A stretch of DNA of 64,000 nucleotides from Acidobacteriota bacterium (GCA_963663035.1 OY760074.1:1216001-1280000), one strand, 5' to 3'; numbered from the stretch's first letter, positions 1 through 64,000 are shown. Numbers and translations: made by a program. The notes: generated by a model from the letters alone, not told the origin.

Positions 1-14669: not shown

Positions 14670-14803
14670 GGAGACAGGAGGTAGGAGACAGGAGGCAGGA
14701 GGTAGGAGGTAGGAGACAGGCGAAGAATTCAGAATCCAGAAGAGAGGAGTCAGCTGTCAGCGGTCAGCGTCTCCTACCTCCTGACTCCTATCTCCTACCT
14801 CCT
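14670..14803. repeat. Intergenic heptamer tandem repeats in inverted arrangement (STRR-like)
   Basis: AGGAGAC/AGGAGGT/AGGAGGC run, then GTCAGCT/GTCAGCG, then complementary CTCCTAC/CTCCTGA/CTCCTAT run. Confidence 0.75.
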
Positions 14804-16574
14804 ATTCTTTCAGCTTGAGATGCAGTTCTTTGAGTTGTTCCTGGGTGACCGCAGAGGGTGCACTGCACATGAGGTCAATGGCACGAGCCGTCTTGGGAAA
14901 GGCAATGACATCGCGCAGCGACTGTTCTCCCGCCAAGAGCATGACAATGCGGTCCAACCCCAGGGCAATGCCGCCATGGGGAGGGGCGCCGTAGCCCAGA
15001 GCTTCCAGTAAGAATCCGAATTTGGCTTCTGCCTCCTCCGGCTCGATACCCAGTGCTTTGAAGACGCGCGTCTGAATCTCTCGTTGGTGGATACGGATGG
15101 AGCCACTGCCAATTTCCAGTCCATTTAAGACAGGATCATAGGCCTTGGACCGCACTCGGGCCGGATCGCTCTCCAGAAGATCCAGATCCTCATCCAGGGG
15201 GGAGGTGAAAGGGTGATGGCAGGCAAGGTAGCGTTTTTCCTGCTCGTCCCACTCTAGAAGGGGGAAATCGTACACCCACAAAAACTCGTAGCTGTCTTGG
15301 GAAATCAAATTCTCTTCCACGGCTAGGTGCTTGCGCAGACGGCCCAGGATCGGGTGAACGTTTTTTGGGGGGCCACCCAGCATCAAGAAAAGGTCATTTT
15401 CGCGAAGCTGGGCCAGGCTCTTGGCGGATTCCAACTCCGCCTGAGGAACGGCTTTGGGCAGGGAAGACTTGAGACCCTCCGACGTCACCTTAATCCAACT
15501 CAAGTCAGCGCCGCTTGCCTGGGTCTGGACAAAGCCTCTCAGGTCATCGAGTTGCTTGCGGGAATAGCTGGCTCGCCCCGGCACTCGAATCCCCTTGATC
15601 AGACCGCCATCCTCTATAATCTGGCGAAAGATTCGAAAGCTGCTCTGGGAGAAGGCGTCAGAGACGTCCACCAATTTCAGGTCAAACCTGGTATCGGGCC
15701 GATCCGTTCCATACTGGGAAAGAGCCTCAGCGTAGCTCATGCGCGGAAAAGGAGTCGGGACCGAGATGTCGGCCAGGGCGAAAACCCTCTCCAGTAATCC
15801 CTCAACCACCTGAAAGATGGTGTCCATTTGTGGAAACGAGATCTCCAGGTCAATCTGAGTAAACTCCGGCTGCCGGTCTGATCTGAGGTCCTCATCTCGA
15901 AAACAGCGAGCGATCTGAAAGTAGCGGTCAAAACCGGCTACCATCAGCAGTTGCTTGAACAACTGAGGCGACTGAGGCAGGGCATAGAACTGGCCGGGAT
16001 AGAGACGGCTGGGCACCAGGTAGTCACGCGCACCTTCTGGAGTTGATCGGGTCAGGATGGGGGTCTCGATCTCCAAGAATGCCTCCTCGTCCAGGAACTT
16101 TCGGATCTCCAGGCACACCTGATGTCGGAGGCGGAGATTGTGCTGCAGACGCTCCCTCCGGAGATCCAAAAAGCGGTAATGGAGTCGCGTTTCTTCCGAG
16201 GCCGAGGTGGGGGAATTGATGGGGAAAGGAGGAGTCTGGGAAGCATTGAGCAAACTGATCGCTTCTGCCTGAATCTCCAGCCGGCCAGTGGGAAGCTGTG
16301 GATTCACCGTTTCCTCTTCTCGCCAGACCACCTGGCCGGTGACGGCCAGCACGTCTTCGGGACGAGCCTCTTTTGCCTTGGCCAGGCCATCGGGCCACTC
16401 GGGCTTGGCCACTACCTGCACGATTCCTTCTCGATCGCGCAGATCCAGGAAAATCAAATTCCCCAGGTCGCGGCGACGGTCCACCCACCCCATGACGGTG
16501 ACCGTCTTCTCGACATACTTCTCCGTGATCAAGCCACAGGGGCAAGTCCGTTTGAGATCTCCTAGTGGGTCCAT
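14802..16574 (-). CDS. aspS: Aspartyl-tRNA synthetase
   Basis: GWVDRRRDLG, STPEGARDYLVPSR, LPQSPQLFKQLLM and PPHGGIALGLDR. Confidence 0.97.
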   Translation of the reverse strand: MDPLGDLKRTCPCGLITEKYVEKTVTVMGWVDRRRDLGNLIFLDLRDREGIVQVVAKPEWPDGLAKAKEARPEDVLAVTGQVVWREEETVNPQLPTGRLEIQAEAISLLNASQTPPFPINSPTSASEETRLHYRFLDLRRERLQHNLRLRHQVCLEIRKFLDEEAFLEIETPILTRSTPEGARDYLVPSRLYPGQFYALPQSPQLFKQLLMVAGFDRYFQIARCFRDEDLRSDRQPEFTQIDLEISFPQMDTIFQVVEGLLERVFALADISVPTPFPRMSYAEALSQYGTDRPDTRFDLKLVDVSDAFSQSSFRIFRQIIEDGGLIKGIRVPGRASYSRKQLDDLRGFVQTQASGADLSWIKVTSEGLKSSLPKAVPQAELESAKSLAQLRENDLFLMLGGPPKNVHPILGRLRKHLAVEENLISQDSYEFLWVYDFPLLEWDEQEKRYLACHHPFTSPLDEDLDLLESDPARVRSKAYDPVLNGLEIGSGSIRIHQREIQTRVFKALGIEPEEAEAKFGFLLEALGYGAPPHGGIALGLDRIVMLLAGEQSLRDVIAFPKTARAIDLMCSAPSAVTQEQLKELHLKLKE

Positions 16575-16587
16575 GGCCGATTCCTAC

Positions 16588-17841
16588 TCATTCTTCCCTC
16601 ACATAAGCAGCCAACTTTTCCCGGGTCAGCGTGACCTGGTGGCCGTCTTCCATGCGCTTGAGGGGAAACTCACCACTTTCTCTCTCTTCTTCGCCGATAA
16701 CACAGGTGAAACGACTGTTGAGCCGATTGGCTAGCCTCATCTGTGCTTTCAGGCTGCGACCCTGGAAGTCGATATAAGCGAAAATTGCCTGGCGGCGCAG
16801 TTCTTGAGCCAGTTGCAGGCCCTCCTCCAGAGCCCGCTCATCCAGGCAGGCAAAGAAAATATCTGGTCGAGGCAGCTGAGAATCCTGGGTTTCCTCCAGC
16901 AATACCACCAGACGCTCGATCCCCAAGGCAAATCCGAATCCCTGAACAGGGGGACCACCGAGGAGCTCTGAAAGGCCATCGTAACGTCCCCCGCCTACCA
17001 CGGCATTCTGTGTGGGGCCCAGCTTCGAGGTGACGATTTCAAAAGTGGTTCCAACGTAGTAGTCCAGTCCTCGAACCAGGCGGGGTATCACCTCATAGCG
17101 GATCTTCAGCTGCTCCAGATAGGCACGAAAACTTTCAAAGTGTTGCCGGCAGTTCTCACAGAGGTGCTCGAGAATGGAAGGAAACTCGTCAATCACAGGC
17201 TGACAGGCAGGAACCTTGCAATCGAGCACCCTCAGTGGATTGGTTTCACTCCGCTGCTGACACTGGGGGCACAAGTCGTCCTGATGCTTGCTCAACTCCT
17301 CCCGCAAGAGCTTCACATATCCAGGGCGGCAAGTGGTACAGCCGATGGAGTTCACCAGCAGGCGAAGTTCCGTGGCTCCCAGCTCTTCTAAAAAGCGATC
17401 CAGCATGTCGATCACCTCGGCTTCCAGAGCCGGATGATCTGAACCCAGTACCTCGACCCCCAGCTGGTGAAACTGCCGGTAGCGTCCTTTTTGAGGTCGC
17501 TCATGGCGGAACATGGGTCCAATGTAGTACAGCTTGTGGATTCCCCCGTCACGAGAGAGGCCGTGCTCAAGGTTGGCTCTCATGACCGAAGCCGTGCCCT
17601 CGGGCCGAAGACTGATGTTCTTTCCCTTGCTGTCGCTGAAGGTGTACATTTCTTTTTGAACGATATCGCTTTCCGACCCGATGCTGCGGGCGAACAATTC
17701 GGTCTGCTCGAAGATGGGGGTGCGTACCTCGGCATAGCCATAGAGCTCAAAAAGGCGACGAGCGCTGGTTTCAATCCTCTGCCAGAGTCCGACGGACTCC
17801 GGCAGCAGGTCATGAGTGCCGCGAACCGACTTGAATTTCAT
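16588..17841 (-). CDS. hisS: Histidyl-tRNA synthetase
   Basis: LRPEGTAS, FRHERPQKGRYRQFHQ, LVRGLDYY and GGGRYDGL. Confidence 0.97.
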   Translation of the reverse strand: MKFKSVRGTHDLLPESVGLWQRIETSARRLFELYGYAEVRTPIFEQTELFARSIGSESDIVQKEMYTFSDSKGKNISLRPEGTASVMRANLEHGLSRDGGIHKLYYIGPMFRHERPQKGRYRQFHQLGVEVLGSDHPALEAEVIDMLDRFLEELGATELRLLVNSIGCTTCRPGYVKLLREELSKHQDDLCPQCQQRSETNPLRVLDCKVPACQPVIDEFPSILEHLCENCRQHFESFRAYLEQLKIRYEVIPRLVRGLDYYVGTTFEIVTSKLGPTQNAVVGGGRYDGLSELLGGPPVQGFGFALGIERLVVLLEETQDSQLPRPDIFFACLDERALEEGLQLAQELRRQAIFAYIDFQGRSLKAQMRLANRLNSRFTCVIGEEERESGEFPLKRMEDGHQVTLTREKLAAYVREE

Positions 17842-17851
17842 CTGGACATCA

Positions 17852-18334
17852 TTATAAACGCGCCTTCAAGCGCTGGTAAATATTCTGGCGATGGGTGCCA
17901 CCCCAGTAGATTCGCTGGCACCCTGGACAGCGCTTGAAACGGGAATGGCTTTTGTAAACGTAGGGAGGAACCTGGGGACGGATCCCATCCTTGCTCACCT
18001 TCTCCAAGGGAGCATTGCAGCGAAGACAGCGTGTGAGGAGGCGTTCCGGAGACAGATCGTGGCCGAGAAATTCGAGGACTTCCCGAATCTGCTGGAACAG
18101 CTCCTCGTTTTGAATCAGCAGGCAGCGAGAGGCCTCGAGGCGCTGCTGCAGCGGACGATCCCGGGTCAGAGTAATACGGCCTTCGCGGTGGCTGCGAGCG
18201 ATGATTTGATCATCCTCGATTCGATTGTCATAAACGGTATCGTATCCCAGAATTCGCAGCCACCTGGCCAGGCTGCCCAGCATGACATCTGCGAGAAATT
18301 GGGGACGGGCGGAGGCACAGGGCTGATCCGACAC
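17852..18334 (-). CDS. Mut7-C RNase (PIN-like) domain protein
   Basis: FLADVMLGSLARWLRILGYDT, LTRD, RCLRCN...CPGCQRIYWGGTH. Confidence 0.88.
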   Translation of the reverse strand: MSDQPCASARPQFLADVMLGSLARWLRILGYDTVYDNRIEDDQIIARSHREGRITLTRDRPLQQRLEASRCLLIQNEELFQQIREVLEFLGHDLSPERLLTRCLRCNAPLEKVSKDGIRPQVPPYVYKSHSRFKRCPGCQRIYWGGTHRQNIYQRLKARL

Positions 18335-18336
18335 TG

Positions 18337-19260
18337 CTACTCGAGGACGTTGCCTACAGAGCGGAATTTCTCAAATCGAGCAGCCAGCCGCTCATCCGGA
18401 CCAAGACTCCGTATCGCTTTGAGATTGCGCTGCAAGGCCATCTTCAAAATGGCAGCGGCCTCATCCCAGTTCAAGTGAGCACCTCCTGGAGGTTCCGGAA
18501 CAATCTCATCAATAAGCTTGAATTTGAGCAGATCCTGGGCCGTCAGCCGCAAAGCCTGGGCTGCTTCCTGGACGTGGTCTTGATCCTTCCACAAGATGGC
18601 GGAGCAGCTTTCCGGAGAGATCACTGAATAGATCGAGTGCTCGAGCATAATTACACGATCTCCCAGGCTAATGGCAAGAGCTCCCCCGCTGCCTCCTTCC
18701 CCCAAAACAGTCACAACGATGGGTACGCGAAGCCGGACCATAGAGCGAAGATTGTCGGCAATGGCTTGGGCCTGACCTCGTGCCTCAGCTCCAAGTCCGG
18801 GATAGGCGCCCGGGGTATCAATGAAGGTGAAAATGGGCCGATTGAACTTCTCAGCCAGGGACATGAGACGGATGGATTTACGGTAGCCTTCGGGCTTGGC
18901 CATTCCGTAGTTGCGATAGAGACGATCTTTTGTGTTGCGGCCTTTCTGCTGGCCGATGACCAAGACCGGTTCTCCCTCAAAGAGGGCCATCCCTCCAACC
19001 ATCGCCGGATCATCTTTAAACTTGCGATCTCCATGAATGGGGCGGAAGGACGAAAAGAGGCGGGTGATGTAGTCAAGCGTGTAGGGGCGATCCTGGTTGC
19101 GGGCCAGCTGAATCTGTTCCCAAGCAGTCAGCTTCTCGTCCGTGTCGGCCTCCAGTTGGGCAATCAGCTGTTTGAGAGTAGCAATCTCCGCGGTGGCGTC
19201 CACAGGAAGCTCTTCGACACGCTCCTTGAGATGAGTTAACTCCTTCAGCTTGCTGTTCAC
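18337..19260 (-). CDS. accA: Acetyl-CoA carboxylase carboxyltransferase alpha subunit
   Basis: HGDRKFKDD, PEGYRK, DTPGAYPG, GEGGSGGALA and YSVISPE. Confidence 0.96.
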   Translation of the reverse strand: MNSKLKELTHLKERVEELPVDATAEIATLKQLIAQLEADTDEKLTAWEQIQLARNQDRPYTLDYITRLFSSFRPIHGDRKFKDDPAMVGGMALFEGEPVLVIGQQKGRNTKDRLYRNYGMAKPEGYRKSIRLMSLAEKFNRPIFTFIDTPGAYPGLGAEARGQAQAIADNLRSMVRLRVPIVVTVLGEGGSGGALAISLGDRVIMLEHSIYSVISPESCSAILWKDQDHVQEAAQALRLTAQDLLKFKLIDEIVPEPPGGAHLNWDEAAAILKMALQRNLKAIRSLGPDERLAARFEKFRSVGNVLE

Positions 19261-19314
19261 TTGTCTTCCTTATAGATAGCTCTCAGAACACCATTTTTTA
19301 GGCGATGTTTAGCT

Positions 19315-22300
19315 TCAAGTATACAGGGCTACGGAGTTTTCGCCAAAAAGGTCTTCCACCTCTTGGACAAAGGAGGGAATGGGATTGATGAGAAGATCTT
19401 CCATGGGAATGACACGAATGCAATATTCATCTTTCTGGAGAAGCTCAAATTCCAACGGGCAGGTTCCATGATAATGAGTCACCAGCGAATGCAGCGTTGA
19501 AACTTTTTTGGAATCCAGGGAGGGAAGGGAAATCCGGATTCGGGTTCTTTGAACAGCTTTGTTCCAAAGCGTCTCCAACTGCAGGATCTCTGAGCTGAGC
19601 AAACGGATCTCTCCTGTGGGGTCCAACTCACAGCGCCCCTTGACCAGGACCGGCAAATCGTCCTCGATCAGCGGTTGGTAACGCTTGTAGACGTTGGGCC
19701 AGACCAACACCTGGAGAGTTCCCAGAAGATCCTCCAGCTTGAAGGTGGCCATTGAAGCCCCCTTACGGGTACGGAAATTCTTTAGACCCGTGATCATTCC
19801 GCCGATGGATATCTCTCGACCCGAAAGTTCTTCGGTGATGTCCAGGGTAGACAGTCGGGAAAACTGCTTCAACTCCTTGCTGAAGTTCTGCAGCGGATGG
19901 CTGGTCACGTAGTATCCCAAGGCTTCCTTCTCAAAAGCCCACTTCTGGCGATCCGGCCATTCCCCAACCTCAGGAATATCCTGAACTTGACCCTTCTCAG
20001 ACTGGGGTTCTGGAGCCAAAAACAATTTCTTTTGACCGGTCAGACGGTCCCTCTGGACCTTCTGCCCGGACTCTATAGCCCGATCCAGAGATTCCATGAC
20101 CGATTTGCGATGATAGCCCAGAGAATCGAAGGCTCCGGCCTTGGTCAACCCATCCAGGGCACGTCGGTTGACGGCCCGCAGATCAACCGTCTCACAGAAG
20201 TCGAAAAAGCTGGAAAAGGGACCGTTCTCGCCTCGGCAGGTCAGGATGGCTCGGATAGCAGACTCTCCCACGTTTCGAATCGCAGCCAGGCCAAATTTGA
20301 TGTCCTTTCCTGAGGCCATGAAATCGAGTTGACTGGCGTTGATGTCGGGGGGCAACACGCGGATACCCATTTCCTTGGTCTCGGCCAGGTGCTTCACGAT
20401 CTTGTCCGTATTGGACATCTCACTGGTGAGCACGGCTGCCATAAACTGAACGGGATAGTGAGTCTTGAGGTAAGCCGTCTGATAGGCAAGGAGCGCATAG
20501 GCCGTGGAATGGCTTTTATTGAAGCCGTAACCTGCAAACTGCTCCATCAATTTAAAGATCCGCTCAGCTCTGCTGGCCTCAATATTGTTCTTTTTACAGC
20601 CGGCCAGAAACGCTTTTCTCTGTGCCTGCATGACCTTTTTCTTCTTCTTGCCCATGGCCCGGCGCAACAGGTCGGCTCCCCCCAGAGAAAAACCGCCCAG
20701 CTGGCTGGCAATCTGCATGACTTGCTCCTGATAGACAATCACCCCATAGGTCTCCTTGAGGATCTCCTCAAGAGCCTTGAGCTCCTCTTCGATCTGGACC
20801 TGGCCGTGGCGACGCGCAATAAAATCGTCGATCATGCCACCTTGGATGGGTCCCGGGCGGTACAGAGCATTTAAGGCAATGAGGTCCTCGAAACGGCTGG
20901 GTTGGAGACGTCGCAAGATGTCGCGCATACCCGAGGATTCAAACTGAAAAATGCCGGTGGTTTTGCCTTCACAAAAAAGCTGAAAGGTCTTCTCTTCATT
21001 GAGCTCCAGCTCGGCCAGGTCCAGAGTCACCCCTAACTGGGCCTGGATTTGTGCCACGGTCTGATGGATGACGGTCAAAGTGGTCAGGGCCAGAAAATCC
21101 ATCTTCAGAAGACCCAGACGCTCCAGGTCTGTCATGGAATACTGGGTGGTAATCTCGTCCTTGTTGCTCTTGTAAAGAGGAATCAAGTCGATGAGGGGCT
21201 TGGGGGCAATCACCACTCCGGCCGCGTGGGTGGAGGCATGGCGAGCCAATCCTTCCAACTGCTGGGCGACTGTGATCAGCTGGGCGTAGGGAGAGCCCTT
21301 TGCTGCAGCTTCTTTGAGTTCCGGCACCCGTTGGACAGCTTTTTTCAGTGTGGTGTCCGGAGCCTGGGGAACCAAGCGAGCGATTTTGTCCACTTCTGCG
21401 TAGGGGATGTCCAGACTGCGTCCCACATCCCGAATGGCCCCTCGGGCAGCCATGGTGCCGAAGGTGATAATCTGGCTGACATTCTCCCGGCCGTATTTGG
21501 AGGTCACGTAATCGATGACTTCACCACGACGCAGCATACAAAAGTCGATATCGATATCGGGAGGGGTGACGCGTTCTGGATTGAGGAAGCGCTCGAAGAG
21601 AAGATCATATTGAAGGGGATCCACATCGGTGATCCGCATGGCATAGGAGACCAGGGAGCCTGCCACTGATCCTCGTCCGGGTCCCACCGGTATCTGGTTT
21701 TCCCGCGCATAGCGAATAAAGTCCCACACGATGAGAAAGTAGCCGCAAAACTGCATCTTCTTGATGATTTCGATTTCCTGCTTCAAGCGCTCTGGATATT
21801 GGGTGAGCGGGCAGCGAAGTTTCTTGAGACTCGCTTGTTTTTCGAGACGATGGAGGCGGCTCTCATATCCGTCGTGGACCACTTTTTCAAAATAGCTGTC
21901 CAGGGTGTGATCGGAAGGGACCTCGAATTCCGGAAAGATATTCTCCGGTTCACCCAGCTCGAATGTGCACTTTTCAGCGATCTCCAACGTATTGGAGAGA
22001 GCCTCAGGCACTGGATCAAAGAGAGCCGCCATCTCCTGGTCGCTTTTGAAGTAGAACTCATTGCTGCTGTAGCGGAGGCGGTTCTCATCGTGAATTGTCT
22101 TCCCCGTCTGGATACACAGCAAAACATCGTGGGCGAAGGAGTCTCCTTGCGACAGATAATGGCAGTCGTTGGTGGCCACCATGGGGAGATCCAGGTCGCG
22201 GGACAGATTCATCACCTGGGAGTTGACCTTCTTTTGCTCCTCCAGCCCATGATTCTGTAACTCCAGGTAAAAGTTTTCTGGCCCCAGGATCTCAGCCAGC

Positions 22301-22779
22301 CGACCCGCCTCCTGGAGAGCTTCCGAGTACTTATCCTGGAGGATATTCCAGGCCACAATCCCTTTCAGGCAGGCGGAAAGCCCCAGCAGTCCCTCGCTGT
22401 GCTCCTGGAGCAGTTCGATATCGATGCGGGGACGATAGTAAAAACCTTCCAGATAGCCGAGGGAGACGAGTTTGACCAGATTCTGATAGCCGGTAGCATC
22501 TTTGGCCAGCAGAACCAGATGATTGCTCTGATCGGAACGACCGTTTTTGAACTTGCGTCCCTCCCGGGCAACGTAGACTTCACAACCGATAATGGGCTTG
22601 ACCCCGTATTTGAGGGCCAGGTCGTGAAATTGAACAGCTCCAAACAGGTTGCCATGATCCGAGAGGGCTAAAGCCGGCATCTTCAGCTCCGAGGCACGAC
22701 GCACCACTGCCTCCAACGGATTGGCCCCATCCAGGAGACTAAAATGACTATGGAGGTGCAGGTGAACGAATTTACTCAA
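19315..22779 (-). CDS. dnaE: DNA polymerase III alpha subunit
   Basis: PHP domain HLHLHSHFSLLDG, PGRGS, PDIDIDF, YGFNKSHS; no intein visible. Confidence 0.98.
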   Translation of the reverse strand: MSKFVHLHLHSHFSLLDGANPLEAVVRRASELKMPALALSDHGNLFGAVQFHDLALKYGVKPIIGCEVYVAREGRKFKNGRSDQSNHLVLLAKDATGYQNLVKLVSLGYLEGFYYRPRIDIELLQEHSEGLLGLSACLKGIVAWNILQDKYSEALQEAGRLAEILGPENFYLELQNHGLEEQKKVNSQVMNLSRDLDLPMVATNDCHYLSQGDSFAHDVLLCIQTGKTIHDENRLRYSSNEFYFKSDQEMAALFDPVPEALSNTLEIAEKCTFELGEPENIFPEFEVPSDHTLDSYFEKVVHDGYESRLHRLEKQASLKKLRCPLTQYPERLKQEIEIIKKMQFCGYFLIVWDFIRYARENQIPVGPGRGSVAGSLVSYAMRITDVDPLQYDLLFERFLNPERVTPPDIDIDFCMLRRGEVIDYVTSKYGRENVSQIITFGTMAARGAIRDVGRSLDIPYAEVDKIARLVPQAPDTTLKKAVQRVPELKEAAAKGSPYAQLITVAQQLEGLARHASTHAAGVVIAPKPLIDLIPLYKSNKDEITTQYSMTDLERLGLLKMDFLALTTLTVIHQTVAQIQAQLGVTLDLAELELNEEKTFQLFCEGKTTGIFQFESSGMRDILRRLQPSRFEDLIALNALYRPGPIQGGMIDDFIARRHGQVQIEEELKALEEILKETYGVIVYQEQVMQIASQLGGFSLGGADLLRRAMGKKKKKVMQAQRKAFLAGCKKNNIEASRAERIFKLMEQFAGYGFNKSHSTAYALLAYQTAYLKTHYPVQFMAAVLTSEMSNTDKIVKHLAETKEMGIRVLPPDINASQLDFMASGKDIKFGLAAIRNVGESAIRAILTCRGENGPFSSFFDFCETVDLRAVNRRALDGLTKAGAFDSLGYHRKSVMESLDRAIESGQKVQRDRLTGQKKLFLAPEPQSEKGQVQDIPEVGEWPDRQKWAFEKEALGYYVTSHPLQNFSKELKQFSRLSTLDITEELSGREISIGGMITGLKNFRTRKGASMATFKLEDLLGTLQVLVWPNVYKRYQPLIEDDLPVLVKGRCELDPTGEIRLLSSEILQLETLWNKAVQRTRIRISLPSLDSKKVSTLHSLVTHYHGTCPLEFELLQKDEYCIRVIPMEDLLINPIPSFVQEVEDLFGENSVALYT

Positions 22780-22843
22780 GGTACTCGTGCTGTCCCTCTG
22801 TCGTGCGTGGGAGGCACCTCAGGTGCCGAATCCCTACTTTCGA

Positions 22844-24388
22844 TCATTCCCATTCAATGGTAGCGGGGGGCTTGGAGCTAATATCATAGACCACTCGGTT
22901 GATTCCTTGGACCTCGTTGACAATCCGGTTTGAGATCCGCCCTAAAAGCTCTTGAGGCAGGTGTACCCAGTCGGCTGTCATCCCGTCTACAGAATAAATG
23001 GCACGGATTGCGATGACCTTTTCGTAGGTTCTCTCATCCCCCATGACACCGACAGTCTTGATGGGAAGCAAGATGGCGAACGACTGCCAGATCTTAGCAT
23101 AGAGGTCTGCATCTTTTATTTCCTGTTCCAAGATCTTATCCGCCTCTCGCAGAGTGCTCAGACGAGCTTCGGTGACTTCTCCGATGATCCGTACAGCCAA
23201 TCCGGGTCCAGGAAAGGGCTGGCGCTGGATCAGGGCTTCAGGCAAACCCAACTCCTGACCCACACGTCGAACCTCATCCTTGAAGAGACCTTTCACAGGC
23301 TCCACCAGCGAGAGCTTCATTCGCTCGGGCAGTCCCCCCACATTGTGATGACTTTTAATGACGGCTGAGGGTCCCAACACCGAGACCGATTCAATGACAT
23401 CCGGATAGAGGGTGCCTTGAACAAGAAATTGAACATCGCCCAATTTTTTGGCCTCCCTCTCGAAAACACGGATGAATTGTTCCCCAATAATTTTTCGCTT
23501 TTGCTCGGGATCCTCGACGCCGGCCAGCTTCTTTACAAAGTCACGGCTGGCATCGACGCCCACTACATTCAGGGAGAGTTCTCCACGAAGAGTCCCCAGC
23601 ACTTCTTGAAACTCACCCTTACGAAGCAAACCATTGTCGACGAAAATCGAGGTGAGCCGATCCCCGATGGCCTGATGGACCAGAGTGGCAACGACGGTGG
23701 AATCCACTCCCCCTGATATTCCACAGATGGCTTTCCCCTGACCGATTTGAGCGGAGATCTCAGTGATTGCATTTTCCGCAAAGGAGGTCATCGTCCAGTC
23801 CCCGCGGCACTGGCAGATCTCAAAAAGAAAGTTTTTCAAGATTTCGTGACCGCTCGGTGTATGAACAACTTCCGGGTGAAATTGCAATCCGAAAATCTTT
23901 CGATCCTGATTGGACATGGCTGCCAGGCCACTCTTGCTGCGGGCAATCTCAGTGAAATCCGGTGGAACGGTCTCGATCCGGTCCCCGTGGCTCATCCACA
24001 CTTCCATTTCTTCAGGCAGACCTTGAAACAGAGGGCTTGGCTCGACCCGCTGAATATGGGCTCTTCCATATTCTCGGTTGTCTGAGGGGGCGACCTTTCC
24101 TCCAAAATGATGGGCCAGAAGCTGCATTCCGTAGCAAATGCCCAGCAGCGGACCTTTAAAATCGAAAAGACGGGCATCGGGATGAGGAGCGTCCTCTGCG
24201 AAAACCGACTGGGGTCCTCCTGAGAGTACAATTCCTTTGGGATCGAGGCTTTCGATTTCCTCCCAGGAGTTGTTAAAAGGGAGGACCTGGGAGTACACTC
24301 CAGCCTCTCGAATGGAGCGGGTAATCAGCCGCGTGTACTGGGAGCCAAAGTCGAGAATGAGAACATTTTCCCTAAGCATAGCACTCAA
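22844..24388 (-). CDS. guaA: GMP synthase (glutamine-hydrolysing)
   Basis: [46 protein letters not shown]. Confidence 0.98.
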
Positions 24389-24512
24389 CTGGGAGGTTCC
24401 AGGTCTCGGGTTTCAGCCTTTTGCATACCATTCTGGGACCTGGAATTTCGCATGGAAGTATAGCACGGCTATTTCTTGACTCCTCGCTTGTAAAACTCGA
24501 CCATTAGTACTT

Positions 24513-25334
24513 ATGAGTCCAATGCTCGTCAATGACTCAGTGCAGGCTCTTTTCCTTGGCATCCTTCAAGGTATCACCGAGTTTCTTCCCATCAGCAGCT
24601 CCGCTCACCTGATTCTGTTCCCCTGGTTTCTGGGTTGGGAGCCGATGGGACTGATCTTCGACGTGGTTCTTCACGGGGGAACAACGCTGGCTATGCTGAT
24701 CTATTTTCGCAAGGAATGGAAGGAGCTTAGTCAACAATTTATCAAGTATTTCACTAAGGCCTCAAGAGGGGAAGCGACCCTTCTGGGTGCTTTGATTTTG
24801 GGAACCATTCCAGCCGGTACGGTCGGTAGGCTAGCTTTAGAGTTCATTGAAAGCTCTCTGCGAGGACCGCTTGTCATTGGGATGACGCTCTGTGCTTTTG
24901 GACTCCTGTTGGGGTGGTCCGATAGGACCGCCCGCCAGACGCGCAGCCTCAGCAGTATCACCATGACAGAGGGTTTACTGATTGGCTTGGCCCAAGCTGT
25001 GGCTCTGGTTCCAGGGGTGAGCCGGGCGGGAGTGACCATTTCGGTGGCTCTGATATTGGGATTTTCCCGAACAGATTCCGCCCGCTTTTCCTTCTTGTTG
25101 GGAACGCCGCTCCTGATGGGAGCAACCTTCCACAGCCTTTTCATGCTGTGGCAGTCTCAGATTAACGGCTTGAGCACTGTTTTACCTCTCCTGTTTGGTG
25201 TAATATTTTCTTTTGTCAGTGCTTTCTTATGCATCAGATATCTTCTTCAATTTCTTCAAACCCATACCTACCGTCCCTTCGTCATCTATCGCTTGCTGCT
25301 TGCTGCCTTTGTTTTTGTCTGGCTGCTTCTTTGA
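24513..25334 (+). CDS. uppP: Undecaprenyl-diphosphatase
   Basis: QGITEFLPISSSAHL, PGVSRAGVTI and ARFSFLL. Confidence 0.95.
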   Translation: MSPMLVNDSVQALFLGILQGITEFLPISSSAHLILFPWFLGWEPMGLIFDVVLHGGTTLAMLIYFRKEWKELSQQFIKYFTKASRGEATLLGALILGTIPAGTVGRLALEFIESSLRGPLVIGMTLCAFGLLLGWSDRTARQTRSLSSITMTEGLLIGLAQAVALVPGVSRAGVTISVALILGFSRTDSARFSFLLGTPLLMGATFHSLFMLWQSQINGLSTVLPLLFGVIFSFVSAFLCIRYLLQFLQTHTYRPFVIYRLLLAAFVFVWLLL

Positions 25335-25948
25335 GCGAGAGTCTCGGTGGGCAGGATGCAACGGAGGAAGATGAGCTCCTTCCAGTTCGGCACAATCCGA
25401 TTCTCAGAGAATTCTTTCGAAGACAGTTCTCTGGCATGCGATCATCTGGCAGCACCCGTTACCCAGGGAGTGACCGCTTCAACGATGCCCTGATTGATCG
25501 TCAGATCGACCATTATGTAAAGGAACTGCGTGAAAAACTGACTCTCTTAAAAACCCATTTTGGGGAGGTTGAGCGAGAACGGGAAGCCATCCGCCAGGCT
25601 ATTTCTACTGCGGAGCGTCGACAGGCCAGAGTCGACCGCAAGAGAGCTCTTGGTGGAGTTCAGGAGCAGGCCGGAGATCTTTGGAATATGCTCCGCTACA
25701 TCTTTGTTGCCCTGGAAGACAAAGGAGATTTCAAGCCTCTCATCGAGACCACCGACACCGGCTCACTGTTTGATAAGGAAATCCAGTTTATAGGTGAGCA
25801 GATTGAAGTAGCAGAGAAGAGAATTACCCAATACTTCTTCGAGGCAGACAGCACCATCAGTCTGGAAGATCTCCAAGGGGAAAACATGCTGATCCATCTG
25901 TACCGGGTTCGGGAGATGGCCAAGAGGTTGAGGGAGCGGGGAGGATGA
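25331..25948 (+). CDS. Hypothetical helical protein (start uncertain)
   Basis: Open frame following uppP with a TTGA overlap; charged coiled-coil-like composition. Confidence 0.55.
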   Translation: MSESLGGQDATEEDELLPVRHNPILREFFRRQFSGMRSSGSTRYPGSDRFNDALIDRQIDHYVKELREKLTLLKTHFGEVEREREAIRQAISTAERRQARVDRKRALGGVQEQAGDLWNMLRYIFVALEDKGDFKPLIETTDTGSLFDKEIQFIGEQIEVAEKRITQYFFEADSTISLEDLQGENMLIHLYRVREMAKRLRERGG

Positions 25949-25970
25949 ACCGCCACTCAAGCCGTCAGTT

Positions 25971-26607
25971 CTACGTCGGGTCCGAGTCGCTTGCGCGTCG
26001 AAACAGTAAAGCCGATCCGACAAGCAACATGACGAAGAACGCATTCAGAATGAACACACCGACCACACCTGCCGTACCCCAGGAGGTAACTTGGGGTTGC
26101 CATATAATCAGCGCGATCACGGGAACCAACATCTGAGCAAACGCCGTCGCAAACAATGCGCGCGCCATTCCATGTGGCTGGAAGCGCGCGATGAGGGCAC
26201 CGATGACTCCGACGGCGAGCACCCCGAAATACATCAAGTTGGCGGGGTTTCCCTCGTTTCCGATAATGCCAACGGCACCGTTCACCCAGACAAGGAGGAA
26301 CGCCGCCGCAAGCGCAACGCCGACGGCGACTCGGTACACGATTGCGCCCTCCTTCCTCGCTACCAGCTCATACGCGAGACCAGTGCCCAATAGGAGGACG
26401 CCGGCGACAGTGAAATCAGCCAGATCCCAGACCACTTCATCGGTGAACTGCATCGCTAACAAGGGCAGCAGCAATATGAACGCTGTCGCGAGCGCAATGC
26501 GGATAATGCTTTTGTTTTGCAGAATGATAACTGTCATGTTCTCTCTAATAATTCCTGCGGAAGTTTCGACGAACATCCAGAGAGCGAAGCCGAATAATCC
26601 TTTTTCT
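25971..26607 (-). CDS. Membrane protein, probably 5'-truncated by IS6
   Basis: Hydrophobic ORF (LLPLLAMQFTDEVVWDLADF...VWVNGAVGIIGNEGNPANLMY) stays open up to the IS6 end at 26608; alternative ATG at 26537. Confidence 0.7.
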
Positions 26608-27405
26608 GGTACTGTCAAGTTAACGGGACCAAGCCGATATCTTTCCCAAAACGACAGAAGTCCCGCAATCTCTCAACAGACGCACGTCACCTCTCTCCAA
26701 TCTGAAAAAGCTCGGTCCCGGAGGAGTCGATGGTGAACTGCTTTGAGGTAGTGCCGACCGACTCGAAACAAGTTCTGGATGGGACCGTGAACTGAGAGAA
26801 AACGCTGAGTCTGTGCCATTGATTTGAACCTTCGCATTTGCCGCTCTTGTTCACGAGTGTGCTGATGGGAGACTTCTGCCCGATTGTTTTCGTATTGTCC
26901 CGTTCGATGGACCACGGAAGGGAAGATGTCCCTATGTGCAGCCGGATAACTCCGAAGCTTGTCGGTGATCAATTGCCAGGGTACTTGTCCCTGATGTTTC
27001 AAGGCCCTGCGAAAGAAGCGTTTAGCGGCTCGACGATCTCTACGCTTGGTAACCAGAATCTCGATCACGTCTCCATCCTGATCGACGGCTCGCCATAGAT
27101 ATCGGCGTTGACCTTGGATGGTGATGAAGAGTTCATCGACGTGCCAGATATCGCCCAACTTGCCTTGTTTCCTTCTTAGTTTTCGGGCGTAGCTGGGTCC
27201 AAACTTCTGACACCAGTATCGGATCGCTTCGTAGGAGACAAGAATGCCTCGCTCCGCAAGCAAGTCTTCTACATCGCGAAAGCTCAGGGTGAAGCGATGG
27301 TATAGCCAGACAGTGTGACTGATGATTTCAGGTGGAAAGCGATGCCCTCGATAAAGTGATTTCATCCGTCAATTGTGCCTGACTCCGCCTTAACTTGACA
27401 AAGCC
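26608..27405 (-). mobile_element. IS6-family element, copy 1 (798 bp)
   Basis: IRs GGTACTGTCAAGTTA / TAACTTGACAAAGCC; contains the transposase at 26673-27365. Confidence 0.93.
26673..27365 (-). CDS. IS6-family transposase
   Basis: YRGHRFPPEII, WHVDELF, YLWRAVD, ITDKLRSY, NNRAE DDE motifs. Confidence 0.95.
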   Translation of the reverse strand: MKSLYRGHRFPPEIISHTVWLYHRFTLSFRDVEDLLAERGILVSYEAIRYWCQKFGPSYARKLRRKQGKLGDIWHVDELFITIQGQRRYLWRAVDQDGDVIEILVTKRRDRRAAKRFFRRALKHQGQVPWQLITDKLRSYPAAHRDIFPSVVHRTGQYENNRAEVSHQHTREQERQMRRFKSMAQTQRFLSVHGPIQNLFRVGRHYLKAVHHRLLRDRAFSDWREVTCVC

Positions 27406-27623
27406 CGATTCGTGTCTCAGTCTCGGGAAGCGGTGGAGCCTCGACGTCGACACGAAGGATTTCTTTGAACCAAAGGTCCTCGCTCACACACTGGTGGACC
27501 ATTTGTTCATGTACGCTCCGACCCCGAGCGTCCTCGGGGTGGGGACGGACAGGGAGTTCCTCCTCCTTGAACATACTCCATACGCTCTGTTTCGTACGTA
27601 TCGACGATAAATTGATAGGTCAT
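27406..27623 (-). pseudogene. DinB-like protein 5' fragment (frameshifted, truncated by IS6)
   Basis: GGAGG RBS, then MTYQFIVDTYETER; a shifted frame continues SVWSMFKEEELPVRPH...RSVHEQMVHQCVSEDLW until IS6. Confidence 0.65.
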
Positions 27624-27752
27624 AACTGCCTCCAAATCAACGATAACCAGCTCAAGCTCTTAGTCGTAACCTCCCCTCAGCCGCCTCTAGTGAGTTTCAG
27701 GGCGGTGTGGGTTATTCGGCTGATGGGACTAGGGTTGTCAAGAACTGACGCA

Positions 27753-29132
27753 GAGGTTCCGTCAATAAGTGTGTAAATAGACATCAGGCGGCTTTCTCCT
27801 GGGTGACTGGGTTGACTGGAACTCCATTGACATATTGGGCTCCTTGGTAGACATCCTTCATCAAGTGGGGAGCCTTCAAACGGCGAAATCTCTTCTCAGC
27901 GACCAGCAGCATCTTCCAGATGACAGCCCGTGCGTTGGCCACTTTCTTGAACCTTCGAGCAGCATCGGTTCGCAGTCGCAGAGCAGAGAAGGGAGACTCC
28001 ACTGGGTTGGTAGTCCGCAGATGTTGCCACTGCTGTTTGGGATAGTTGTAAAACGTCACCATCCGCTCCCAGTCCTGGTCGATCAGATCAGCCGCTGCCT
28101 CCAGGCCTCTCTTGCTACACCAATGTTGGAATCGTCCTTTGACTCGCTCGGCTTCCTGCCGTGTTTCTGCATAAGGGATCTGCCGCAACATCAACAAGGC
28201 CGCTTTGTGCCGACTCTTGGGGATCTTGGCCAGCAAGTTGACGATGCGATGATTCCAGCATCTCTGCTCGTCGGCTTCTGGGAACACGTTGCGCAACGCT
28301 CCCCAGATCCCCAGATGCCCGTCAGCGATCACCAGACGGGGTGGGTTCATCCCCCGCTCTTTGAGATCCCGCAGCACTTCGGACCAGCTCTGGGTCGATT
28401 CTCGATAACCACTACTGACGGACACCACCACTTTAGTGCCATCACTTAAAGCGGCGATCACTACCAGAATCACGGCCTTCTCCTTCTCCAGCCCTGCTTT
28501 GATGTACACGCCGTCCGCCCACAAATACACCACTTCCAGATCATCCAGCCGACGGCTCTGCCAGGCCTCCATTTCTCCCTGCCACTTCTGTTTCAACCGG
28601 GCTACGGTGCTGGGGGACAGCGGCGCTTCTTCCCCTAAAAGCCCTCTCAAGGCCAGATCGAAATCCCCCTCGGCCAGACCATGTAAATAGAGTTCTGGAA
28701 TCAAGTCTCGTACCTCTCGCGTTCGCTTGGCAAACAGCGGCAAGACCCGGCTCTCAAAACGCTCTTCCAGATCCCGCACTCGGGGACGCCGCAGCTTGAT
28801 CGTTCCGCAACTCATCGTCAGTCGCCGCTCCTTGCCGTAGCCGTTGCGATAGCCACCGGAGGCGTCCACTTCTCGGCGACGCTCATTCTTTCTTCGTCCC
28901 AGCAGCTGTGTCACTTCATCCTCCAGCAGTTCCTGTACGTAAAACTGGATCTGCTCTCGCACCCACTCTTCCAGCTGTTCAAAGCAGACTCTTGACTCCA
29001 CACTGTGATCAATGTTCTTCTTGCTCATGGCGGTGTGACTCCTTCCTTTCGGGCTCTTCCGCCCGGGTTTTTATTTTCACCCGGAAGGATAATCACCGCC
29101 TGTGCTATTTACACACCTTTTGAGGGTAGCTC
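27753..29132 (-). mobile_element. IS256-family element (1380 bp) with 9-bp target duplication
   Basis: Imperfect IRs GAGGTTCCGTCAATAAGTGTGTAAATAG vs GAGCTACCCTCAAAAGGTGTGTAAATAG; ACTGACGCA at 27744-27752 and 29133-29141. Confidence 0.93.
27784..29028 (-). CDS. IS256-family transposase
   Basis: YRNGY, YLWADG, IADGHLG, QRCWNH and LRTTNPVES motifs. Confidence 0.95.
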   Translation of the reverse strand: MSKKNIDHSVESRVCFEQLEEWVREQIQFYVQELLEDEVTQLLGRRKNERRREVDASGGYRNGYGKERRLTMSCGTIKLRRPRVRDLEERFESRVLPLFAKRTREVRDLIPELYLHGLAEGDFDLALRGLLGEEAPLSPSTVARLKQKWQGEMEAWQSRRLDDLEVVYLWADGVYIKAGLEKEKAVILVVIAALSDGTKVVVSVSSGYRESTQSWSEVLRDLKERGMNPPRLVIADGHLGIWGALRNVFPEADEQRCWNHRIVNLLAKIPKSRHKAALLMLRQIPYAETRQEAERVKGRFQHWCSKRGLEAAADLIDQDWERMVTFYNYPKQQWQHLRTTNPVESPFSALRLRTDAARRFKKVANARAVIWKMLLVAEKRFRRLKAPHLMKDVYQGAQYVNGVPVNPVTQEKAA

Positions 29133-30084
29133 ACTGACGCATCCGATTGGCAATCACGTCCCCGTCTTCTTCAAGAGCAAAATGCCCTGTATCGAGCAAG
29201 TGGAACTCGATATTGTTCAAATCCCGCTTATAGGGTTCGGCTCCCTCCGCCGGGAAGATAAAATCGTTCTTTCCCCACACGATCAACGTAGGAGGTTGAT
29301 ATTCGCGGAAATAGGCCTGCCATGCCGGGTAGAGAGGAACATTGGTCCGATAGTCATAAAACATGGCTAATTGAATGTCATTATTTTCAGGCCGACTCAA
29401 ATGCTGCAGATCAACATGCCAATTATCCGGACTGATCTTCTCAACATCCCGCACTCCATTCGTGTATTGCCATTTCAATCCGTCTAGAGAATGAAAGCCC
29501 TCCAAGGCTTTACCATTTTCGACGGTCTTGTCATTCCAGTACTTCTTGAGGGGATCCCAAAACTCTCTGAGGCCTTCTTCATAAGCATTGCCATTTTGCA
29601 CGATCAATGCCTCTACCCTTTCCGGGTATTTCGCTACGATTCTATATCCAATGGGGGCACCGTAATCCATGAGGTAGATGCTGAACCTTTCGACATTGAG
29701 CGCCTCAAGAAAGCCTTCAATGATATTAGCCATGTTATCGAACGTATAATCGAATTCAGCCATGGGAGGCTGTTCACTTCTTCCATAACCGGGATAGTCA
29801 GGCGCCAAAAGGTGGTACTTATCGGACAGATCCCGGATTAAATTGCGAAACATGTGGGATGACGTAGGGTATCCGTGGAGCAAGAGAATCGTGGGTGCGT
29901 TTGCGGGTCCGGCCTCGCGATAAAAGATGTCGAGTCCCTCCACTTCGATGGTTCTGTGAAAGGTCGGATTTGGGGTTGGCTGCTCAGCAACTGTTTCTGA
30001 GACTTGTGGCCCAGCGCATCCTGCCATGAAAGCGCCCGTGACAGCGACGCTCACAATAGCAGTGATTTTGATGGAACTTAACAT
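29131..30084 (-). CDS. Secreted/lipoprotein alpha/beta hydrolase (epoxide hydrolase / haloalkane dehalogenase-like), last 10 aa displaced by IS256
   Basis: [20 protein letters not shown], nucleophile [16 protein letters not shown]; lipobox-like AGC; AGGAGG RBS. Confidence 0.88.
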
Positions 30085-30335
30085 GGTTGGTCCTCCTTTT
30101 TAGTCGAAAAAGTAAGAGTGCCCTAAAGGCTTTGTGAATGACTCCTTTTCTGTACTGCGATGAGGTAATGCGTGAGGTAGGGGCAGTGATCGCGGCTGTA
30201 GATCAGCTGGTCAATCAGCCACTTCGCCTTCCTAAGCCATTCGTCGGTCCACCCGGCTCGCTCACCGTGACACAGCACTTCGTCTTCCCACATGATCAGT
30301 CCCTCGGGAAGTTCGCATCACTCTACCACATCGAC

Positions 30336-31133
30336 GGCTTTGTCAAGTTAAGGCAGAGTCAGGCACAATTGACGGATGAAATCACTTTATCGAGGGCATC
30401 GCTTTCCACCTGAAATCATCAGTCACACTGTCTGGCTATACCATCGCTTCACCCTGAGCTTTCGCGATGTAGAAGACTTGCTTGCGGAGCGAGGCATTCT
30501 TGTCTCCTACGAAGCGATCCGATACTGGTGTCAGAAGTTTGGACCCAGCTACGCCCGAAAACTAAGAAGGAAACAAGGCAAGTTGGGCGATATCTGGCAC
30601 GTCGATGAACTCTTCATCACCATCCAAGGTCAACGCCGATATCTATGGCGAGCCGTCGATCAGGATGGAGACGTGATCGAGATTCTGGTTACCAAGCGTA
30701 GAGATCGTCGAGCCGCTAAACGCTTCTTTCGCAGGGCCTTGAAACATCAGGGACAAGTACCCTGGCAATTGATCACCGACAAGCTTCGGAGTTATCCGGC
30801 TGCACATAGGGACATCTTCCCTTCCGTGGTCCATCGAACGGGACAATACGAAAACAATCGGGCAGAAGTCTCCCATCAGCACACTCGTGAACAAGAGCGG
30901 CAAATGCGAAGGTTCAAATCAATGGCACAGACTCAGCGTTTTCTCTCAGTTCACGGTCCCATCCAGAACTTGTTTCGAGTCGGTCGGCACTACCTCAAAG
31001 CAGTTCACCATCGACTCCTCCGGGACCGAGCTTTTTCAGATTGGAGAGAGGTGACGTGCGTCTGTTGAGAGATTGCGGGACTTCTGTCGTTTTGGGAAAG
31101 ATATCGGCTTGGTCCCGTTAACTTGACAGTACC
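30336..31133 (+). mobile_element. IS6-family element, copy 2 (798 bp), inverted relative to copy 1
   Basis: GGCTTTGTCAAGTTA...TAACTTGACAGTACC; encodes a protein identical to copy 1. Confidence 0.93.
30376..31068 (+). CDS. IS6-family transposase
   Basis: Identical 230-aa translation to 26673-27365. Confidence 0.95.
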   Translation: MKSLYRGHRFPPEIISHTVWLYHRFTLSFRDVEDLLAERGILVSYEAIRYWCQKFGPSYARKLRRKQGKLGDIWHVDELFITIQGQRRYLWRAVDQDGDVIEILVTKRRDRRAAKRFFRRALKHQGQVPWQLITDKLRSYPAAHRDIFPSVVHRTGQYENNRAEVSHQHTREQERQMRRFKSMAQTQRFLSVHGPIQNLFRVGRHYLKAVHHRLLRDRAFSDWREVTCVC

Positions 31134-31404
31134 CTTCGATGAGTTGGAGAACCAGGGCCTTGGTCTGGCCTGCGTCTTCAATCCCGTAAATCTGCCCAAT
31201 GTTGGGATGATCCAGGGAGGCCAGGACCTCCGCTTCCCGCTGAAACCAGCCCATCCTCTGAGAATCAGACGCAAACTGCTCGGGTAGGATCTTCAGCGCC
31301 ACGTCCCGGTTGAGCTTGGTATCGGTGGCACGGTAGACCTCACCCATACCGCCTTCACCGACTTTCTCAAGAACTTTGTAATGGCTGATGGTCTTGCCGA
31401 GCAC
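31134..31404 (-). pseudogene. Ser/Thr kinase 5' fragment truncated by IS6
   Basis: [37 protein letters not shown]...LVLQLIEG, near-identical to the kinase at 58091, including the upstream CAACTGCATTGCAGTGAGGGG. Confidence 0.9.
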
Positions 31405-31446
31405 AGCTTCCCCTCACTGCAATGCAGTTGTACCTAATACTAAGTC

Positions 31447-32511
31447 TTGAGGTGTCCTGAAAGCAATCAAAATTGCCCTCTATTTTGGTTGGAGTTATCA
31501 TTGACCTTGATGCCGGGCGCAACTCTATTTCTCATGGGATGTTCCCTCGGTGCTGTTGGTAGCCTCCTCTGGCTGCTTTGGCGCAGGGTAGGCTTGCTCG
31601 GTAAGACCACAACTGTGTTCTTGCTCCTCTGCTCGCCTATCTGCGCCCAGGGACAATCGATCACGGTGACATTGCTGGGGACGGGCTCGCCCGTGCCCAA
31701 CTTGGAACGTTTCGGACCCAGCATACTGGTTCAGGCGGGCTCCCAGGTCCTGTTGATCGACTGCGGACGGGGTGCTGTACAGCGGCTCTTCCAGCTGGGG
31801 ATGCTTAAAGAGGTGAACTCCCTGTTCCTGACGCACTTGCATGCCGATCACGCGGTAGGGATTCCGGATTTATGGCAGGCTGGTTGGCTCATCGGACGGC
31901 GCGATGTGCCCCTTCAGATCTGGGGCCCCAAGGGAACGGCCGATATGATCTCGCACCTCGAGAAAGCCTACCAGTTCGACATTGGCATCCGCTTGCAGTA
32001 CGCAAATACTCCGCCGCCCCGGGGGGTGCTTACGGACACCGAGGAGATTACCCAGGGCGTGGTGTACCATCAGCAGGGAGTAAAGGTCACCGCCTTCGAC
32101 GTAGATCACGGTCAGATCAAGCCGGCCTTTGGATACCGCATCGACTACGGCGATCGCTCGGTGGTCCTCTCGGGCGACACTCGTTACTCGGAAAACCTAA
32201 TCCGGTTCTCGAAAGGCGCTGATCTACTCGTTCACGAGGTGGTGGCAGCGGCGGAGTTCAAGGTGCTTCCTGGTTACCCTCCCGCCAGAATCAGGGAGAT
32301 CCAAAGTCACCACACCACTCCGGAGCAGGCCGGGGAGGTGTTCAGTCGGGTCCGGCCGAGACTTGCCGTCTACTCCCACATCGTCCCCACCACGGCTTCC
32401 GCTTCCGGCCTGATCGCCTCAACCAGGAAAACCTATGCGGGCCCCTTGGAAGTTGGAGAAGATCTCATGATCATCGAAGTGGGCGAACAGATTCTCGTGA
32501 AGCGCCATTGA
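31447..32511 (+). CDS. MBL-fold metallo-hydrolase, RNase Z/AtsA-ElaC-like, probably secreted (start uncertain)
   Basis: TLLGTGSP, IDCGRG, THLHADH, SGDTR, LVHE and HHTT motifs. Confidence 0.88.
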   Translation: MRCPESNQNCPLFWLELSLTLMPGATLFLMGCSLGAVGSLLWLLWRRVGLLGKTTTVFLLLCSPICAQGQSITVTLLGTGSPVPNLERFGPSILVQAGSQVLLIDCGRGAVQRLFQLGMLKEVNSLFLTHLHADHAVGIPDLWQAGWLIGRRDVPLQIWGPKGTADMISHLEKAYQFDIGIRLQYANTPPPRGVLTDTEEITQGVVYHQQGVKVTAFDVDHGQIKPAFGYRIDYGDRSVVLSGDTRYSENLIRFSKGADLLVHEVVAAAEFKVLPGYPPARIREIQSHHTTPEQAGEVFSRVRPRLAVYSHIVPTTASASGLIASTRKTYAGPLEVGEDLMIIEVGEQILVKRH

Positions 32512-32528
32512 TAGGAGAAAAACTCCTG

Positions 32529-32614
32529 AGGAATCCCACCCTGGGGGTCATTCATGCACTGGCCAAGGTGTTGAGGGTCACGGCTTCTGATCTGCTGAAG
32601 AAGGGCGATTTGTG
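32529..32614 (+). pseudogene. XRE-family HTH C-terminal remnant
   Basis: Reads RNPTLGVIHALAKVLRVTASDLLKKGDL-stop with no start. Confidence 0.5.
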
Positions 32615-32845
32615 AACGATTCCCGGCTTTGACCCACCCAAAATGCTCCCTTTTGTGAGATGTAGATAGCCCCCAATGCCAAATCTTGAGGTGTCCTGAA
32701 AGCAATCAAAAATGGCCTCAAATGGGGTTTGAGTTGGCTGGAGTGAGTTGGAGTGAGTTTGCCGCGGGCACACTTTAGGCACAATTGGGCCATTTTGGGG
32801 TTGAGTCGGGGGGACTCAATTTGGCTGAAACCCGCGTCAGGAGCG

Positions 32846-32913
32846 TGCCCGGGGAGGGACTCGAACCCTCACGAGGGAAACCCTCACAGGATTTTAAGTC
32901 CTGTGCGTCTGCC
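32846..32913 (-). pseudogene. tRNA-Leu(UAA) 3' fragment, att-like site 1
   Basis: Reverse complement GGCAGACGCACAGGACTTAAAATCCTGTGAGGGTTTCCCTCGTGAGGGTTCGAGTCCCTCCCCGGGCA: anticodon arm TAA, long variable arm and T arm present; 5' acceptor strand absent. Confidence 0.85.
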
Positions 32914-33009
32914 TCGAACCCCAAAGCTCACCTGGCCGTAAAACGCCCAACCCACCCTCTGACCACCGCAAGGTAAGTCGGCTTAGATTTCCTCAGGCGT
33001 TTCGGGCGT

Positions 33010-33194
33010 TCGCAGGCCCATGGGCCACATTGTGAACCGGTATTATGCGGCTCAGCATAAGCGTTCCGCTTCACGCGGCATGTTCAGCGGAAGTCCTTGC
33101 CTATGAGGTAATTACGGAGGACCTTTCGCCGATTTCTGCTTGCCTCTTATTGGAGCAACTAGGATACTACTGATCAGTATACTCATCGCTACAC
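33010..33194 (+). other. Mini-integron leader copy A (degenerate intI tail and attI-like site)
   Basis: Aligns by eye with 35830-36023 and 45225-45416 (TATGCGGnTCAGyATAA...ATGTTCAGCGGAA...CCGATTTCTGCTTGC...GATCAGyATAyTCA); core degenerated to GCTACAC. Confidence 0.6.
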
Positions 33195-33221
33195 TGACGG
33201 ACAGGAAGGTGGACAGGCGTC

Positions 33222-33926
33222 TTGGTCATGAATAGTAGTAGTTATAAGTTTGGCGCCGTGAGCGGCGTGCTTGGTGCTGTACTTCTTTTTGCGGGAACCT
33301 CGCTACACCCAATGCAGGCAGATCCGAACGACCCTGTTGCTGCTTTCTCGGAGTACGCGGCCGATCGACATTGGGTTGCCAGTCATCTAACACAGCTCGC
33401 TGGAGTTACTCTCATTGTTGGCGCGCTCTTAGTGCTCGCCCGCGAGTTGGAGTCCGGTGGCCGAGCGGTTCTTCCCCGCATCGCCTCTGGGGGAGCGATC
33501 ACTAGCTTGGCGTTGACAGCTGTTCTTCAGGCAGTGGATGGCATCGCGCTTAAAGTGATAGTTGACGCATGGGCTGGGGTGGAGTCCCCCGAAAAGGCCG
33601 GTTTGTTCCATGCAGCATTCGGAGTCCGTCAGGTCGAAGTCGGGCTCGCCAGTGTCACGAGTATGTTCTTCGGCCTCACAGTTACGGTGTACGGAATTGC
33701 GTTATGGAACAGCAGGCACTATCCCCGATGGGTCGCAGTACTTGCCCTGCTGGGAGGTATCCCCACTTTGGTTGGGGGAGTTCTAATTGCGTACACTGGT
33801 TTTTCAAACTTAGCCATGACGGTCTATATGCCCGCCAGTTTACTTATCCTCGTTTGGGTTATTTTAGTGGGTGCTCTTATGTGGCGCCATGGCACAGCTG
33901 TCGGAGGTGGCCCAGAAACCTCTTGA
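33222..33926 (+). CDS. Multi-pass membrane protein, probable cassette ORF of module A
   Basis: Hydrophobic ORF (LHPMQADPND, LQAVDGIALK) directly after leader A; GTTAGGC at 33932 follows but no full attC stem. Confidence 0.75.
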   Translation: MVMNSSSYKFGAVSGVLGAVLLFAGTSLHPMQADPNDPVAAFSEYAADRHWVASHLTQLAGVTLIVGALLVLARELESGGRAVLPRIASGGAITSLALTAVLQAVDGIALKVIVDAWAGVESPEKAGLFHAAFGVRQVEVGLASVTSMFFGLTVTVYGIALWNSRHYPRWVAVLALLGGIPTLVGGVLIAYTGFSNLAMTVYMPASLLILVWVILVGALMWRHGTAVGGGPETS

Positions 33927-34001
33927 GCCAAGTTAGGCGCACAAGACGCAAGGTGGGGTGACAAGATGCCGAGATCCGTAGATACCATCCGCATATATCC
34001 C

Positions 34002-34033
34002 ACTTGGCCGATAAGCCGACTATACGTTCACTG
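34002..34033 (-). other. dif-like 13-6-13 recombination site (left boundary of module B)
   Basis: ACTTGGCCGATAA-GCCGAC-TATACGTTCACTG. Confidence 0.6.
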
Positions 34034-34127
34034 AAGCGGAAACTTAAGCACTCCGGTGTCTTTGGCGACTGGATTGCTAAGGATCTTTTGGAGGACGGCT
34101 ACAACATTCGCCCAGTGCGGAAGCTAG

Positions 34128-35766
34128 CCGCAATTATTCATAAGTTTGGGGTGAGTGTCGATTTTCTGCGGAAGTTCAGGGCTGAGAGTGTGTTCAGGTG
34201 CGATTACAAGGCGTCCAAGCTTGTTGAGCCGAATAGAGATGAAGCGAGAGCCCCTTCCGGAAACAGCTCGGCCCGCAGGGGGCTGTATATCTGTGTTGGC
34301 GCAGGGAGTCAGGGGACCGTCAGGTGGGACACAGACGGTGCATCAGTAATGCGAAGAGCTTTTGTTCGGGATAAGACGATGCCAGGTGCACCCAGATGCG
34401 ACGAGAAGTTTCCCGAACCCGGGCACCGATTTTGAACAGGCGGCGGCGGAGCGTCTCAATCTCCAGGTTGTGCCAGGGAGTCCCGCACAGGTAATCCCGC
34501 AGGCGCAGGATTAAGACATAGGCCAGGGCGTGGATGAAGAGTCGGAACTGGTTGGCCAGGAAACGGTGGCAGCTCAAGCGATCCATGGCCAGATCTTTTT
34601 TGAAAGCTTTCACGAAGTTCTCGCACTGGCCCCGTCCGATGTAGTGGTCATACAGCTGCCCGGCCGTGAGATCCTGGCGGTTGGTGACCACAAAGCGACG
34701 GTTGAACCCGCGCTCGCTCACTTCCACCTTGGCCACCATGCGCCGCTCCCGGTCCCAACTGTCGGCCTGATAGACGAGCTCGGTGAACTGGCGTTGCTTT
34801 TCTCCTGAGTCGTCATAGTCTGCTTGCACCTGCTCAACCAAGGGCTCGACGGTGGCCGCCAGCCGGGAGTTGCGGGCAAAGCCCACCACATACTGCAGTT
34901 TTTCCTCCTCACAGAACTCGTACAGTGCCGGCGTCGCAAAGCCACTGTCGGCTCGCACTTCGATCGGAACATCGGATCCCAGAACCTGGCGCATCCGGGC
35001 CACCACCCGTTTGAGAACCGCCACCGCGTGGGCGGCCGCCCCCTGGTTGCCGGGCCGCAGTAGCGCACATACCAGATCGCCCGTCTCGCCATCGAATAGC
35101 AGCAGCGGATGATACATGTGCTCGCGATAATAGCCGTGGTAAAAGCTGAACTCCTGCTGCCCATGCGTGACGTCATCCGTGCTGTCGATGTCCAGGATGA
35201 TCTTCTCGGGCCGGCTCTTCTTGCGGTGCTTCAAGTAGGTCTCCAGCAGCCACTGTCCCAGGCGAGTGAGATCCTTCGAGTCCACCGAGTTCTCCAGTCG
35301 CGACAGCGTGGGTTGAGAAGCCAGATCCGGATCGCTTTCCGGCAGCCGATCACACACGGTCTTGAAGATGGGATCCGAGCGCAAGCTGTCGGCATCGTTG
35401 CAGTCCTCATAGCCGGCCACGATCTGAAAGCTGCGCTGGGTGAGCAGTTCGCGAATCTGGTGGCGGACGTAGCGGCTATCTCGAGCGTCCTTCAGGCAGG
35501 AGGCAAAGCCAGCCGTCAGTCCGTGCTGTTGATCCAGGGCGTACAGACACAGCAGCCCGGCATCGGAGGAGAGCCGGCCTCCATCGAATCGAGCCACCAC
35601 TTTTCTGTCAGGGTGAGATGGCAAGTTGATCTGGCAGACTGATGCATCGCTGGGCCGTACCTTTTTGGTTTGGAGTTGTTTCATAACCCCTTTTATATCA
35701 AAGAGGTACGGCATCTTTTTGTGCCCTCGATCAGACCCCTTCTTCAGAATTTATGAATAATCCGGG
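34128..35766 (-). mobile_element. IS1380-family element (1639 bp) with CTAG duplication
   Basis: Ends CCGCAATTATTCATAA and TTATGAATAATCCGGG; CTAG at 34124-34127 and 35767-35770. Confidence 0.9.
34320..35714 (-). CDS. IS1380-family transposase
   Basis: FDGGRLSSDAG, GYEDCND, ASQPTLSRLEN, LDIDST, RADSGF and RGQCEN. Confidence 0.95.
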   Translation of the reverse strand: MPYLFDIKGVMKQLQTKKVRPSDASVCQINLPSHPDRKVVARFDGGRLSSDAGLLCLYALDQQHGLTAGFASCLKDARDSRYVRHQIRELLTQRSFQIVAGYEDCNDADSLRSDPIFKTVCDRLPESDPDLASQPTLSRLENSVDSKDLTRLGQWLLETYLKHRKKSRPEKIILDIDSTDDVTHGQQEFSFYHGYYREHMYHPLLLFDGETGDLVCALLRPGNQGAAAHAVAVLKRVVARMRQVLGSDVPIEVRADSGFATPALYEFCEEEKLQYVVGFARNSRLAATVEPLVEQVQADYDDSGEKQRQFTELVYQADSWDRERRMVAKVEVSERGFNRRFVVTNRQDLTAGQLYDHYIGRGQCENFVKAFKKDLAMDRLSCHRFLANQFRLFIHALAYVLILRLRDYLCGTPWHNLEIETLRRRLFKIGARVRETSRRIWVHLASSYPEQKLFALLMHRLCPT

Positions 35767-35868
35767 CTAGTGTTGACGGGGACGTGAAAACAATAATGGT
35801 CTACACCCGCGTCTTGAACCAGGGGCCGAGGGGTGTGCTGAGCCCCATAGACAAAATGCCGGACGGTG

Positions 35869-36023
35869 ATATGCGGATCAGTATAAGCCTCTTGCTTCGA
35901 GCGGGATGTTCAGCGGAACTCGTTGCCAGTAAAGCTAATTACGTAGCGTCTTCAACCGACTTCTTTTTGCATCTTATACAGACAACTGGATTAGTATACT
36001 GACCAGCATATTCACTGTTATCC
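35869..36023 (+). other. Mini-integron leader / attI-like site, copy B
   Basis: Ends CAGCATATTCACTG|TTATCC; TTATCC is complementary to the cassette's own R'' GGATAAC. Confidence 0.75.
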
Positions 36024-36039
36024 GCCAAGGATGGTTTAG

Positions 36040-36740
36040 ATGAAGTACTTCACTAAATCAGAATGGATGATTTTAGTCGGGTTGTTTGTGCTCAGTGTTA
36101 TTCCCGTCTCCGCAGGTATATTTCGTCTTGTAGAGCTCGGAGGCGGCGCAGCGATGTTACCTGAAAATCCACGTGTGACCGCGGCACCCATGCCGGTTGT
36201 GTTGCACATTATCAGCGTTGGTCTTTACTGCTACCTCGGGGCCTTTCAATTTCTCCCGAGCATCCGCCGTCACAGCCCCAAGTGATGGCTCATGATTCGG
36301 CGCCTGTGGCATGCAACGGCCGGCTCATGGTTGTTTCAGGCATTTCGGCTCTTTCAGGCCTGTGGATGACGCACTTTTATTCCTTCCCTTATGAGCTTCA
36401 AGGCGATCTTCTTTACTGCGTTCGCATTCTGCTTGGTTCCGCCATGGTCGTATTCATAGTTCTGGGTTTGGCTGCCATTTTAAGACGTGACATTGTTCGG
36501 CATAGTTCATGGATGATTCGCGCCTATGCCATCGGCCAAGGGGCGTCCACCCAGGCGCTATTGCTCATGCCTGGGTCTATGATTGGCGAAGAACCGAGTG
36601 GCCTCGCCAGAGACGTATTGATGACATTCGCCTGGATAATAAATATTGCCGTCGCTGAATGGATCATCCGAAAAGTGTTCAACAAAACGGATAACAAGTC
36701 GCTCAACACGGACGTGGCTACGCCACGCCGGTTAGCTTAG
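36040..36740 (+). pseudogene. DUF2306-like membrane protein gene cassette, frameshifted near 36283
   Basis: PVVLHIIS...LGAFQF in one frame, then ALSGLWMT...RHSSWMIRAYAIGQGASTQ in a second frame. Confidence 0.72.
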
Positions 36741-36748
36741 CGTTAGCT
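36689..36748 (+). other. attC site (module B)
   Basis: R'' GGATAAC-AAGTCGCTCAAC...GGACGTGGC-TAC-GCCACGCC...GTTAGCTTAGC-R' GTTAGCT; imperfect 60-bp palindrome. Confidence 0.88.
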
Positions 36749-36787
36749 CAGCCATGGAGAAGACAATCTTGTCAGCCGCTATCGCCC

Positions 36788-36819
36788 ACTTGGCCGTAAA
36801 ACGCCCTATTCGCCCTTGA
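36788..36819 (+). other. dif-like site (right boundary of module B, right arm degenerate)
   Basis: ACTTGGCCGTAAA-ACGCCC-TATTCGCCCTTGA. Confidence 0.5.
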
Positions 36820-37162
36820 ATGATTCCAAGAGGATCTAATCTTCAGGCCAGCCGTAAGGAGGGCGCTGACCATAAAGAGTCCTTAAGGTTGACCAGAGTG
36901 CGGCGAACCGTGTGCTTCCCGCCTTCTATTGCAGAACGCCACCTGGTAGATGCATATCCCAGTCCGGCTTCTGTGAAGGTTGAAAACATCCCCCTCAAAA
37001 TAGATGCACCACTAGTCCGTTTGAGAGCTATTTCAGCAACCAACTCATCAGGGTCGACTAGCACCGGTCTGATTGCCCGACCCCAAACCATGGATCTCTC
37101 GTATGCTGAGATAAACCAAGAGTCCTATTGGCCTGACCTGCCCCCACGAACGAGTCCACCCT

Positions 37163-38058
37163 CTATGCTAGACCCGGGACCATTTGAAGTCCACTCCAAG
37201 GGATTGGATCCAGTGCCTGCGACCTAGGTAGTTTGGCCTCTGGCGCCGGCGGCCGATAGGCCAAGGCGCTGTGAGGCCGGATCTGATTGTAATCCCTCCG
37301 CCAGCGTTCTACCAACACCTTGGCTTCCCCCAGCGTGTCGAAGATCTCCATGTTCAGCAGCTCATCCCGTAGTTTCCCGTTGAAACTCTCAATGTACCCA
37401 TTCTCCCAGGGGCTGCCCGGCTCGATGTACAAGGTCCTTACCCCAACAGCCTGCAGCCAGTCCCGGACCGCCTGTGCCGTAAACTCCGATCCGTTATCGG
37501 ACCGGATAAACTCAGGCACTCCCCGATCAACGAATAACTCCGCCAGCCGGTCCAACACGTCTTGGTGATTCATCTGCCGTTTCACATCAATGGCGAGGCA
37601 CTCTCTGGTGTACTCATCCAGGATCGTCAATAGCCGAAAGGCTCGCCCATCATGGGTCCGTTCATGCACGAAATCATAGCTCCAGACGTGGTTCTTGCGA
37701 GCCGCTCGTAACCGAACACAGGAACCGTCATTAAGCCACAGCCTCCTTCGTTTCGGCTGTCTGGACGGGACTTTCAGCCCTTCTTGTCTCCACAGCCTCT
37801 CCACCCGCTTAGGATTCACCTTCCACCCTTCCCCATGAAGTATCGCCGTGACCCGCCGGTAGCCATAACGCCCGTATTGCTTAGCAACTCCACCATCCGG
37901 GCCACCAATCGGGCCTCATCATCGGGAATTTGCCTTTCCCTTCGCTGGGTCGATCGAACCTGTCCCAGCACTTGGCAGGCCCGACGTTCGGAGACTCGCT
38001 CTGCTCCTAATCGCTCTCGTACCCACATCACCGCTCGTCTCCTGTTCGCCGGGCCTAG
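37163..38058 (-). pseudogene. IS3-family transposase OrfB (frameshifted)
   Basis: VSERRACQVLG in one frame; the integrase core is in another frame (37163-37819). Confidence 0.8.
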
Positions 38059-38333
38059 AAGTTTCCCGAGGACACTTCCTTCAGGATCTGCTTGTCCAAA
38101 GACAGATCCGCCACCAGCTTCTTCAACCGGGTATTCTCCTTCTCCAACACCTTCAACCTCTTGGCCTGGTCCAACCGGAGCCCTCCGTACTCTTTGCGCC
38201 ACCGGTAGTAGGTCTGCTCGCTCACCCCCATCTGCTTCGACACCTGTCCCACCCTCTGTCCTTGGGCCAGACCCACCTCTGCCTCACGCAGCTTCATGAT
38301 GATCTGTTCTGCCCTAAACCGCTTCCCTGCCAT
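38055..38333 (-). CDS. IS3-family transposase OrfA
   Basis: GVSEQTYYRWRKEYGG...LEKENTRLKKLVADLSLD; ends at a GGGAAAC slippery-like site. Confidence 0.9.
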   Translation of the reverse strand: MAGKRFRAEQIIMKLREAEVGLAQGQRVGQVSKQMGVSEQTYYRWRKEYGGLRLDQAKRLKVLEKENTRLKKLVADLSLDKQILKEVSSGNF

Positions 38334-38400
38334 CCTTGCCTCCTTCCTAAACCGGAAATCCTAACATTCAAACTGGACTCGTTTTAGGGGGCAAGGTCAA

Positions 38401-38659
38401 GTGGCGCATGGACTACAATCAGCAAAGACCTCATAGCTCGCTTAGGGATCAAACGCCGGAGGCTTTTGCCCTCGCTAGCGAGGGCAAAGAAAGGGGAGGC
38501 ACTCACGTGAGTAGGGTGAGTGTTCTAGAGCCCCAAGGGGTGGGTGTTTCACCCATCCCAACCTGAAAATACTAACCCTATGCTTGGTACAGTTTTCCGG
38601 GGCAGGTCAGTGGTCCCAGGTCTAACTTAGAAGGTGGACTCGTTCGTGGGGGCAGGTCA
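38401..38659 (+). mobile_element. IS3-family debris: second transposase 3' end plus two stacked right ends
   Basis: WRMDYNQQRPHSSLRDQTPEAFA; ends ...GGGGCAGGTCA at 38609 and 38659, the latter the reverse complement of the 37134 end. Confidence 0.75.
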
Positions 38660-39004
38660 GACTTCGCCGCACTGAGGAATTACTGCCGTCATCTGGAGTT
38701 GAACTTTGCCTCCTTTGCCGTGCTGACTCCTCTGCCGGGGACTGACCTATATCACGAGGTGAGAGATCGGCTCATCACGCGCAACTATGATTGCTTTGAC
38801 TTCATTCACACGCTGCTCCCGACGACACTCCCTCTCAAGGATTTCTATGCGGAGTATCACGATCTTTATAAAAACGGGATCGCCCTGAGCAAGCAGCTCT
38901 CTTTGCTTAAGAAGTATCCATTACGAGAAATCCCAGGCTTACTGGCAAAGGGACGCCGATTCTACAAGAGACTCAAGACGGCCTACCTGGACTATGAGAA
39001 TTGA
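38660..39004 (+). pseudogene. Radical SAM (B12-binding type) C-terminal fragment, cassette truncated by IS3 debris
   Basis: FAVLTPLPGTDLY motif; no N-terminus; followed by attC. Confidence 0.72.
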
Positions 39005-39027
39005 ACGTTGTTGGCGTGTCACTAGCC

Positions 39028-39091
39028 GTCTAACCAGTCGCTCCAGCCGCCGCGGGCCCGAGGCCCGCGCGGGCTGAGCTCATCGTTAGCT
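39028..39091 (+). other. attC site (module D)
   Basis: R'' GTCTAAC-CAGTCGCTCCAGCC...GCGGGCC-CGA-GGCCCGC...GGCTGAGCTCATC-R' GTTAGCT. Confidence 0.88.
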
Positions 39092-39125
39092 CAGCCATAG
39101 AGAAGCCAATCACCACCCTTTCGCC

Positions 39126-39157
39126 ACTTGGATGTATAACGCCCTTACCGGAAACTG
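39126..39157 (+). other. dif-like 13-6-13 site
   Basis: ACTTGGATGTATA-ACGCCC-TTACCGGAAACTG. Confidence 0.62.
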
Positions 39158-39219
39158 ATCGACAACCGAAGGTTCAGGTTTGGTGCAAAGTGGTGCATAT
39201 TGATGTATAATTGTAGTTT

Positions 39220-39477
39220 ATGGCAACCATGGAAAAACCCATTCGTCAGAGCATCTCGCTGCCCTCTCGTCTGGCCAAGCGGGTCAAGGCTTTGGCCAAG
39301 CACCAGAAGACCAGCGCGAACCGAGTTCTCGTTGAGCTCATCGAGACTGGGCTGGAGTCGAAGGAAGCTGAGAAACACCGGTTCTTTAAACTGGCAGACC
39401 GGTTGAGTACTTCGACCGATAGAGCAGAGCAGCGGCGCATCAAGGAGGAGCTGGCACGCCTGACGTTTGGGGAGTAG
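39220..39477 (+). CDS. Ribbon-helix-helix (CopG-like) protein, putative antitoxin
   Basis: RQSISLPSRLAKRVKALAKHQKTSANRVLVELIETGL fits an RHH strand-helix-helix pattern. Confidence 0.75.
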   Translation: MATMEKPIRQSISLPSRLAKRVKALAKHQKTSANRVLVELIETGLESKEAEKHRFFKLADRLSTSTDRAEQRRIKEELARLTFGE

Positions 39478-39720
39478 ATGCCGAAAATTCAATGGAAGAA
39501 TCTCCCGCCTGCCCTCCGGGATCATCTCTTCGATCGACTTCGCGAGCGAAAAGTCACAGTCGAGAACCTCTATCAGTTGAAACTTTGGCGCGAAACCGAG
39601 CCCGAGGCTCCAGAAGGACTTTGGTACAAGGACTTTGGATCGTTCAAGATCTGTGGGGAAGGGAGATATCCGAAGACCTTTCTACTGCGCGGTCAGCCCG
39701 CCAAGGGGGTGAAGCTCTGA
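39478..39720 (+). CDS. Small basic hypothetical protein, putative toxin
   Basis: 80 aa, ATG directly after the RHH stop (TAGATG), GGAG RBS inside the upstream gene. Confidence 0.65.
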   Translation: MPKIQWKNLPPALRDHLFDRLRERKVTVENLYQLKLWRETEPEAPEGLWYKDFGSFKICGEGRYPKTFLLRGQPAKGVKL

Positions 39721-39848
39721 AGTACTCCCATTAATGCTTGGAAGACCTCCCGCGACCTCACGGCTACCTCTCGGCCCTATGACCCTCTACTCACCTCCGG
39801 ATGCAAGAGGACCTAATCTTCAGGCCAGCGGTAAGGAGGCCGCTGACC

Positions 39849-40799
39849 ATGAAGAGAAAAAGCAAAAGGAGTTCCAAGAAGGTTTCCAAGACCAAAACCA
39901 GGCTTCAGCTTCCCGATCTCGATCAAGCCAAGGCAGCCGTGCTCAACAGTCTAGGATCACCGGAGTCGCAACGCGGGTATCACCATGCCATCGACGAGTT
40001 CATTGGTTGGTATTGCTCTGAACCGCGCCTCTCCTTCAACAAGAGCGTGGTAACCCGCTACCGAATCCACCTCGAGGCTCGCCAACTGGCACCAGGAACC
40101 ATCAACGTCAGACTCGCAGCGGTGCGCCGTCTCGCTTACGAGGCGGCCGACTTTGGGCTGTTGAGCCCGGAACTCGCAGCGGGCATACGCCGGGTCAAGG
40201 GAGCGAAAAAATTGGGCGTTCGCCTTGGCAACTGGCTGACGGCTGAAGAGGCTCGCACCCTGTGGCAACTTCCTAATACCGAGACTCTCAAAGGCAAGCG
40301 TGACCGAGCAATCCTGGCAACCCTCTTAGGTTGTGGACTTCGTCGCCGTGAGCTTGCTGAGTTGACCTTCTATCACCTCCAACGTCGTGAAGATCGCTGG
40401 GTAATCATCGACCTGGTTGGCAAAGGGGGCCATGTTCGGACAGTCCCGGTTCCAGACTGGGTCAAACGAGCCATCGACATCTGGCTCACCGCAGCCGGAA
40501 TTGCGAGCGGTCGACTCTTTCGGTGCGTTTGTAGAGCGGGAACCGCCTGGGGCAACGGCATGACGGAGAAGGTTGTCTGGCATGTCGTCAAAAACTATGC
40601 TGCCAAGCTCGGAGCTCCAAAGCTCGCTCCACATGACCTTCGTCGATCCTGTGCACGCCTCTGTCACGAAGCCGGCGGCGAGTTGGAACAGATCCAATTT
40701 CTGCTCGGCCACGTCTCAGTGCAAACGACAGAAAAGTACCTTGGGTGCAAGCAGCGCCTTCGCGGAGCCGTCAACGATCGAATTGGAATTGAGCTATGA
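39849..40799 (+). CDS. Tyrosine recombinase / site-specific integrase
   Basis: RDRAIL...GLRRREL, GKGGHVR, HDLRRS, LLGH and TTEKY give a complete R-K-H-R-H-Y set; AAGGAGG RBS before ATG 39849. Confidence 0.93.
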   Translation: MKRKSKRSSKKVSKTKTRLQLPDLDQAKAAVLNSLGSPESQRGYHHAIDEFIGWYCSEPRLSFNKSVVTRYRIHLEARQLAPGTINVRLAAVRRLAYEAADFGLLSPELAAGIRRVKGAKKLGVRLGNWLTAEEARTLWQLPNTETLKGKRDRAILATLLGCGLRRRELAELTFYHLQRREDRWVIIDLVGKGGHVRTVPVPDWVKRAIDIWLTAAGIASGRLFRCVCRAGTAWGNGMTEKVVWHVVKNYAAKLGAPKLAPHDLRRSCARLCHEAGGELEQIQFLLGHVSVQTTEKYLGCKQRLRGAVNDRIGIEL

Positions 40800-40830
40800 C
40801 ATAGTCAGGTGCAAGGGTATACGACATCCC

Positions 40831-40862
40831 ACCCGGACGACTTGCCGACTATACGTCCATGT
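40831..40862 (-). other. dif-like site downstream of the recombinase
   Basis: ACCCGGACGACTT-GCCGAC-TATACGTCCATGT. Confidence 0.55.
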
Positions 40863-40971
40863 GAACAAGTAGGCCTGCCACATCAGCAACGATCAGTCAT
40901 ACAGATTTAGACAGGCTGAGATGCATCTAACATCCTTTGCAGGACATAACCTGCGAGAGTTGCCCAGATGG

Positions 40972-41595
40972 TTAACACCTATCACCGAGGCTCATCATTA
41001 GAAAGCCACAGAATGCAGGATTGTTCGGCGCAAGATTTGCGTTTGATTTGGCTCTGATTTCCAAAAGATTCTTACGGAATTTGCGATAGAAATCCCATGT
41101 GGGGGTGGGCCTATATTCAAGATCTAGTTCAAGTTTCTCTATGATCAATTTTGCGGTCGTCGGCTTCACAAAAACCTCTTTTCGCGGACGGTAGTATGCC
41201 TGAATTACCGTAGCAAGTGACCACTTGGCTAGTTTGTTCTTCATAAGCTGATCGACAAAAAGCTCAAACCCAATCCTCTCTTTGCCGTGAAGGAGTTCGA
41301 AGAGCGCCTCCGACACGGCTTCCTTCTCCTTTGTCTTCATTGCTTTTGTATAGTCACGGAATTTCGGCTTTTCAAACATCGAAATCATCGTCGATCGACC
41401 GACGAGTTTCGCTGTTTCAGTGACCACGTAATGAGGGTCGTTGAAATTGTCTTTTGCGAAGGCTTCCTTTGCCAAAGCCTCAAATTGTTCCATCTTGTGC
41501 TTTTTCCCAAGTTCAACCAGATCAGGGTGCTTGAACCCCCCGGGGTACTGCCTAAGAAATTTCCTTTCGGCCTCTTGGAGTACCTTGGCATTCAT
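40972..41595 (-). CDS. Hypothetical protein (207 aa)
   Basis: Clean ORF with AGGAG RBS; no motif recognised. Confidence 0.75.
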   Translation of the reverse strand: MNAKVLQEAERKFLRQYPGGFKHPDLVELGKKHKMEQFEALAKEAFAKDNFNDPHYVVTETAKLVGRSTMISMFEKPKFRDYTKAMKTKEKEAVSEALFELLHGKERIGFELFVDQLMKNKLAKWSLATVIQAYYRPRKEVFVKPTTAKLIIEKLELDLEYRPTPTWDFYRKFRKNLLEIRAKSNANLAPNNPAFCGFLMMSLGDRC

Positions 41596-41605
41596 ATTGT
41601 TTCTC

Positions 41606-41791
41606 CTAGTGCGATCTTATGTATGCTTTGCGTCCATCAATCATCTTCAGAACGTCCCGACTCATCATGCTCTTCATCATGAATGAGTCCATTAGGGAGA
41701 CTACCCAGTTCTTTGGCGCATAGTGGGTCTGCAACCCAACCCTCGTTGTGTTGTCGTCGAGCTCTCCGGACACCCCACAGCATCTGGCCAC
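41606..41791 (-). pseudogene. Possible SRPBCC-like C-terminal gene remnant
   Basis: TTRVGLQTHYAPK...MMKSMMSRDVLKMIDGRKAYI resembles a terminal strand plus helix; weak. Confidence 0.3.
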
Positions 41792-41797
41792 TGATAC

Positions 41798-42385
41798 TCA
41801 GATTGCGCTATTGGGCCTGTAGATGCTCATCATCGCGCCAGTCGAGCAAGTATCCGTTTTTATGAGCGTCAAACCTGTCGGTACGGTGCCCTGAGCGAAT
41901 AGGCGTTTCCCAGAGCCAACAAGGACGGGAAAGATCCATAGTCGGAACTCATCGATAAGCCCATGGGAAAGGAGGGTCTGGATCAGTTGCCAGCTTCCAT
42001 GAACTTGTAGCAAGGGACCGTCTTGGTCCTTGAGTCGAGAGACCTCCGCCGCAATGTCCCCTGTGATGGGCACGGAGTTTTTCCACTCGAGTTTGCTCAA
42101 GGTGGATGTCGCAACGAACTTGGTTGCGTTGTTAAGTTTGTTGGCAGGCGGGTCGTTGCCGGCGTCTGGCCAATGAGCTGCGAAGCCCTCGTAGGTCTTT
42201 CGGCCGAGTAGAAGGTCGTAGGGAGCGGCCATCGCCTCTTCCATCACCTGCTCCATCACGTCGTCCCAACAGTCGCGGGCCCAGCCGCCGTGCATAAATC
42301 CGCCCGAAGGATCTTCCTCGGGACCGCCGGGCGCCTGCATGACGCCGTCAAGAGTCAAAAATGTTAAAATCGCAAGATTCCTCAT
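41798..42385 (-). CDS. Dihydrofolate reductase-like (RibD C-terminal) family protein
   Basis: TLDGVMQAPGGPEED, LLLGRKTYE, VHGSWQL and LIDEFRLWIFPVLVGSGKRLF. Confidence 0.9.
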   Translation of the reverse strand: MRNLAILTFLTLDGVMQAPGGPEEDPSGGFMHGGWARDCWDDVMEQVMEEAMAAPYDLLLGRKTYEGFAAHWPDAGNDPPANKLNNATKFVATSTLSKLEWKNSVPITGDIAAEVSRLKDQDGPLLQVHGSWQLIQTLLSHGLIDEFRLWIFPVLVGSGKRLFAQGTVPTGLTLIKTDTCSTGAMMSIYRPNSAI

Positions 42386-42430
42386 GACGATCTCCTTGTT
42401 CTGCTTGCCGCTAGTTCATATGTCCTAGCT

Positions 42431-42856
42431 TCAGCGTGTGGTAGTTGAGTTGAATTTCGCTCGTACGTCTGCGATGTAGCTCGACTTATCTCCTCTAAAC
42501 CGATCCAGGTGTTCCCTCGTAACAGCAGTGTATAGATCGTACTTTGACGCCCAAATAAACATCTCGATGAACATAGGAAGTAGATCGAGAGCCTTCTCAG
42601 TGGGGGAGTAAATATTCTTCCTGAGATTGTTCGGATCTCGGGTCTTTTTTAGTATCTTGAGCTTCTCTAGCTTAGCGAGTCGATCCGCGAGGATATTGGT
42701 GGAGATGCCTTCCTCGGACTCCAGGAACTCGTGATAATACTGTTTTCCCAAGATGATGACGTCTCTCAAAATGAGGAGGCTCCACTTGTCACCGAGCAGC
42801 TCAAGAAAGTATGCGCATGGGCACCCGGTTCGGGTCTTGTACTTCATATCAACCAT
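42431..42856 (-). CDS. HxlR-family winged-helix regulator
   Basis: RTGCPCAYFLELLGDKWSLLILRD...EGISTNILADRL. Confidence 0.9.
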   Translation of the reverse strand: MVDMKYKTRTGCPCAYFLELLGDKWSLLILRDVIILGKQYYHEFLESEEGISTNILADRLAKLEKLKILKKTRDPNNLRKNIYSPTEKALDLLPMFIEMFIWASKYDLYTAVTREHLDRFRGDKSSYIADVRAKFNSTTTR

Positions 42857-43091
42857 AGCAAAACACCTGTTAACTTGTAAAATGATAGCATTAATAGGTA
42901 CATAAAAGCAAGCTCTATTTAAAAGGGTAAATAACATATAAACATATTATAAACAAATGGTTAATAGAAGTTCAATTGAGTAGTGTTCAGACATATAGAA
43001 AAAAATATCCATCAATAACTTGCATAATACAAGTATCATTGGTATACATAGTCTCCGACCATGAAACCTATTAACAAAGGAGGAAAAGAAA

Positions 43092-43457
43092 ATGGAAAAC
43101 ACAGTCGTATGGTTTGACATCCCGGTCACCAATATTGAGCGGGCAAAAGAATTCTATCAAGCAGTGATCGGTGCAGAACTCACAGACATGGAGAATGGGC
43201 CCGCCCGGTTTGCCATGTTCCCATTCGCGCCAGGTATCGCGTCAGGTGCACTCGTTCAGAGTCCTGACAGTAAACCAAGCGCTTCGGGCACCACGGTCTA
43301 TCTAAATGGAGGGAAAGATCTTTCAGACCCGTTATCACGCGTAGAAAGTGCTGGTGGCAAGATCGTAATGCCAAAGACCAGTATAGGAGAAAATGGGTTT
43401 ATGGCCCGTTTCCAGGACACTGAAGGCAACGTCGTAGCTCTACATAGTATGCAGTAG
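43092..43457 (+). CDS. VOC/glyoxalase family protein
   Basis: VWFDIPVTNIERAKEFY...RVESAGGKI...FQDTEGNVVALHS; AAGGAGG RBS. Confidence 0.92.
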   Translation: MENTVVWFDIPVTNIERAKEFYQAVIGAELTDMENGPARFAMFPFAPGIASGALVQSPDSKPSASGTTVYLNGGKDLSDPLSRVESAGGKIVMPKTSIGENGFMARFQDTEGNVVALHSMQ

Positions 43458-43502
43458 GAAGGAGAGCCTGGCTGTTTGGCTCGCGATTTTGGGATTTGAT
43501 TG

Positions 43503-43541
43503 AGGCCCGGCCTGCCGGTAAACTAGCCGTCGGGCCGGGCC
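43503..43541 (+). terminator. GC-rich hairpin after the VOC gene
   Basis: AGGCCCGGCC...GGCCGGGCCT; no clear U tract. Confidence 0.35.
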
Positions 43542-43592
43542 TATCGAAACGATCCCTGAAAACAGGTAATCAACACCACGGAGACTCTAAAT

Positions 43593-44300
43593 ATGCAAAA
43601 TCATAAGATAGTATCGAAAGAAGAGTGGCTTGTTGCACGAAAAGAGCTTTTGGCTAGAGAGAAAGAATCTACCCGACTACGTGACCAATTGAGTGCTGAG
43701 CGGCGGAAACTCCCCTGGGTCAAGGTCGAGAGCGAGTATCTTTTCGACACTCCGAAGGGTCAAGAAAGCCTGTCGGATTTATTCGAGGGACGTAGCCAGT
43801 TGATTATCTATCACTTCATGTACGGGCCTGACTGGGCGGAAGGTTGTCCCAGCTGTTCCTTTTGGGCGGACAATTTCAACGGAATTAATATTCACCTCAA
43901 CCATCGAGACATCAATCTGGTTGTTGTCTCTAGGGCACGACTGGAGACGCTAGAAGCCTACAAAAGGCGCATGAATTGGAGTTTTAAGTGGGTATCATCG
44001 TTTGGAAGCGATTTCAATCGTGACTACAGCGTTTCATTCACTCCCGAGGAAGCGGAAAAAGGGGAGGTATTCTACAACTTTCGCGTCGGCAAGTTTCCCA
44101 GCGAGGAGGCAGCCGGAATCAGTGTGTTTTACAAGAACGAGCAGGGAGACGTCTTTCATACATATTCGTGTTACGCACGCGGTTTGGATATGGTAAACGG
44201 CGCATACCACTACATGGATCTCGCACCCAAAGGGCGTGATGAAGGCAGTTTACCTTACACGATGGCTTGGCTCAGTCGTCATGATCAGTACAAGGATTGA
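43593..44300 (+). CDS. DUF899 thioredoxin-like protein
   Basis: EWLVARKELLAREKE, RRKLPWV, LFEGRSQLIIYHFM, GCPSCSF, HTYSCYARG. Confidence 0.92.
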   Translation: MQNHKIVSKEEWLVARKELLAREKESTRLRDQLSAERRKLPWVKVESEYLFDTPKGQESLSDLFEGRSQLIIYHFMYGPDWAEGCPSCSFWADNFNGINIHLNHRDINLVVVSRARLETLEAYKRRMNWSFKWVSSFGSDFNRDYSVSFTPEEAEKGEVFYNFRVGKFPSEEAAGISVFYKNEQGDVFHTYSCYARGLDMVNGAYHYMDLAPKGRDEGSLPYTMAWLSRHDQYKD

Positions 44301-44454
44301 AGTCCTGTCCCCGTATTCGTCAGTATCGCATCAACGGAGTTGCTCACCCGCTGGAGAATTGAAGCAAAAAAATGACTGCACCAACTAACACTGTTTTTCG
44401 CATACGTCATCTCCGCCAAACCTTTCGGAATTTTTGGGTTTGGTGCTCAAATGG

Positions 44455-44590
44455 ACACGTCCTTCCAAGACTCCATCAAACGGTAAAGCGTTCAGTCCGA
44501 GGCGATATCGAAGTCGTAGATGACGGTATGGATGCCACCTTGACCGATCTCCTCTAGAACTTTGTAGTGGCTGATGGTCGTGCCGACCAT
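44455..44590 (-). pseudogene. Decayed Ser/Thr kinase 5' remnant
   Basis: MVGTTISHYKVLEEIGQGG, followed by a degenerate VIYDFDIASD segment and a stop. Confidence 0.7.
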
Positions 44591-44795
44591 GACGTCTTCC
44601 TCAATGTGGGTGTGATTCTTGTTCAATCCTAAAACCATTGGGAGTGAAAAGGCAATCAAAATTGCCCCTTATCTTGGCTGGAGCGGGGTGGAATGGGGTG
44701 GAGTGGGTTTGGCGCGGGCACACTTCGGGCACAATTTGGGTACTTTGGGGTTGAGTCAGGGAGACTCAACTTGGCTGAAACCCGCGTCAGAAGCG

Positions 44796-44857
44796 TGCCC
44801 GGGGAGGGACTCGAACCCTCACGAGGGAAACCCTCACAGGATTTTAAGTCCTGTGCG
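44796..44857 (-). pseudogene. tRNA-Leu(UAA) 3' fragment, att-like site 2
   Basis: Direct repeat of 32846-32907, sharing ~100 bp of flank with GGCACA repeats. Confidence 0.85.
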
Positions 44858-45121
44858 CTTTTTTGACCGGGCGACTGGGCATGCAGCTGGTTCAGGCTAC
44901 CTGAGCGTCGTCATATAGGAACCTCAATAACGGATGGGTCCATTCTTCGGATAAGTATATACGGGCAGTCCCTTCAGGCTCCTTGCACCTCGTTTGGTTA
45001 GGATACCCACATGTGTTGTGTCTCTTTCGCTCTAACAACTGCACTGTTGTATGCCCTTGGGCGAAACCAGTTTCTAACCGCCTTCACGCCGACTTGAACG
45101 CACCGACCAACCAGAGCGGGC

Positions 45122-45153
45122 ACATGTACGGTAAGCGGACTATACGTCCAAGT
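45122..45153 (-). other. dif-like 13-6-13 site (left boundary of module C)
   Basis: ACATGTACGGTAA-GCGGAC-TATACGTCCAAGT. Confidence 0.68.
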
Positions 45154-45156
45154 GGA

Positions 45157-45261
45157 CTAGGAACACGAGGATGTTAAGAATAACAAATGGGGCACACCGA
45201 CATCTTGAATCGGGGACCGATGGGGAGTTCGGACCCCATGGACAAAATGCCAGACGGGTAA
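45157..45261 (+). pseudogene. Decayed IntI-like 3' end, copy C
   Basis: LG/HEDVK...HTDILNRGPMGSSDPMDKMPDG-stop with frameshifts; homologous to 35775-35868. Confidence 0.72.
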
Positions 45262-45416
45262 TATGCGGGTCAGTATAAAGACTTCTGCTTCGAGTGCCAT
45301 GTCCAGCGGAACTCGTTGCCAGTAAGATTACTTACGTAGCGTCTTCAGCCGATTTCTGCTTGCGTTTTATACGGACAATTATGAGGATATACGGATCAGC
45401 ATATTCACTGTTAGCC
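45261..45416 (+). other. Mini-integron leader / attI-like site, copy C
   Basis: Ends CAGCATATTCACTG|TTAGCC; complementary to the cassette R'' GGCTAAC. Confidence 0.78.
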
Positions 45417-45451
45417 ACACACCACAACCAGGAAGCGAAGGAGCGAAGAAG

Positions 45452-45814
45452 GTGATCAAGTTTGTCATGTGTTTGACACGCCACCCGCGTATGACTCGCG
45501 AAGAATTCAGGGACTACTGGAAGAACAAGCATGGTCCGTTCTTTATGAAGAATGCAGATAAGATGGGTGCCCAGAGGTACGTGCAATCTCACACCCTGAA
45601 CACGCCGCTAAATGAAGGCCTCAGGGCCTCCAGAGGGATGCTTCCTGAATATGACGGCGTTGCGGAAGTCTGGTTCGAGTCAGAAGAAGCGCTTGTTGCG
45701 GGAATGAGCTCTCCTGAGGGGCAGCAACTTGGCGCAGCCCTGCTGGAAGATGAGGGGAACTTCATCGACCATTCCAAATCATCGGCGTTTATCGTTGAGG
45801 AGCACGAATTCTAG
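45452..45814 (+). CDS. EthD-domain protein, gene cassette
   Basis: RHPRMTREEFRDYWKNKHGP...RYVQSH...YDGVAEVWFES...EDEGNFID. Confidence 0.9.
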   Translation: MIKFVMCLTRHPRMTREEFRDYWKNKHGPFFMKNADKMGAQRYVQSHTLNTPLNEGLRASRGMLPEYDGVAEVWFESEEALVAGMSSPEGQQLGAALLEDEGNFIDHSKSSAFIVEEHEF

Positions 45815-45816
45815 GT

Positions 45817-45879
45817 GGCTAACAGGGCGATGCAGGCGGACCGGCCTCCGGCCGGCCGCTGATCGCCAAGGCGTTAGCT
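45817..45879 (+). other. attC site (module C)
   Basis: R'' GGCTAAC-AGGGCGATGCAGGCGGACCGGCC-TCC-GGCCGGCCGCTGATCGCCAAGGC-R' GTTAGCT. Confidence 0.9.
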
Positions 45880-45920
45880 CAGTCATGGAGAAGACGATCT
45901 TCTCAGCCACCCTTTCGCCC

Positions 45921-45952
45921 ACTTGGACGTATAACGCCCTTACCGTGCAAGT
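45921..45952 (+). other. dif-like 13-6-13 site (right boundary of module C)
   Basis: ACTTGGACGTATA-ACGCCC-TTACCGTGCAAGT; left arm is a perfect inverted repeat of 45141-45153. Confidence 0.7.
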
Positions 45953-46102
45953 GAAGATTACTCAGAACCTCAGAAGTAGCTTCTGGGAAGTTGAGACCCG
46001 CACCGGACGAAGTGCCATCTCCAATTTAAACCCAGTTCTTCTCTCGAAATTGGGTCCCACAGTACCGAAGGGGAGGGAACTAAGGTTCCAGTTGATGCCA
46101 GG

Positions 46103-47725
46103 CTAGGGAATCTGGGCGCCGGCGGTCTGGGGTTCTTTGTCCGTGGTTTGGTCTTGGCGGTCTGAGGGGAACAGCAACTTGTACAGGACACTGTCGATGA
46201 TCGCTTTCCAGCTGGCTTCCATGACATTGGAGGAGACGCCAAGAGTACTCCAGGTTCGCTGACCATCGGTGGACTCGATGAGGACACGCACTTTGGCAGC
46301 AGTTCCGCTCTGAGCGTCAAGGACTCGTACTTTGTAGTCGATGAGCCGGACCTCATTAATCTCGGGAAAGAAGCGCCCCAGTGCTTTTTTGATGGCCTGG
46401 TCCTGGGCGTGAACAGGTCCATCTCCGTGGGAGACGACATGTTCCTCGACCCCGTCCACACTGATCTTGGCGGTGGCCTCACTCACAAATTGGCCGGAGG
46501 GATTCTGGTCCACCAGTATCCGGAATCCCTTAAAATCAAAGGGTTGTTCCCGGTCTTTCCCGAATCTGTGAAAAAGGAGCTTTAAGCTGCCGTCGGCCCC
46601 TTCAAACTGATATCCCTCGTATTCAAGTTGCTTGATCTCTTCCAACAGTGAGCTTAAGTCAATATCTTCCGGATCGAGATCCCCGAATTCCCGGATCTTG
46701 TAAAGCAAATTGCTCTTCCCGGACAGATCAGAGACCAGGACCCGGCGGGTGTTTCCCACCACGTCCGGGTTGGCGTGCTCGTAGGTTCGTGGATCTTTGT
46801 TGATGCCGCTCACATGGAGTCCTCCTTTGTGGGCAAAAGCACTCTGGCCCACAAAAGCGAGGTTGTTGGGTAGAACCATATTGGCCGTTTCACTGACAAA
46901 ATAGGCAAGGGAAGTCAGGCCCTTGAGTTTTTCCGGGCCGACTGTCTCTTTGTCCAGTTTCAACTCCAGGGTCGGAATCACGGAGCAGAGATTGGCATTG
47001 CCGCAGCGTTCTCCATACCCGTTAATTGTTCCCTGAACCATACGGGCGCCGGCTTGGACGGCAGCAATGGTGTTGGCAACTCCCATCTCACAATCGTTGT
47101 GGGTATGAATGCCGAGGAAGGGAAATTCGGGGCTTAACTGGTGTGCCAGGGATTGAATTGTGGAGGGGAGGTTTCCTCCATTGGTGTCACAGAGCACGAC
47201 CCAGTCGGCTCCCGCCTCGCGGGCCGTCCGAAGCACGGCCTTAGCATACCTGGGATTGGCCGCGTAGCCGTCAAAGAAGTGCTCGGCGTCAAAGATGACT
47301 TCCTTGTCCTTCTCCTTCAGGTAAGCGATGCTGTCTTGAATCATGCTGAGGTTTTCCTCCAGAGTCGTCCCCAGAGCCCGCTCTACGTGAAAATCCCAGC
47401 TTTTGCCCACCAGAGTAATCGCCGGGGTATCCGCCTCTAGCAGGGCGGCAATGTTGGGATCCCGATCCACCGAATTTTTGTAGTGGCGGGTGCTGCCGAA
47501 GGCCACAATTTTGCTCGACTCCCAGGAAAGGTCTCGGGCCCGCCGGAAAAATTCCACATCTGTCTGGTTGGAGCCTGGCCAGCCGCCTTCGATGTAATCA
47601 ACACCGAAAGCATCCAGCTTTTGGGCAATGTGGAGCTTGTCCTCGACGCTGAGTGAGATGCGTTCTCCTTGAGTCCCGTCTCGCAGGGTACAGTCATAAA
47701 TGAAAACCTTTTTGCTATCGCTCAT
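46103..47725 (-). CDS. cimA: Citramalate synthase
   Basis: YDCTLRDGTQGE, IEGGWPGSN, DAEHFFDG, GERCGNANL, AFAHKGGLH and DYKVRVL, typical of bacterial CimA. Confidence 0.92.
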   Translation of the reverse strand: MSDSKKVFIYDCTLRDGTQGERISLSVEDKLHIAQKLDAFGVDYIEGGWPGSNQTDVEFFRRARDLSWESSKIVAFGSTRHYKNSVDRDPNIAALLEADTPAITLVGKSWDFHVERALGTTLEENLSMIQDSIAYLKEKDKEVIFDAEHFFDGYAANPRYAKAVLRTAREAGADWVVLCDTNGGNLPSTIQSLAHQLSPEFPFLGIHTHNDCEMGVANTIAAVQAGARMVQGTINGYGERCGNANLCSVIPTLELKLDKETVGPEKLKGLTSLAYFVSETANMVLPNNLAFVGQSAFAHKGGLHVSGINKDPRTYEHANPDVVGNTRRVLVSDLSGKSNLLYKIREFGDLDPEDIDLSSLLEEIKQLEYEGYQFEGADGSLKLLFHRFGKDREQPFDFKGFRILVDQNPSGQFVSEATAKISVDGVEEHVVSHGDGPVHAQDQAIKKALGRFFPEINEVRLIDYKVRVLDAQSGTAAKVRVLIESTDGQRTWSTLGVSSNVMEASWKAIIDSVLYKLLFPSDRQDQTTDKEPQTAGAQIP

Positions 47726-47740
47726 AAGTCACCTATTTGC

Positions 47741-48322
47741 CTATCCCTGTTTGGCCTTGACCTTCGATTTTACTGGGGTTTTCTTACCGCTGGACTTGTC
47801 CACCAGTGATGGGTCCTGCCGGGCTGAGGAGCTTCTCCGATTTTTCGTCTTTCCTCGCGCAAGCGTCAGCTCGCCCGTGCGGTGAAGGTCCCCGATTCCA
47901 TAGACCTGCATGTTTTCTAAAAAGGCGTCAATTTTTTCTGCCTGTCCAGTGATCTCAAAGATGTAACTCTTGGGTCTTACGTCGATCACGCGGGCCCGGA
48001 ACACCTCAGCGAGAGCCAGGACTTCGGTCCTGTTCTCCTCGTTGACGTGCACTCGCACCAGTGCCATCTCCCGCAACACATGCACGACCGGGTTGTAGAG
48101 AGAGACCTTGATAACATGAATCAACTTGCTCACCTGTTTCACGACCTGTTCGGTCCCGGCTTCATCGGTGTCTGTGGTCAGTGTGATCCGGGAAGTCGTG
48201 GGCTCCAGGGTTGGAGCCACGTTCAAGCTTTCAATGTTGTAACCGCGCTGGCTGAAGAGTCCCACCACACGCGACAGCACGCCAGCTTGGTTTTCAACTA
48301 ACAGTGAAATGACCTGTCGCAT
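47741..48322 (-). CDS. ilvN: Acetolactate synthase small regulatory subunit
   Basis: ISLLVENQAGVLSRVVGLFSQRGYNIESL ACT domain; REMALVRV...FRARVIDV; GGGAG RBS. Confidence 0.92.
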   Translation of the reverse strand: MRQVISLLVENQAGVLSRVVGLFSQRGYNIESLNVAPTLEPTTSRITLTTDTDEAGTEQVVKQVSKLIHVIKVSLYNPVVHVLREMALVRVHVNEENRTEVLALAEVFRARVIDVRPKSYIFEITGQAEKIDAFLENMQVYGIGDLHRTGELTLARGKTKNRRSSSARQDPSLVDKSSGKKTPVKSKVKAKQG

Positions 48323-48328
48323 CTTGTC

Positions 48329-48448
48329 TCCCGTGACTTCCACCGCCTCTGTACAGAACACTCTTTCCAGGGATTCAAGGAATTCCAGGTTCTGTACGGA
48401 GGAGGTGGGAGTTGAACCCGTAAGGGGTCAATTCCTCCGTATAGAACC
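48329..48448 (-). promoter_or_regulatory. Attenuator with mutually exclusive stems
   Basis: Segment 48388-48403 is complementary to both 48433-48448 (in the leader ORF) and 48346-48359 (next to the ilvN RBS). Confidence 0.75.
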
Positions 48449-48550
48449 GGAGAGAATAATGTTGCCAATAATTACGAGGCTGATAGGGATGGGAAGAAAG
48501 CTCTCGTCGCTGAGTTGGACCCAATGTGTTCCCTTGAGTATTGTGCTCAT
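48428..48550 (-). CDS. Ile/Leu/Val-rich leader peptide (40 aa)
   Basis: MSTILKGTHWVQLSDESFLPIPISLVIIGNIILSGSIRRN with GAGGG RBS; below the ORF-track length cutoff. Confidence 0.75.
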   Translation of the reverse strand: MSTILKGTHWVQLSDESFLPIPISLVIIGNIILSGSIRRN

Positions 48551-48631
48551 TTTACCCTCGCAATCAGTTCTGAGAATATGAGATGGGAACTGTACAAGTC
48601 AAGCCAAAAGTGCTCCTTTGGCGGGTCTCCC

Positions 48632-49219
48632 TCATTGCTCAGTTTCCATAAAATAGTAGCCCACCAGATGCTGAATCAGAAAGTGACCCTCTTCAATGTG
48701 TCCCATGTGGGAAGATTCCACAAACACGGGGTAACGTGCTAGTTCACCCAGTTTTCCTCCGGGACGCCCGGTGATACCCACCGTCAAGATGGAATTTTGA
48801 TTGGCCCACTGGACGACTTCCAGCACATTGGGTGAATTGCCGCTGCCACTAAAGGCAATTAGCAAATCCTCCGGCCGGGCATAGTTCTTGAGCTGCTCGA
48901 CGAAGATTTGTGAGTAATCCGTGTCGTTTGCCAGTGCAGTTATCCAGGAGATGTTATCTGTGAGAGCCAGGACACGGAAGCGCTTATCGTGGCCACAGGA
49001 AGCTCCTTTTCCAAGGTCATTGGCAAAATGAGATGCCGTGGTCGCACTCCCCCCGTTACCGCAAAGAAAAATTTGGCGGCCCGCCTCTCGGGCAGCGGAC
49101 AATAGTTCTATCAACTGAGCTACCTCATTCTCAGCAATTTTTTCCAAAGCAGCCAGACTCTTCTCCTTGTAGGATTTGAGAAAATCCGATCGGTCGTTTC
49201 CACTTATTTTCTGGCCCAT
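48632..49219 (-). CDS. gmhA: SIS-domain phosphoheptose isomerase (GmhA-like)
   Basis: CGNGGS, ITALAND, FSGSGNSPNV and IEEGH. Confidence 0.82.
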   Translation of the reverse strand: MGQKISGNDRSDFLKSYKEKSLAALEKIAENEVAQLIELLSAAREAGRQIFLCGNGGSATTASHFANDLGKGASCGHDKRFRVLALTDNISWITALANDTDYSQIFVEQLKNYARPEDLLIAFSGSGNSPNVLEVVQWANQNSILTVGITGRPGGKLGELARYPVFVESSHMGHIEEGHFLIQHLVGYYFMETEQ

Positions 49220-49423
49220 AGACCTTCCTCCTTAATCCTGCTTCTTCACATGCTGCTGTTCCCTTATAACATATACAGCGGCCTGGAAGGGAAGTGAGAC
49301 AGTCATCCACCAGCGGCAGTTCTTCCCTCAGAATATTCTTGATTTCTCCTGTTCTTTAGAGTATTTCCTAATGAGGATGAAGGCAGTGGTATTTTTCAGA
49401 ACATTTGTCAGGAGAGAAGACCG

Positions 49424-49663
49424 ATGACTGATATGGTTGCGGAAATGGAAAAGGGCTGGAATGAGAAAATCATCTTCAGTCTGAGCGATTACAAAGGGAA
49501 AAACTACGCAGATATTCGAATTTATTTCGAAGATGATGAAGGTGCATGGAAGCCCACAAAAAAGGGCATCACGATTGCCCTGGATCGCTTTTCCGAATTC
49601 AAGGAGCGTCTAGGGGAATTGGAAAAATTCCTGACTTCTGAAGGACACCTGCCCGCCGAGTAA
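49424..49663 (+). CDS. PC4/YdbC-family ssDNA-binding protein
   Basis: YKGKNYADIRIYF...WKPTKKGITI. Confidence 0.88.
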   Translation: MTDMVAEMEKGWNEKIIFSLSDYKGKNYADIRIYFEDDEGAWKPTKKGITIALDRFSEFKERLGELEKFLTSEGHLPAE

Positions 49664-49704
49664 CCAAATATAGGCTGTTCCACCAACCCAAAGGAGTGTT
49701 CTAC

Positions 49705-49938
49705 ATGTCGGATAGTGAAATTCTCTGTCGAAACAACGGACCGCTGCGCATTTCAGGAAACTTTGTCATCAAGGATGCTGATGACGGCGTCTTTGATCTT
49801 GCCGGACGCACTGTGATCTCCCTTTGCCGATGTGGCCTCTCCAAAAACAAACCCTTCTGTGATGGCGAGCATAAACGGGAGGGGTTTCAATCAGAGGTAA
49901 AGGCACGCCAGCTGGCGCCACCGGCGCCCAAGGCGTGA
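49705..49938 (+). CDS. CDGSH iron-sulfur domain protein
   Basis: NGPL...LCRCGLSKNKPFCDGEH; AAGGAG RBS. Confidence 0.92.
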   Translation: MSDSEILCRNNGPLRISGNFVIKDADDGVFDLAGRTVISLCRCGLSKNKPFCDGEHKREGFQSEVKARQLAPPAPKA

Positions 49939-50090
49939 GTTAGTGCTGGGGTGAGGGGCGAGGGAAGATCAGGAAGTAAAACTTTACATAATATTTCTTA
50001 TCCGACGTTCCAGGTGTCGCAATTATCTCGTCTTAGCTCAACTGTAGGGCGTCAAACGGTGGGATTTGTTGTCAGTGGTCAGCGTTTCCC

Positions 50091-50576
50091 TCACATCTTG
50101 TACTTCCCCAGATCTTCGGGTCTGAGATTCTCCAGCCACTTTTTGATGTCTTCCTCCTCCAGATGCTCCTTTTCCAGGCTGATGTTGGTGCTGCTGTTGA
50201 TCACCTCTTCGGTGACATAGATAGGAGCGTCGGTTCGCAGAGCCAGAGCGATGGCATCACTGGGACGGCTGTCAATGGTGATGTGATCGCCGTTCAACTG
50301 AATGTGGATGACGGCGAAGAAGGTATTGTCCTGAAGGTCGGTCACGACAATTTTGTCCACGTTGGCATTGAGCTGCAGCAGGACATTTTTGAGAAGGTCA
50401 TGGGTCATGGGCCGGGCGGGTTCGATTCGCTCGATTTGCAGAGCGATGGCATTGGCTTCAAAGATGCCGACCCAGATGGGCAGCAATGTGTTCTTTTCAA
50501 CACCCTGCAGGATCACAATGGGAGACTGGTTGATGGGATCCATCATTAAACCCTTGATTTTAAATTCCCGTTCCAT
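50091..50576 (-). CDS. Bifunctional nuclease family (DUF151) protein
   Basis: LPIWVGIFEANAI, RPMTHDL and DSRPSDAIALA. Confidence 0.93.
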   Translation of the reverse strand: MEREFKIKGLMMDPINQSPIVILQGVEKNTLLPIWVGIFEANAIALQIERIEPARPMTHDLLKNVLLQLNANVDKIVVTDLQDNTFFAVIHIQLNGDHITIDSRPSDAIALALRTDAPIYVTEEVINSSTNISLEKEHLEEEDIKKWLENLRPEDLGKYKM

Positions 50577-50584
50577 AAGTACTC

Positions 50585-51934
50585 CTACGCGCAGTTTTGC
50601 TGACGGTCAGTGGTTTTTTGACCGACCAGGCTGTTAGGGCCGACATCGGTGATGAAGACCTCAGTGAATGTCCCAGGGAGATCGGTGCCCGGAAAGTTGA
50701 CCACCTTGTTAGTAGATGTTCTCCCAAAGCGGCGCACGCCATCGCGTGCCGTTCCTTCCACCAGCACTTCCAGGTGGCGTCCCAGATAGTGCTCCTGGTG
50801 AAGGCGCAGCTGAATTCCCTTTTGTATCTGTTGTAGCTGCATCAGACGGCGTGTCCTTTCCTCCTCAGGAAGCTCATCCTGCCAATGCTCGGCCGCTGTA
50901 GCAGGACGAGGGGAGTATTTGAAGGAGAACATGGATTCAAACTGCACCTCTTGGACCAGGCTCAGGGTCTGTTGAAAATCCCCTTCGCTCTCGCCGGGAA
51001 AACCCACAATGACGTCCGTGGAGAGAGCGATGGGGCGACCACAATTGCGAAACTTGTCAACCACTTCAAGATAGCGTTCCCTCGTGTACTGGCGCCGCAT
51101 GCGCTTGAGTATAGGTGTGGAACCGGACTGTAGTGGTAGATGCACCTGATTGCAAATCGTTTCCCTTTCGCCGATCACCCGGATGGTGGCGTCGTCGAAC
51201 TCCCGAGGATGGGGTGAAGTAAAGCGAACTCTTCGAACTCCCGGAATCGACGCCACCTGAGACAACAGATCAGCAAACCTGAAGTGCCCATCATGGGGAT
51301 CCTTGTAGCTGTTGACGGTCTGACCCAGGAGCAGGATCTCCACATATCCCTGATCAACGGCTTTTCGGGCTTCATGCAGCACTGCCTGGGCGGGACGGTT
51401 TCTTTCCCGGCCACGAGTAGAAGGAACGATACAGAAGCTGCACTGCTTGTTGCAACCTTCCATGATGGTGATGTTGGCCCGAAAGTCACTTTGACGAATC
51501 ACCTGAGGGATTTCAACCGGAGATGGAGCCGGCAGAAAGTCCGTGGCCACACGAGCGCCGTTCCCTTGCCGTTGCTCGACTTCCTCCAGCAGGTCTGGGA
51601 GGGCGTGATACATGTGAGTGCCCACCACCAGGTCCACGAAAGGCACTTTCTTGGCCATTTCCTCACCTTCCTGCTGGGCCAGGCACCCCAGCACTCCGAT
51701 CCGGAACTGGGGATGTGAGGTCTTGTGTTTCTTGACTTCTCCCAGGCGGCTGTACAGCTTCTGGGCAGCCTTCTCGCGGACGCTGCAGGTATTGAGGAGA
51801 AACAGGTCGGCCTCCTCGAGAGAGTTGACCGCCACCATGCCACGATGAGCCAGCAACCCGGCGATTTTCTCCGAGTCATGCTCATTCATCTGGCAACCGA
51901 AGGTTTCGATGTAAAATCGCTGCAGCATCCTCAC
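50585..51934 (-). CDS. miaB: tRNA-2-methylthio-N6-dimethylallyladenosine synthase
   Basis: TFGCQMNEHDSE, NTCSVRE, CNKQCSFC radical SAM motif, TRAM domain. Confidence 0.95.
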   Translation of the reverse strand: MRMLQRFYIETFGCQMNEHDSEKIAGLLAHRGMVAVNSLEEADLFLLNTCSVREKAAQKLYSRLGEVKKHKTSHPQFRIGVLGCLAQQEGEEMAKKVPFVDLVVGTHMYHALPDLLEEVEQRQGNGARVATDFLPAPSPVEIPQVIRQSDFRANITIMEGCNKQCSFCIVPSTRGRERNRPAQAVLHEARKAVDQGYVEILLLGQTVNSYKDPHDGHFRFADLLSQVASIPGVRRVRFTSPHPREFDDATIRVIGERETICNQVHLPLQSGSTPILKRMRRQYTRERYLEVVDKFRNCGRPIALSTDVIVGFPGESEGDFQQTLSLVQEVQFESMFSFKYSPRPATAAEHWQDELPEEERTRRLMQLQQIQKGIQLRLHQEHYLGRHLEVLVEGTARDGVRRFGRTSTNKVVNFPGTDLPGTFTEVFITDVGPNSLVGQKTTDRQQNCA

Positions 51935-51992
51935 TGCTAGCCATTTTAACGAACTTCAACCGAGGGATACAAGAATAGGAGAGTCTACTCAA

Positions 51993-53675
51993 TCATGAAG
52001 TGACGACGGCCCGACCCCGCTGCAACAGTTCTCGGGCCTGCTTGCGGGTGATTTCTGTCAGGGCCTTCCCCGCCATCATTCTGGAGATCTCCTCCACACG
52101 ATCCTTCTGGTCAAGTGGGGTCAGTTCCACAATCGTGCGTTGAGCACTGGAACGTTTTTCCACATGGAAGTGCTGGGCAGCATAGGAGGCGATTTGGGGA
52201 AGGTGGGTGACGCAGAAGACCTGATGTTGAGTTCCCAGACGAGCCAGTCTCTCTCCGATGCTGGAAGCCACGCTCCCGCCAATTCCAGCATCCACCTCGT
52301 CGAAGACCAGCGTTTTCGAGTAGTCCTCCAGGGTGAGCATCGATTTTAAGGCCAAGACGGTGCGAGACAACTCACCGCCAGAAGCAATTTTCCCAAAAGG
52401 TTTGGGAGCCTCCCCAACATTGGCACTCAGGAGGAACTCAATCTCGTCAATTCCCTGCTCTGTAGCCCGCTCCTCTGCGGTGTTCAAGTGGGCCATGAAG
52501 ACAGCGCTTTCCATGTGCAAATCGGCCAGTTCCCGCTCCACTTGCTGGCTGAGAAGCTGAGCCTTTTGGTGTCTTTCTTTTGAAAGGCGTCGGGCCAGTT
52601 CCAGATATTCCTTCCCTAGCCTCTTCTCCTTCTCCGTTAACTGCTCGATCTGAGTTTCGCTCTGGGAGAGCTCCTGGACCTCCCCCTGGATCTCCTGGAA
52701 ATAGGCCAAAATCTCATCGACAGTGTCACCATATTTTCGTCGAGCCTTTTGAATTTCCGCCAGCCTTTCCTGGACAGCTTCCAGGCGGCCCGGGTCAAAC
52801 TCGATGCCACTGGTGTAGTCGCGCAGCTGGTAGGCAATCTCTTCCAGGGAGTAGCGTAGATCGCTGAGTTTCGCCATCACCGGGTGAAATTGCTGGTCCA
52901 GTCGAGAAAGCTCCTCCAGGTTCTTTGCGGCCTGATGCAGCAAACTCAGTGAAGACTCTTCCCGGTCATAGAGCAGCTGATAGGTTTGCTGCGATGCCTC
53001 GGAACGTTTTTCAGCACTGGCCAGGAGCCCTCGCTTGGCTTCCAACTCCACGTCCAGGCCTGCTTTGAGTTGAAGCTTTTCAATGTCGGCAATTTGAAAA
53101 CGCAGCGTATCGAGCCTTTGCAGCCTTTCCTGCTCGTTAGCCAGCAGCTGCCCCAGTTCTGAACGAACTGCCTGGAGCTGCTGAAAAGAGCTTTTCACAT
53201 CGTCAAGGAGTTGGCCGTGAGCACTAAAGGCGTCCAGAAAACGCAATTGAACACTGGGGCTCAGGAGCAGCTGCTGCTCGTGCTGACCGTGAATGTCGGC
53301 CAAGAGCGTTCCCAGCTGAGCAAGCACCCTCAGCGGACTCAGGACGCCGTTGATAAAGATCTTGTTGGCGCCCGTCAGAGAGATCTCACGGCGGATTATG
53401 ATCTCATCGCTCTCCAGCGGAATCCCCGCTTCAAGAAGATACGAGCGTGCTGGATGTTTTTTGGAGAGGGCGAAGATTCCTTCCAGGCGAGCCTGCTTAA
53501 AGCCCTGTCGAACCATCTCCTGGGAAGCACGCTCCCCCACCAGCAGAGCCACCGCGTCCACCAGAATCGACTTGCCCGATCCAGTCTCGCCCGTGATCAG
53601 GTTCAGCCCTTGTGTGAATTCGACTTCAAGGCGGTCGATTAAAGCGAAATTTTCAACGGACAGGAACTTCAACAT
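51993..53675 (-). CDS. recN: DNA repair protein RecN
   Basis: TGETGSGKS, DIHGQH, ASGGELSR, FDEVDAG and VTHLPQIA. Confidence 0.97.
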   Translation of the reverse strand: MLKFLSVENFALIDRLEVEFTQGLNLITGETGSGKSILVDAVALLVGERASQEMVRQGFKQARLEGIFALSKKHPARSYLLEAGIPLESDEIIIRREISLTGANKIFINGVLSPLRVLAQLGTLLADIHGQHEQQLLLSPSVQLRFLDAFSAHGQLLDDVKSSFQQLQAVRSELGQLLANEQERLQRLDTLRFQIADIEKLQLKAGLDVELEAKRGLLASAEKRSEASQQTYQLLYDREESSLSLLHQAAKNLEELSRLDQQFHPVMAKLSDLRYSLEEIAYQLRDYTSGIEFDPGRLEAVQERLAEIQKARRKYGDTVDEILAYFQEIQGEVQELSQSETQIEQLTEKEKRLGKEYLELARRLSKERHQKAQLLSQQVERELADLHMESAVFMAHLNTAEERATEQGIDEIEFLLSANVGEAPKPFGKIASGGELSRTVLALKSMLTLEDYSKTLVFDEVDAGIGGSVASSIGERLARLGTQHQVFCVTHLPQIASYAAQHFHVEKRSSAQRTIVELTPLDQKDRVEEISRMMAGKALTEITRKQARELLQRGRAVVTS

Positions 53676-53831
53676 GGTGGTTCATCAATCTTGCTCCTCT
53701 TTTTACCAAACGACAATGACCTTTCTCTTTCAAGCTGCTCAGCCGGTCATTGGGTCAGGCCATTTGGATAGTCTTTACAGGTGGAGAGTTGTGAGGTCAA
53801 TCGGTTACAATCAAGAAAAGCTGAGTAGGAG

Positions 53832-54554
53832 ATGGTGAGTTTGACTTTTTTTTTAGCCCAGCAGAGCTTTGGCTCTTTTTGGTCACTGGTCACGAGGAGT
53901 GGTCCCATTGCTCAGGGAGTTCTCGTGATTCTTTTGTTTTTCTCTGTCTTTTCCTGGGCCATCATCGTCCGAAAGATTCGCTTCTTCAAGGAGGTGAACC
54001 AGGAGACCCAGGGCTTTTACGAGCGATTTCAAAGTACTGACAGCCTCTCCGAACTCTATAGCGAATGTGAGCTCTATTCTAAATCGCCCCTGGCTGAGAT
54101 TTTCAGAAGCGGCTATGAGGAACTCAATCATCAGATCGAGGCTTCCGATAGCGAAGTCGCTTCAATTCCGTCCACGGGAGGCAAGGGAGCACTCAGAAGT
54201 TTAAATGGGCTGCAGCGGGCTCTTCAAAAAGCGGCCCAGACAGAGATGACGTCACTGGAGGGCTCTTTGTCCTGGCTGGCGACGACCGGGGCTGTGACTC
54301 CCTTTATTGGATTGTTTGGTACAGTGATTGGAATTATCAATGCCTTTCAAGGCCTTGGAGAAGGCGCTTTGACAACCATTCAGGCGGTAGCTCCCGGAAT
54401 CAGCGAGGCCCTGGTGGCTACGGCGGCCGGACTTTTCGCAGCCATTCCCGCTGTCATTGCTTACAACCAGTTTGTCAGTAGGCTTAAAGTGTTTGGTGTC
54501 GAGATGGATAATTTCTCGGCCGAGTTCTTAAACATCATGGAACGCAGTTTCTGA
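53832..54554 (+). CDS. tolQ: TolQ (MotA/TolQ/ExbB family)
   Basis: TPFIGLFGTV and VAPGISEALVATAAGL; tol-pal gene order. Confidence 0.9.
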   Translation: MVSLTFFLAQQSFGSFWSLVTRSGPIAQGVLVILLFFSVFSWAIIVRKIRFFKEVNQETQGFYERFQSTDSLSELYSECELYSKSPLAEIFRSGYEELNHQIEASDSEVASIPSTGGKGALRSLNGLQRALQKAAQTEMTSLEGSLSWLATTGAVTPFIGLFGTVIGIINAFQGLGEGALTTIQAVAPGISEALVATAAGLFAAIPAVIAYNQFVSRLKVFGVEMDNFSAEFLNIMERSF

Positions 54555-54564
54555 GTGGACCAAA

Positions 54565-54981
54565 ATGGCATTTGGCAATCTTCTGAATCCCACCCGGCCC
54601 TCTATAGCGGAAATCAACATCACTCCCTTGGTGGATGTGGTCTTGGTTCTGCTCATTATTTTCATGGTCACTGCCCCGATCCTTCAAACTGGAATTGAAG
54701 TGAATCTTCCCGAGACGAGAACGGTTGAGGCCGTCGACCCCGAGCAACTGGCTGTGATTACCATCAGTCGCGATGAGGTGCTCTTTTATCGGTCCAATCC
54801 TGTGAATTTTAATGAGCTGGGGGAATCGCTGAGAGCGGAAATCGGAGACAGCTCGGAAGCGATTTTTCTCCAGGCGGACGAGGATGTGCGTTGGAAAACG
54901 ATTGTGGCTGTGGTCGACGAAATTCGGGTCTCGGGATACAATCGGATTAATTTGGTCACCAAACCCTATCGGGAGAATTAA
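54565..54981 (+). CDS. tolR: TolR (ExbD/TolR family)
   Basis: EINITPLVDVVLVLLIIFMVTAP. Confidence 0.9.
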   Translation: MAFGNLLNPTRPSIAEINITPLVDVVLVLLIIFMVTAPILQTGIEVNLPETRTVEAVDPEQLAVITISRDEVLFYRSNPVNFNELGESLRAEIGDSSEAIFLQADEDVRWKTIVAVVDEIRVSGYNRINLVTKPYREN

Positions 54982-55001
54982 AAATAGTATCTCCAGGCGT
55001 C

Positions 55002-55802
55002 ATGACCTCGCATGTACGGGAAGAAGGATTCCGGGCACCTCTGATCCTGTCGGGGGTGGGCCACGTTCTGCTCTTCCTGTTCTTTCTCTTTGCCGTGGAC
55101 TTGGGTCCCCAGGGTGAACCCCTGGTGGTGGGAGGCGGAGTTGGGGGTGGACTGGGCGGCGACTTTGTGACGGTCGGATTATCCGATGAGCTGAGCGGTG
55201 GTACCGGGATGGTGAAGCCCTCGGTAATTCCCCGCCCTGCGGCGGCACCGCCTTCGCCCAAACCGCCGGAACCCGAGCCTGCGGCTCCCCAGACGGAGGA
55301 AGTCTTCGTTCAAGAGCCCTCCGTCAAGGAGACCGCACGGCCGCCTTCCACGTCCCAGCCGCAGACGGAAATCTCCGCTGAAGTTCCCCCACCTGGACAG
55401 ATCCCCCGCCAGCCCGATCCGGGAAGTGGCGGACCCGGGAGCCAAAGTTTGGGCTCGGAAGGGGGACTTGGTGGAGGACAGGGAGTCACCATTGGTGCGG
55501 GGACCGGCGAAGGGGCCATGGACTCCTGGTATGTACGCCTGGTTGAGCAGCGGGTGGGGCTCAACTGGCTGAAAACCTCGTTAGGTCGACTGGAAACCCC
55601 CGTTCAAACCGTGATCAGCTTTGAGATTCAACCCGATGGGACCATAGACAATGTTCAAATCGAGCAAAGGAGCGGCATCGCAACGGTCGATCTGGCAGCG
55701 GAACGAGCCGTGCAGGCCAGCAATCCCCTCTCCCCTCTGCCTAACGAATTTCGCCACCTGAAGGTGAAGTTTGTTGCTTACTTTGAGTATCCTCCAAAAT
55801 GA
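55002..55802 (+). CDS. TolA/TonB-family protein
   Basis: N-terminal TM with His, Pro/Gly-rich linker and TonB-C-like domain; sits in the tolA position. Confidence 0.85.
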   Translation: MTSHVREEGFRAPLILSGVGHVLLFLFFLFAVDLGPQGEPLVVGGGVGGGLGGDFVTVGLSDELSGGTGMVKPSVIPRPAAAPPSPKPPEPEPAAPQTEEVFVQEPSVKETARPPSTSQPQTEISAEVPPPGQIPRQPDPGSGGPGSQSLGSEGGLGGGQGVTIGAGTGEGAMDSWYVRLVEQRVGLNWLKTSLGRLETPVQTVISFEIQPDGTIDNVQIEQRSGIATVDLAAERAVQASNPLSPLPNEFRHLKVKFVAYFEYPPK

Positions 55803-55831
55803 GAAAGAAAGAGAGAAGAGAGAATTTCCTA

Positions 55832-57169
55832 ATGAATAAATGGCTTCTGGTCCTTTGCTTGTTTTCCACCAGCTCACTTCTTGAGGCTCAAAGTCTGGAC
55901 GTTGTCATCTATCCGCGCCCCAGAGAGGATACCAAGCTGGCCGTGGTCGACTTCGTGCCCCGCACTGTAGCCACTCAGAGTGTTCAGGCAGCCGTAAGAG
56001 TGTTTAACAGGGTCCTTTGGGATGATCTGGAGTTTTCCGCTTTTTTTGAGTTGCCTTCCAAGAGTTTTTACCCGCTCAAACCCATTCGTTCTCCCATAGA
56101 AGTGAATTTTGACAACTGGCAGGTTCCGACTCTGGACGTCGACTTTCTCATCTTCGGCAATCTTCAGCTGGAGAGTGGTGTATCTGTGGTGGAGGCCTAT
56201 TTATACGACGTCAGGACTCGCGATCAGGTTTTGGGAAAGCGCTACACTATCTCAGACAGTGCCTTGATCCAGTCGGTGGCTCACGAATTTGCCGATCAGG
56301 TGGTTTTCCAGCTCTCTGCCGGCACCAGCCGCGGTGTGGCTCGTGCTAGGATCGCTTTTTCGTCCCTCAAAGGAGACAGTAAGGAAGTCTACGTGATGGA
56401 CTACGATGGAGCCAATCAACAGGTTGTCACGGCCAATGGGGGTTTGAACAAGTTTCCCGAGTGGTCTTCTGATAACTCGAAGCTGGCTTTTATCACCAAT
56501 CTTCCCGAGAGCCGCCGGTGGGAATTGTGGATTCAAGACCTCACGGGTGGGAGAACGGTCTTGCCGATGCCAACTTCCTATGTCTCATCCCCGGCATTTG
56601 CACCCGATGGCATGAGGATCGCCTTTTCTTCGCGGGAGGTCAATGGAATGGATGCGGGCATTTACCTGGCAGATCTTGATGGCGGCAGGCTGAGAAACCT
56701 GAGTAACCACCCCGCCATCGACACTTCTCCCAGCTGGAGTCCAACCGGCCGGCAGATCGCCTTCATCTCTGATCGCTCCGGCTCACCTCAACTGTGGGTC
56801 ATGGATGCTGATGGGTCCAATCTTCAGATACTGGTCACAGAAGGTGGTCACTGCGACAGTCCCAGCTGGTCCCCGGACGGTCGATTGATCACCTATTCCT
56901 GGCAAGCACCCGGGCAGTGGAAGCACGACATCTATGTGATCGAAGTGGCCACCGAGAAGGTTTTTCAGCTGACTTCAGGTCGCGGCAGCAATGAAAGTCC
57001 ACACTGGTCCCCCGATGGCCGTCATATCACCTTTCAAAGCAGTCGAACCGGCTCCAAGCAGATCTTTGTCATGAATGCAGATGGGCGACAGATAAAACAA
57101 GTCACCGCATATGGTATAAACGAGAGTCCCTCGTGGTCAGGCTACCCTGTCACTGATTCTCAGGAGTGA
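55832..57169 (+). CDS. tolB: TolB beta-propeller protein
   Basis: Signal peptide, AHEFAD, VMDYDGAN and repeated SPSWSPDG (PD40) motifs. Confidence 0.92.
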   Translation: MNKWLLVLCLFSTSSLLEAQSLDVVIYPRPREDTKLAVVDFVPRTVATQSVQAAVRVFNRVLWDDLEFSAFFELPSKSFYPLKPIRSPIEVNFDNWQVPTLDVDFLIFGNLQLESGVSVVEAYLYDVRTRDQVLGKRYTISDSALIQSVAHEFADQVVFQLSAGTSRGVARARIAFSSLKGDSKEVYVMDYDGANQQVVTANGGLNKFPEWSSDNSKLAFITNLPESRRWELWIQDLTGGRTVLPMPTSYVSSPAFAPDGMRIAFSSREVNGMDAGIYLADLDGGRLRNLSNHPAIDTSPSWSPTGRQIAFISDRSGSPQLWVMDADGSNLQILVTEGGHCDSPSWSPDGRLITYSWQAPGQWKHDIYVIEVATEKVFQLTSGRGSNESPHWSPDGRHITFQSSRTGSKQIFVMNADGRQIKQVTAYGINESPSWSGYPVTDSQE

Positions 57170-57966
57170 GAGAGGAAGGACCCATTTTGATGCTGCCAGT
57201 TTCTCGTCTGAATCTCATTAGAGTCTTCTGTCTCTTCTTCCTGTTCACCGTTCCGGCTTGCCGGAGTAAGCGTCCTCCCATAGTGGAATTGCCACCTCCT
57301 GTCCCGACCACTGAGACCGAACCCGGGTCTGTGGGCCCAATGCCGACTGTTGCCATCAGCGCCTCACCCAACACCATCGCACGGGGAGAGCAGACGACCT
57401 TGAACTGGGAGTCCACCAATACCCTCTCGCTGGTGATTGACATGGGAGTGGGCAATGTTGCCGAGAGCGGGTCCCTGGTGGTGCTGCCAAGAGAATCGAC
57501 CACCTATACGGCAACAGCAACTGGCCCGGCAGGAGACTCCAGCTCCAGCACACGTGTGACGGTTCTCCCTGCTTCGGCGCGAGGAATCATTAGCTCCACA
57601 GATCTGGAACGGCTGCGCCTGGCCATCGAGGAGGGCGAAGTCAAACCCCTCCTTTTCGAGTATGATCAAGCGCTCATCACCAGCGAGGGAAAGCGCCTGC
57701 TGGAAGAGAACGCCCGTGTGTTTCGCCAGTATCCGGATGCCACAATCATCATTGAAGGCCACTGTGATGAGCGAGGGACCGAAGAATACAATCTGGCATT
57801 AGGGGATCGAAGGGCTCAGATAGTCAAAGCCTATCTGGTCGAGCTGGGGATAGATCCCGTTCGCCTGCAAACACTTTCCTTTGGTGAGGAACGCCCCTTT
57901 GTCCAGGGATATGACGAGGCTGCCTACCGGCTGAACCGCCGCGCTCACTTCGTAGTGAGAAGGTGA
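57166..57966 (+). CDS. pal: Peptidoglycan-associated lipoprotein with an extra beta-rich N-terminal domain
   Basis: Lipobox VPAC, IEGHCDERGTEEYNLALGDRRA, SFGEERP and NRRAHF. Confidence 0.9.
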   Translation: MREEGPILMLPVSRLNLIRVFCLFFLFTVPACRSKRPPIVELPPPVPTTETEPGSVGPMPTVAISASPNTIARGEQTTLNWESTNTLSLVIDMGVGNVAESGSLVVLPRESTTYTATATGPAGDSSSSTRVTVLPASARGIISSTDLERLRLAIEEGEVKPLLFEYDQALITSEGKRLLEENARVFRQYPDATIIIEGHCDERGTEEYNLALGDRRAQIVKAYLVELGIDPVRLQTLSFGEERPFVQGYDEAAYRLNRRAHFVVRR

Positions 57967-57970
57967 ACCA

Positions 57971-57998
57971 CTGACAACTGACCGCTGACAGCTGACAG
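57971..57998. repeat. Heptamer tandem repeat (CTGAC-NN x4)
   Basis: CTGACAA CTGACCG CTGACAG CTGACAG directly after pal. Confidence 0.65.
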
Positions 57999-58090
57999 GA
58001 TTACTCAAGCCTCTTGCCGTTTCCCATTGTCTTTAACCCCCTTCACGGCGTAACATTGGGCTCAACTGCATTGCAGTGAGGGGGAGTTTC

Positions 58091-60811
58091 GTGCTCGGTA
58101 AGACCATCAGTCACTACAAGGTTCTTGAAAAGATCGGCCAGGGCGGTATGGGCGAGGTCTACCGTGCCACCGATACCAAGCTGAACCGCGACGTGGCGCT
58201 CAAGATCCTGCCCGAGCAGTTTGCCTCTGATTCCCAGCGAATGGGCAGGTTTCAACGGGAAGCGGAGGTCTTAGCTTCCCTGGATCATCCCAACATTGGG
58301 CAGATTTACGGCATCGAAAACGCAGGCCAGACCAAGGCCCTGGTTCTCCAGCTCATCGAAGGACCCACCCTGGCGGAAAGAATTGCCCAGGGACCAATTC
58401 CTGTAGAGGATGCCCTCAAGTTCGCCCTGCAGATGGCAGAAGGGTTGGAGGCTGCCCATGAAAAGGGGGTGATCCATCGAGATCTGAAGCCTGCCAATGT
58501 CAAGATTACCCCGGAAGGCCAGGTCAAGATTCTGGACTTTGGATTGGCTAAGGCCCTGGAGGCTGAAGCACCCGACTCAAGCCTCTCCCAATCCCCGACG
58601 CTGACCAATGCGGCCACACAGGCGGGGGTGATTCTGGGGACAGCGGCTTATATGAGTCCGGAACAGGCCAGAGGTAAACCAACCGACCGCCGTGCTGACA
58701 TTTGGGCGATCGGTGTCGTCCTTTTCGAGATGCTGTCTGGAAAGCGTGCCTTTGAGGGTGAAGATGTCTCTCAGACTCTTGCTGCTGTCATCATGACAGA
58801 GCCGGACTGGAGTCTTCTTCCTTCTGCAACCCCTGGGCCAATCCTGCGGTTGCTGCAACGCTGTCTTGACCGGGAACCGCATGACAGGCTTCAAGCCATT
58901 GGTGAGTTTCGCATCGCGGTATCTCGCTACCTCGCCGATCCCGTTGACCCGTTGGCTCAATCAGTCGCGGATGCCGTCCAGGCACCCCAGCGACGGATGC
59001 TTCCATGGCTGGCAGCCATCGCTCTCGCTACCATTGTCGCCGTAATAGCAACTTGGAACCTTAAGCCAACAGAGCCACAACCCCTAGCTCCAGCTACTCG
59101 CTTCTATCATGAACTACCCGACAGCCAAATCTTTACAAGAGCGGCGAGCCTGCTTGTGGCGGTATCGCCAGATGGCAGCCAGATTGTCTACGGTGCCAAC
59201 CGCCAACTTTATCTGAGAAACCTGGACGAGATGGAAGCACGTCCCATTCAAGGAACGGATGAAGACCCTGCCAGCCCGTTCTTTTCACCCGGCGGCGAAT
59301 GGGTCGGATACTTTTCAGCCGCGGATAGGCAGTTGAAGAAGATCGCCCCAATCGGAGGTGCATCGGTGACCTTGTGCGATGCAGCGAGACCCTTTGGTGC
59401 GAGTTGGGGTTCAGACGACACCATCGTGTATGGCCAGCCTGAGGGCATCATGCGCGTGTCCGCCAATGGCGGAACTCCCGAGTTGGTAGTTCCAACAGAA
59501 GCACCAGAACAGGTGCATGGCCCCCAAATGTTGCCAGGTGGTGAGTGGGTGCTGTTCACGTTGACCAGCGCAAGTGGTGCAGCCCGCTGGGATGAGGCAC
59601 AGAGTGTAGCGCAATCGCTGGAATCAGGTGAACGGAAGATTCTGTGGGAGGGCGGCAGTGATGCGCGTTATCTTCCTACCGGGCATCTCGTCTATGCGTT
59701 GGAAGACGTGCTCTTCGCGCTTCCCTTTGACCTGGCCAGCCTGGAGGTTTCAGGCGGACCGGTTCCGATGGTTGAGGGAGTTCGGCGGACTGAAAATCCT
59801 TCAAGCTTCACGGCCAGCGCAAACTATGGATTCTCAGACGGTGGGACGCTCATATATATACCAGGCACGGCAGCACTTGCTCAGATGCGTGTTCTTGCAC
59901 TGGTGGACCGCAATGGCCTGGTGGAACGCTTCAACTTGCCGCCCAAACAATATCTGAGTCCGCGTCTATCGCCGGACGGACAGACCCTCCTCGTTCAGAG
60001 TGTCGAAGGCTCCGAAAATATCATTTGGGTGTATGACCTCACCGGCGGCACGGCGATCCAGCAACTGACGCTTGAGGGCAACAACCACCGTCCCGTCTGG
60101 ACTCCGGACAGCCAACGCATCACCTTCTCCTCGGACCGGGATGGGACGATGAGTCTCTACTGGATGCCAGCCGATGGCAGCGGTGTCGCCGAGCGTCTGA
60201 CGACAGCCGAAGAGGGAACAAGCCACTGGATGGGGTCCTGGTCGCCGGACGGCGAACTCCTGGTGTTCAATGTAGAAAGGGCCCTCGCGACCGATTGGGA
60301 CATTTGGACGTTGTCCGTGGATGATCGAGAGACTCAAAGCCTCTATGACACGCCTGGAACCATATATATGGGTGCAGAGCTCTCTCCCAATGCTGAATGG
60401 TTGGCTTACGGAGCGGGCCCGAATTCTGGGGCAGTCGACATCTATGTTGAGCCGTTTCCGCCGACAGGAGCCAGGCGTAGGATTTCACAAGACGGGGGTT
60501 ATTGGCCTTTGTGGTCACCTGAAGGGAGTGAGCTCTTCTACCGACCCGTTTCCACCACTGCAGGAATAACACTGAGGTCGGTCGATATTGTCACTCAACC
60601 GGCCTTTGGGTTCAGCAACGAACAGACGCTTCCAATTGAAGGGTTCAACGTGGTTTCCTACTACAGGGACTACGACATGAGTTCCGACGGCAAACGACTG
60701 CTCATGGTGTTCCCAGCGGACCAGCCCGATATCGGCGAACCCGCCGGTGAGCAAATCAACGTCGTCCTCAACTGGTTCGAGGAACTGAAGGAACGGGTGC
60801 CCGTGCCATGA
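58091..60811 (+). CDS. Hanks-type Ser/Thr kinase with TM segment and TolB-like beta-propellers
   Basis: GQGGMGEVY, VALK, HRDLKPAN, DFG, YMSPE; PD40-like repeats; C-terminal [12 protein letters not shown]. Confidence 0.95.
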   Translation: MLGKTISHYKVLEKIGQGGMGEVYRATDTKLNRDVALKILPEQFASDSQRMGRFQREAEVLASLDHPNIGQIYGIENAGQTKALVLQLIEGPTLAERIAQGPIPVEDALKFALQMAEGLEAAHEKGVIHRDLKPANVKITPEGQVKILDFGLAKALEAEAPDSSLSQSPTLTNAATQAGVILGTAAYMSPEQARGKPTDRRADIWAIGVVLFEMLSGKRAFEGEDVSQTLAAVIMTEPDWSLLPSATPGPILRLLQRCLDREPHDRLQAIGEFRIAVSRYLADPVDPLAQSVADAVQAPQRRMLPWLAAIALATIVAVIATWNLKPTEPQPLAPATRFYHELPDSQIFTRAASLLVAVSPDGSQIVYGANRQLYLRNLDEMEARPIQGTDEDPASPFFSPGGEWVGYFSAADRQLKKIAPIGGASVTLCDAARPFGASWGSDDTIVYGQPEGIMRVSANGGTPELVVPTEAPEQVHGPQMLPGGEWVLFTLTSASGAARWDEAQSVAQSLESGERKILWEGGSDARYLPTGHLVYALEDVLFALPFDLASLEVSGGPVPMVEGVRRTENPSSFTASANYGFSDGGTLIYIPGTAALAQMRVLALVDRNGLVERFNLPPKQYLSPRLSPDGQTLLVQSVEGSENIIWVYDLTGGTAIQQLTLEGNNHRPVWTPDSQRITFSSDRDGTMSLYWMPADGSGVAERLTTAEEGTSHWMGSWSPDGELLVFNVERALATDWDIWTLSVDDRETQSLYDTPGTIYMGAELSPNAEWLAYGAGPNSGAVDIYVEPFPPTGARRRISQDGGYWPLWSPEGSELFYRPVSTTAGITLRSVDIVTQPAFGFSNEQTLPIEGFNVVSYYRDYDMSSDGKRLLMVFPADQPDIGEPAGEQINVVLNWFEELKERVPVP

Positions 60812-63553
60812 TCGGCAAGACACTCTCCCATTACAAGATCATTGAAAAGCTAGGCGCTGGCGGGCAAGGCGAAGTCTACCTGGCCGAAGACAGCCGCCTG
60901 GACCGAAAGGTCGCCCTCAAAATCCTGCCCCAGCATCTCGCAGAGAGAGCCGACTTGCGGGAGAGGTTTGAGCGTGAAGCACGGGCCGTCTCCAGCCTCA
61001 ACCATCCCCATATCTGCACCCTTTATGACATCGGAGAGCAGGACGGCATCCACTATCTGGTCATGGAGCACTTGGAGGGGGAGACGCTGGCAGCAAGGCT
61101 GGAGAAAGGATCACTGCCCCTGGAGAAGACCCTGCAATATGCCATCCAGATTGCCGATGCCCTGGATAAGGCCCACCGGCAGGGTGTGGTGCATCGGGAT
61201 TTGAAGCCTGGCAACATCATGCTCACCAAGGTTGGGGCCAAGCTGCTGGATTTCGGTTTGGCTAAGCTGCAGGCAACGGAGACACCCACCAACCTGTCTG
61301 CCCTGCCCACGGAGCAGGCCAGCCTCACCGCCGAGGGGACCATCCTGGGTACGTTGCAGTACATGGCCCCTGAGCAGTTGGAAGGCAAGGAGGCGGACAG
61401 TAGAACCGACATCTTTGCCTTTGGTGCGGTGGTTTATGAAATGGCGACGGGGAAGAAGGCATTCGAGGGAAGCAGCCAGGCCAGTTTGATTGCGGCCATT
61501 CTAAAGGATGATCCTCGGCCCATGTCCGAGCTTCAGCCGAGGTCGCCTTCGACACTGGACCACGTTGTGCGAAGGTGCATGTCTAAAGCTCCTGAAGATC
61601 GATGGCAGGCGTCCAGTGATGTGATGGCGGAGTTGAGATGGGTGACTGAGGTGGGGACATCAGCAGACTCCTTGCCTGCGGTTACTGCCCCTGTGGTTTG
61701 GAAGAGGGCGATTCCGTGGACCTTGGCCGGTGCGATCGCGCTGAGCGCCGGGCTCACGATGTGGAATCTGTGGAGAACGATCCCGTCTGCACCACAGTCT
61801 GTCGCTCGGGTGGTCATACCGCTTCCGTCAACCGCGCCCTTTGAGGTCGAGACTTGGCGCCCGGCTGTGGCCCTGTCACCGGATGGCACCCGCCTGGTTT
61901 ATGTCGCTAATCGCGGTGGCAAGAGGCAGCTCTACCTCCGCCGGATGGATCGGTTGGATGCCACCGCGATCCCCGGGACCGAGGGCGGCCACAGCCCCTT
62001 CTTCTCGCCCGACGGGCAATCCGTGGGATTTGTCGTTGGCGACAAACTGAAGAAGGTACCCGTCTCAGGAGGGGCACCCCAGACCCTCACCTTAGTGACT
62101 CCAGTTACGCGGGGCGCGAGCTGGGGGTCTGACGACACCATCATATTCGCTACCAATCCTAACGGGGGCCTCTCGCGGATCTTAGCCGTCGGGAACACGC
62201 CGCCGCCTGACGCATTCTCCGACGCTCCGACCAGGCCAAGAGGAGATCAGGTCTTAACCACACCCGACCCCACGAAAGGAGAATACAGCCACCGCTGGCC
62301 CCAGTTTCTGCCCGGTGGTAAGGCGGTTCTCTTCACCATCGACACGGGGGGCAGTTTCGATGAGGCCCGAATCGCAGTGCTTTCCCTGGAGACGGGAAAG
62401 ACGGATGTTTTGTTCGACGGAGGCACCAACGCCCGGTACTTGCCTACAGGGCACATAGTTTTTTGCCGGGCAGGCGCACTTCTGGCGGTGCCCTTTGATC
62501 TTGACCGGCTTGAGCGAACCGGAGACCCAGTCACTGTCATCGAGGGCATCTTGATGGAACCTGGCGGCGCAGCCCACTTCACCTTCTCCGATGACGGATC
62601 ACTGGCCTACGTCCCGGGAGGCATATTCGTACCGGACCGCAAGCTGGTTTGGGTCAACCGGCAGGGGGAGGTCGACCCGCTGCCAGCCGAACCGCGAGAG
62701 TATCAGGACGCCAGCCTCTCGCCCGATGGTCAGCAGGTGGCAGTGTCCATTCGTGAAGGGTCTAACTATGATGTCTGGGTCTCTGAGGTAGCACGGGGCT
62801 CCCTGACCCGGCTGACGTCCCATCCGGAGGAGGACGGTTTTCCGATCTGGACGCCCGATGGCAAGCATGTGACTTTTTATTCTGAAATGGCGGGTGAGTT
62901 TCCAACCTTGTGGTGGAGACCCGCCGACGGCAGCGGCCCGCAGGAGTTACTCCTTGAACGCGAAGAGGGGCGGGGGCGACTTCCCACTTCCTGGTCACCC
63001 GACGGTCAAACGCTGGCCTTCAATTACATACTGGGTTCCGAAACAGGATCCGACATCTGGATCCTTCCGCTTGAGGGCGAAGGGAAGCCGTGGGCCTTCC
63101 TCGACACAGAGTTTGACGAAACCGCGGCAATGTTTTCACCCGACGGCCGCTTGCTCGCCTATATGTCCAATGAAACAGGCCGTGATGAAGTATACGTGCA
63201 ACCCTTTAGCGTCAACGGCCCCCGTTGGAAGCGGCAGCTCTCGGTCGGTGGTGGCGCCGAGCCACTGTGGGCACCGGACAGCCGGGACCTCTTCTACCGC
63301 AACGGCGACAAAATGATGGCCGTTGCCCATCGAGACTGTGCCGGAGCTCTCAGTAGGAACACCGCGTACGCTATTTGAAGGGCGCTTCCTGCCAGCCTCG
63401 TCGAGTTATGATTTTGCAAGTAGTTACGACATCTCGCCCAATGGCCAGCGTTTCCTGATGATCAAGCGTGAGCAGAATCTGGTGCCGACGGAATTGATCG
63501 TCATCCTCAACTGGTTCGAGGAACTGAAACGCCTCGTCCCCACAGACAACTAA
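60808..63553 (+). pseudogene. Second Ser/Thr kinase-propeller gene, frameshifted near 63326
   Basis: Intact kinase motifs; frame breaks at GTTGCCCATCGAG and the conserved C-terminus ([16 protein letters not shown]) lies in ORF 63323-63553; may be a sequencing error. Confidence 0.85.
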
Positions 63554-63554
63554 C

Positions 63555-63668
63555 ATGATTGGCAAGACACTCTCACACTACAAAGTCCTAGAGAAGATCG
63601 GCCAGACCCAAATCAACGTCGTTCTCAACTGGTTTGAAGAACTCAAACGCCTGGTGCCTACCAACTAG
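63555..63668 (+). CDS. 37-aa minigene fusing the kinase N-terminal and C-terminal motifs
   Basis: [37 protein letters not shown]-stop, in frame. Confidence 0.7.
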
Positions 63669-63711
63669 CCATGAGTGGTCGGAAATGCAGGGACTTAAGA
63701 AAAGGCTAACC

Positions 63712-64000
63712 ATGAAGCTCCAGTGTGCAGTCCGGAACACAATTGCTGTCGTGGTGCTTCTCTGCTCTGTAGCTCTGGTCTATGCGCAGAACTTGGAAGT
63801 GACCTTGTTAGGTACCGGTACTCCTGCACCGAGTTTGGATCGTTTTGGCCCCAGTACTCTCGTGAAAGCGGGAACTGTTTGGTTGTTGTTTGACTGTGGA
63901 CGGGGTACAACTCAACGTCTTTTTCAGATCGGCGTCCCTCTCAGTGAAATGAATGCGCTATTTCTCACCCACTTGCATTCCGATCATACGGTGGGATTCC
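63712..64000 (+). CDS. MBL-fold metallo-hydrolase (RNase Z-like), partial; paralogue of 31447-32511
   Basis: Signal peptide, then [19 protein letters not shown]...FDCGRG...THLHSDH. Confidence 0.88.

Follow-up and report, generated by a model that had tools for sequence, protein, structure and literature searches.

Integron remnants in an insertion sequence-rich island

We analyzed a 64-kb (64,000-nucleotide) stretch of an Acidobacteriota genome of soil/sediment type, referred to here as the window. Between 32.9 and 46.0 kb it contained a leader in three copies (A, B, and C), a common tail, also present three times (B, D, and C), and three attC sites. This region lies within a 20-kb island rich in insertion sequences (IS), which is absent between the same two genes in three congeners (G005, G003, and G004); synteny with relatives picks up again at about position 46160. 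The features are listed below in window coordinates.

32845..32927, -, tRNA-Leu(UAA) 3' fragment, abutting R0 (ARAGORN; 5' acceptor strand unpaired)
32926..32961, +, R0, palindromic site of R type (site HMM E 0.0017; alignment)
32968..32995, +, L0, decayed L-type site (by eye only; missed by the HMM)
33036..33188, +, leader copy A with degenerate attI, CATCG|CTACAC (blastn 73.5% to leader C; alignments)
33222..33926, +, A's cargo, DUF4386-like membrane protein of 234 aa (PF14329, 27.1 bits; cut-off, 27.6)
33997..34030, +, L1 site, bounding unit B on the left (site HMM E 0.0086)
34031..34127, +, delta-intI of B, part 1, …LLEDGYNIRPVRKL (translation; 91% identity over 128 nt to G008:C329)
34128..35770, -, IS1380-like element, CTAG duplicated (PF13701, E 8e-152)
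35771..35858, +, delta-intI of B, part 2, …TIMVYTRVLNQGPRGVLSPID (tblastn E 1e-5; TIGR02249 positions 289-315)
35859..36017, +, leader B, ending at attI crossover G36017|TT (blastn; alignments)
36018..36742, +, cassette B, carrying a DUF2306 gene split into 36040-36285 and 36282-36740 (PF10067, E 2.7e-23)
36686..36751, +, attC of B (CM R1 29.4 bits, E 3e-6, rank 2)
36743..36782, +, tail B, antisense pseudogene fragment
36783..36819, +, R1 site (site HMM E 1.5e-5)
36827..36879, +, 5' remnant of a second recombinase gene copy (92% identical to 39804-39856)
37134..38399, -, IS3-family element (rve/rve_3 domains; about 55 genome copies)
38699..39004, +, cassette D, radical SAM gene (B12-binding), 3' portion (TIGR04367, E 3.8e-11, C-terminal part only)
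39025..39094, +, attC of D (CM R1 16.3 bits, E 0.03, rank 3)
39086..39120, +, tail D
39121..39157, +, R2 site (site HMM E 1.4e-7)
39220..39720, +, putative antitoxin-toxin pair, two small genes (RelB-like match weak and under the cut-off, E 0.0018)
39849..40799, +, Xer-like tyrosine recombinase, 316 aa, ORF opening at 39801 (PF00589, E 3e-21)
40826..40863, +, L2 site (site HMM E 4.2e-5)
40972..44300, strand not assigned, five-gene cargo: unknown protein, RibD_C, HxlR regulator, glyoxalase/VOC, DUF899 (Pfam)
44795..44880, -, another tRNA-Leu 3' fragment plus its downstream flank (repeat 44649-44857)
45117..45157, +, L3 site, bounding unit C on the left (site HMM E 1.3e-7)
45170..45257, +, decayed delta-intI of C, shorter than that of B by about 100 nt
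45258..45410, +, leader C, ending at attI crossover G45410|TT (blastn; alignments)
45411..45873, +, cassette C, EthD-domain gene at 45452-45814 (PF07110, E 2e-24)
45814..45882, +, attC of C (CM R1 77.8 bits, E 7e-21, rank 1)
45874..45913, +, tail C
45914..45952, +, R3 site, right end of the island (site HMM E 4.6e-8)

Two units, B and C, were complete, and two, A and D, were partial. Copy A combined the degenerate junction with decayed sites around the DUF4386-like gene; it had no tail, and the covariance model CM R1, run on the 64-kb window, gave no attC match there. Copy D had no leader, its left part having been lost beside IS fragments. The captured genes (DUF2306 in B, EthD in C, the radical SAM end in D, and the DUF4386-like gene in A) confirm the preliminary description, which had reported integrase-less units holding different cassettes. 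The IS1380-like element, present in about 35 copies in the genome, interrupts unit B, and an IS-free form occurs in L110; the IS3-family element is followed by a fragment of another IS copy, to 38662. Both tRNA-Leu calls were rejected as intact genes, being 3' fragments; the intact tRNA-Leu(UAA) gene lies at genome positions 3548899-3548984.

Only the last 25 to 70 codons of intI remain in the units. In B, positions 35781-35852 were 75% identical over 24 aa to the C terminus of a relative's IntI (E 1e-5), and the remnant matched TIGR02249 with an E of 1.6e-4. The decay of intI was thus borne out, but the intact IntI elsewhere in the genome that had been named as possible support was not found: none of 12 TIGR02249 matches exceeded the cut-off (best, 83.9 bits versus 265). 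In the congener G003, a co-oriented intI is followed about 170 nt on by ...CAATAG|TTAGGTTC, a cassette with nirK, and an attC whose R'' is GAACCTAAC, and on contig L112 the first ~27 codons of a G003-type intI are joined straight to the leader. The junction of the L site with delta-intI is common to B, L110, G008:C329, and L109, and the derivative shorter by about 100 nt is common to C, L113, and L114. Behind these shared truncated left ends (both types), the first genes are DUF2306, methyltransferase, desaturase, EthD, and SDR. B, C, D, and A are fossils of one integron lineage with intI transcribed toward the cassettes; its order is intI, a leader of about 190 nt, the attI crossover CACTG|TT, and a cassette with its own attC.

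Footprints of cassette insertion and spread of the leader

CM R1 was built from nine attC sites of seven other genomes and run on the window with filters off. Among its nine matches at E<=10, the sites of C, B, and D took the top three ranks, and the next-best match scored 10.5 bits (E 1.7). R' was GTTAGCT in B, D, and C (36742, 39085, and 45873), and D had an R'' GTCTAAC at 39028-39034. With the leader (45261-45410) as a blastn query against the whole 3.59-Mb genome, three places were found, all in the window: the query itself, 35869-36017 (81.6%), and 33044-33185 (73.5%). The leader starts after the last codons of the truncated, co-oriented intI, and in an alignment of 18 copies similarity stopped exactly at G|TT. 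Read directly from the sequence, G36017|TTATCC in B complements R'' GGATAAC at 36688-36694, and G45410|TTAGCC in C complements R'' GGCTAAC at 45816-45822. Of another 11 leader loci, six (L110, L113, L114, L041, L042, and L048) have the exact complement of a downstream R'' in the six bases past the G; L111 has one mismatch, and four lack a match. Besides B and C, the exact footprint was present in G006b, G008:C329, and G003, and G006a matched at 6 of 7 positions. As the preliminary description proposed, the copies are integron-type units, with intI decayed to its 3' end, a junction resembling attI, and bona fide attC sites.

The leader was also found in other families of the order and on six metagenome contigs with other cargo, in agreement with the suggested family of dispersed platforms. 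A broken intI always adjoined the leader copies in other Acidobacteriota genomes and metagenome contigs, and many different first cassettes followed. Leader C was 93.5% identical to the copy in G005, where the housekeeping flank was 78 to 79% identical, compared to 79% to B and 71% to A. In G021, a leader copy precedes a decayed gene homologous to the cargo of A. Next after the DUF2306 cassette comes the tail in this genome and another cassette in L110 (where cassette B is 96% identical); next after the SDR cassette comes the tail in L113 and another cassette in L114. We infer that cassettes would still have been exchanged at attI after intI truncation, with IntI supplied from elsewhere, and that the units in this genome are presumably now frozen. 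Homologous exchange within the conserved leader could swap the truncated left end onto other arrays, so that IntI in trans would not be strictly required for cassette turnover after truncation. A consensus scan of the leaders' + strand found no promoter above threshold.

Palindromic sites and a linked recombinase

The unit borders are imperfect palindromes of about 36 bp of two kinds, R and L, with common arms (CCACTTGGnCGTA) and different centers. The preliminary description had not mentioned these sites, the recombinase and putative toxin-antitoxin module between units, the fragmentary nature of the tRNA-Leu calls, or the 20-kb extent of the island. The site HMM found 17 in the genome, 7 of them between 32.9 and 46.0 kb, and 59 distinct copies were typed (R consensus, 32; L consensus, 27). 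The site pattern occurred in 11 of 15 family genomes, at 0 to 16 copies per genome, and reversed-pattern controls gave 0 to 1. We rejected host dif as the identity of R and L, since the other four genomes had no site at all. The 316-aa recombinase (XerC model, 112 bits versus a cut-off of 335) is single copy in the genome and has more than 120 metagenome clusters at >=75% identity. The order R-recombinase-L, with or without the antitoxin-toxin pair after R, was seen in the window, L110, and L109; the pair has a 96.7% identical copy in L109. Unit B recurs at 96 to 97% identity on a metagenome contig with an intact recombinase adjoining. At 10 loci of other families with recombinases >=75% identical, sites lay on both sides in three (L116-L118) and on one side in two (L121 and L140), and no convincing site was seen at five; none was convincing at the 15 loci with recombinases 58 to 69% identical. 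Sequence past the site center varies with the next module, and several site-bearing genomes have no intact recombinase. The R/L alternation is broken in the window, with L..L around A and around the five-gene cargo and R..R around D, which we assume to reflect lost sites. Circular or excised forms and empty sites were not seen, and neither a target duplication nor a crossover point was mapped for R and L.

Less certainly, this arrangement points to a second system, unrelated to the integron, behind the repetition of the platform. R-to-L modules would carry the Xer-like recombinase with or without the putative toxin-antitoxin pair, and L-to-R modules would carry the integron platform. Recombination between like sites would excise and insert modules, giving a mosaic 20-kb island comparable to Acinetobacter dif modules. 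The platform also spreads or persists without R/L sites, because leader copies in other families had none within 4 kb. As a whole, the explanation in three steps (a fossil lineage, exchange after truncation, and R/L module shuffling) seems to us reasonably probable.

The shared tail and competing explanations

Blastn of the tail against the genome gave three full copies (45871-45952; 36740-36807, 87%; and 39084-39150, 82%) and five partial matches elsewhere, covering only the last ~35 nt. The preliminary description had regarded leader and tail as one portable attI platform, empty as CACTG|TTAGCTCAG, with the tail as its displaced right half and the cassettes captured independently. Both junctions do fall exactly at G|TT, the tail of B, C, D, G006, G009, and L113 starts with TTAGCTC, and three runs each have one Logan contig that links 36020 with 36741, as judged from its two matched ends, one of just 28 letters. 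However, the junction of leader-CACTG|TTAGCTCAG-tail occurred in 0 of 76 genomes of the order, the tail is absent from platforms in other families, and L110 and L114 have a further cassette at the expected tail position. At four loci, moreover, an uninterrupted tail (...GATGTTGCCG|GT(T/C)AGCTCAGCC...) extends leftward into ...CATCATCCAGATGTTGCCG and, on the reverse strand, encodes an unbroken peptide (…DKIVFSMAELTGNIWMMEN…) through the supposed crossover. Because the uninterrupted tail continues into an antisense pseudogene fragment, not into a leader, it is unlikely to be attI's right half, and because the tail is such a fragment, its G|TT is probably a secondary site. The tail would be a host-type gene fragment in antisense, whose GTTAGCTC was used once as a secondary recombination site and which thereafter formed the fixed right border of the array. 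IntI1 is described as inserting cassettes at genomic GWT sites (bioRxiv 10.1101/2022.09.11.507474). The empty leader-tail platform is, in our judgment, unlikely; the integron-type units, the different cassettes, and the dispersed platform of the same description stand.

A single resident chromosomal integron, duplicated and broken in place by IS and deletions, would leave the repeats as local debris and the platform as not portable. The IS load of the island (two IS6, an IS256-like, the IS1380-like element inside B, and the IS3 beside D) and the confinement of the genome's three leaders to 13 kb fit this account, but the leaders are just 71 to 79% mutually identical, and leader C resembles another species' copy more closely than the flank does. 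With the cargo of A common to a copy in another family, unit B recurring on the metagenome contig, and the whole island absent in three congeners, we find in-place breakage quite improbable. We give very little credence to the leader as a cis-regulatory RNA or expression signal before unrelated genes instead of a recombination site. About 150 nt of it are conserved at 70 to 94% across families, with one copy of a near-palindromic 16-mer at each bound and an invariant GTTCAGCGGAAC, yet it matched no Rfam family at E<=1, and compensatory change affected just 2 of 27 predicted pairs (covariation term, -0.7 kcal/mol). The 6 nt past the end of leader similarity match each cassette's own attC, and three truncated copies retain only the last 55 to 75 nt. 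A regulatory role beside attI is possible. Assembly artefact would be conceivable in a region so rich in repeats and IS, but the copies differ by 20 to 30% and are therefore not collapsed or duplicated reads. Contigs from public runs, which may include the source sample, were 100% identical across 33628-34122 (the A|B border), 38634-39163, 40801-41844, and 45336-45895, and we consider an artefact extremely improbable.

The R and L sites could also be terminal inverted repeats, belonging to an IS-like element (R-recombinase-L) and to miniature forms derived from it (R, a short spacer, and L), with the platforms as passengers trapped between two of these elements in the manner of MITE-integron-MITE or IMU structures. 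The 15 best-conserved nucleotides (CCACTTGGnCGTATA) lie at the outer ends of R-recombinase-L, R~L pairs 10 to 60 nt apart are common, D sits between two recombinase copies of the same direction, and defective class 1 integrons flanked by MITEs or IMUs are known (PMC3575428; PMC3934969). Against this, the borders showed no target-site duplications by eye, the enzyme is a tyrosine recombinase and not a DDE transposase, and the R and L centers are consistently different. Single L sites arrayed in one direction about 1 kb apart (G004:C136) better fit site-specific insertion. We see the passenger account as a minority possibility and favor the shuffling of modules between R and L sites.

Comparison with known systems

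The units share the R''-L''...L'-R' attC structure, promoterless one-direction cassettes, and the G|TT crossover with chromosomal integrons and with CALIN/SALIN, i.e., attC sites without an integron integrase. Unlike in chromosomal integrons, intI is directed toward the cassettes, an "inverted" orientation known from Treponema denticola and some other groups. In contrast to CALINs, the units retain a recognizable attI and an intI stump, and in contrast to both CALINs and chromosomal integrons, one and the same truncated platform is present in many genomes, the first cassette varying. Decay of intI is reported as common, about one third of intI genes being pseudogenes (PMC2426708); single attC sites without an integrase are described as frequent, and 95% of CALINs as not near intI pseudogenes (bioRxiv 10.1101/2022.09.11.507474, the latter citing earlier work). 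The defective class 1 integrons with MITEs or IMUs likewise consist of an immobile, partly truncated integron between two short bracketing copies, described as inverted-repeat copies and moved by an enzyme in trans (PMC3575428; PMC3934969). Their brackets are transposase-dependent MITEs of 288 to 439 bp, whereas those seen here are palindromes of about 36 bp linked to a tyrosine recombinase, with no target duplications seen, in an environmental Acidobacteriota chromosome, and resistance genes play no part.

On Acinetobacter plasmids, dif modules are described as one or a few genes between asymmetric two-arm pdif sites of alternating orientation, with two module classes by inward-facing arm, with toxin-antitoxin, empty, and fused (site lost) modules, and with rearrangements between sites of like spacers (PMC13141974). 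The R/L modules resemble them in their small gene content, alternating two-arm sites, and two module classes, with putative toxin-antitoxin modules, empty modules, and modules that may have fused through site loss. They differ in that the site sequences are unrelated, the setting is chromosomal and not plasmid, and a dedicated Xer-like recombinase lies inside a module, whereas pdif sites use host XerC/XerD. This genome holds several enzyme-less gene-capture units, each with a different captured gene, between short palindromic sites linked to another recombinase, which may move them.

Repeated integron scaffold and its attC sites

The genome is closed (3.59 Mb), and the leader, a stretch of about 150 to 190 nt ending at the crossover CACTG|TT, was found by direct-repeat and blastn searches at three places in it, all between 32.9 and 46.0 kb of the window. 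The same searches found three copies of the tail, the shared sequence to the right of attC, in units B, D, and C. These repeats bear out the scaffold proposed for this interval in the preliminary description, and the genome-wide leader blastn suggested there returned B and A as the other copies, all within the window.

Copies of the leader and tail (window positions)
33044-33185, leader of unit A (partial copy)
35869-36017, leader of unit B (complete copy)
36740-36807, tail of unit B
39084-39150, tail of unit D (partial copy)
45261-45410, leader of unit C (complete copy)
45871-45952, tail of unit C

We searched for attC sites with a covariance model (CM R1) trained on nine aligned sites from seven other genomes; it replaced two simple scanners that were too crude, one having lost B and D and the other C. 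The alignment has a two-helix attC structure, with 87% of the cells paired versus 14 to 46% when the partner was slid. With the filters off, CM R1 gave nine matches at an E value of ≤10 in the 64-kb window. The top three were the attC sites of C (77.8 bits), B (29.4 bits), and D (16.3 bits), and the fourth match scored 10.5 bits (E value, 1.7). Imperfect hairpins with R″/R′ and L″/L′ boxes are present at these three sites, and R′ reads GTTAGCT in all of them. D lies 2.3 kb from B, and C follows another 6.8 kb on. Copy A had no CM R1 match in the window. Close relatives of the attC of C occur in several genomes of the order. A genome-wide, sequence-only nhmmer search with the attC alignment, which cannot detect other attC types, returned nothing convincing outside the window sites (E values of 1e-15 for C, 0.12 for B, and 0.11 for genome position 3310730).

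At the opposite end of the cassettes, the junction of unit B (G36017|TTATCC) is complementary to its own R″ (GGATAAC, at 36688), and that of unit C (G45410|TTAGCC) is complementary to GGCTAAC at 45816. The integron reading was right: the three attC sites lead the ranking of the window, as the suggested covariance-model check required, and the footprints of B and C are exact.

The repeats are unlikely to be assembly artefacts, a possibility raised in the preliminary description, since several borders have 100% matches among contigs from public runs. Logan contigs also contain joints from 36020 to 36741, from 34125 to 35865, from 39832 to 40773, and between leader copies; their short sides are 20 to 38 letters long, the letters between are not known, and we treat these joints as hints of variant fillings and not as evidence. 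For marine sediment metagenomes, the share of about 0.3 comes from one run only (X1) and supports no claim about habitat.

Truncated integrases, attI, and the tail

No functional intI was found in the genome, so the intact copy envisaged elsewhere in it is absent: of the 12 matches to the IntI profile TIGR02249, the best are Xer-like genes and score no more than 83.9 bits against a cut-off of 265. With three attC sites and no IntI, the genome corresponds to a CALIN/SALIN (attC without an integron integrase nearby), an assignment made by that definition. Beside the leaders, only the last 24 to 70 or so codons of intI remain. The stretch ahead of leader B reads ...TIMVYTRVLNQGPRGVLSPID, with 75% identity over 24 aa to the C terminus of a relative's IntI. 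The whole architecture is visible in the congener G003, where intI (frameshifted in that assembly) ends in ...VLNRGGLGVRSPVDTL* and is followed after about 170 nt by ...CAATAG|TTAGGTTC, a nirK cassette, and an attC with GAACCTAAC. This layout indicates that the intI of the lineage is oriented towards the cassettes and that attI lies downstream of its stop codon.

In an alignment of 18 leader copies, similarity is lost exactly past G|TT, and different cassettes follow. By this comparison, the leader end corresponds to the attI, a fixed crossover for cassettes of differing content. Among 11 further leader loci, R″ is exactly complementary to the first cassette bases in six and has one mismatch in another; no such match was found within range in the remaining four. 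The footprint is also exact in B, C, G003, and two further loci (G006b and G008:C329), and 6/7 in G006a, which upholds the earlier claim of an IntI footprint. A consensus scan for a Pc promoter reading into the cassettes gave no plus-strand site in the leaders and 9 sites in the region versus 8.0 expected; Acidobacteriota promoters may deviate from the consensus used. A leader promoter spotted by eye (TTGCGT-17-GATACT) fails the consensus scan and was dropped. The leader is flanked by two near-palindromic 16-mers (ATATGCGGATCAGTATA and TATACTGATCAGCATAT; 35866-36017, 45258-45410, and copies in other loci) and contains an invariant palindrome, GTTCAGCGGAAC; all three are candidate protein-binding sites.

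The scaffold query matched 25 of 61 related genomes, a count that takes in the genome itself and one unpublished genome with a weak match (G017). IntI exceeded the cut-off in 6/61, G017 again included; its loci L028 and L089 were left out of use, and none of our claims depends on this genome. The leader part was matched in G005, G021, G029 (twice), G045, G008, G010, G049, G055, and others, and the narrow CM R1 found no attC after the leaders of G005, G021, and G029. An exact-pattern leader scan gave seven loci in species-representative genomes and six in metagenomes. An intact intI next to the leader is absent from all of these loci, and the largest remainder is aa 274 to 332. The gene was lost in at least four ways: by a junction with an L site (see below), by an IS256-like insertion plus 5′ truncation (G029), by internal deletion (the metagenome contig L112, where the first 27 or so codons of a G003-type intI are fused directly to the leader), and by reduction to shorter stumps (G029:C1 and G021). 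The first genes after the leader encode DUF2306, EthD, SDR, methyltransferase, GNAT, FAD oxidase, and DUF1801-like proteins, among others. The platform forms a dispersed family with varied cassettes in relatives and metagenomes, as had been proposed. Cassettes of different genomes begin alike in four loci (L037, L041, L080, and L086; TTATACGGCG...GGAGACCGCGAGACTCG), and this stretch may be a cassette 5′ element in common.

The copies that carry a common truncated junction bear on the order of events. B, L110, G008:C329, and L109 all have an L site joined to intI at about codon 265; C, L113, and L114 have a common derivative of this junction with about 100 nt deleted, and that of G010 is shorter still. 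Copies with a common junction nevertheless carry differing first cassettes. After the DUF2306 cassette comes the tail in unit B and another cassette in L110; after the SDR cassette, likewise, comes the tail in L113 and another cassette in L114. The simplest reading is that cassettes turned over after the truncation of intI, through an IntI acting in trans. Homologous exchange within the leader is the alternative. Leader C and the G005 copy share 93.5% identity, versus 78 to 79% for housekeeping DNA of the two genomes, and in the leader tree B is sister to the pair of C and G005 (support, 87/91), while A clusters with copies from other families.

Two states of integrons are usually seen: complete ones that have an integrase of their own, and orphan attC clusters, which are taken for debris. 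In the present case, the truncated platform persists across genera and families with a sharp attI and many different first cassettes, which suggests that an attI platform can survive the loss of its integrase. Resistance and virulence genes play no part. We found no paper describing the platform or the sites at its borders in open-access text, although the supplementary lists of IntegronFinder may include such Acidobacteriota elements.

The empty platform of the preliminary description fared less well. The predicted leader-tail junction was found in none of the order's 76 genomes searched, with up to 3 of 22 nt allowed to mismatch. The junctions at G|TT and the attI-like leader stand. The origin of the tail also needs correcting, because in four loci (G011, L109, and two contigs of G004) it extends leftwards as ...CATCATCCAGATGTTGCCG|GT(T/C)AGCTCAGCC... 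The reverse strand of the extended tail translates as ...DKIVFSMAELTGNIWMMENISE, with TIVLNWFEEF next in another frame, a motif present at about 16 places in the genome. Judged from this extension and reading, the tail derives from part of a host-type gene. A small ORF was rejected, as its ATG is not conserved. The GTT of the tail is likely a secondary recombination site, with GTTGCCG|GTTAGCTC as the candidate; genomic GWT sites are used by IntI1, according to bioRxiv 10.1101/2022.09.11.507474. Once joined, the tail would stay the right border whichever cassette is last.

Palindromes, recombinase, and module order

Each unit is bordered by an imperfect palindrome of about 36 bp. The R type reads CCACTTGGaCGTATA-ACGCCC-TtacCGgaaa.tg, and the L type corresponds to it in inverted form, centred on GTCGGC. 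A site HMM found 17 R/L copies in the genome, 7 of them in 32.9-46.0 kb. Across the window, the sites run R, L, L, R, R, L, L, R, so that strict alternation requires the loss of three sites.

Order of sites and modules in the window
R0 and a decayed L0
unit A
L1, unit B, R1
about 50 nt of recombinase gene start and IS3 debris
unit D, R2
two small genes, the recombinase gene, L2
five cargo genes and a tRNA-Leu fragment
L3, unit C, R3

Relatives have both R~L pairs and L-L-L arrays. In L090 (G004:C136, 1348-5038), three L sites in the same direction lie about 1 kb apart, each followed by one gene, whose products are, in turn, secreted, coiled-coil, and a cation antiporter. Tail-R~L closes the array, which resembles a series of cassettes assembled on L sites.

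The recombinase (316 aa) is Xer-like, scoring 112 bits with the XerC model (cut-off, 335), and is encoded by a single-copy gene. Its family in metagenomes is large and unnamed (>120 clusters at ≥75% identity), and no relatives were found in viral contigs. The gene is linked to R/L sites in the window and in L110, L109, L116-L118, L121, and L140. Of 10 close recombinase loci in another family of the class, R lies upstream and L downstream in three, and a single site is present in two more. L110 reads R-recombinase-L-truncated intI-leader-DUF2306 without an IS and shares 97% identity with unit B over the leader and 96% over the cassette; L109 reads L-platform-R...R-TA-recombinase, TA being a putative toxin-antitoxin pair. 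In L136 (G087:C9, 1504-3381), a homologue with 65% identity is directly followed by a second tyrosine recombinase, which has 33% identity to IntI over aa 20 to 333.

The modules occupy an island. Homologues of the window genes at 25229-25948 and 46103-47725 are directly adjacent in the congeners G005, G003, and G004, and here about 20 kb is inserted between them. Also within the island are two IS6 copies, one IS256-like element, and a hydrolase. The two IS6-family transposase genes (26673-27365, minus strand, and 30376-31068, plus strand) are identical in protein sequence, inverted, and enclose the IS256-like transposase and alpha/beta hydrolase genes; this segment looks like a composite transposon. 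The IS1380-like (34124-35770) and IS3-family (37134-38399) elements have about 35 and 55 copies in the genome, respectively.

The tRNA-Leu(UAA) calls at 32845-32927 and 44795-44880 are 3′ fragments that match the intact gene (genome 3548899-3548984, 2.3 Mb away) only over a stretch that begins at the D loop or anticodon stem and reaches the 3′ end. Neither has a full cloverleaf with a paired acceptor stem (Rfam, 33 and 31 bits, below gathering). At least six such fragments, each with about 150 nt of downstream flank, occur over the genome (others at genome 2363235, 2880769, 69830, and 74043), and two adjoin an R site in the same manner.

The cumulative GC skew reaches a plateau at its maximum at genome 1.225-1.29 Mb, which places the island near the likely replication terminus. 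This position suggested that R/L might be the host dif; we rejected that as a general reading, as copies are missing from 4 of the family's 15 genomes and number up to 16 in the other 11. Elsewhere in the genome, dnaA is present twice (39127-40437, plus strand, and 3512952-3514259, minus strand), and a 6.2-kb segment of the contig start (1-6168), including tRNA-Ser(tga), is repeated at 3569221-3575335 with 98% identity.

The portability claimed for the platform most likely has its source in a separate, putative recombinase-and-palindrome module system. The main rival is that the R/L layout is IS- or MITE-like. The sites have inverted 15-nt ends, and no target-site duplication was seen by eye at the borders of B, C, or R~L pairs. 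The sequence past the site centre varies with the next module, as expected if exchange occurs at the centre. The linkage of the platforms to this widespread Xer-like recombinase family and its palindromes points towards a system for exchanging modules in a phylum that is major in soil and sediment and about whose mobile elements, to our knowledge, little is known. We put forward only tentatively, as the less probable side of the question, the full form of this idea: that Acidobacteriota chromosomes shuffle modules through orthogonal R/L sites of about 36 bp and a dedicated Xer-like recombinase, much as in dif modules, and that one module type is an integrase-less platform still capturing cassettes in trans. 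Such a module would supply attI, and perhaps a promoter, and would still be fed by integrases acting in trans. If true, this would be a two-tier gene-capture device, with cassettes entering platforms and platforms entering arrays. The closest likeness for the R/L layout is provided by the dif modules of Acinetobacter plasmids, as described in PMC13141974; the resemblance extends to a module of toxin-antitoxin-like type, "empty" R~L modules of very small size, fused modules, and, if three sites were lost here, module classes that alternate in orientation.

Follow-up and report, generated by a model that had tools for sequence, protein, structure and literature searches.

Why should one stretch of an acidobacterial chromosome be divided up by repeated copies of a short, two-armed site, and which enzyme acts on them? 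The window (the whole stretch of DNA analysed, 64,000 nucleotides long) belongs to the 3.59-Mb single-contig chromosome of a marine acidobacterium, where it sits on a broad GC-skew maximum. It holds a ~20-kb island that extends from about 25,950 to 46,090, larger than the finding first noted. The island is missing between the same two genes in all five same-genus relatives examined, and no site was found at the island-free junction in any of the five. The original prediction was that a chromosomal pdif-like system with XerCD/dif geometry may shuffle modules by Xer-type exchange. A more specific answer is favoured here: with a probability of roughly 0.55, judged from sequence, the sites are the private recombination sites of an Xer-like recombinase encoded between two of them, and together they form a self-encoded, pdif-like module system.

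Seven sites of 13-6-13 architecture are real and lie far beyond chance expectation. All seven occur at the predicted positions with the dif-like geometry (Table 1), and each belongs to one of two spacer classes that go with orientation, as had been claimed: class A, the forward copies, is found on the + strand in four of four cases, and class B, the inverted copies, on the − strand in three of three. Columns of high information content cover the outer arm, the spacer and bases 1–7 of the inner arm. The 13-base arm by itself is weak evidence, since its 14 window matches at up to three mismatches compare with 7.5 expected, and 14 was reached in 3 of 100 shuffles. Arm and spacer together are decisive. 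The 366 arm-like matches in the 3.59-Mb genome are followed by the exact class A spacer in 10 instances and by the exact class B spacer in 5, where chance would provide about 0.09 for any one hexamer. The proposed genome scan with a weight matrix (32 columns, trained partly on the very sites scored) bore the family out, with 18 sites at 23 bits or more, a next best match of 15.2, and top scores of 12.8–18.9 bits in three block-shuffled genomes; 7 of the 18 lie within a 13-kb stretch. Because the training set included the scored sites, independent support comes from the relatives. From genus to genus, sites are 88–97% conserved with differing flanks.

Table 1. Sites, genes and modules in the right-hand part of the island (window coordinates)
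Feature	Position	Strand	Description
S1, class A	32930–32961	+	33.0 bits; outer arm deviant and inner arm poor; a tRNA-Leu(TAA) 3'-half fragment lies 2 bp away
Module A	32962–34001	+	Between S1 and S5; decayed integrase tail, attI-like region (33038–33200), DUF4386-like cassette (33222–33926)
S5, class B	34002–34033	−	28.2 bits; outer arm with 4 mismatches abuts the integron-integrase remnant of module B
Module B	34034–36787	+	IS-split integron-integrase remnant (34019–34123 and 35780–35869; IS 34124–35770), attI-like region (35864–36020), frameshifted cassette (36040–36740), attC, class A flank
S2, class A	36788–36819	+	31.9 bits; outer arm deviant and inner arm poor; next comes a copy of the recombinase leader with its first codons (36827–36879, 92% to 39804–39856); IS cut at 37133
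S3, class A	39126–39157	+	47.7 bits; outer arm 39126–39138, spacer 39139–39144, inner arm 39145–39157; conserved block extends to 39168
Two small ORFs	39220–39720	+	85 and 80 aa; cargo between S3 and S3b
S3b, decayed class A	39769–39800	+	Directly upstream of the recombinase leader; direct with S3
Recombinase	39849–40799	+	Xer-like 'simple' tyrosine recombinase, 316 aa; PF00589 at 3e-21; sole full copy in the genome
S6, class B	40831–40862	−	43.5 bits; 32 bp past the stop codon of the recombinase; read on the + strand: inner arm 40831–40843, spacer 40844–40849, outer arm 40850–40862
S6–S7 cargo	40863–45121		4.2 kb between direct class B repeats; five genes: uncharacterised 207-aa ORF, RibD_C, HxlR, 121-aa ORF (43092–43457), DUF899; also a second tRNA-Leu 3'-half block (44649–44880)
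S7, class B	45122–45153	−	44.2 bits; one spacer change
Module C	45154–45920	+	Integron-integrase tail remnant, attI-like region (45254–45416), EthD cassette (45452–45814), attC, conserved 45–50 bp class A flank
S4, class A	45921–45952	+	39.9 bits; ~140 bp from the island's right end
Citramalate synthase gene	46103–47725		Right of the island

Some details of the family required adjustment. The predicted consensus is followed imperfectly, as S1, S2 and S5 depart from it, and the seven are joined by a decayed eighth site of class A, S3b, which aligns in register with S2 and with the class A sites of three other loci (L033, L034, L036). The perfect 15-bp inverted repeat at 45141–45155/45919–45933 is genuine, and forms part of a longer, 35-nt pair that is 83% complementary. 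Across the window the sites run A+, B−, A+, A+, B−, B−, A+, an alternation broken by two direct-repeat exceptions and also found in distant loci (L046, L057, L109). Same-class sites are direct in every case within the window. Inverted pairs do enclose module B (34002/36788), the block of small ORFs plus recombinase (39126/40831) and module C (45122/45921), but cargo is held between direct repeats as well, both S3/S3b and S6/S7. The small ORFs had been labelled 'TA', a label that no protein family backs: neither was assigned to a Pfam or an NCBIfam family.

One kind of module delimited by the sites is a truncated integron platform, consisting of an integrase tail, an attI and one cassette. By eye, attC-like elements distinct from the A and B sites close the cassettes. 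The integron tier at this locus is only a relic. No match in the genome exceeds the 265-bit cut-off of the integron-integrase model, and that scan brought up only a 27-residue tail at 35778–35858 that matches model positions 289–315 (E 1.6e-4); in G003, a relative of the same genus, the integrase match extends over 260 aa. Since the genome is without an intact integron integrase, the earlier notion of two tiers, module exchange outside and cassette capture inside, survives in structure only; of the inner tier, the mini-integrons retain an integrase's final codons and an attI-like region.

The recombinase itself is a full match to its catalytic domain family, spanning positions 2–166 of 172 in PF00589. 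Its nearest solved structures by sequence are XerA (4a8e) and XerD (1a0p). Against the Xer models it scores 112 bits (XerC, cut-off 335), 102 (XerD, 330), 54 (XerS, 267) and 95 (XerA, 220), and the integron-integrase model meets it over the C-terminal 66 residues only (38 bits against the same 265). With the recombinase under these four Xer cut-offs, and 18 strong sites in the genome, a chromosome-dimer Xer/dif system was rejected.

The sites are linked to the family of this gene. A class B site lies ~10–40 bp past the recombinase stop in the window, in two loci of another genus (L015, L016) and in one of the same genus (L019); S6 shares its position relative to the gene with these and with distant loci. 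The distant set comprises 80 recombinase loci at 66–93% protein identity, mostly from Acidobacteriota MAGs, with further records from Acidimicrobiia, Methylomirabilota, Binatia and Eisenbacteria. Scanned with a matrix trained solely on the window's genome and family, 21 of 78 loci show a class A site between −60 and −89 relative to the start codon, 18 of 75 show class B, inverted, at +46 to +98 downstream, and 10 of 73 show both. The rest, 57 loci in the class A count and 57 in that for class B, fall below the matrix threshold, some with diverged look-alikes by eye and some with nothing. The 21 gene-placed class A sites make up nearly half of all 44 + strand class A matches in 635 kb, and a mononucleotide shuffle control at 12 bits returned 1 match against 74. 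In the table of distant loci, A and B arms appear by eye to be alike within a recombinase lineage and unlike between lineages. A dedicated enzyme is favoured because members of this gene family, in distant taxa too, have an A on one side and an inverted B on the other at set distances; the acting enzyme is thus more likely the recombinase between the sites than host XerC/XerD.

That host XerC and XerD nonetheless use these as extra dif-like (pdif) sites, the nearby recombinase being a passenger, is unlikely, although the 13-6-13 geometry would suit them and the genome contains two XerC/XerD-like genes. The inner arm ends resemble those of a tentative candidate for the canonical dif at genome position ~1,688,903, with a class B site 1.6 kb away. 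That candidate, located by motif 270–470 kb off the GC-skew maximum, has only the innermost arm bases in common with the sites, whose outer arms differ from its own. The fixed placement around the recombinase, moreover, recurs in taxa whose Xer/dif must differ, and the arms seem to change along with the recombinase lineage. More congenial to a host enzyme are 14 same-family relatives, all MAGs of 65–96% completeness: the recombinase is matched at E 1e-30 or better in four, every one partial or with stop codons, and the module C query is matched in 10, with sites confirmed in the contigs of 9. Sites persisting in relatives with broken recombinases would be compatible with a different enzyme, or with dead relics; given the completeness of these MAGs, absence of the recombinase from the relatives is not established.

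The second of these, that the sites are leftovers of past events at a locus no longer recombining, is quite unlikely. Wear is evident: the locus carries two IS insertions and a truncated second copy of the recombinase, S3b has decayed, the arms of S1 and S2 deviate, and the recombinase genes of the relatives are broken. Yet the recombinase ORF is intact in the window, S3, S4, S6 and S7 score on par with the genome's best sites (39.9–47.7 bits), and conservation between genera is high though flanks differ. Continuing activity of the system is presumed.

It is also improbable that the A…B unit is a transposon-like element of the Tn916/CTnDOT type, cut at both ends and moved to new targets. The outward conserved arms would then be 32-bp imperfect terminal inverted repeats, and the back-to-back A–B pairs of 66–89 bp, of which there are nine in relatives and two in the window's genome, do look like 'empty' miniatures of such an element; the spread of the gene family across phyla at its range of identities would fit as well. 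However, both spacers are conserved across taxa and do not vary with insertion site, and single class B sites occur in direct arrays. By eye, neither the recombinase unit nor the two short pairs of this genome show target-site duplications where they end, and the outside DNA is not arbitrary, coming in a few conserved flank types per lineage, grounds on which an insertion sequence or miniature transposon was likewise rejected. Highly improbable, finally, is that A–B pairs are folded single-stranded sites like attC or the CTX phage attachment region, or that inverted sites form an invertible switch: by eye, 13–18 bp of base-pairing is available to a pair's outer arms and none to its spacers, mimicking the unpaired central spacer of attC, but the inner arms are not complementary, sites also stand singly in arrays or with A and B kilobases apart (so that attC-type folding was rejected), the shortest pairs have only 2 bp between sites, probably too close for intramolecular inversion judging by other tyrosine recombinases, and the window has neither an inverted module form nor a same-class inverted pair.

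Under the preferred reading of private sites, each would be a double-stranded, core-type site, with two 13-bp arms for one enzyme and a 6-bp crossover spacer, the strand-cut positions being presumptive. The basic unit would be the recombinase gene together with two sites, class A within the leader and class B, inverted, shortly beyond the stop codon, the better-conserved arms facing outward. Unlike spacers block recombination in other tyrosine recombinases. Since the A and B spacers differ, A would not recombine with B, and the gene would be neither inverted nor deleted; any A could recombine with any A, and any B with any B. Two outcomes may be envisaged. A one-site circle could insert beside a like site, leaving its cargo between direct repeats. 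Alternatively, one A-with-A and one B-with-B event between two molecules could swap the intervening DNA, a cointegrate-and-resolve route such as has been proposed for Acinetobacter dif modules. Because same-class sites are direct and cargo lies between direct repeats, such insertion or exchange between like sites fits better than inversion. Direct arrays hold 1–1.5 kb of cargo between sites, and one locus (L021) has four class B sites 1.0–1.5 kb apart.

The right-hand 13 kb of the island could be a mosaic assembled by such insertions and swaps. Indeed, flanks are reassorted at the sites. S3 and S4 have a left flank type that is joined to the S3 right side and also to a second right side, that of genome 2,884,262; this second right side is joined in turn to a tRNA-fragment left flank at 2,363,319, where the junction of S1 with its tRNA fragment is found again. 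The S3 right side is joined to three more left flanks (74,238; 900,091; 2,882,581), and 39124–39168 matches three other genome loci at 93–95%. The inner-side flank of S7 is kept in two same-genus relatives (L026, 94% over 88 bp; L023, 88% over 109 bp). No product of recombination was seen: the joints present in the contigs of the 24 public runs may stem from related strains or species.

The closest published analogue, in the portions of the literature available to us, is the pdif/dif-module system, as the original prediction had held. The sites of Acinetobacter Rep_3 plasmids alternate, have a 6-bp spacer, and define two module kinds by inward arm (PMC13141974; see also PMC6449649); the former also describes small gene pairs among the cargo, partner choice by spacer identity, and how one dif module is replaced through a proposed cointegrate at one like-spacer pair, resolved at the other. 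The locus resembles these in its two arms and 6-bp spacer, alternating orientation, two module kinds and small gene pairs. Unlike the sites of Acinetobacter Rep_3/OrfX plasmids, its sites lie on an acidobacterial chromosome, have 13-bp arms that differ from those of the candidate host dif, and include direct arrays of one class. Only two spacer classes occur, tied to the two sides of a co-travelling recombinase gene, whereas the spacers of pdif sites are many and the enzymes are the host's XerC/XerD. Genetic linkage between one 'simple' Xer-like recombinase and a dif-like site of its own recalls XerS/difSL, XerH/difH and archaeal XerA (PMC2731167, PMC3325230, PMC2958812), single-recombinase systems which have one terminus site per chromosome, vertical inheritance and a role in dimer resolution; here the genome has 18 sites in two classes, the gene lies on an island absent from 5 of 5 same-genus relatives examined, and its family is patchy across phyla. 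As in integrons, a recombinase stands beside a site where promoterless cargo accumulates in direct arrays, but A and B are plain duplex sites rather than attC hairpins, and collecting sites lie on both sides of the gene. In the shufflon of plasmid R64 the sites have a common spacer, only inverted copies recombine, and what is switched is a single gene's tail. One recombinase beside a cluster of short, mixed-orientation sites delimiting segments is common to both; unlike in the shufflon, like sites are direct here and the modules are unrelated genes. Rci and the R64 shufflon are mentioned in PMC8138268.

This gene-shuffling layout recurs in many other bacteria, and no prior description of it was found in the literature. 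Engineered recombinase-mediated cassette exchange flanks a segment with heterospecific lox or FRT spacer variants, so that it is swapped without excision or inversion. Here, too, two sites of the same enzyme differing in spacer flank a segment; that one is a laboratory design, and the locus may represent an equivalent in nature, one whose exchangeable segment encodes the recombinase itself. Homologues of the recombinase are present on acidobacterial and Deinococcus plasmids.

Reading 32800-46400 bears out the seven 32-bp sites of the original prediction, in each of which a 6-bp spacer separates a well-conserved 13-bp outer arm from a less conserved 13-bp inner arm. It likewise upholds their division into two classes, four plus-strand sites with one spacer (class A) and three minus-strand sites with another (class B). 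A repeat finder returns both site families together with a 35-nt inverted pair (see the table). Within the window the arm alone is not significant, with 14 matches against 7.5 expected; arm plus spacer is, as 10 of 366 arm-like matches in the genome carry the exact class A hexamer and 5 the exact class B hexamer. The weight-matrix scan of the genome, proposed at the outset as a check on the family, separates 18 sites at 23-50 bits from a background of at most 15.2, the best matrix scores in shuffled genomes being 12.8-18.9. Seven of these 18 strong sites fall within this 13-kb stretch.

Coordinates of the sites and associated features in the window
Feature	Coordinates	Strand	Remarks
Class A sites S1, S2, S3, S4	32930, 36788, 39126, 45921	+	One common spacer
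Class B sites S5, S6, S7	34002-34033, 40831-40862, 45122-45153	-	Second spacer; one spacer base changed in 45122-45153
Decayed class A site	39769-39800		When aligned, shares the register of the S2 leader site and of those at three distant loci
Inverted pair, 35 nt	45121-45155, 45919-45953
Class A flank repeat	45880-45905		7-bp inverted repeat, 3-base loop; same block before S2 and S3
Recombinase gene	39849-40799	+	316 aa; sole full copy in the genome
Small ORFs	39220-39720		Enclosed by S3 and the decayed class A site
Integron-integrase tail	35778-35858		Integron-integrase model positions 289-315
attI-like copies	33038-33200, 35864-36020, 45254-45416
Module B cassette	36040-36740		One membrane-protein gene split into two frames (81 and 152 aa)
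Insertion sequence	34124-35770		~35 near-identical genome copies
Insertion sequence	37133-38399		~60 near-identical genome copies
tRNA-Leu(TAA) 3' half with downstream flank	32699-32927, 44649-44880
Transposase genes, identical, inverted	26673-27365, 30376-31068	-, +	230 aa

The enzyme most likely to act on both classes is encoded among them. It is a two-domain Xer-like tyrosine recombinase with a Pfam Phage_integrase match; its nearest solved structures are XerA and XerD, and its scores on the XerC, XerD and XerA models lie far under the cut-offs. S3 is upstream of the gene and S6 lies 32 bp past its stop codon, while S2 is directly followed by a truncated second copy of the recombinase leader. 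A promoter scan of 38900-41000 returned 0 promoter-like sites. At three loci of same-family relatives (L015, L016 and L019) a class B site again lies 3' of the recombinase end. With one genome scanned per species, 248 relatives of the recombinase turned up. The best 80 of these 248 (66-93% identity) come mostly from Acidobacteriota MAGs; the labels Acidimicrobiia, Methylomirabilota, Binatia and Eisenbacteria each stand on a single record. They were searched with a matrix trained solely on the window's genome and family. Among these best 80, 21 of the 78 loci whose flank is long enough have a class A site starting 60-89 bp upstream of the start codon, 18 of 75 have an inverted class B site whose end falls 46-98 bp beyond the last codon, and 10 of 73 have both placed sites. 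The 21 upstream sites make up nearly half of the 44 class A plus-strand matches in the 635 kb covered, and a 12-bit threshold gives 74 matches versus 1 in the shuffle. Some loci under the matrix threshold hold, by eye, diverged look-alikes at the same positions, and others hold nothing. Again by eye, A and B arms resemble each other inside a recombinase lineage and differ from one lineage to the next.

Within the window, orientation is uniform in each class and opposite between the two, and the outer arms of the recombinase unit point away from the gene. The integron-type modules B and C are each bracketed by one site of either class, as had been predicted, and here the outer arms face inward. 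Twice in the window, cargo lies between like sites, once as the small ORFs next to S3 and once as the 4.2 kb between S6 and S7 with its RibD_C, HxlR and DUF899 genes. Single class B sites at L021, a locus of a relative, form a direct array with 1.0-1.5 kb of unrelated genes in each gap. Back-to-back A-B pairs with 2-25 bp between the sites also occur, nine of them (66-89 bp) in relatives' contigs and two in this genome. Flanks are reassorted at the sites: a single left-flank type occurs with two right sides, one of which also occurs with a second left type, and elsewhere in the genome the right side of S3 adjoins three more left flanks. Different genera have in common conserved blocks of 45-110 bp that surround the sites, and the DNA on both sides differs.

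Spacer mismatch is known to block tyrosine recombinases in general. By analogy, we read the two spacers as rendering A and B heterospecific, such that inversion or scrambling of the gene through A-with-B events would be blocked, and A-with-A and B-with-B events permitted. The sites would be ordinary duplex core sites of the encoded recombinase. A one-site circle inserting beside a like site would build direct arrays, and one A event plus one B event would between them exchange the intervening DNA. What survives of the original interpretation is a pdif-like module system; host XerCD as its enzyme is probably not right. We give about a one-in-three chance (roughly 0.35) to the full reading of a natural cassette-exchange platform, in which a small Xer-like recombinase and two non-cross-reacting sites flanking its own gene collect, array and swap modules, orphan attI platforms included, and in which horizontal transfer has carried the system, chromosomal or plasmid-borne, across Acidobacteriota and beyond to other phyla. 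In the stored contigs of public runs, where joints are seen at contig level and rare junctions are not visible, three kinds of joint occur: forms that lack the IS, short A-B pair forms, and a skip the size of a cassette that joins the attI-like point 36020 to the attC end 36741. The joints 45940 to 34012, and 39158 to 45121 with 27 other letters between, have short matching sides; they give the impression of short A-B pairs present in related strains and are not counted as activity. The public-run joints fit strain variation and are no proof of recombination in this organism.

Among 14 same-family relatives, a module C query matched in 10, with sites confirmed in the contigs of nine, and the recombinase gave only four matches, each either partial or interrupted by stop codons. 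The MAGs are 65-96% complete, and missing sequence may account for this scarcity, which also fits relic sites or sites served by another enzyme. The unpublished genome G017 underlies none of the conclusions. XerC/XerD-like genes are present in the genome, and a candidate canonical dif at 1,688,903-1,688,930, outside the window, picked out by a short motif, has innermost arm bases in common with the sites. Along the chromosome, cumulative GC skew reaches its maximum at ~1.22 Mb, followed by a plateau as far as ~1.45 Mb; the window (genome 1.216-1.280 Mb) sits on this broad maximum, which places the island in the probable terminus region, so that a link of the sites with the terminus and host Xer, though less likely, may exist. 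Noise in the window's local skew obscures where the terminus switch lies. A strong class B site (1,690,496-1,690,527) is found at a distance of 1.6 kb from the candidate dif; an RHH/MazF-like gene pair (1,689,640-1,690,256) separates the two, and IS256-type transposase genes are present on both sides.

Several other readings of the sites were rejected. Against an attL/attR pair of an integrated island stand the two spacers, which have no common core in either orientation, and the empty island locus of five relatives, which is without any site. Conserved coding sequence is rejected on the different reading frames of class A at S2 versus S4 (by eye) and on the class B outer arm, which forms no part of an intact integron integrase in the same-genus genome G003. 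An origin of class B as a native part of the integron-integrase gene is rejected because the G003 integrase contains no site.

Beyond the arms, the 45-50 bp class A flank of this genus holds a small inverted repeat, and in distant Acidobacteriota another motif, common to A and B sites, lies ~13-15 bp outside the outer arm. Given these conserved flank features, the working sites may be longer than 32 bp.

Each mini-integron module starts at the last codons of an integron integrase, continues into a 170-bp attI-like region that is 77-93% conserved even in other families of the order and ends at a GTT-type crossover point, and closes with a cassette, the only one of the module, and its attC-like element. 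Cassette capture by IntI inside the exchanged modules, as a functioning inner tier, had been predicted and is probably not there: the integron-integrase model reaches its cut-off nowhere in the genome, and tail remnants are all that is found. In G003 a 260-aa integrase match is of the type that points towards its own cassettes. The attI-like copies of the window and of three relatives' loci (L002, L003 and L004) are conserved together with the last integrase codons. In six aligned copies the integrase is truncated in all and a different gene follows each; by sequence they seem to be orphan attI platforms travelling on their own. At L017 / L032 (G006:C266, ~1650-2104) the recombinase is cut at ~residue 290 and joined to an attI-like region at a short shared stretch, through either a microhomology deletion or an assembly chimera. 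Public-run contigs carry small deletions at 36285-36306 relative to the window, and therefore the module B cassette frame is possibly intact in other strains.

The window is part of a single 3.59-Mb contig. Five same-genus relatives were examined, and in all of them 92-228 bp separate the citramalate synthase gene (46103-47725) from the gene that ends at window 25948, with no sites in that gap; the window therefore holds a 20-kb island (~25,950-46,090), of which the site-bearing stretch is the right-hand two thirds. This island is a mosaic of two high-copy insertion sequences, two tRNA-Leu(TAA) 3' halves and the three mini-integron modules. The two tRNA calls are not real tRNAs; they are 3' fragments that score under the Rfam tRNA threshold, and an Rfam scan of 28000-50000 found no RNA family besides them. 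The real tRNA-Leu(TAA) gene is at genome 3,548,899-3,548,984. Its 3' 64 nt with up to 146 bp of flank recur in at least six repeats away from that gene, the two in the window and others at genome 69,830; 74,043; 2,363,235; and 2,880,769. At S1, at genome 2,363,319 and at L022 (this genus), the tRNA fragment is joined to a class A site via the same ~22-bp linker. What looks like a composite transposon lies in the left part of the island: inverted transposase genes, presumably of IS6/IS26-like type, enclose an IS256-type transposase gene and an alpha/beta-hydrolase-like gene.

Dif-module movement is still argued from comparisons of Acinetobacter plasmids. For these plasmids, PMC13141974 proposes an A/B-like paired-event route for single dif-module replacement, and gives the spacers of recombining pdif sites as identical or nearly so. 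The likeness of the present system to pdif/dif modules is in the working arrangement of sites and modules. It differs from them in lacking their plasmid and host context and in having a probable dedicated enzyme and exactly two spacer classes. It may also differ in its arms: those of pdif sites match the host dif, and these have the innermost bases in common with the candidate dif. Chromosome-dimer Xer systems resemble it in the Xer-like sequence of the recombinase and are set apart by its 18 sites, its island-borne gene and the absence of the island from close relatives. With integrons it has in common cargo collected beside a recombinase gene, but its A and B sites are not folded attC sites. 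No description of the system was found in full-text literature searches or in the available part of PMC8138268, a tyrosine-recombinase classification whose supplementary tables might list the family.

If the proposal is true, recombinase-based gene capture would have a third form in addition to integrons and Xer-dependent dif modules, and this form would be the first to count its own enzyme among the exchangeable modules. Acidobacteriota are a dominant yet little-studied phylum of soil and sediment, and a platform working as proposed would explain a source of gene-content variation in them. It would also show integron platforms to be capable of travelling as passengers in a different recombination system, and its compact, naturally heterospecific site pair with recombinase may serve as a genetic tool. 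Module exchange could be tested simply and directly in a self-contained relative of this kind, which combines a single enzyme and two short sites with clearly recognisable "empty" and "loaded" forms. A 63%-identical recombinase (L130; 73,447-74,400) lies on the conjugative plasmid pACIX905 of Granulicella tundricola MP5ACTX9, a cultured acidobacterium. The matrix scan found no site beside it; by eye, it has its own, different inverted repeat just before the start codon and after the stop codon, and the L130 system is a possible experimental model.
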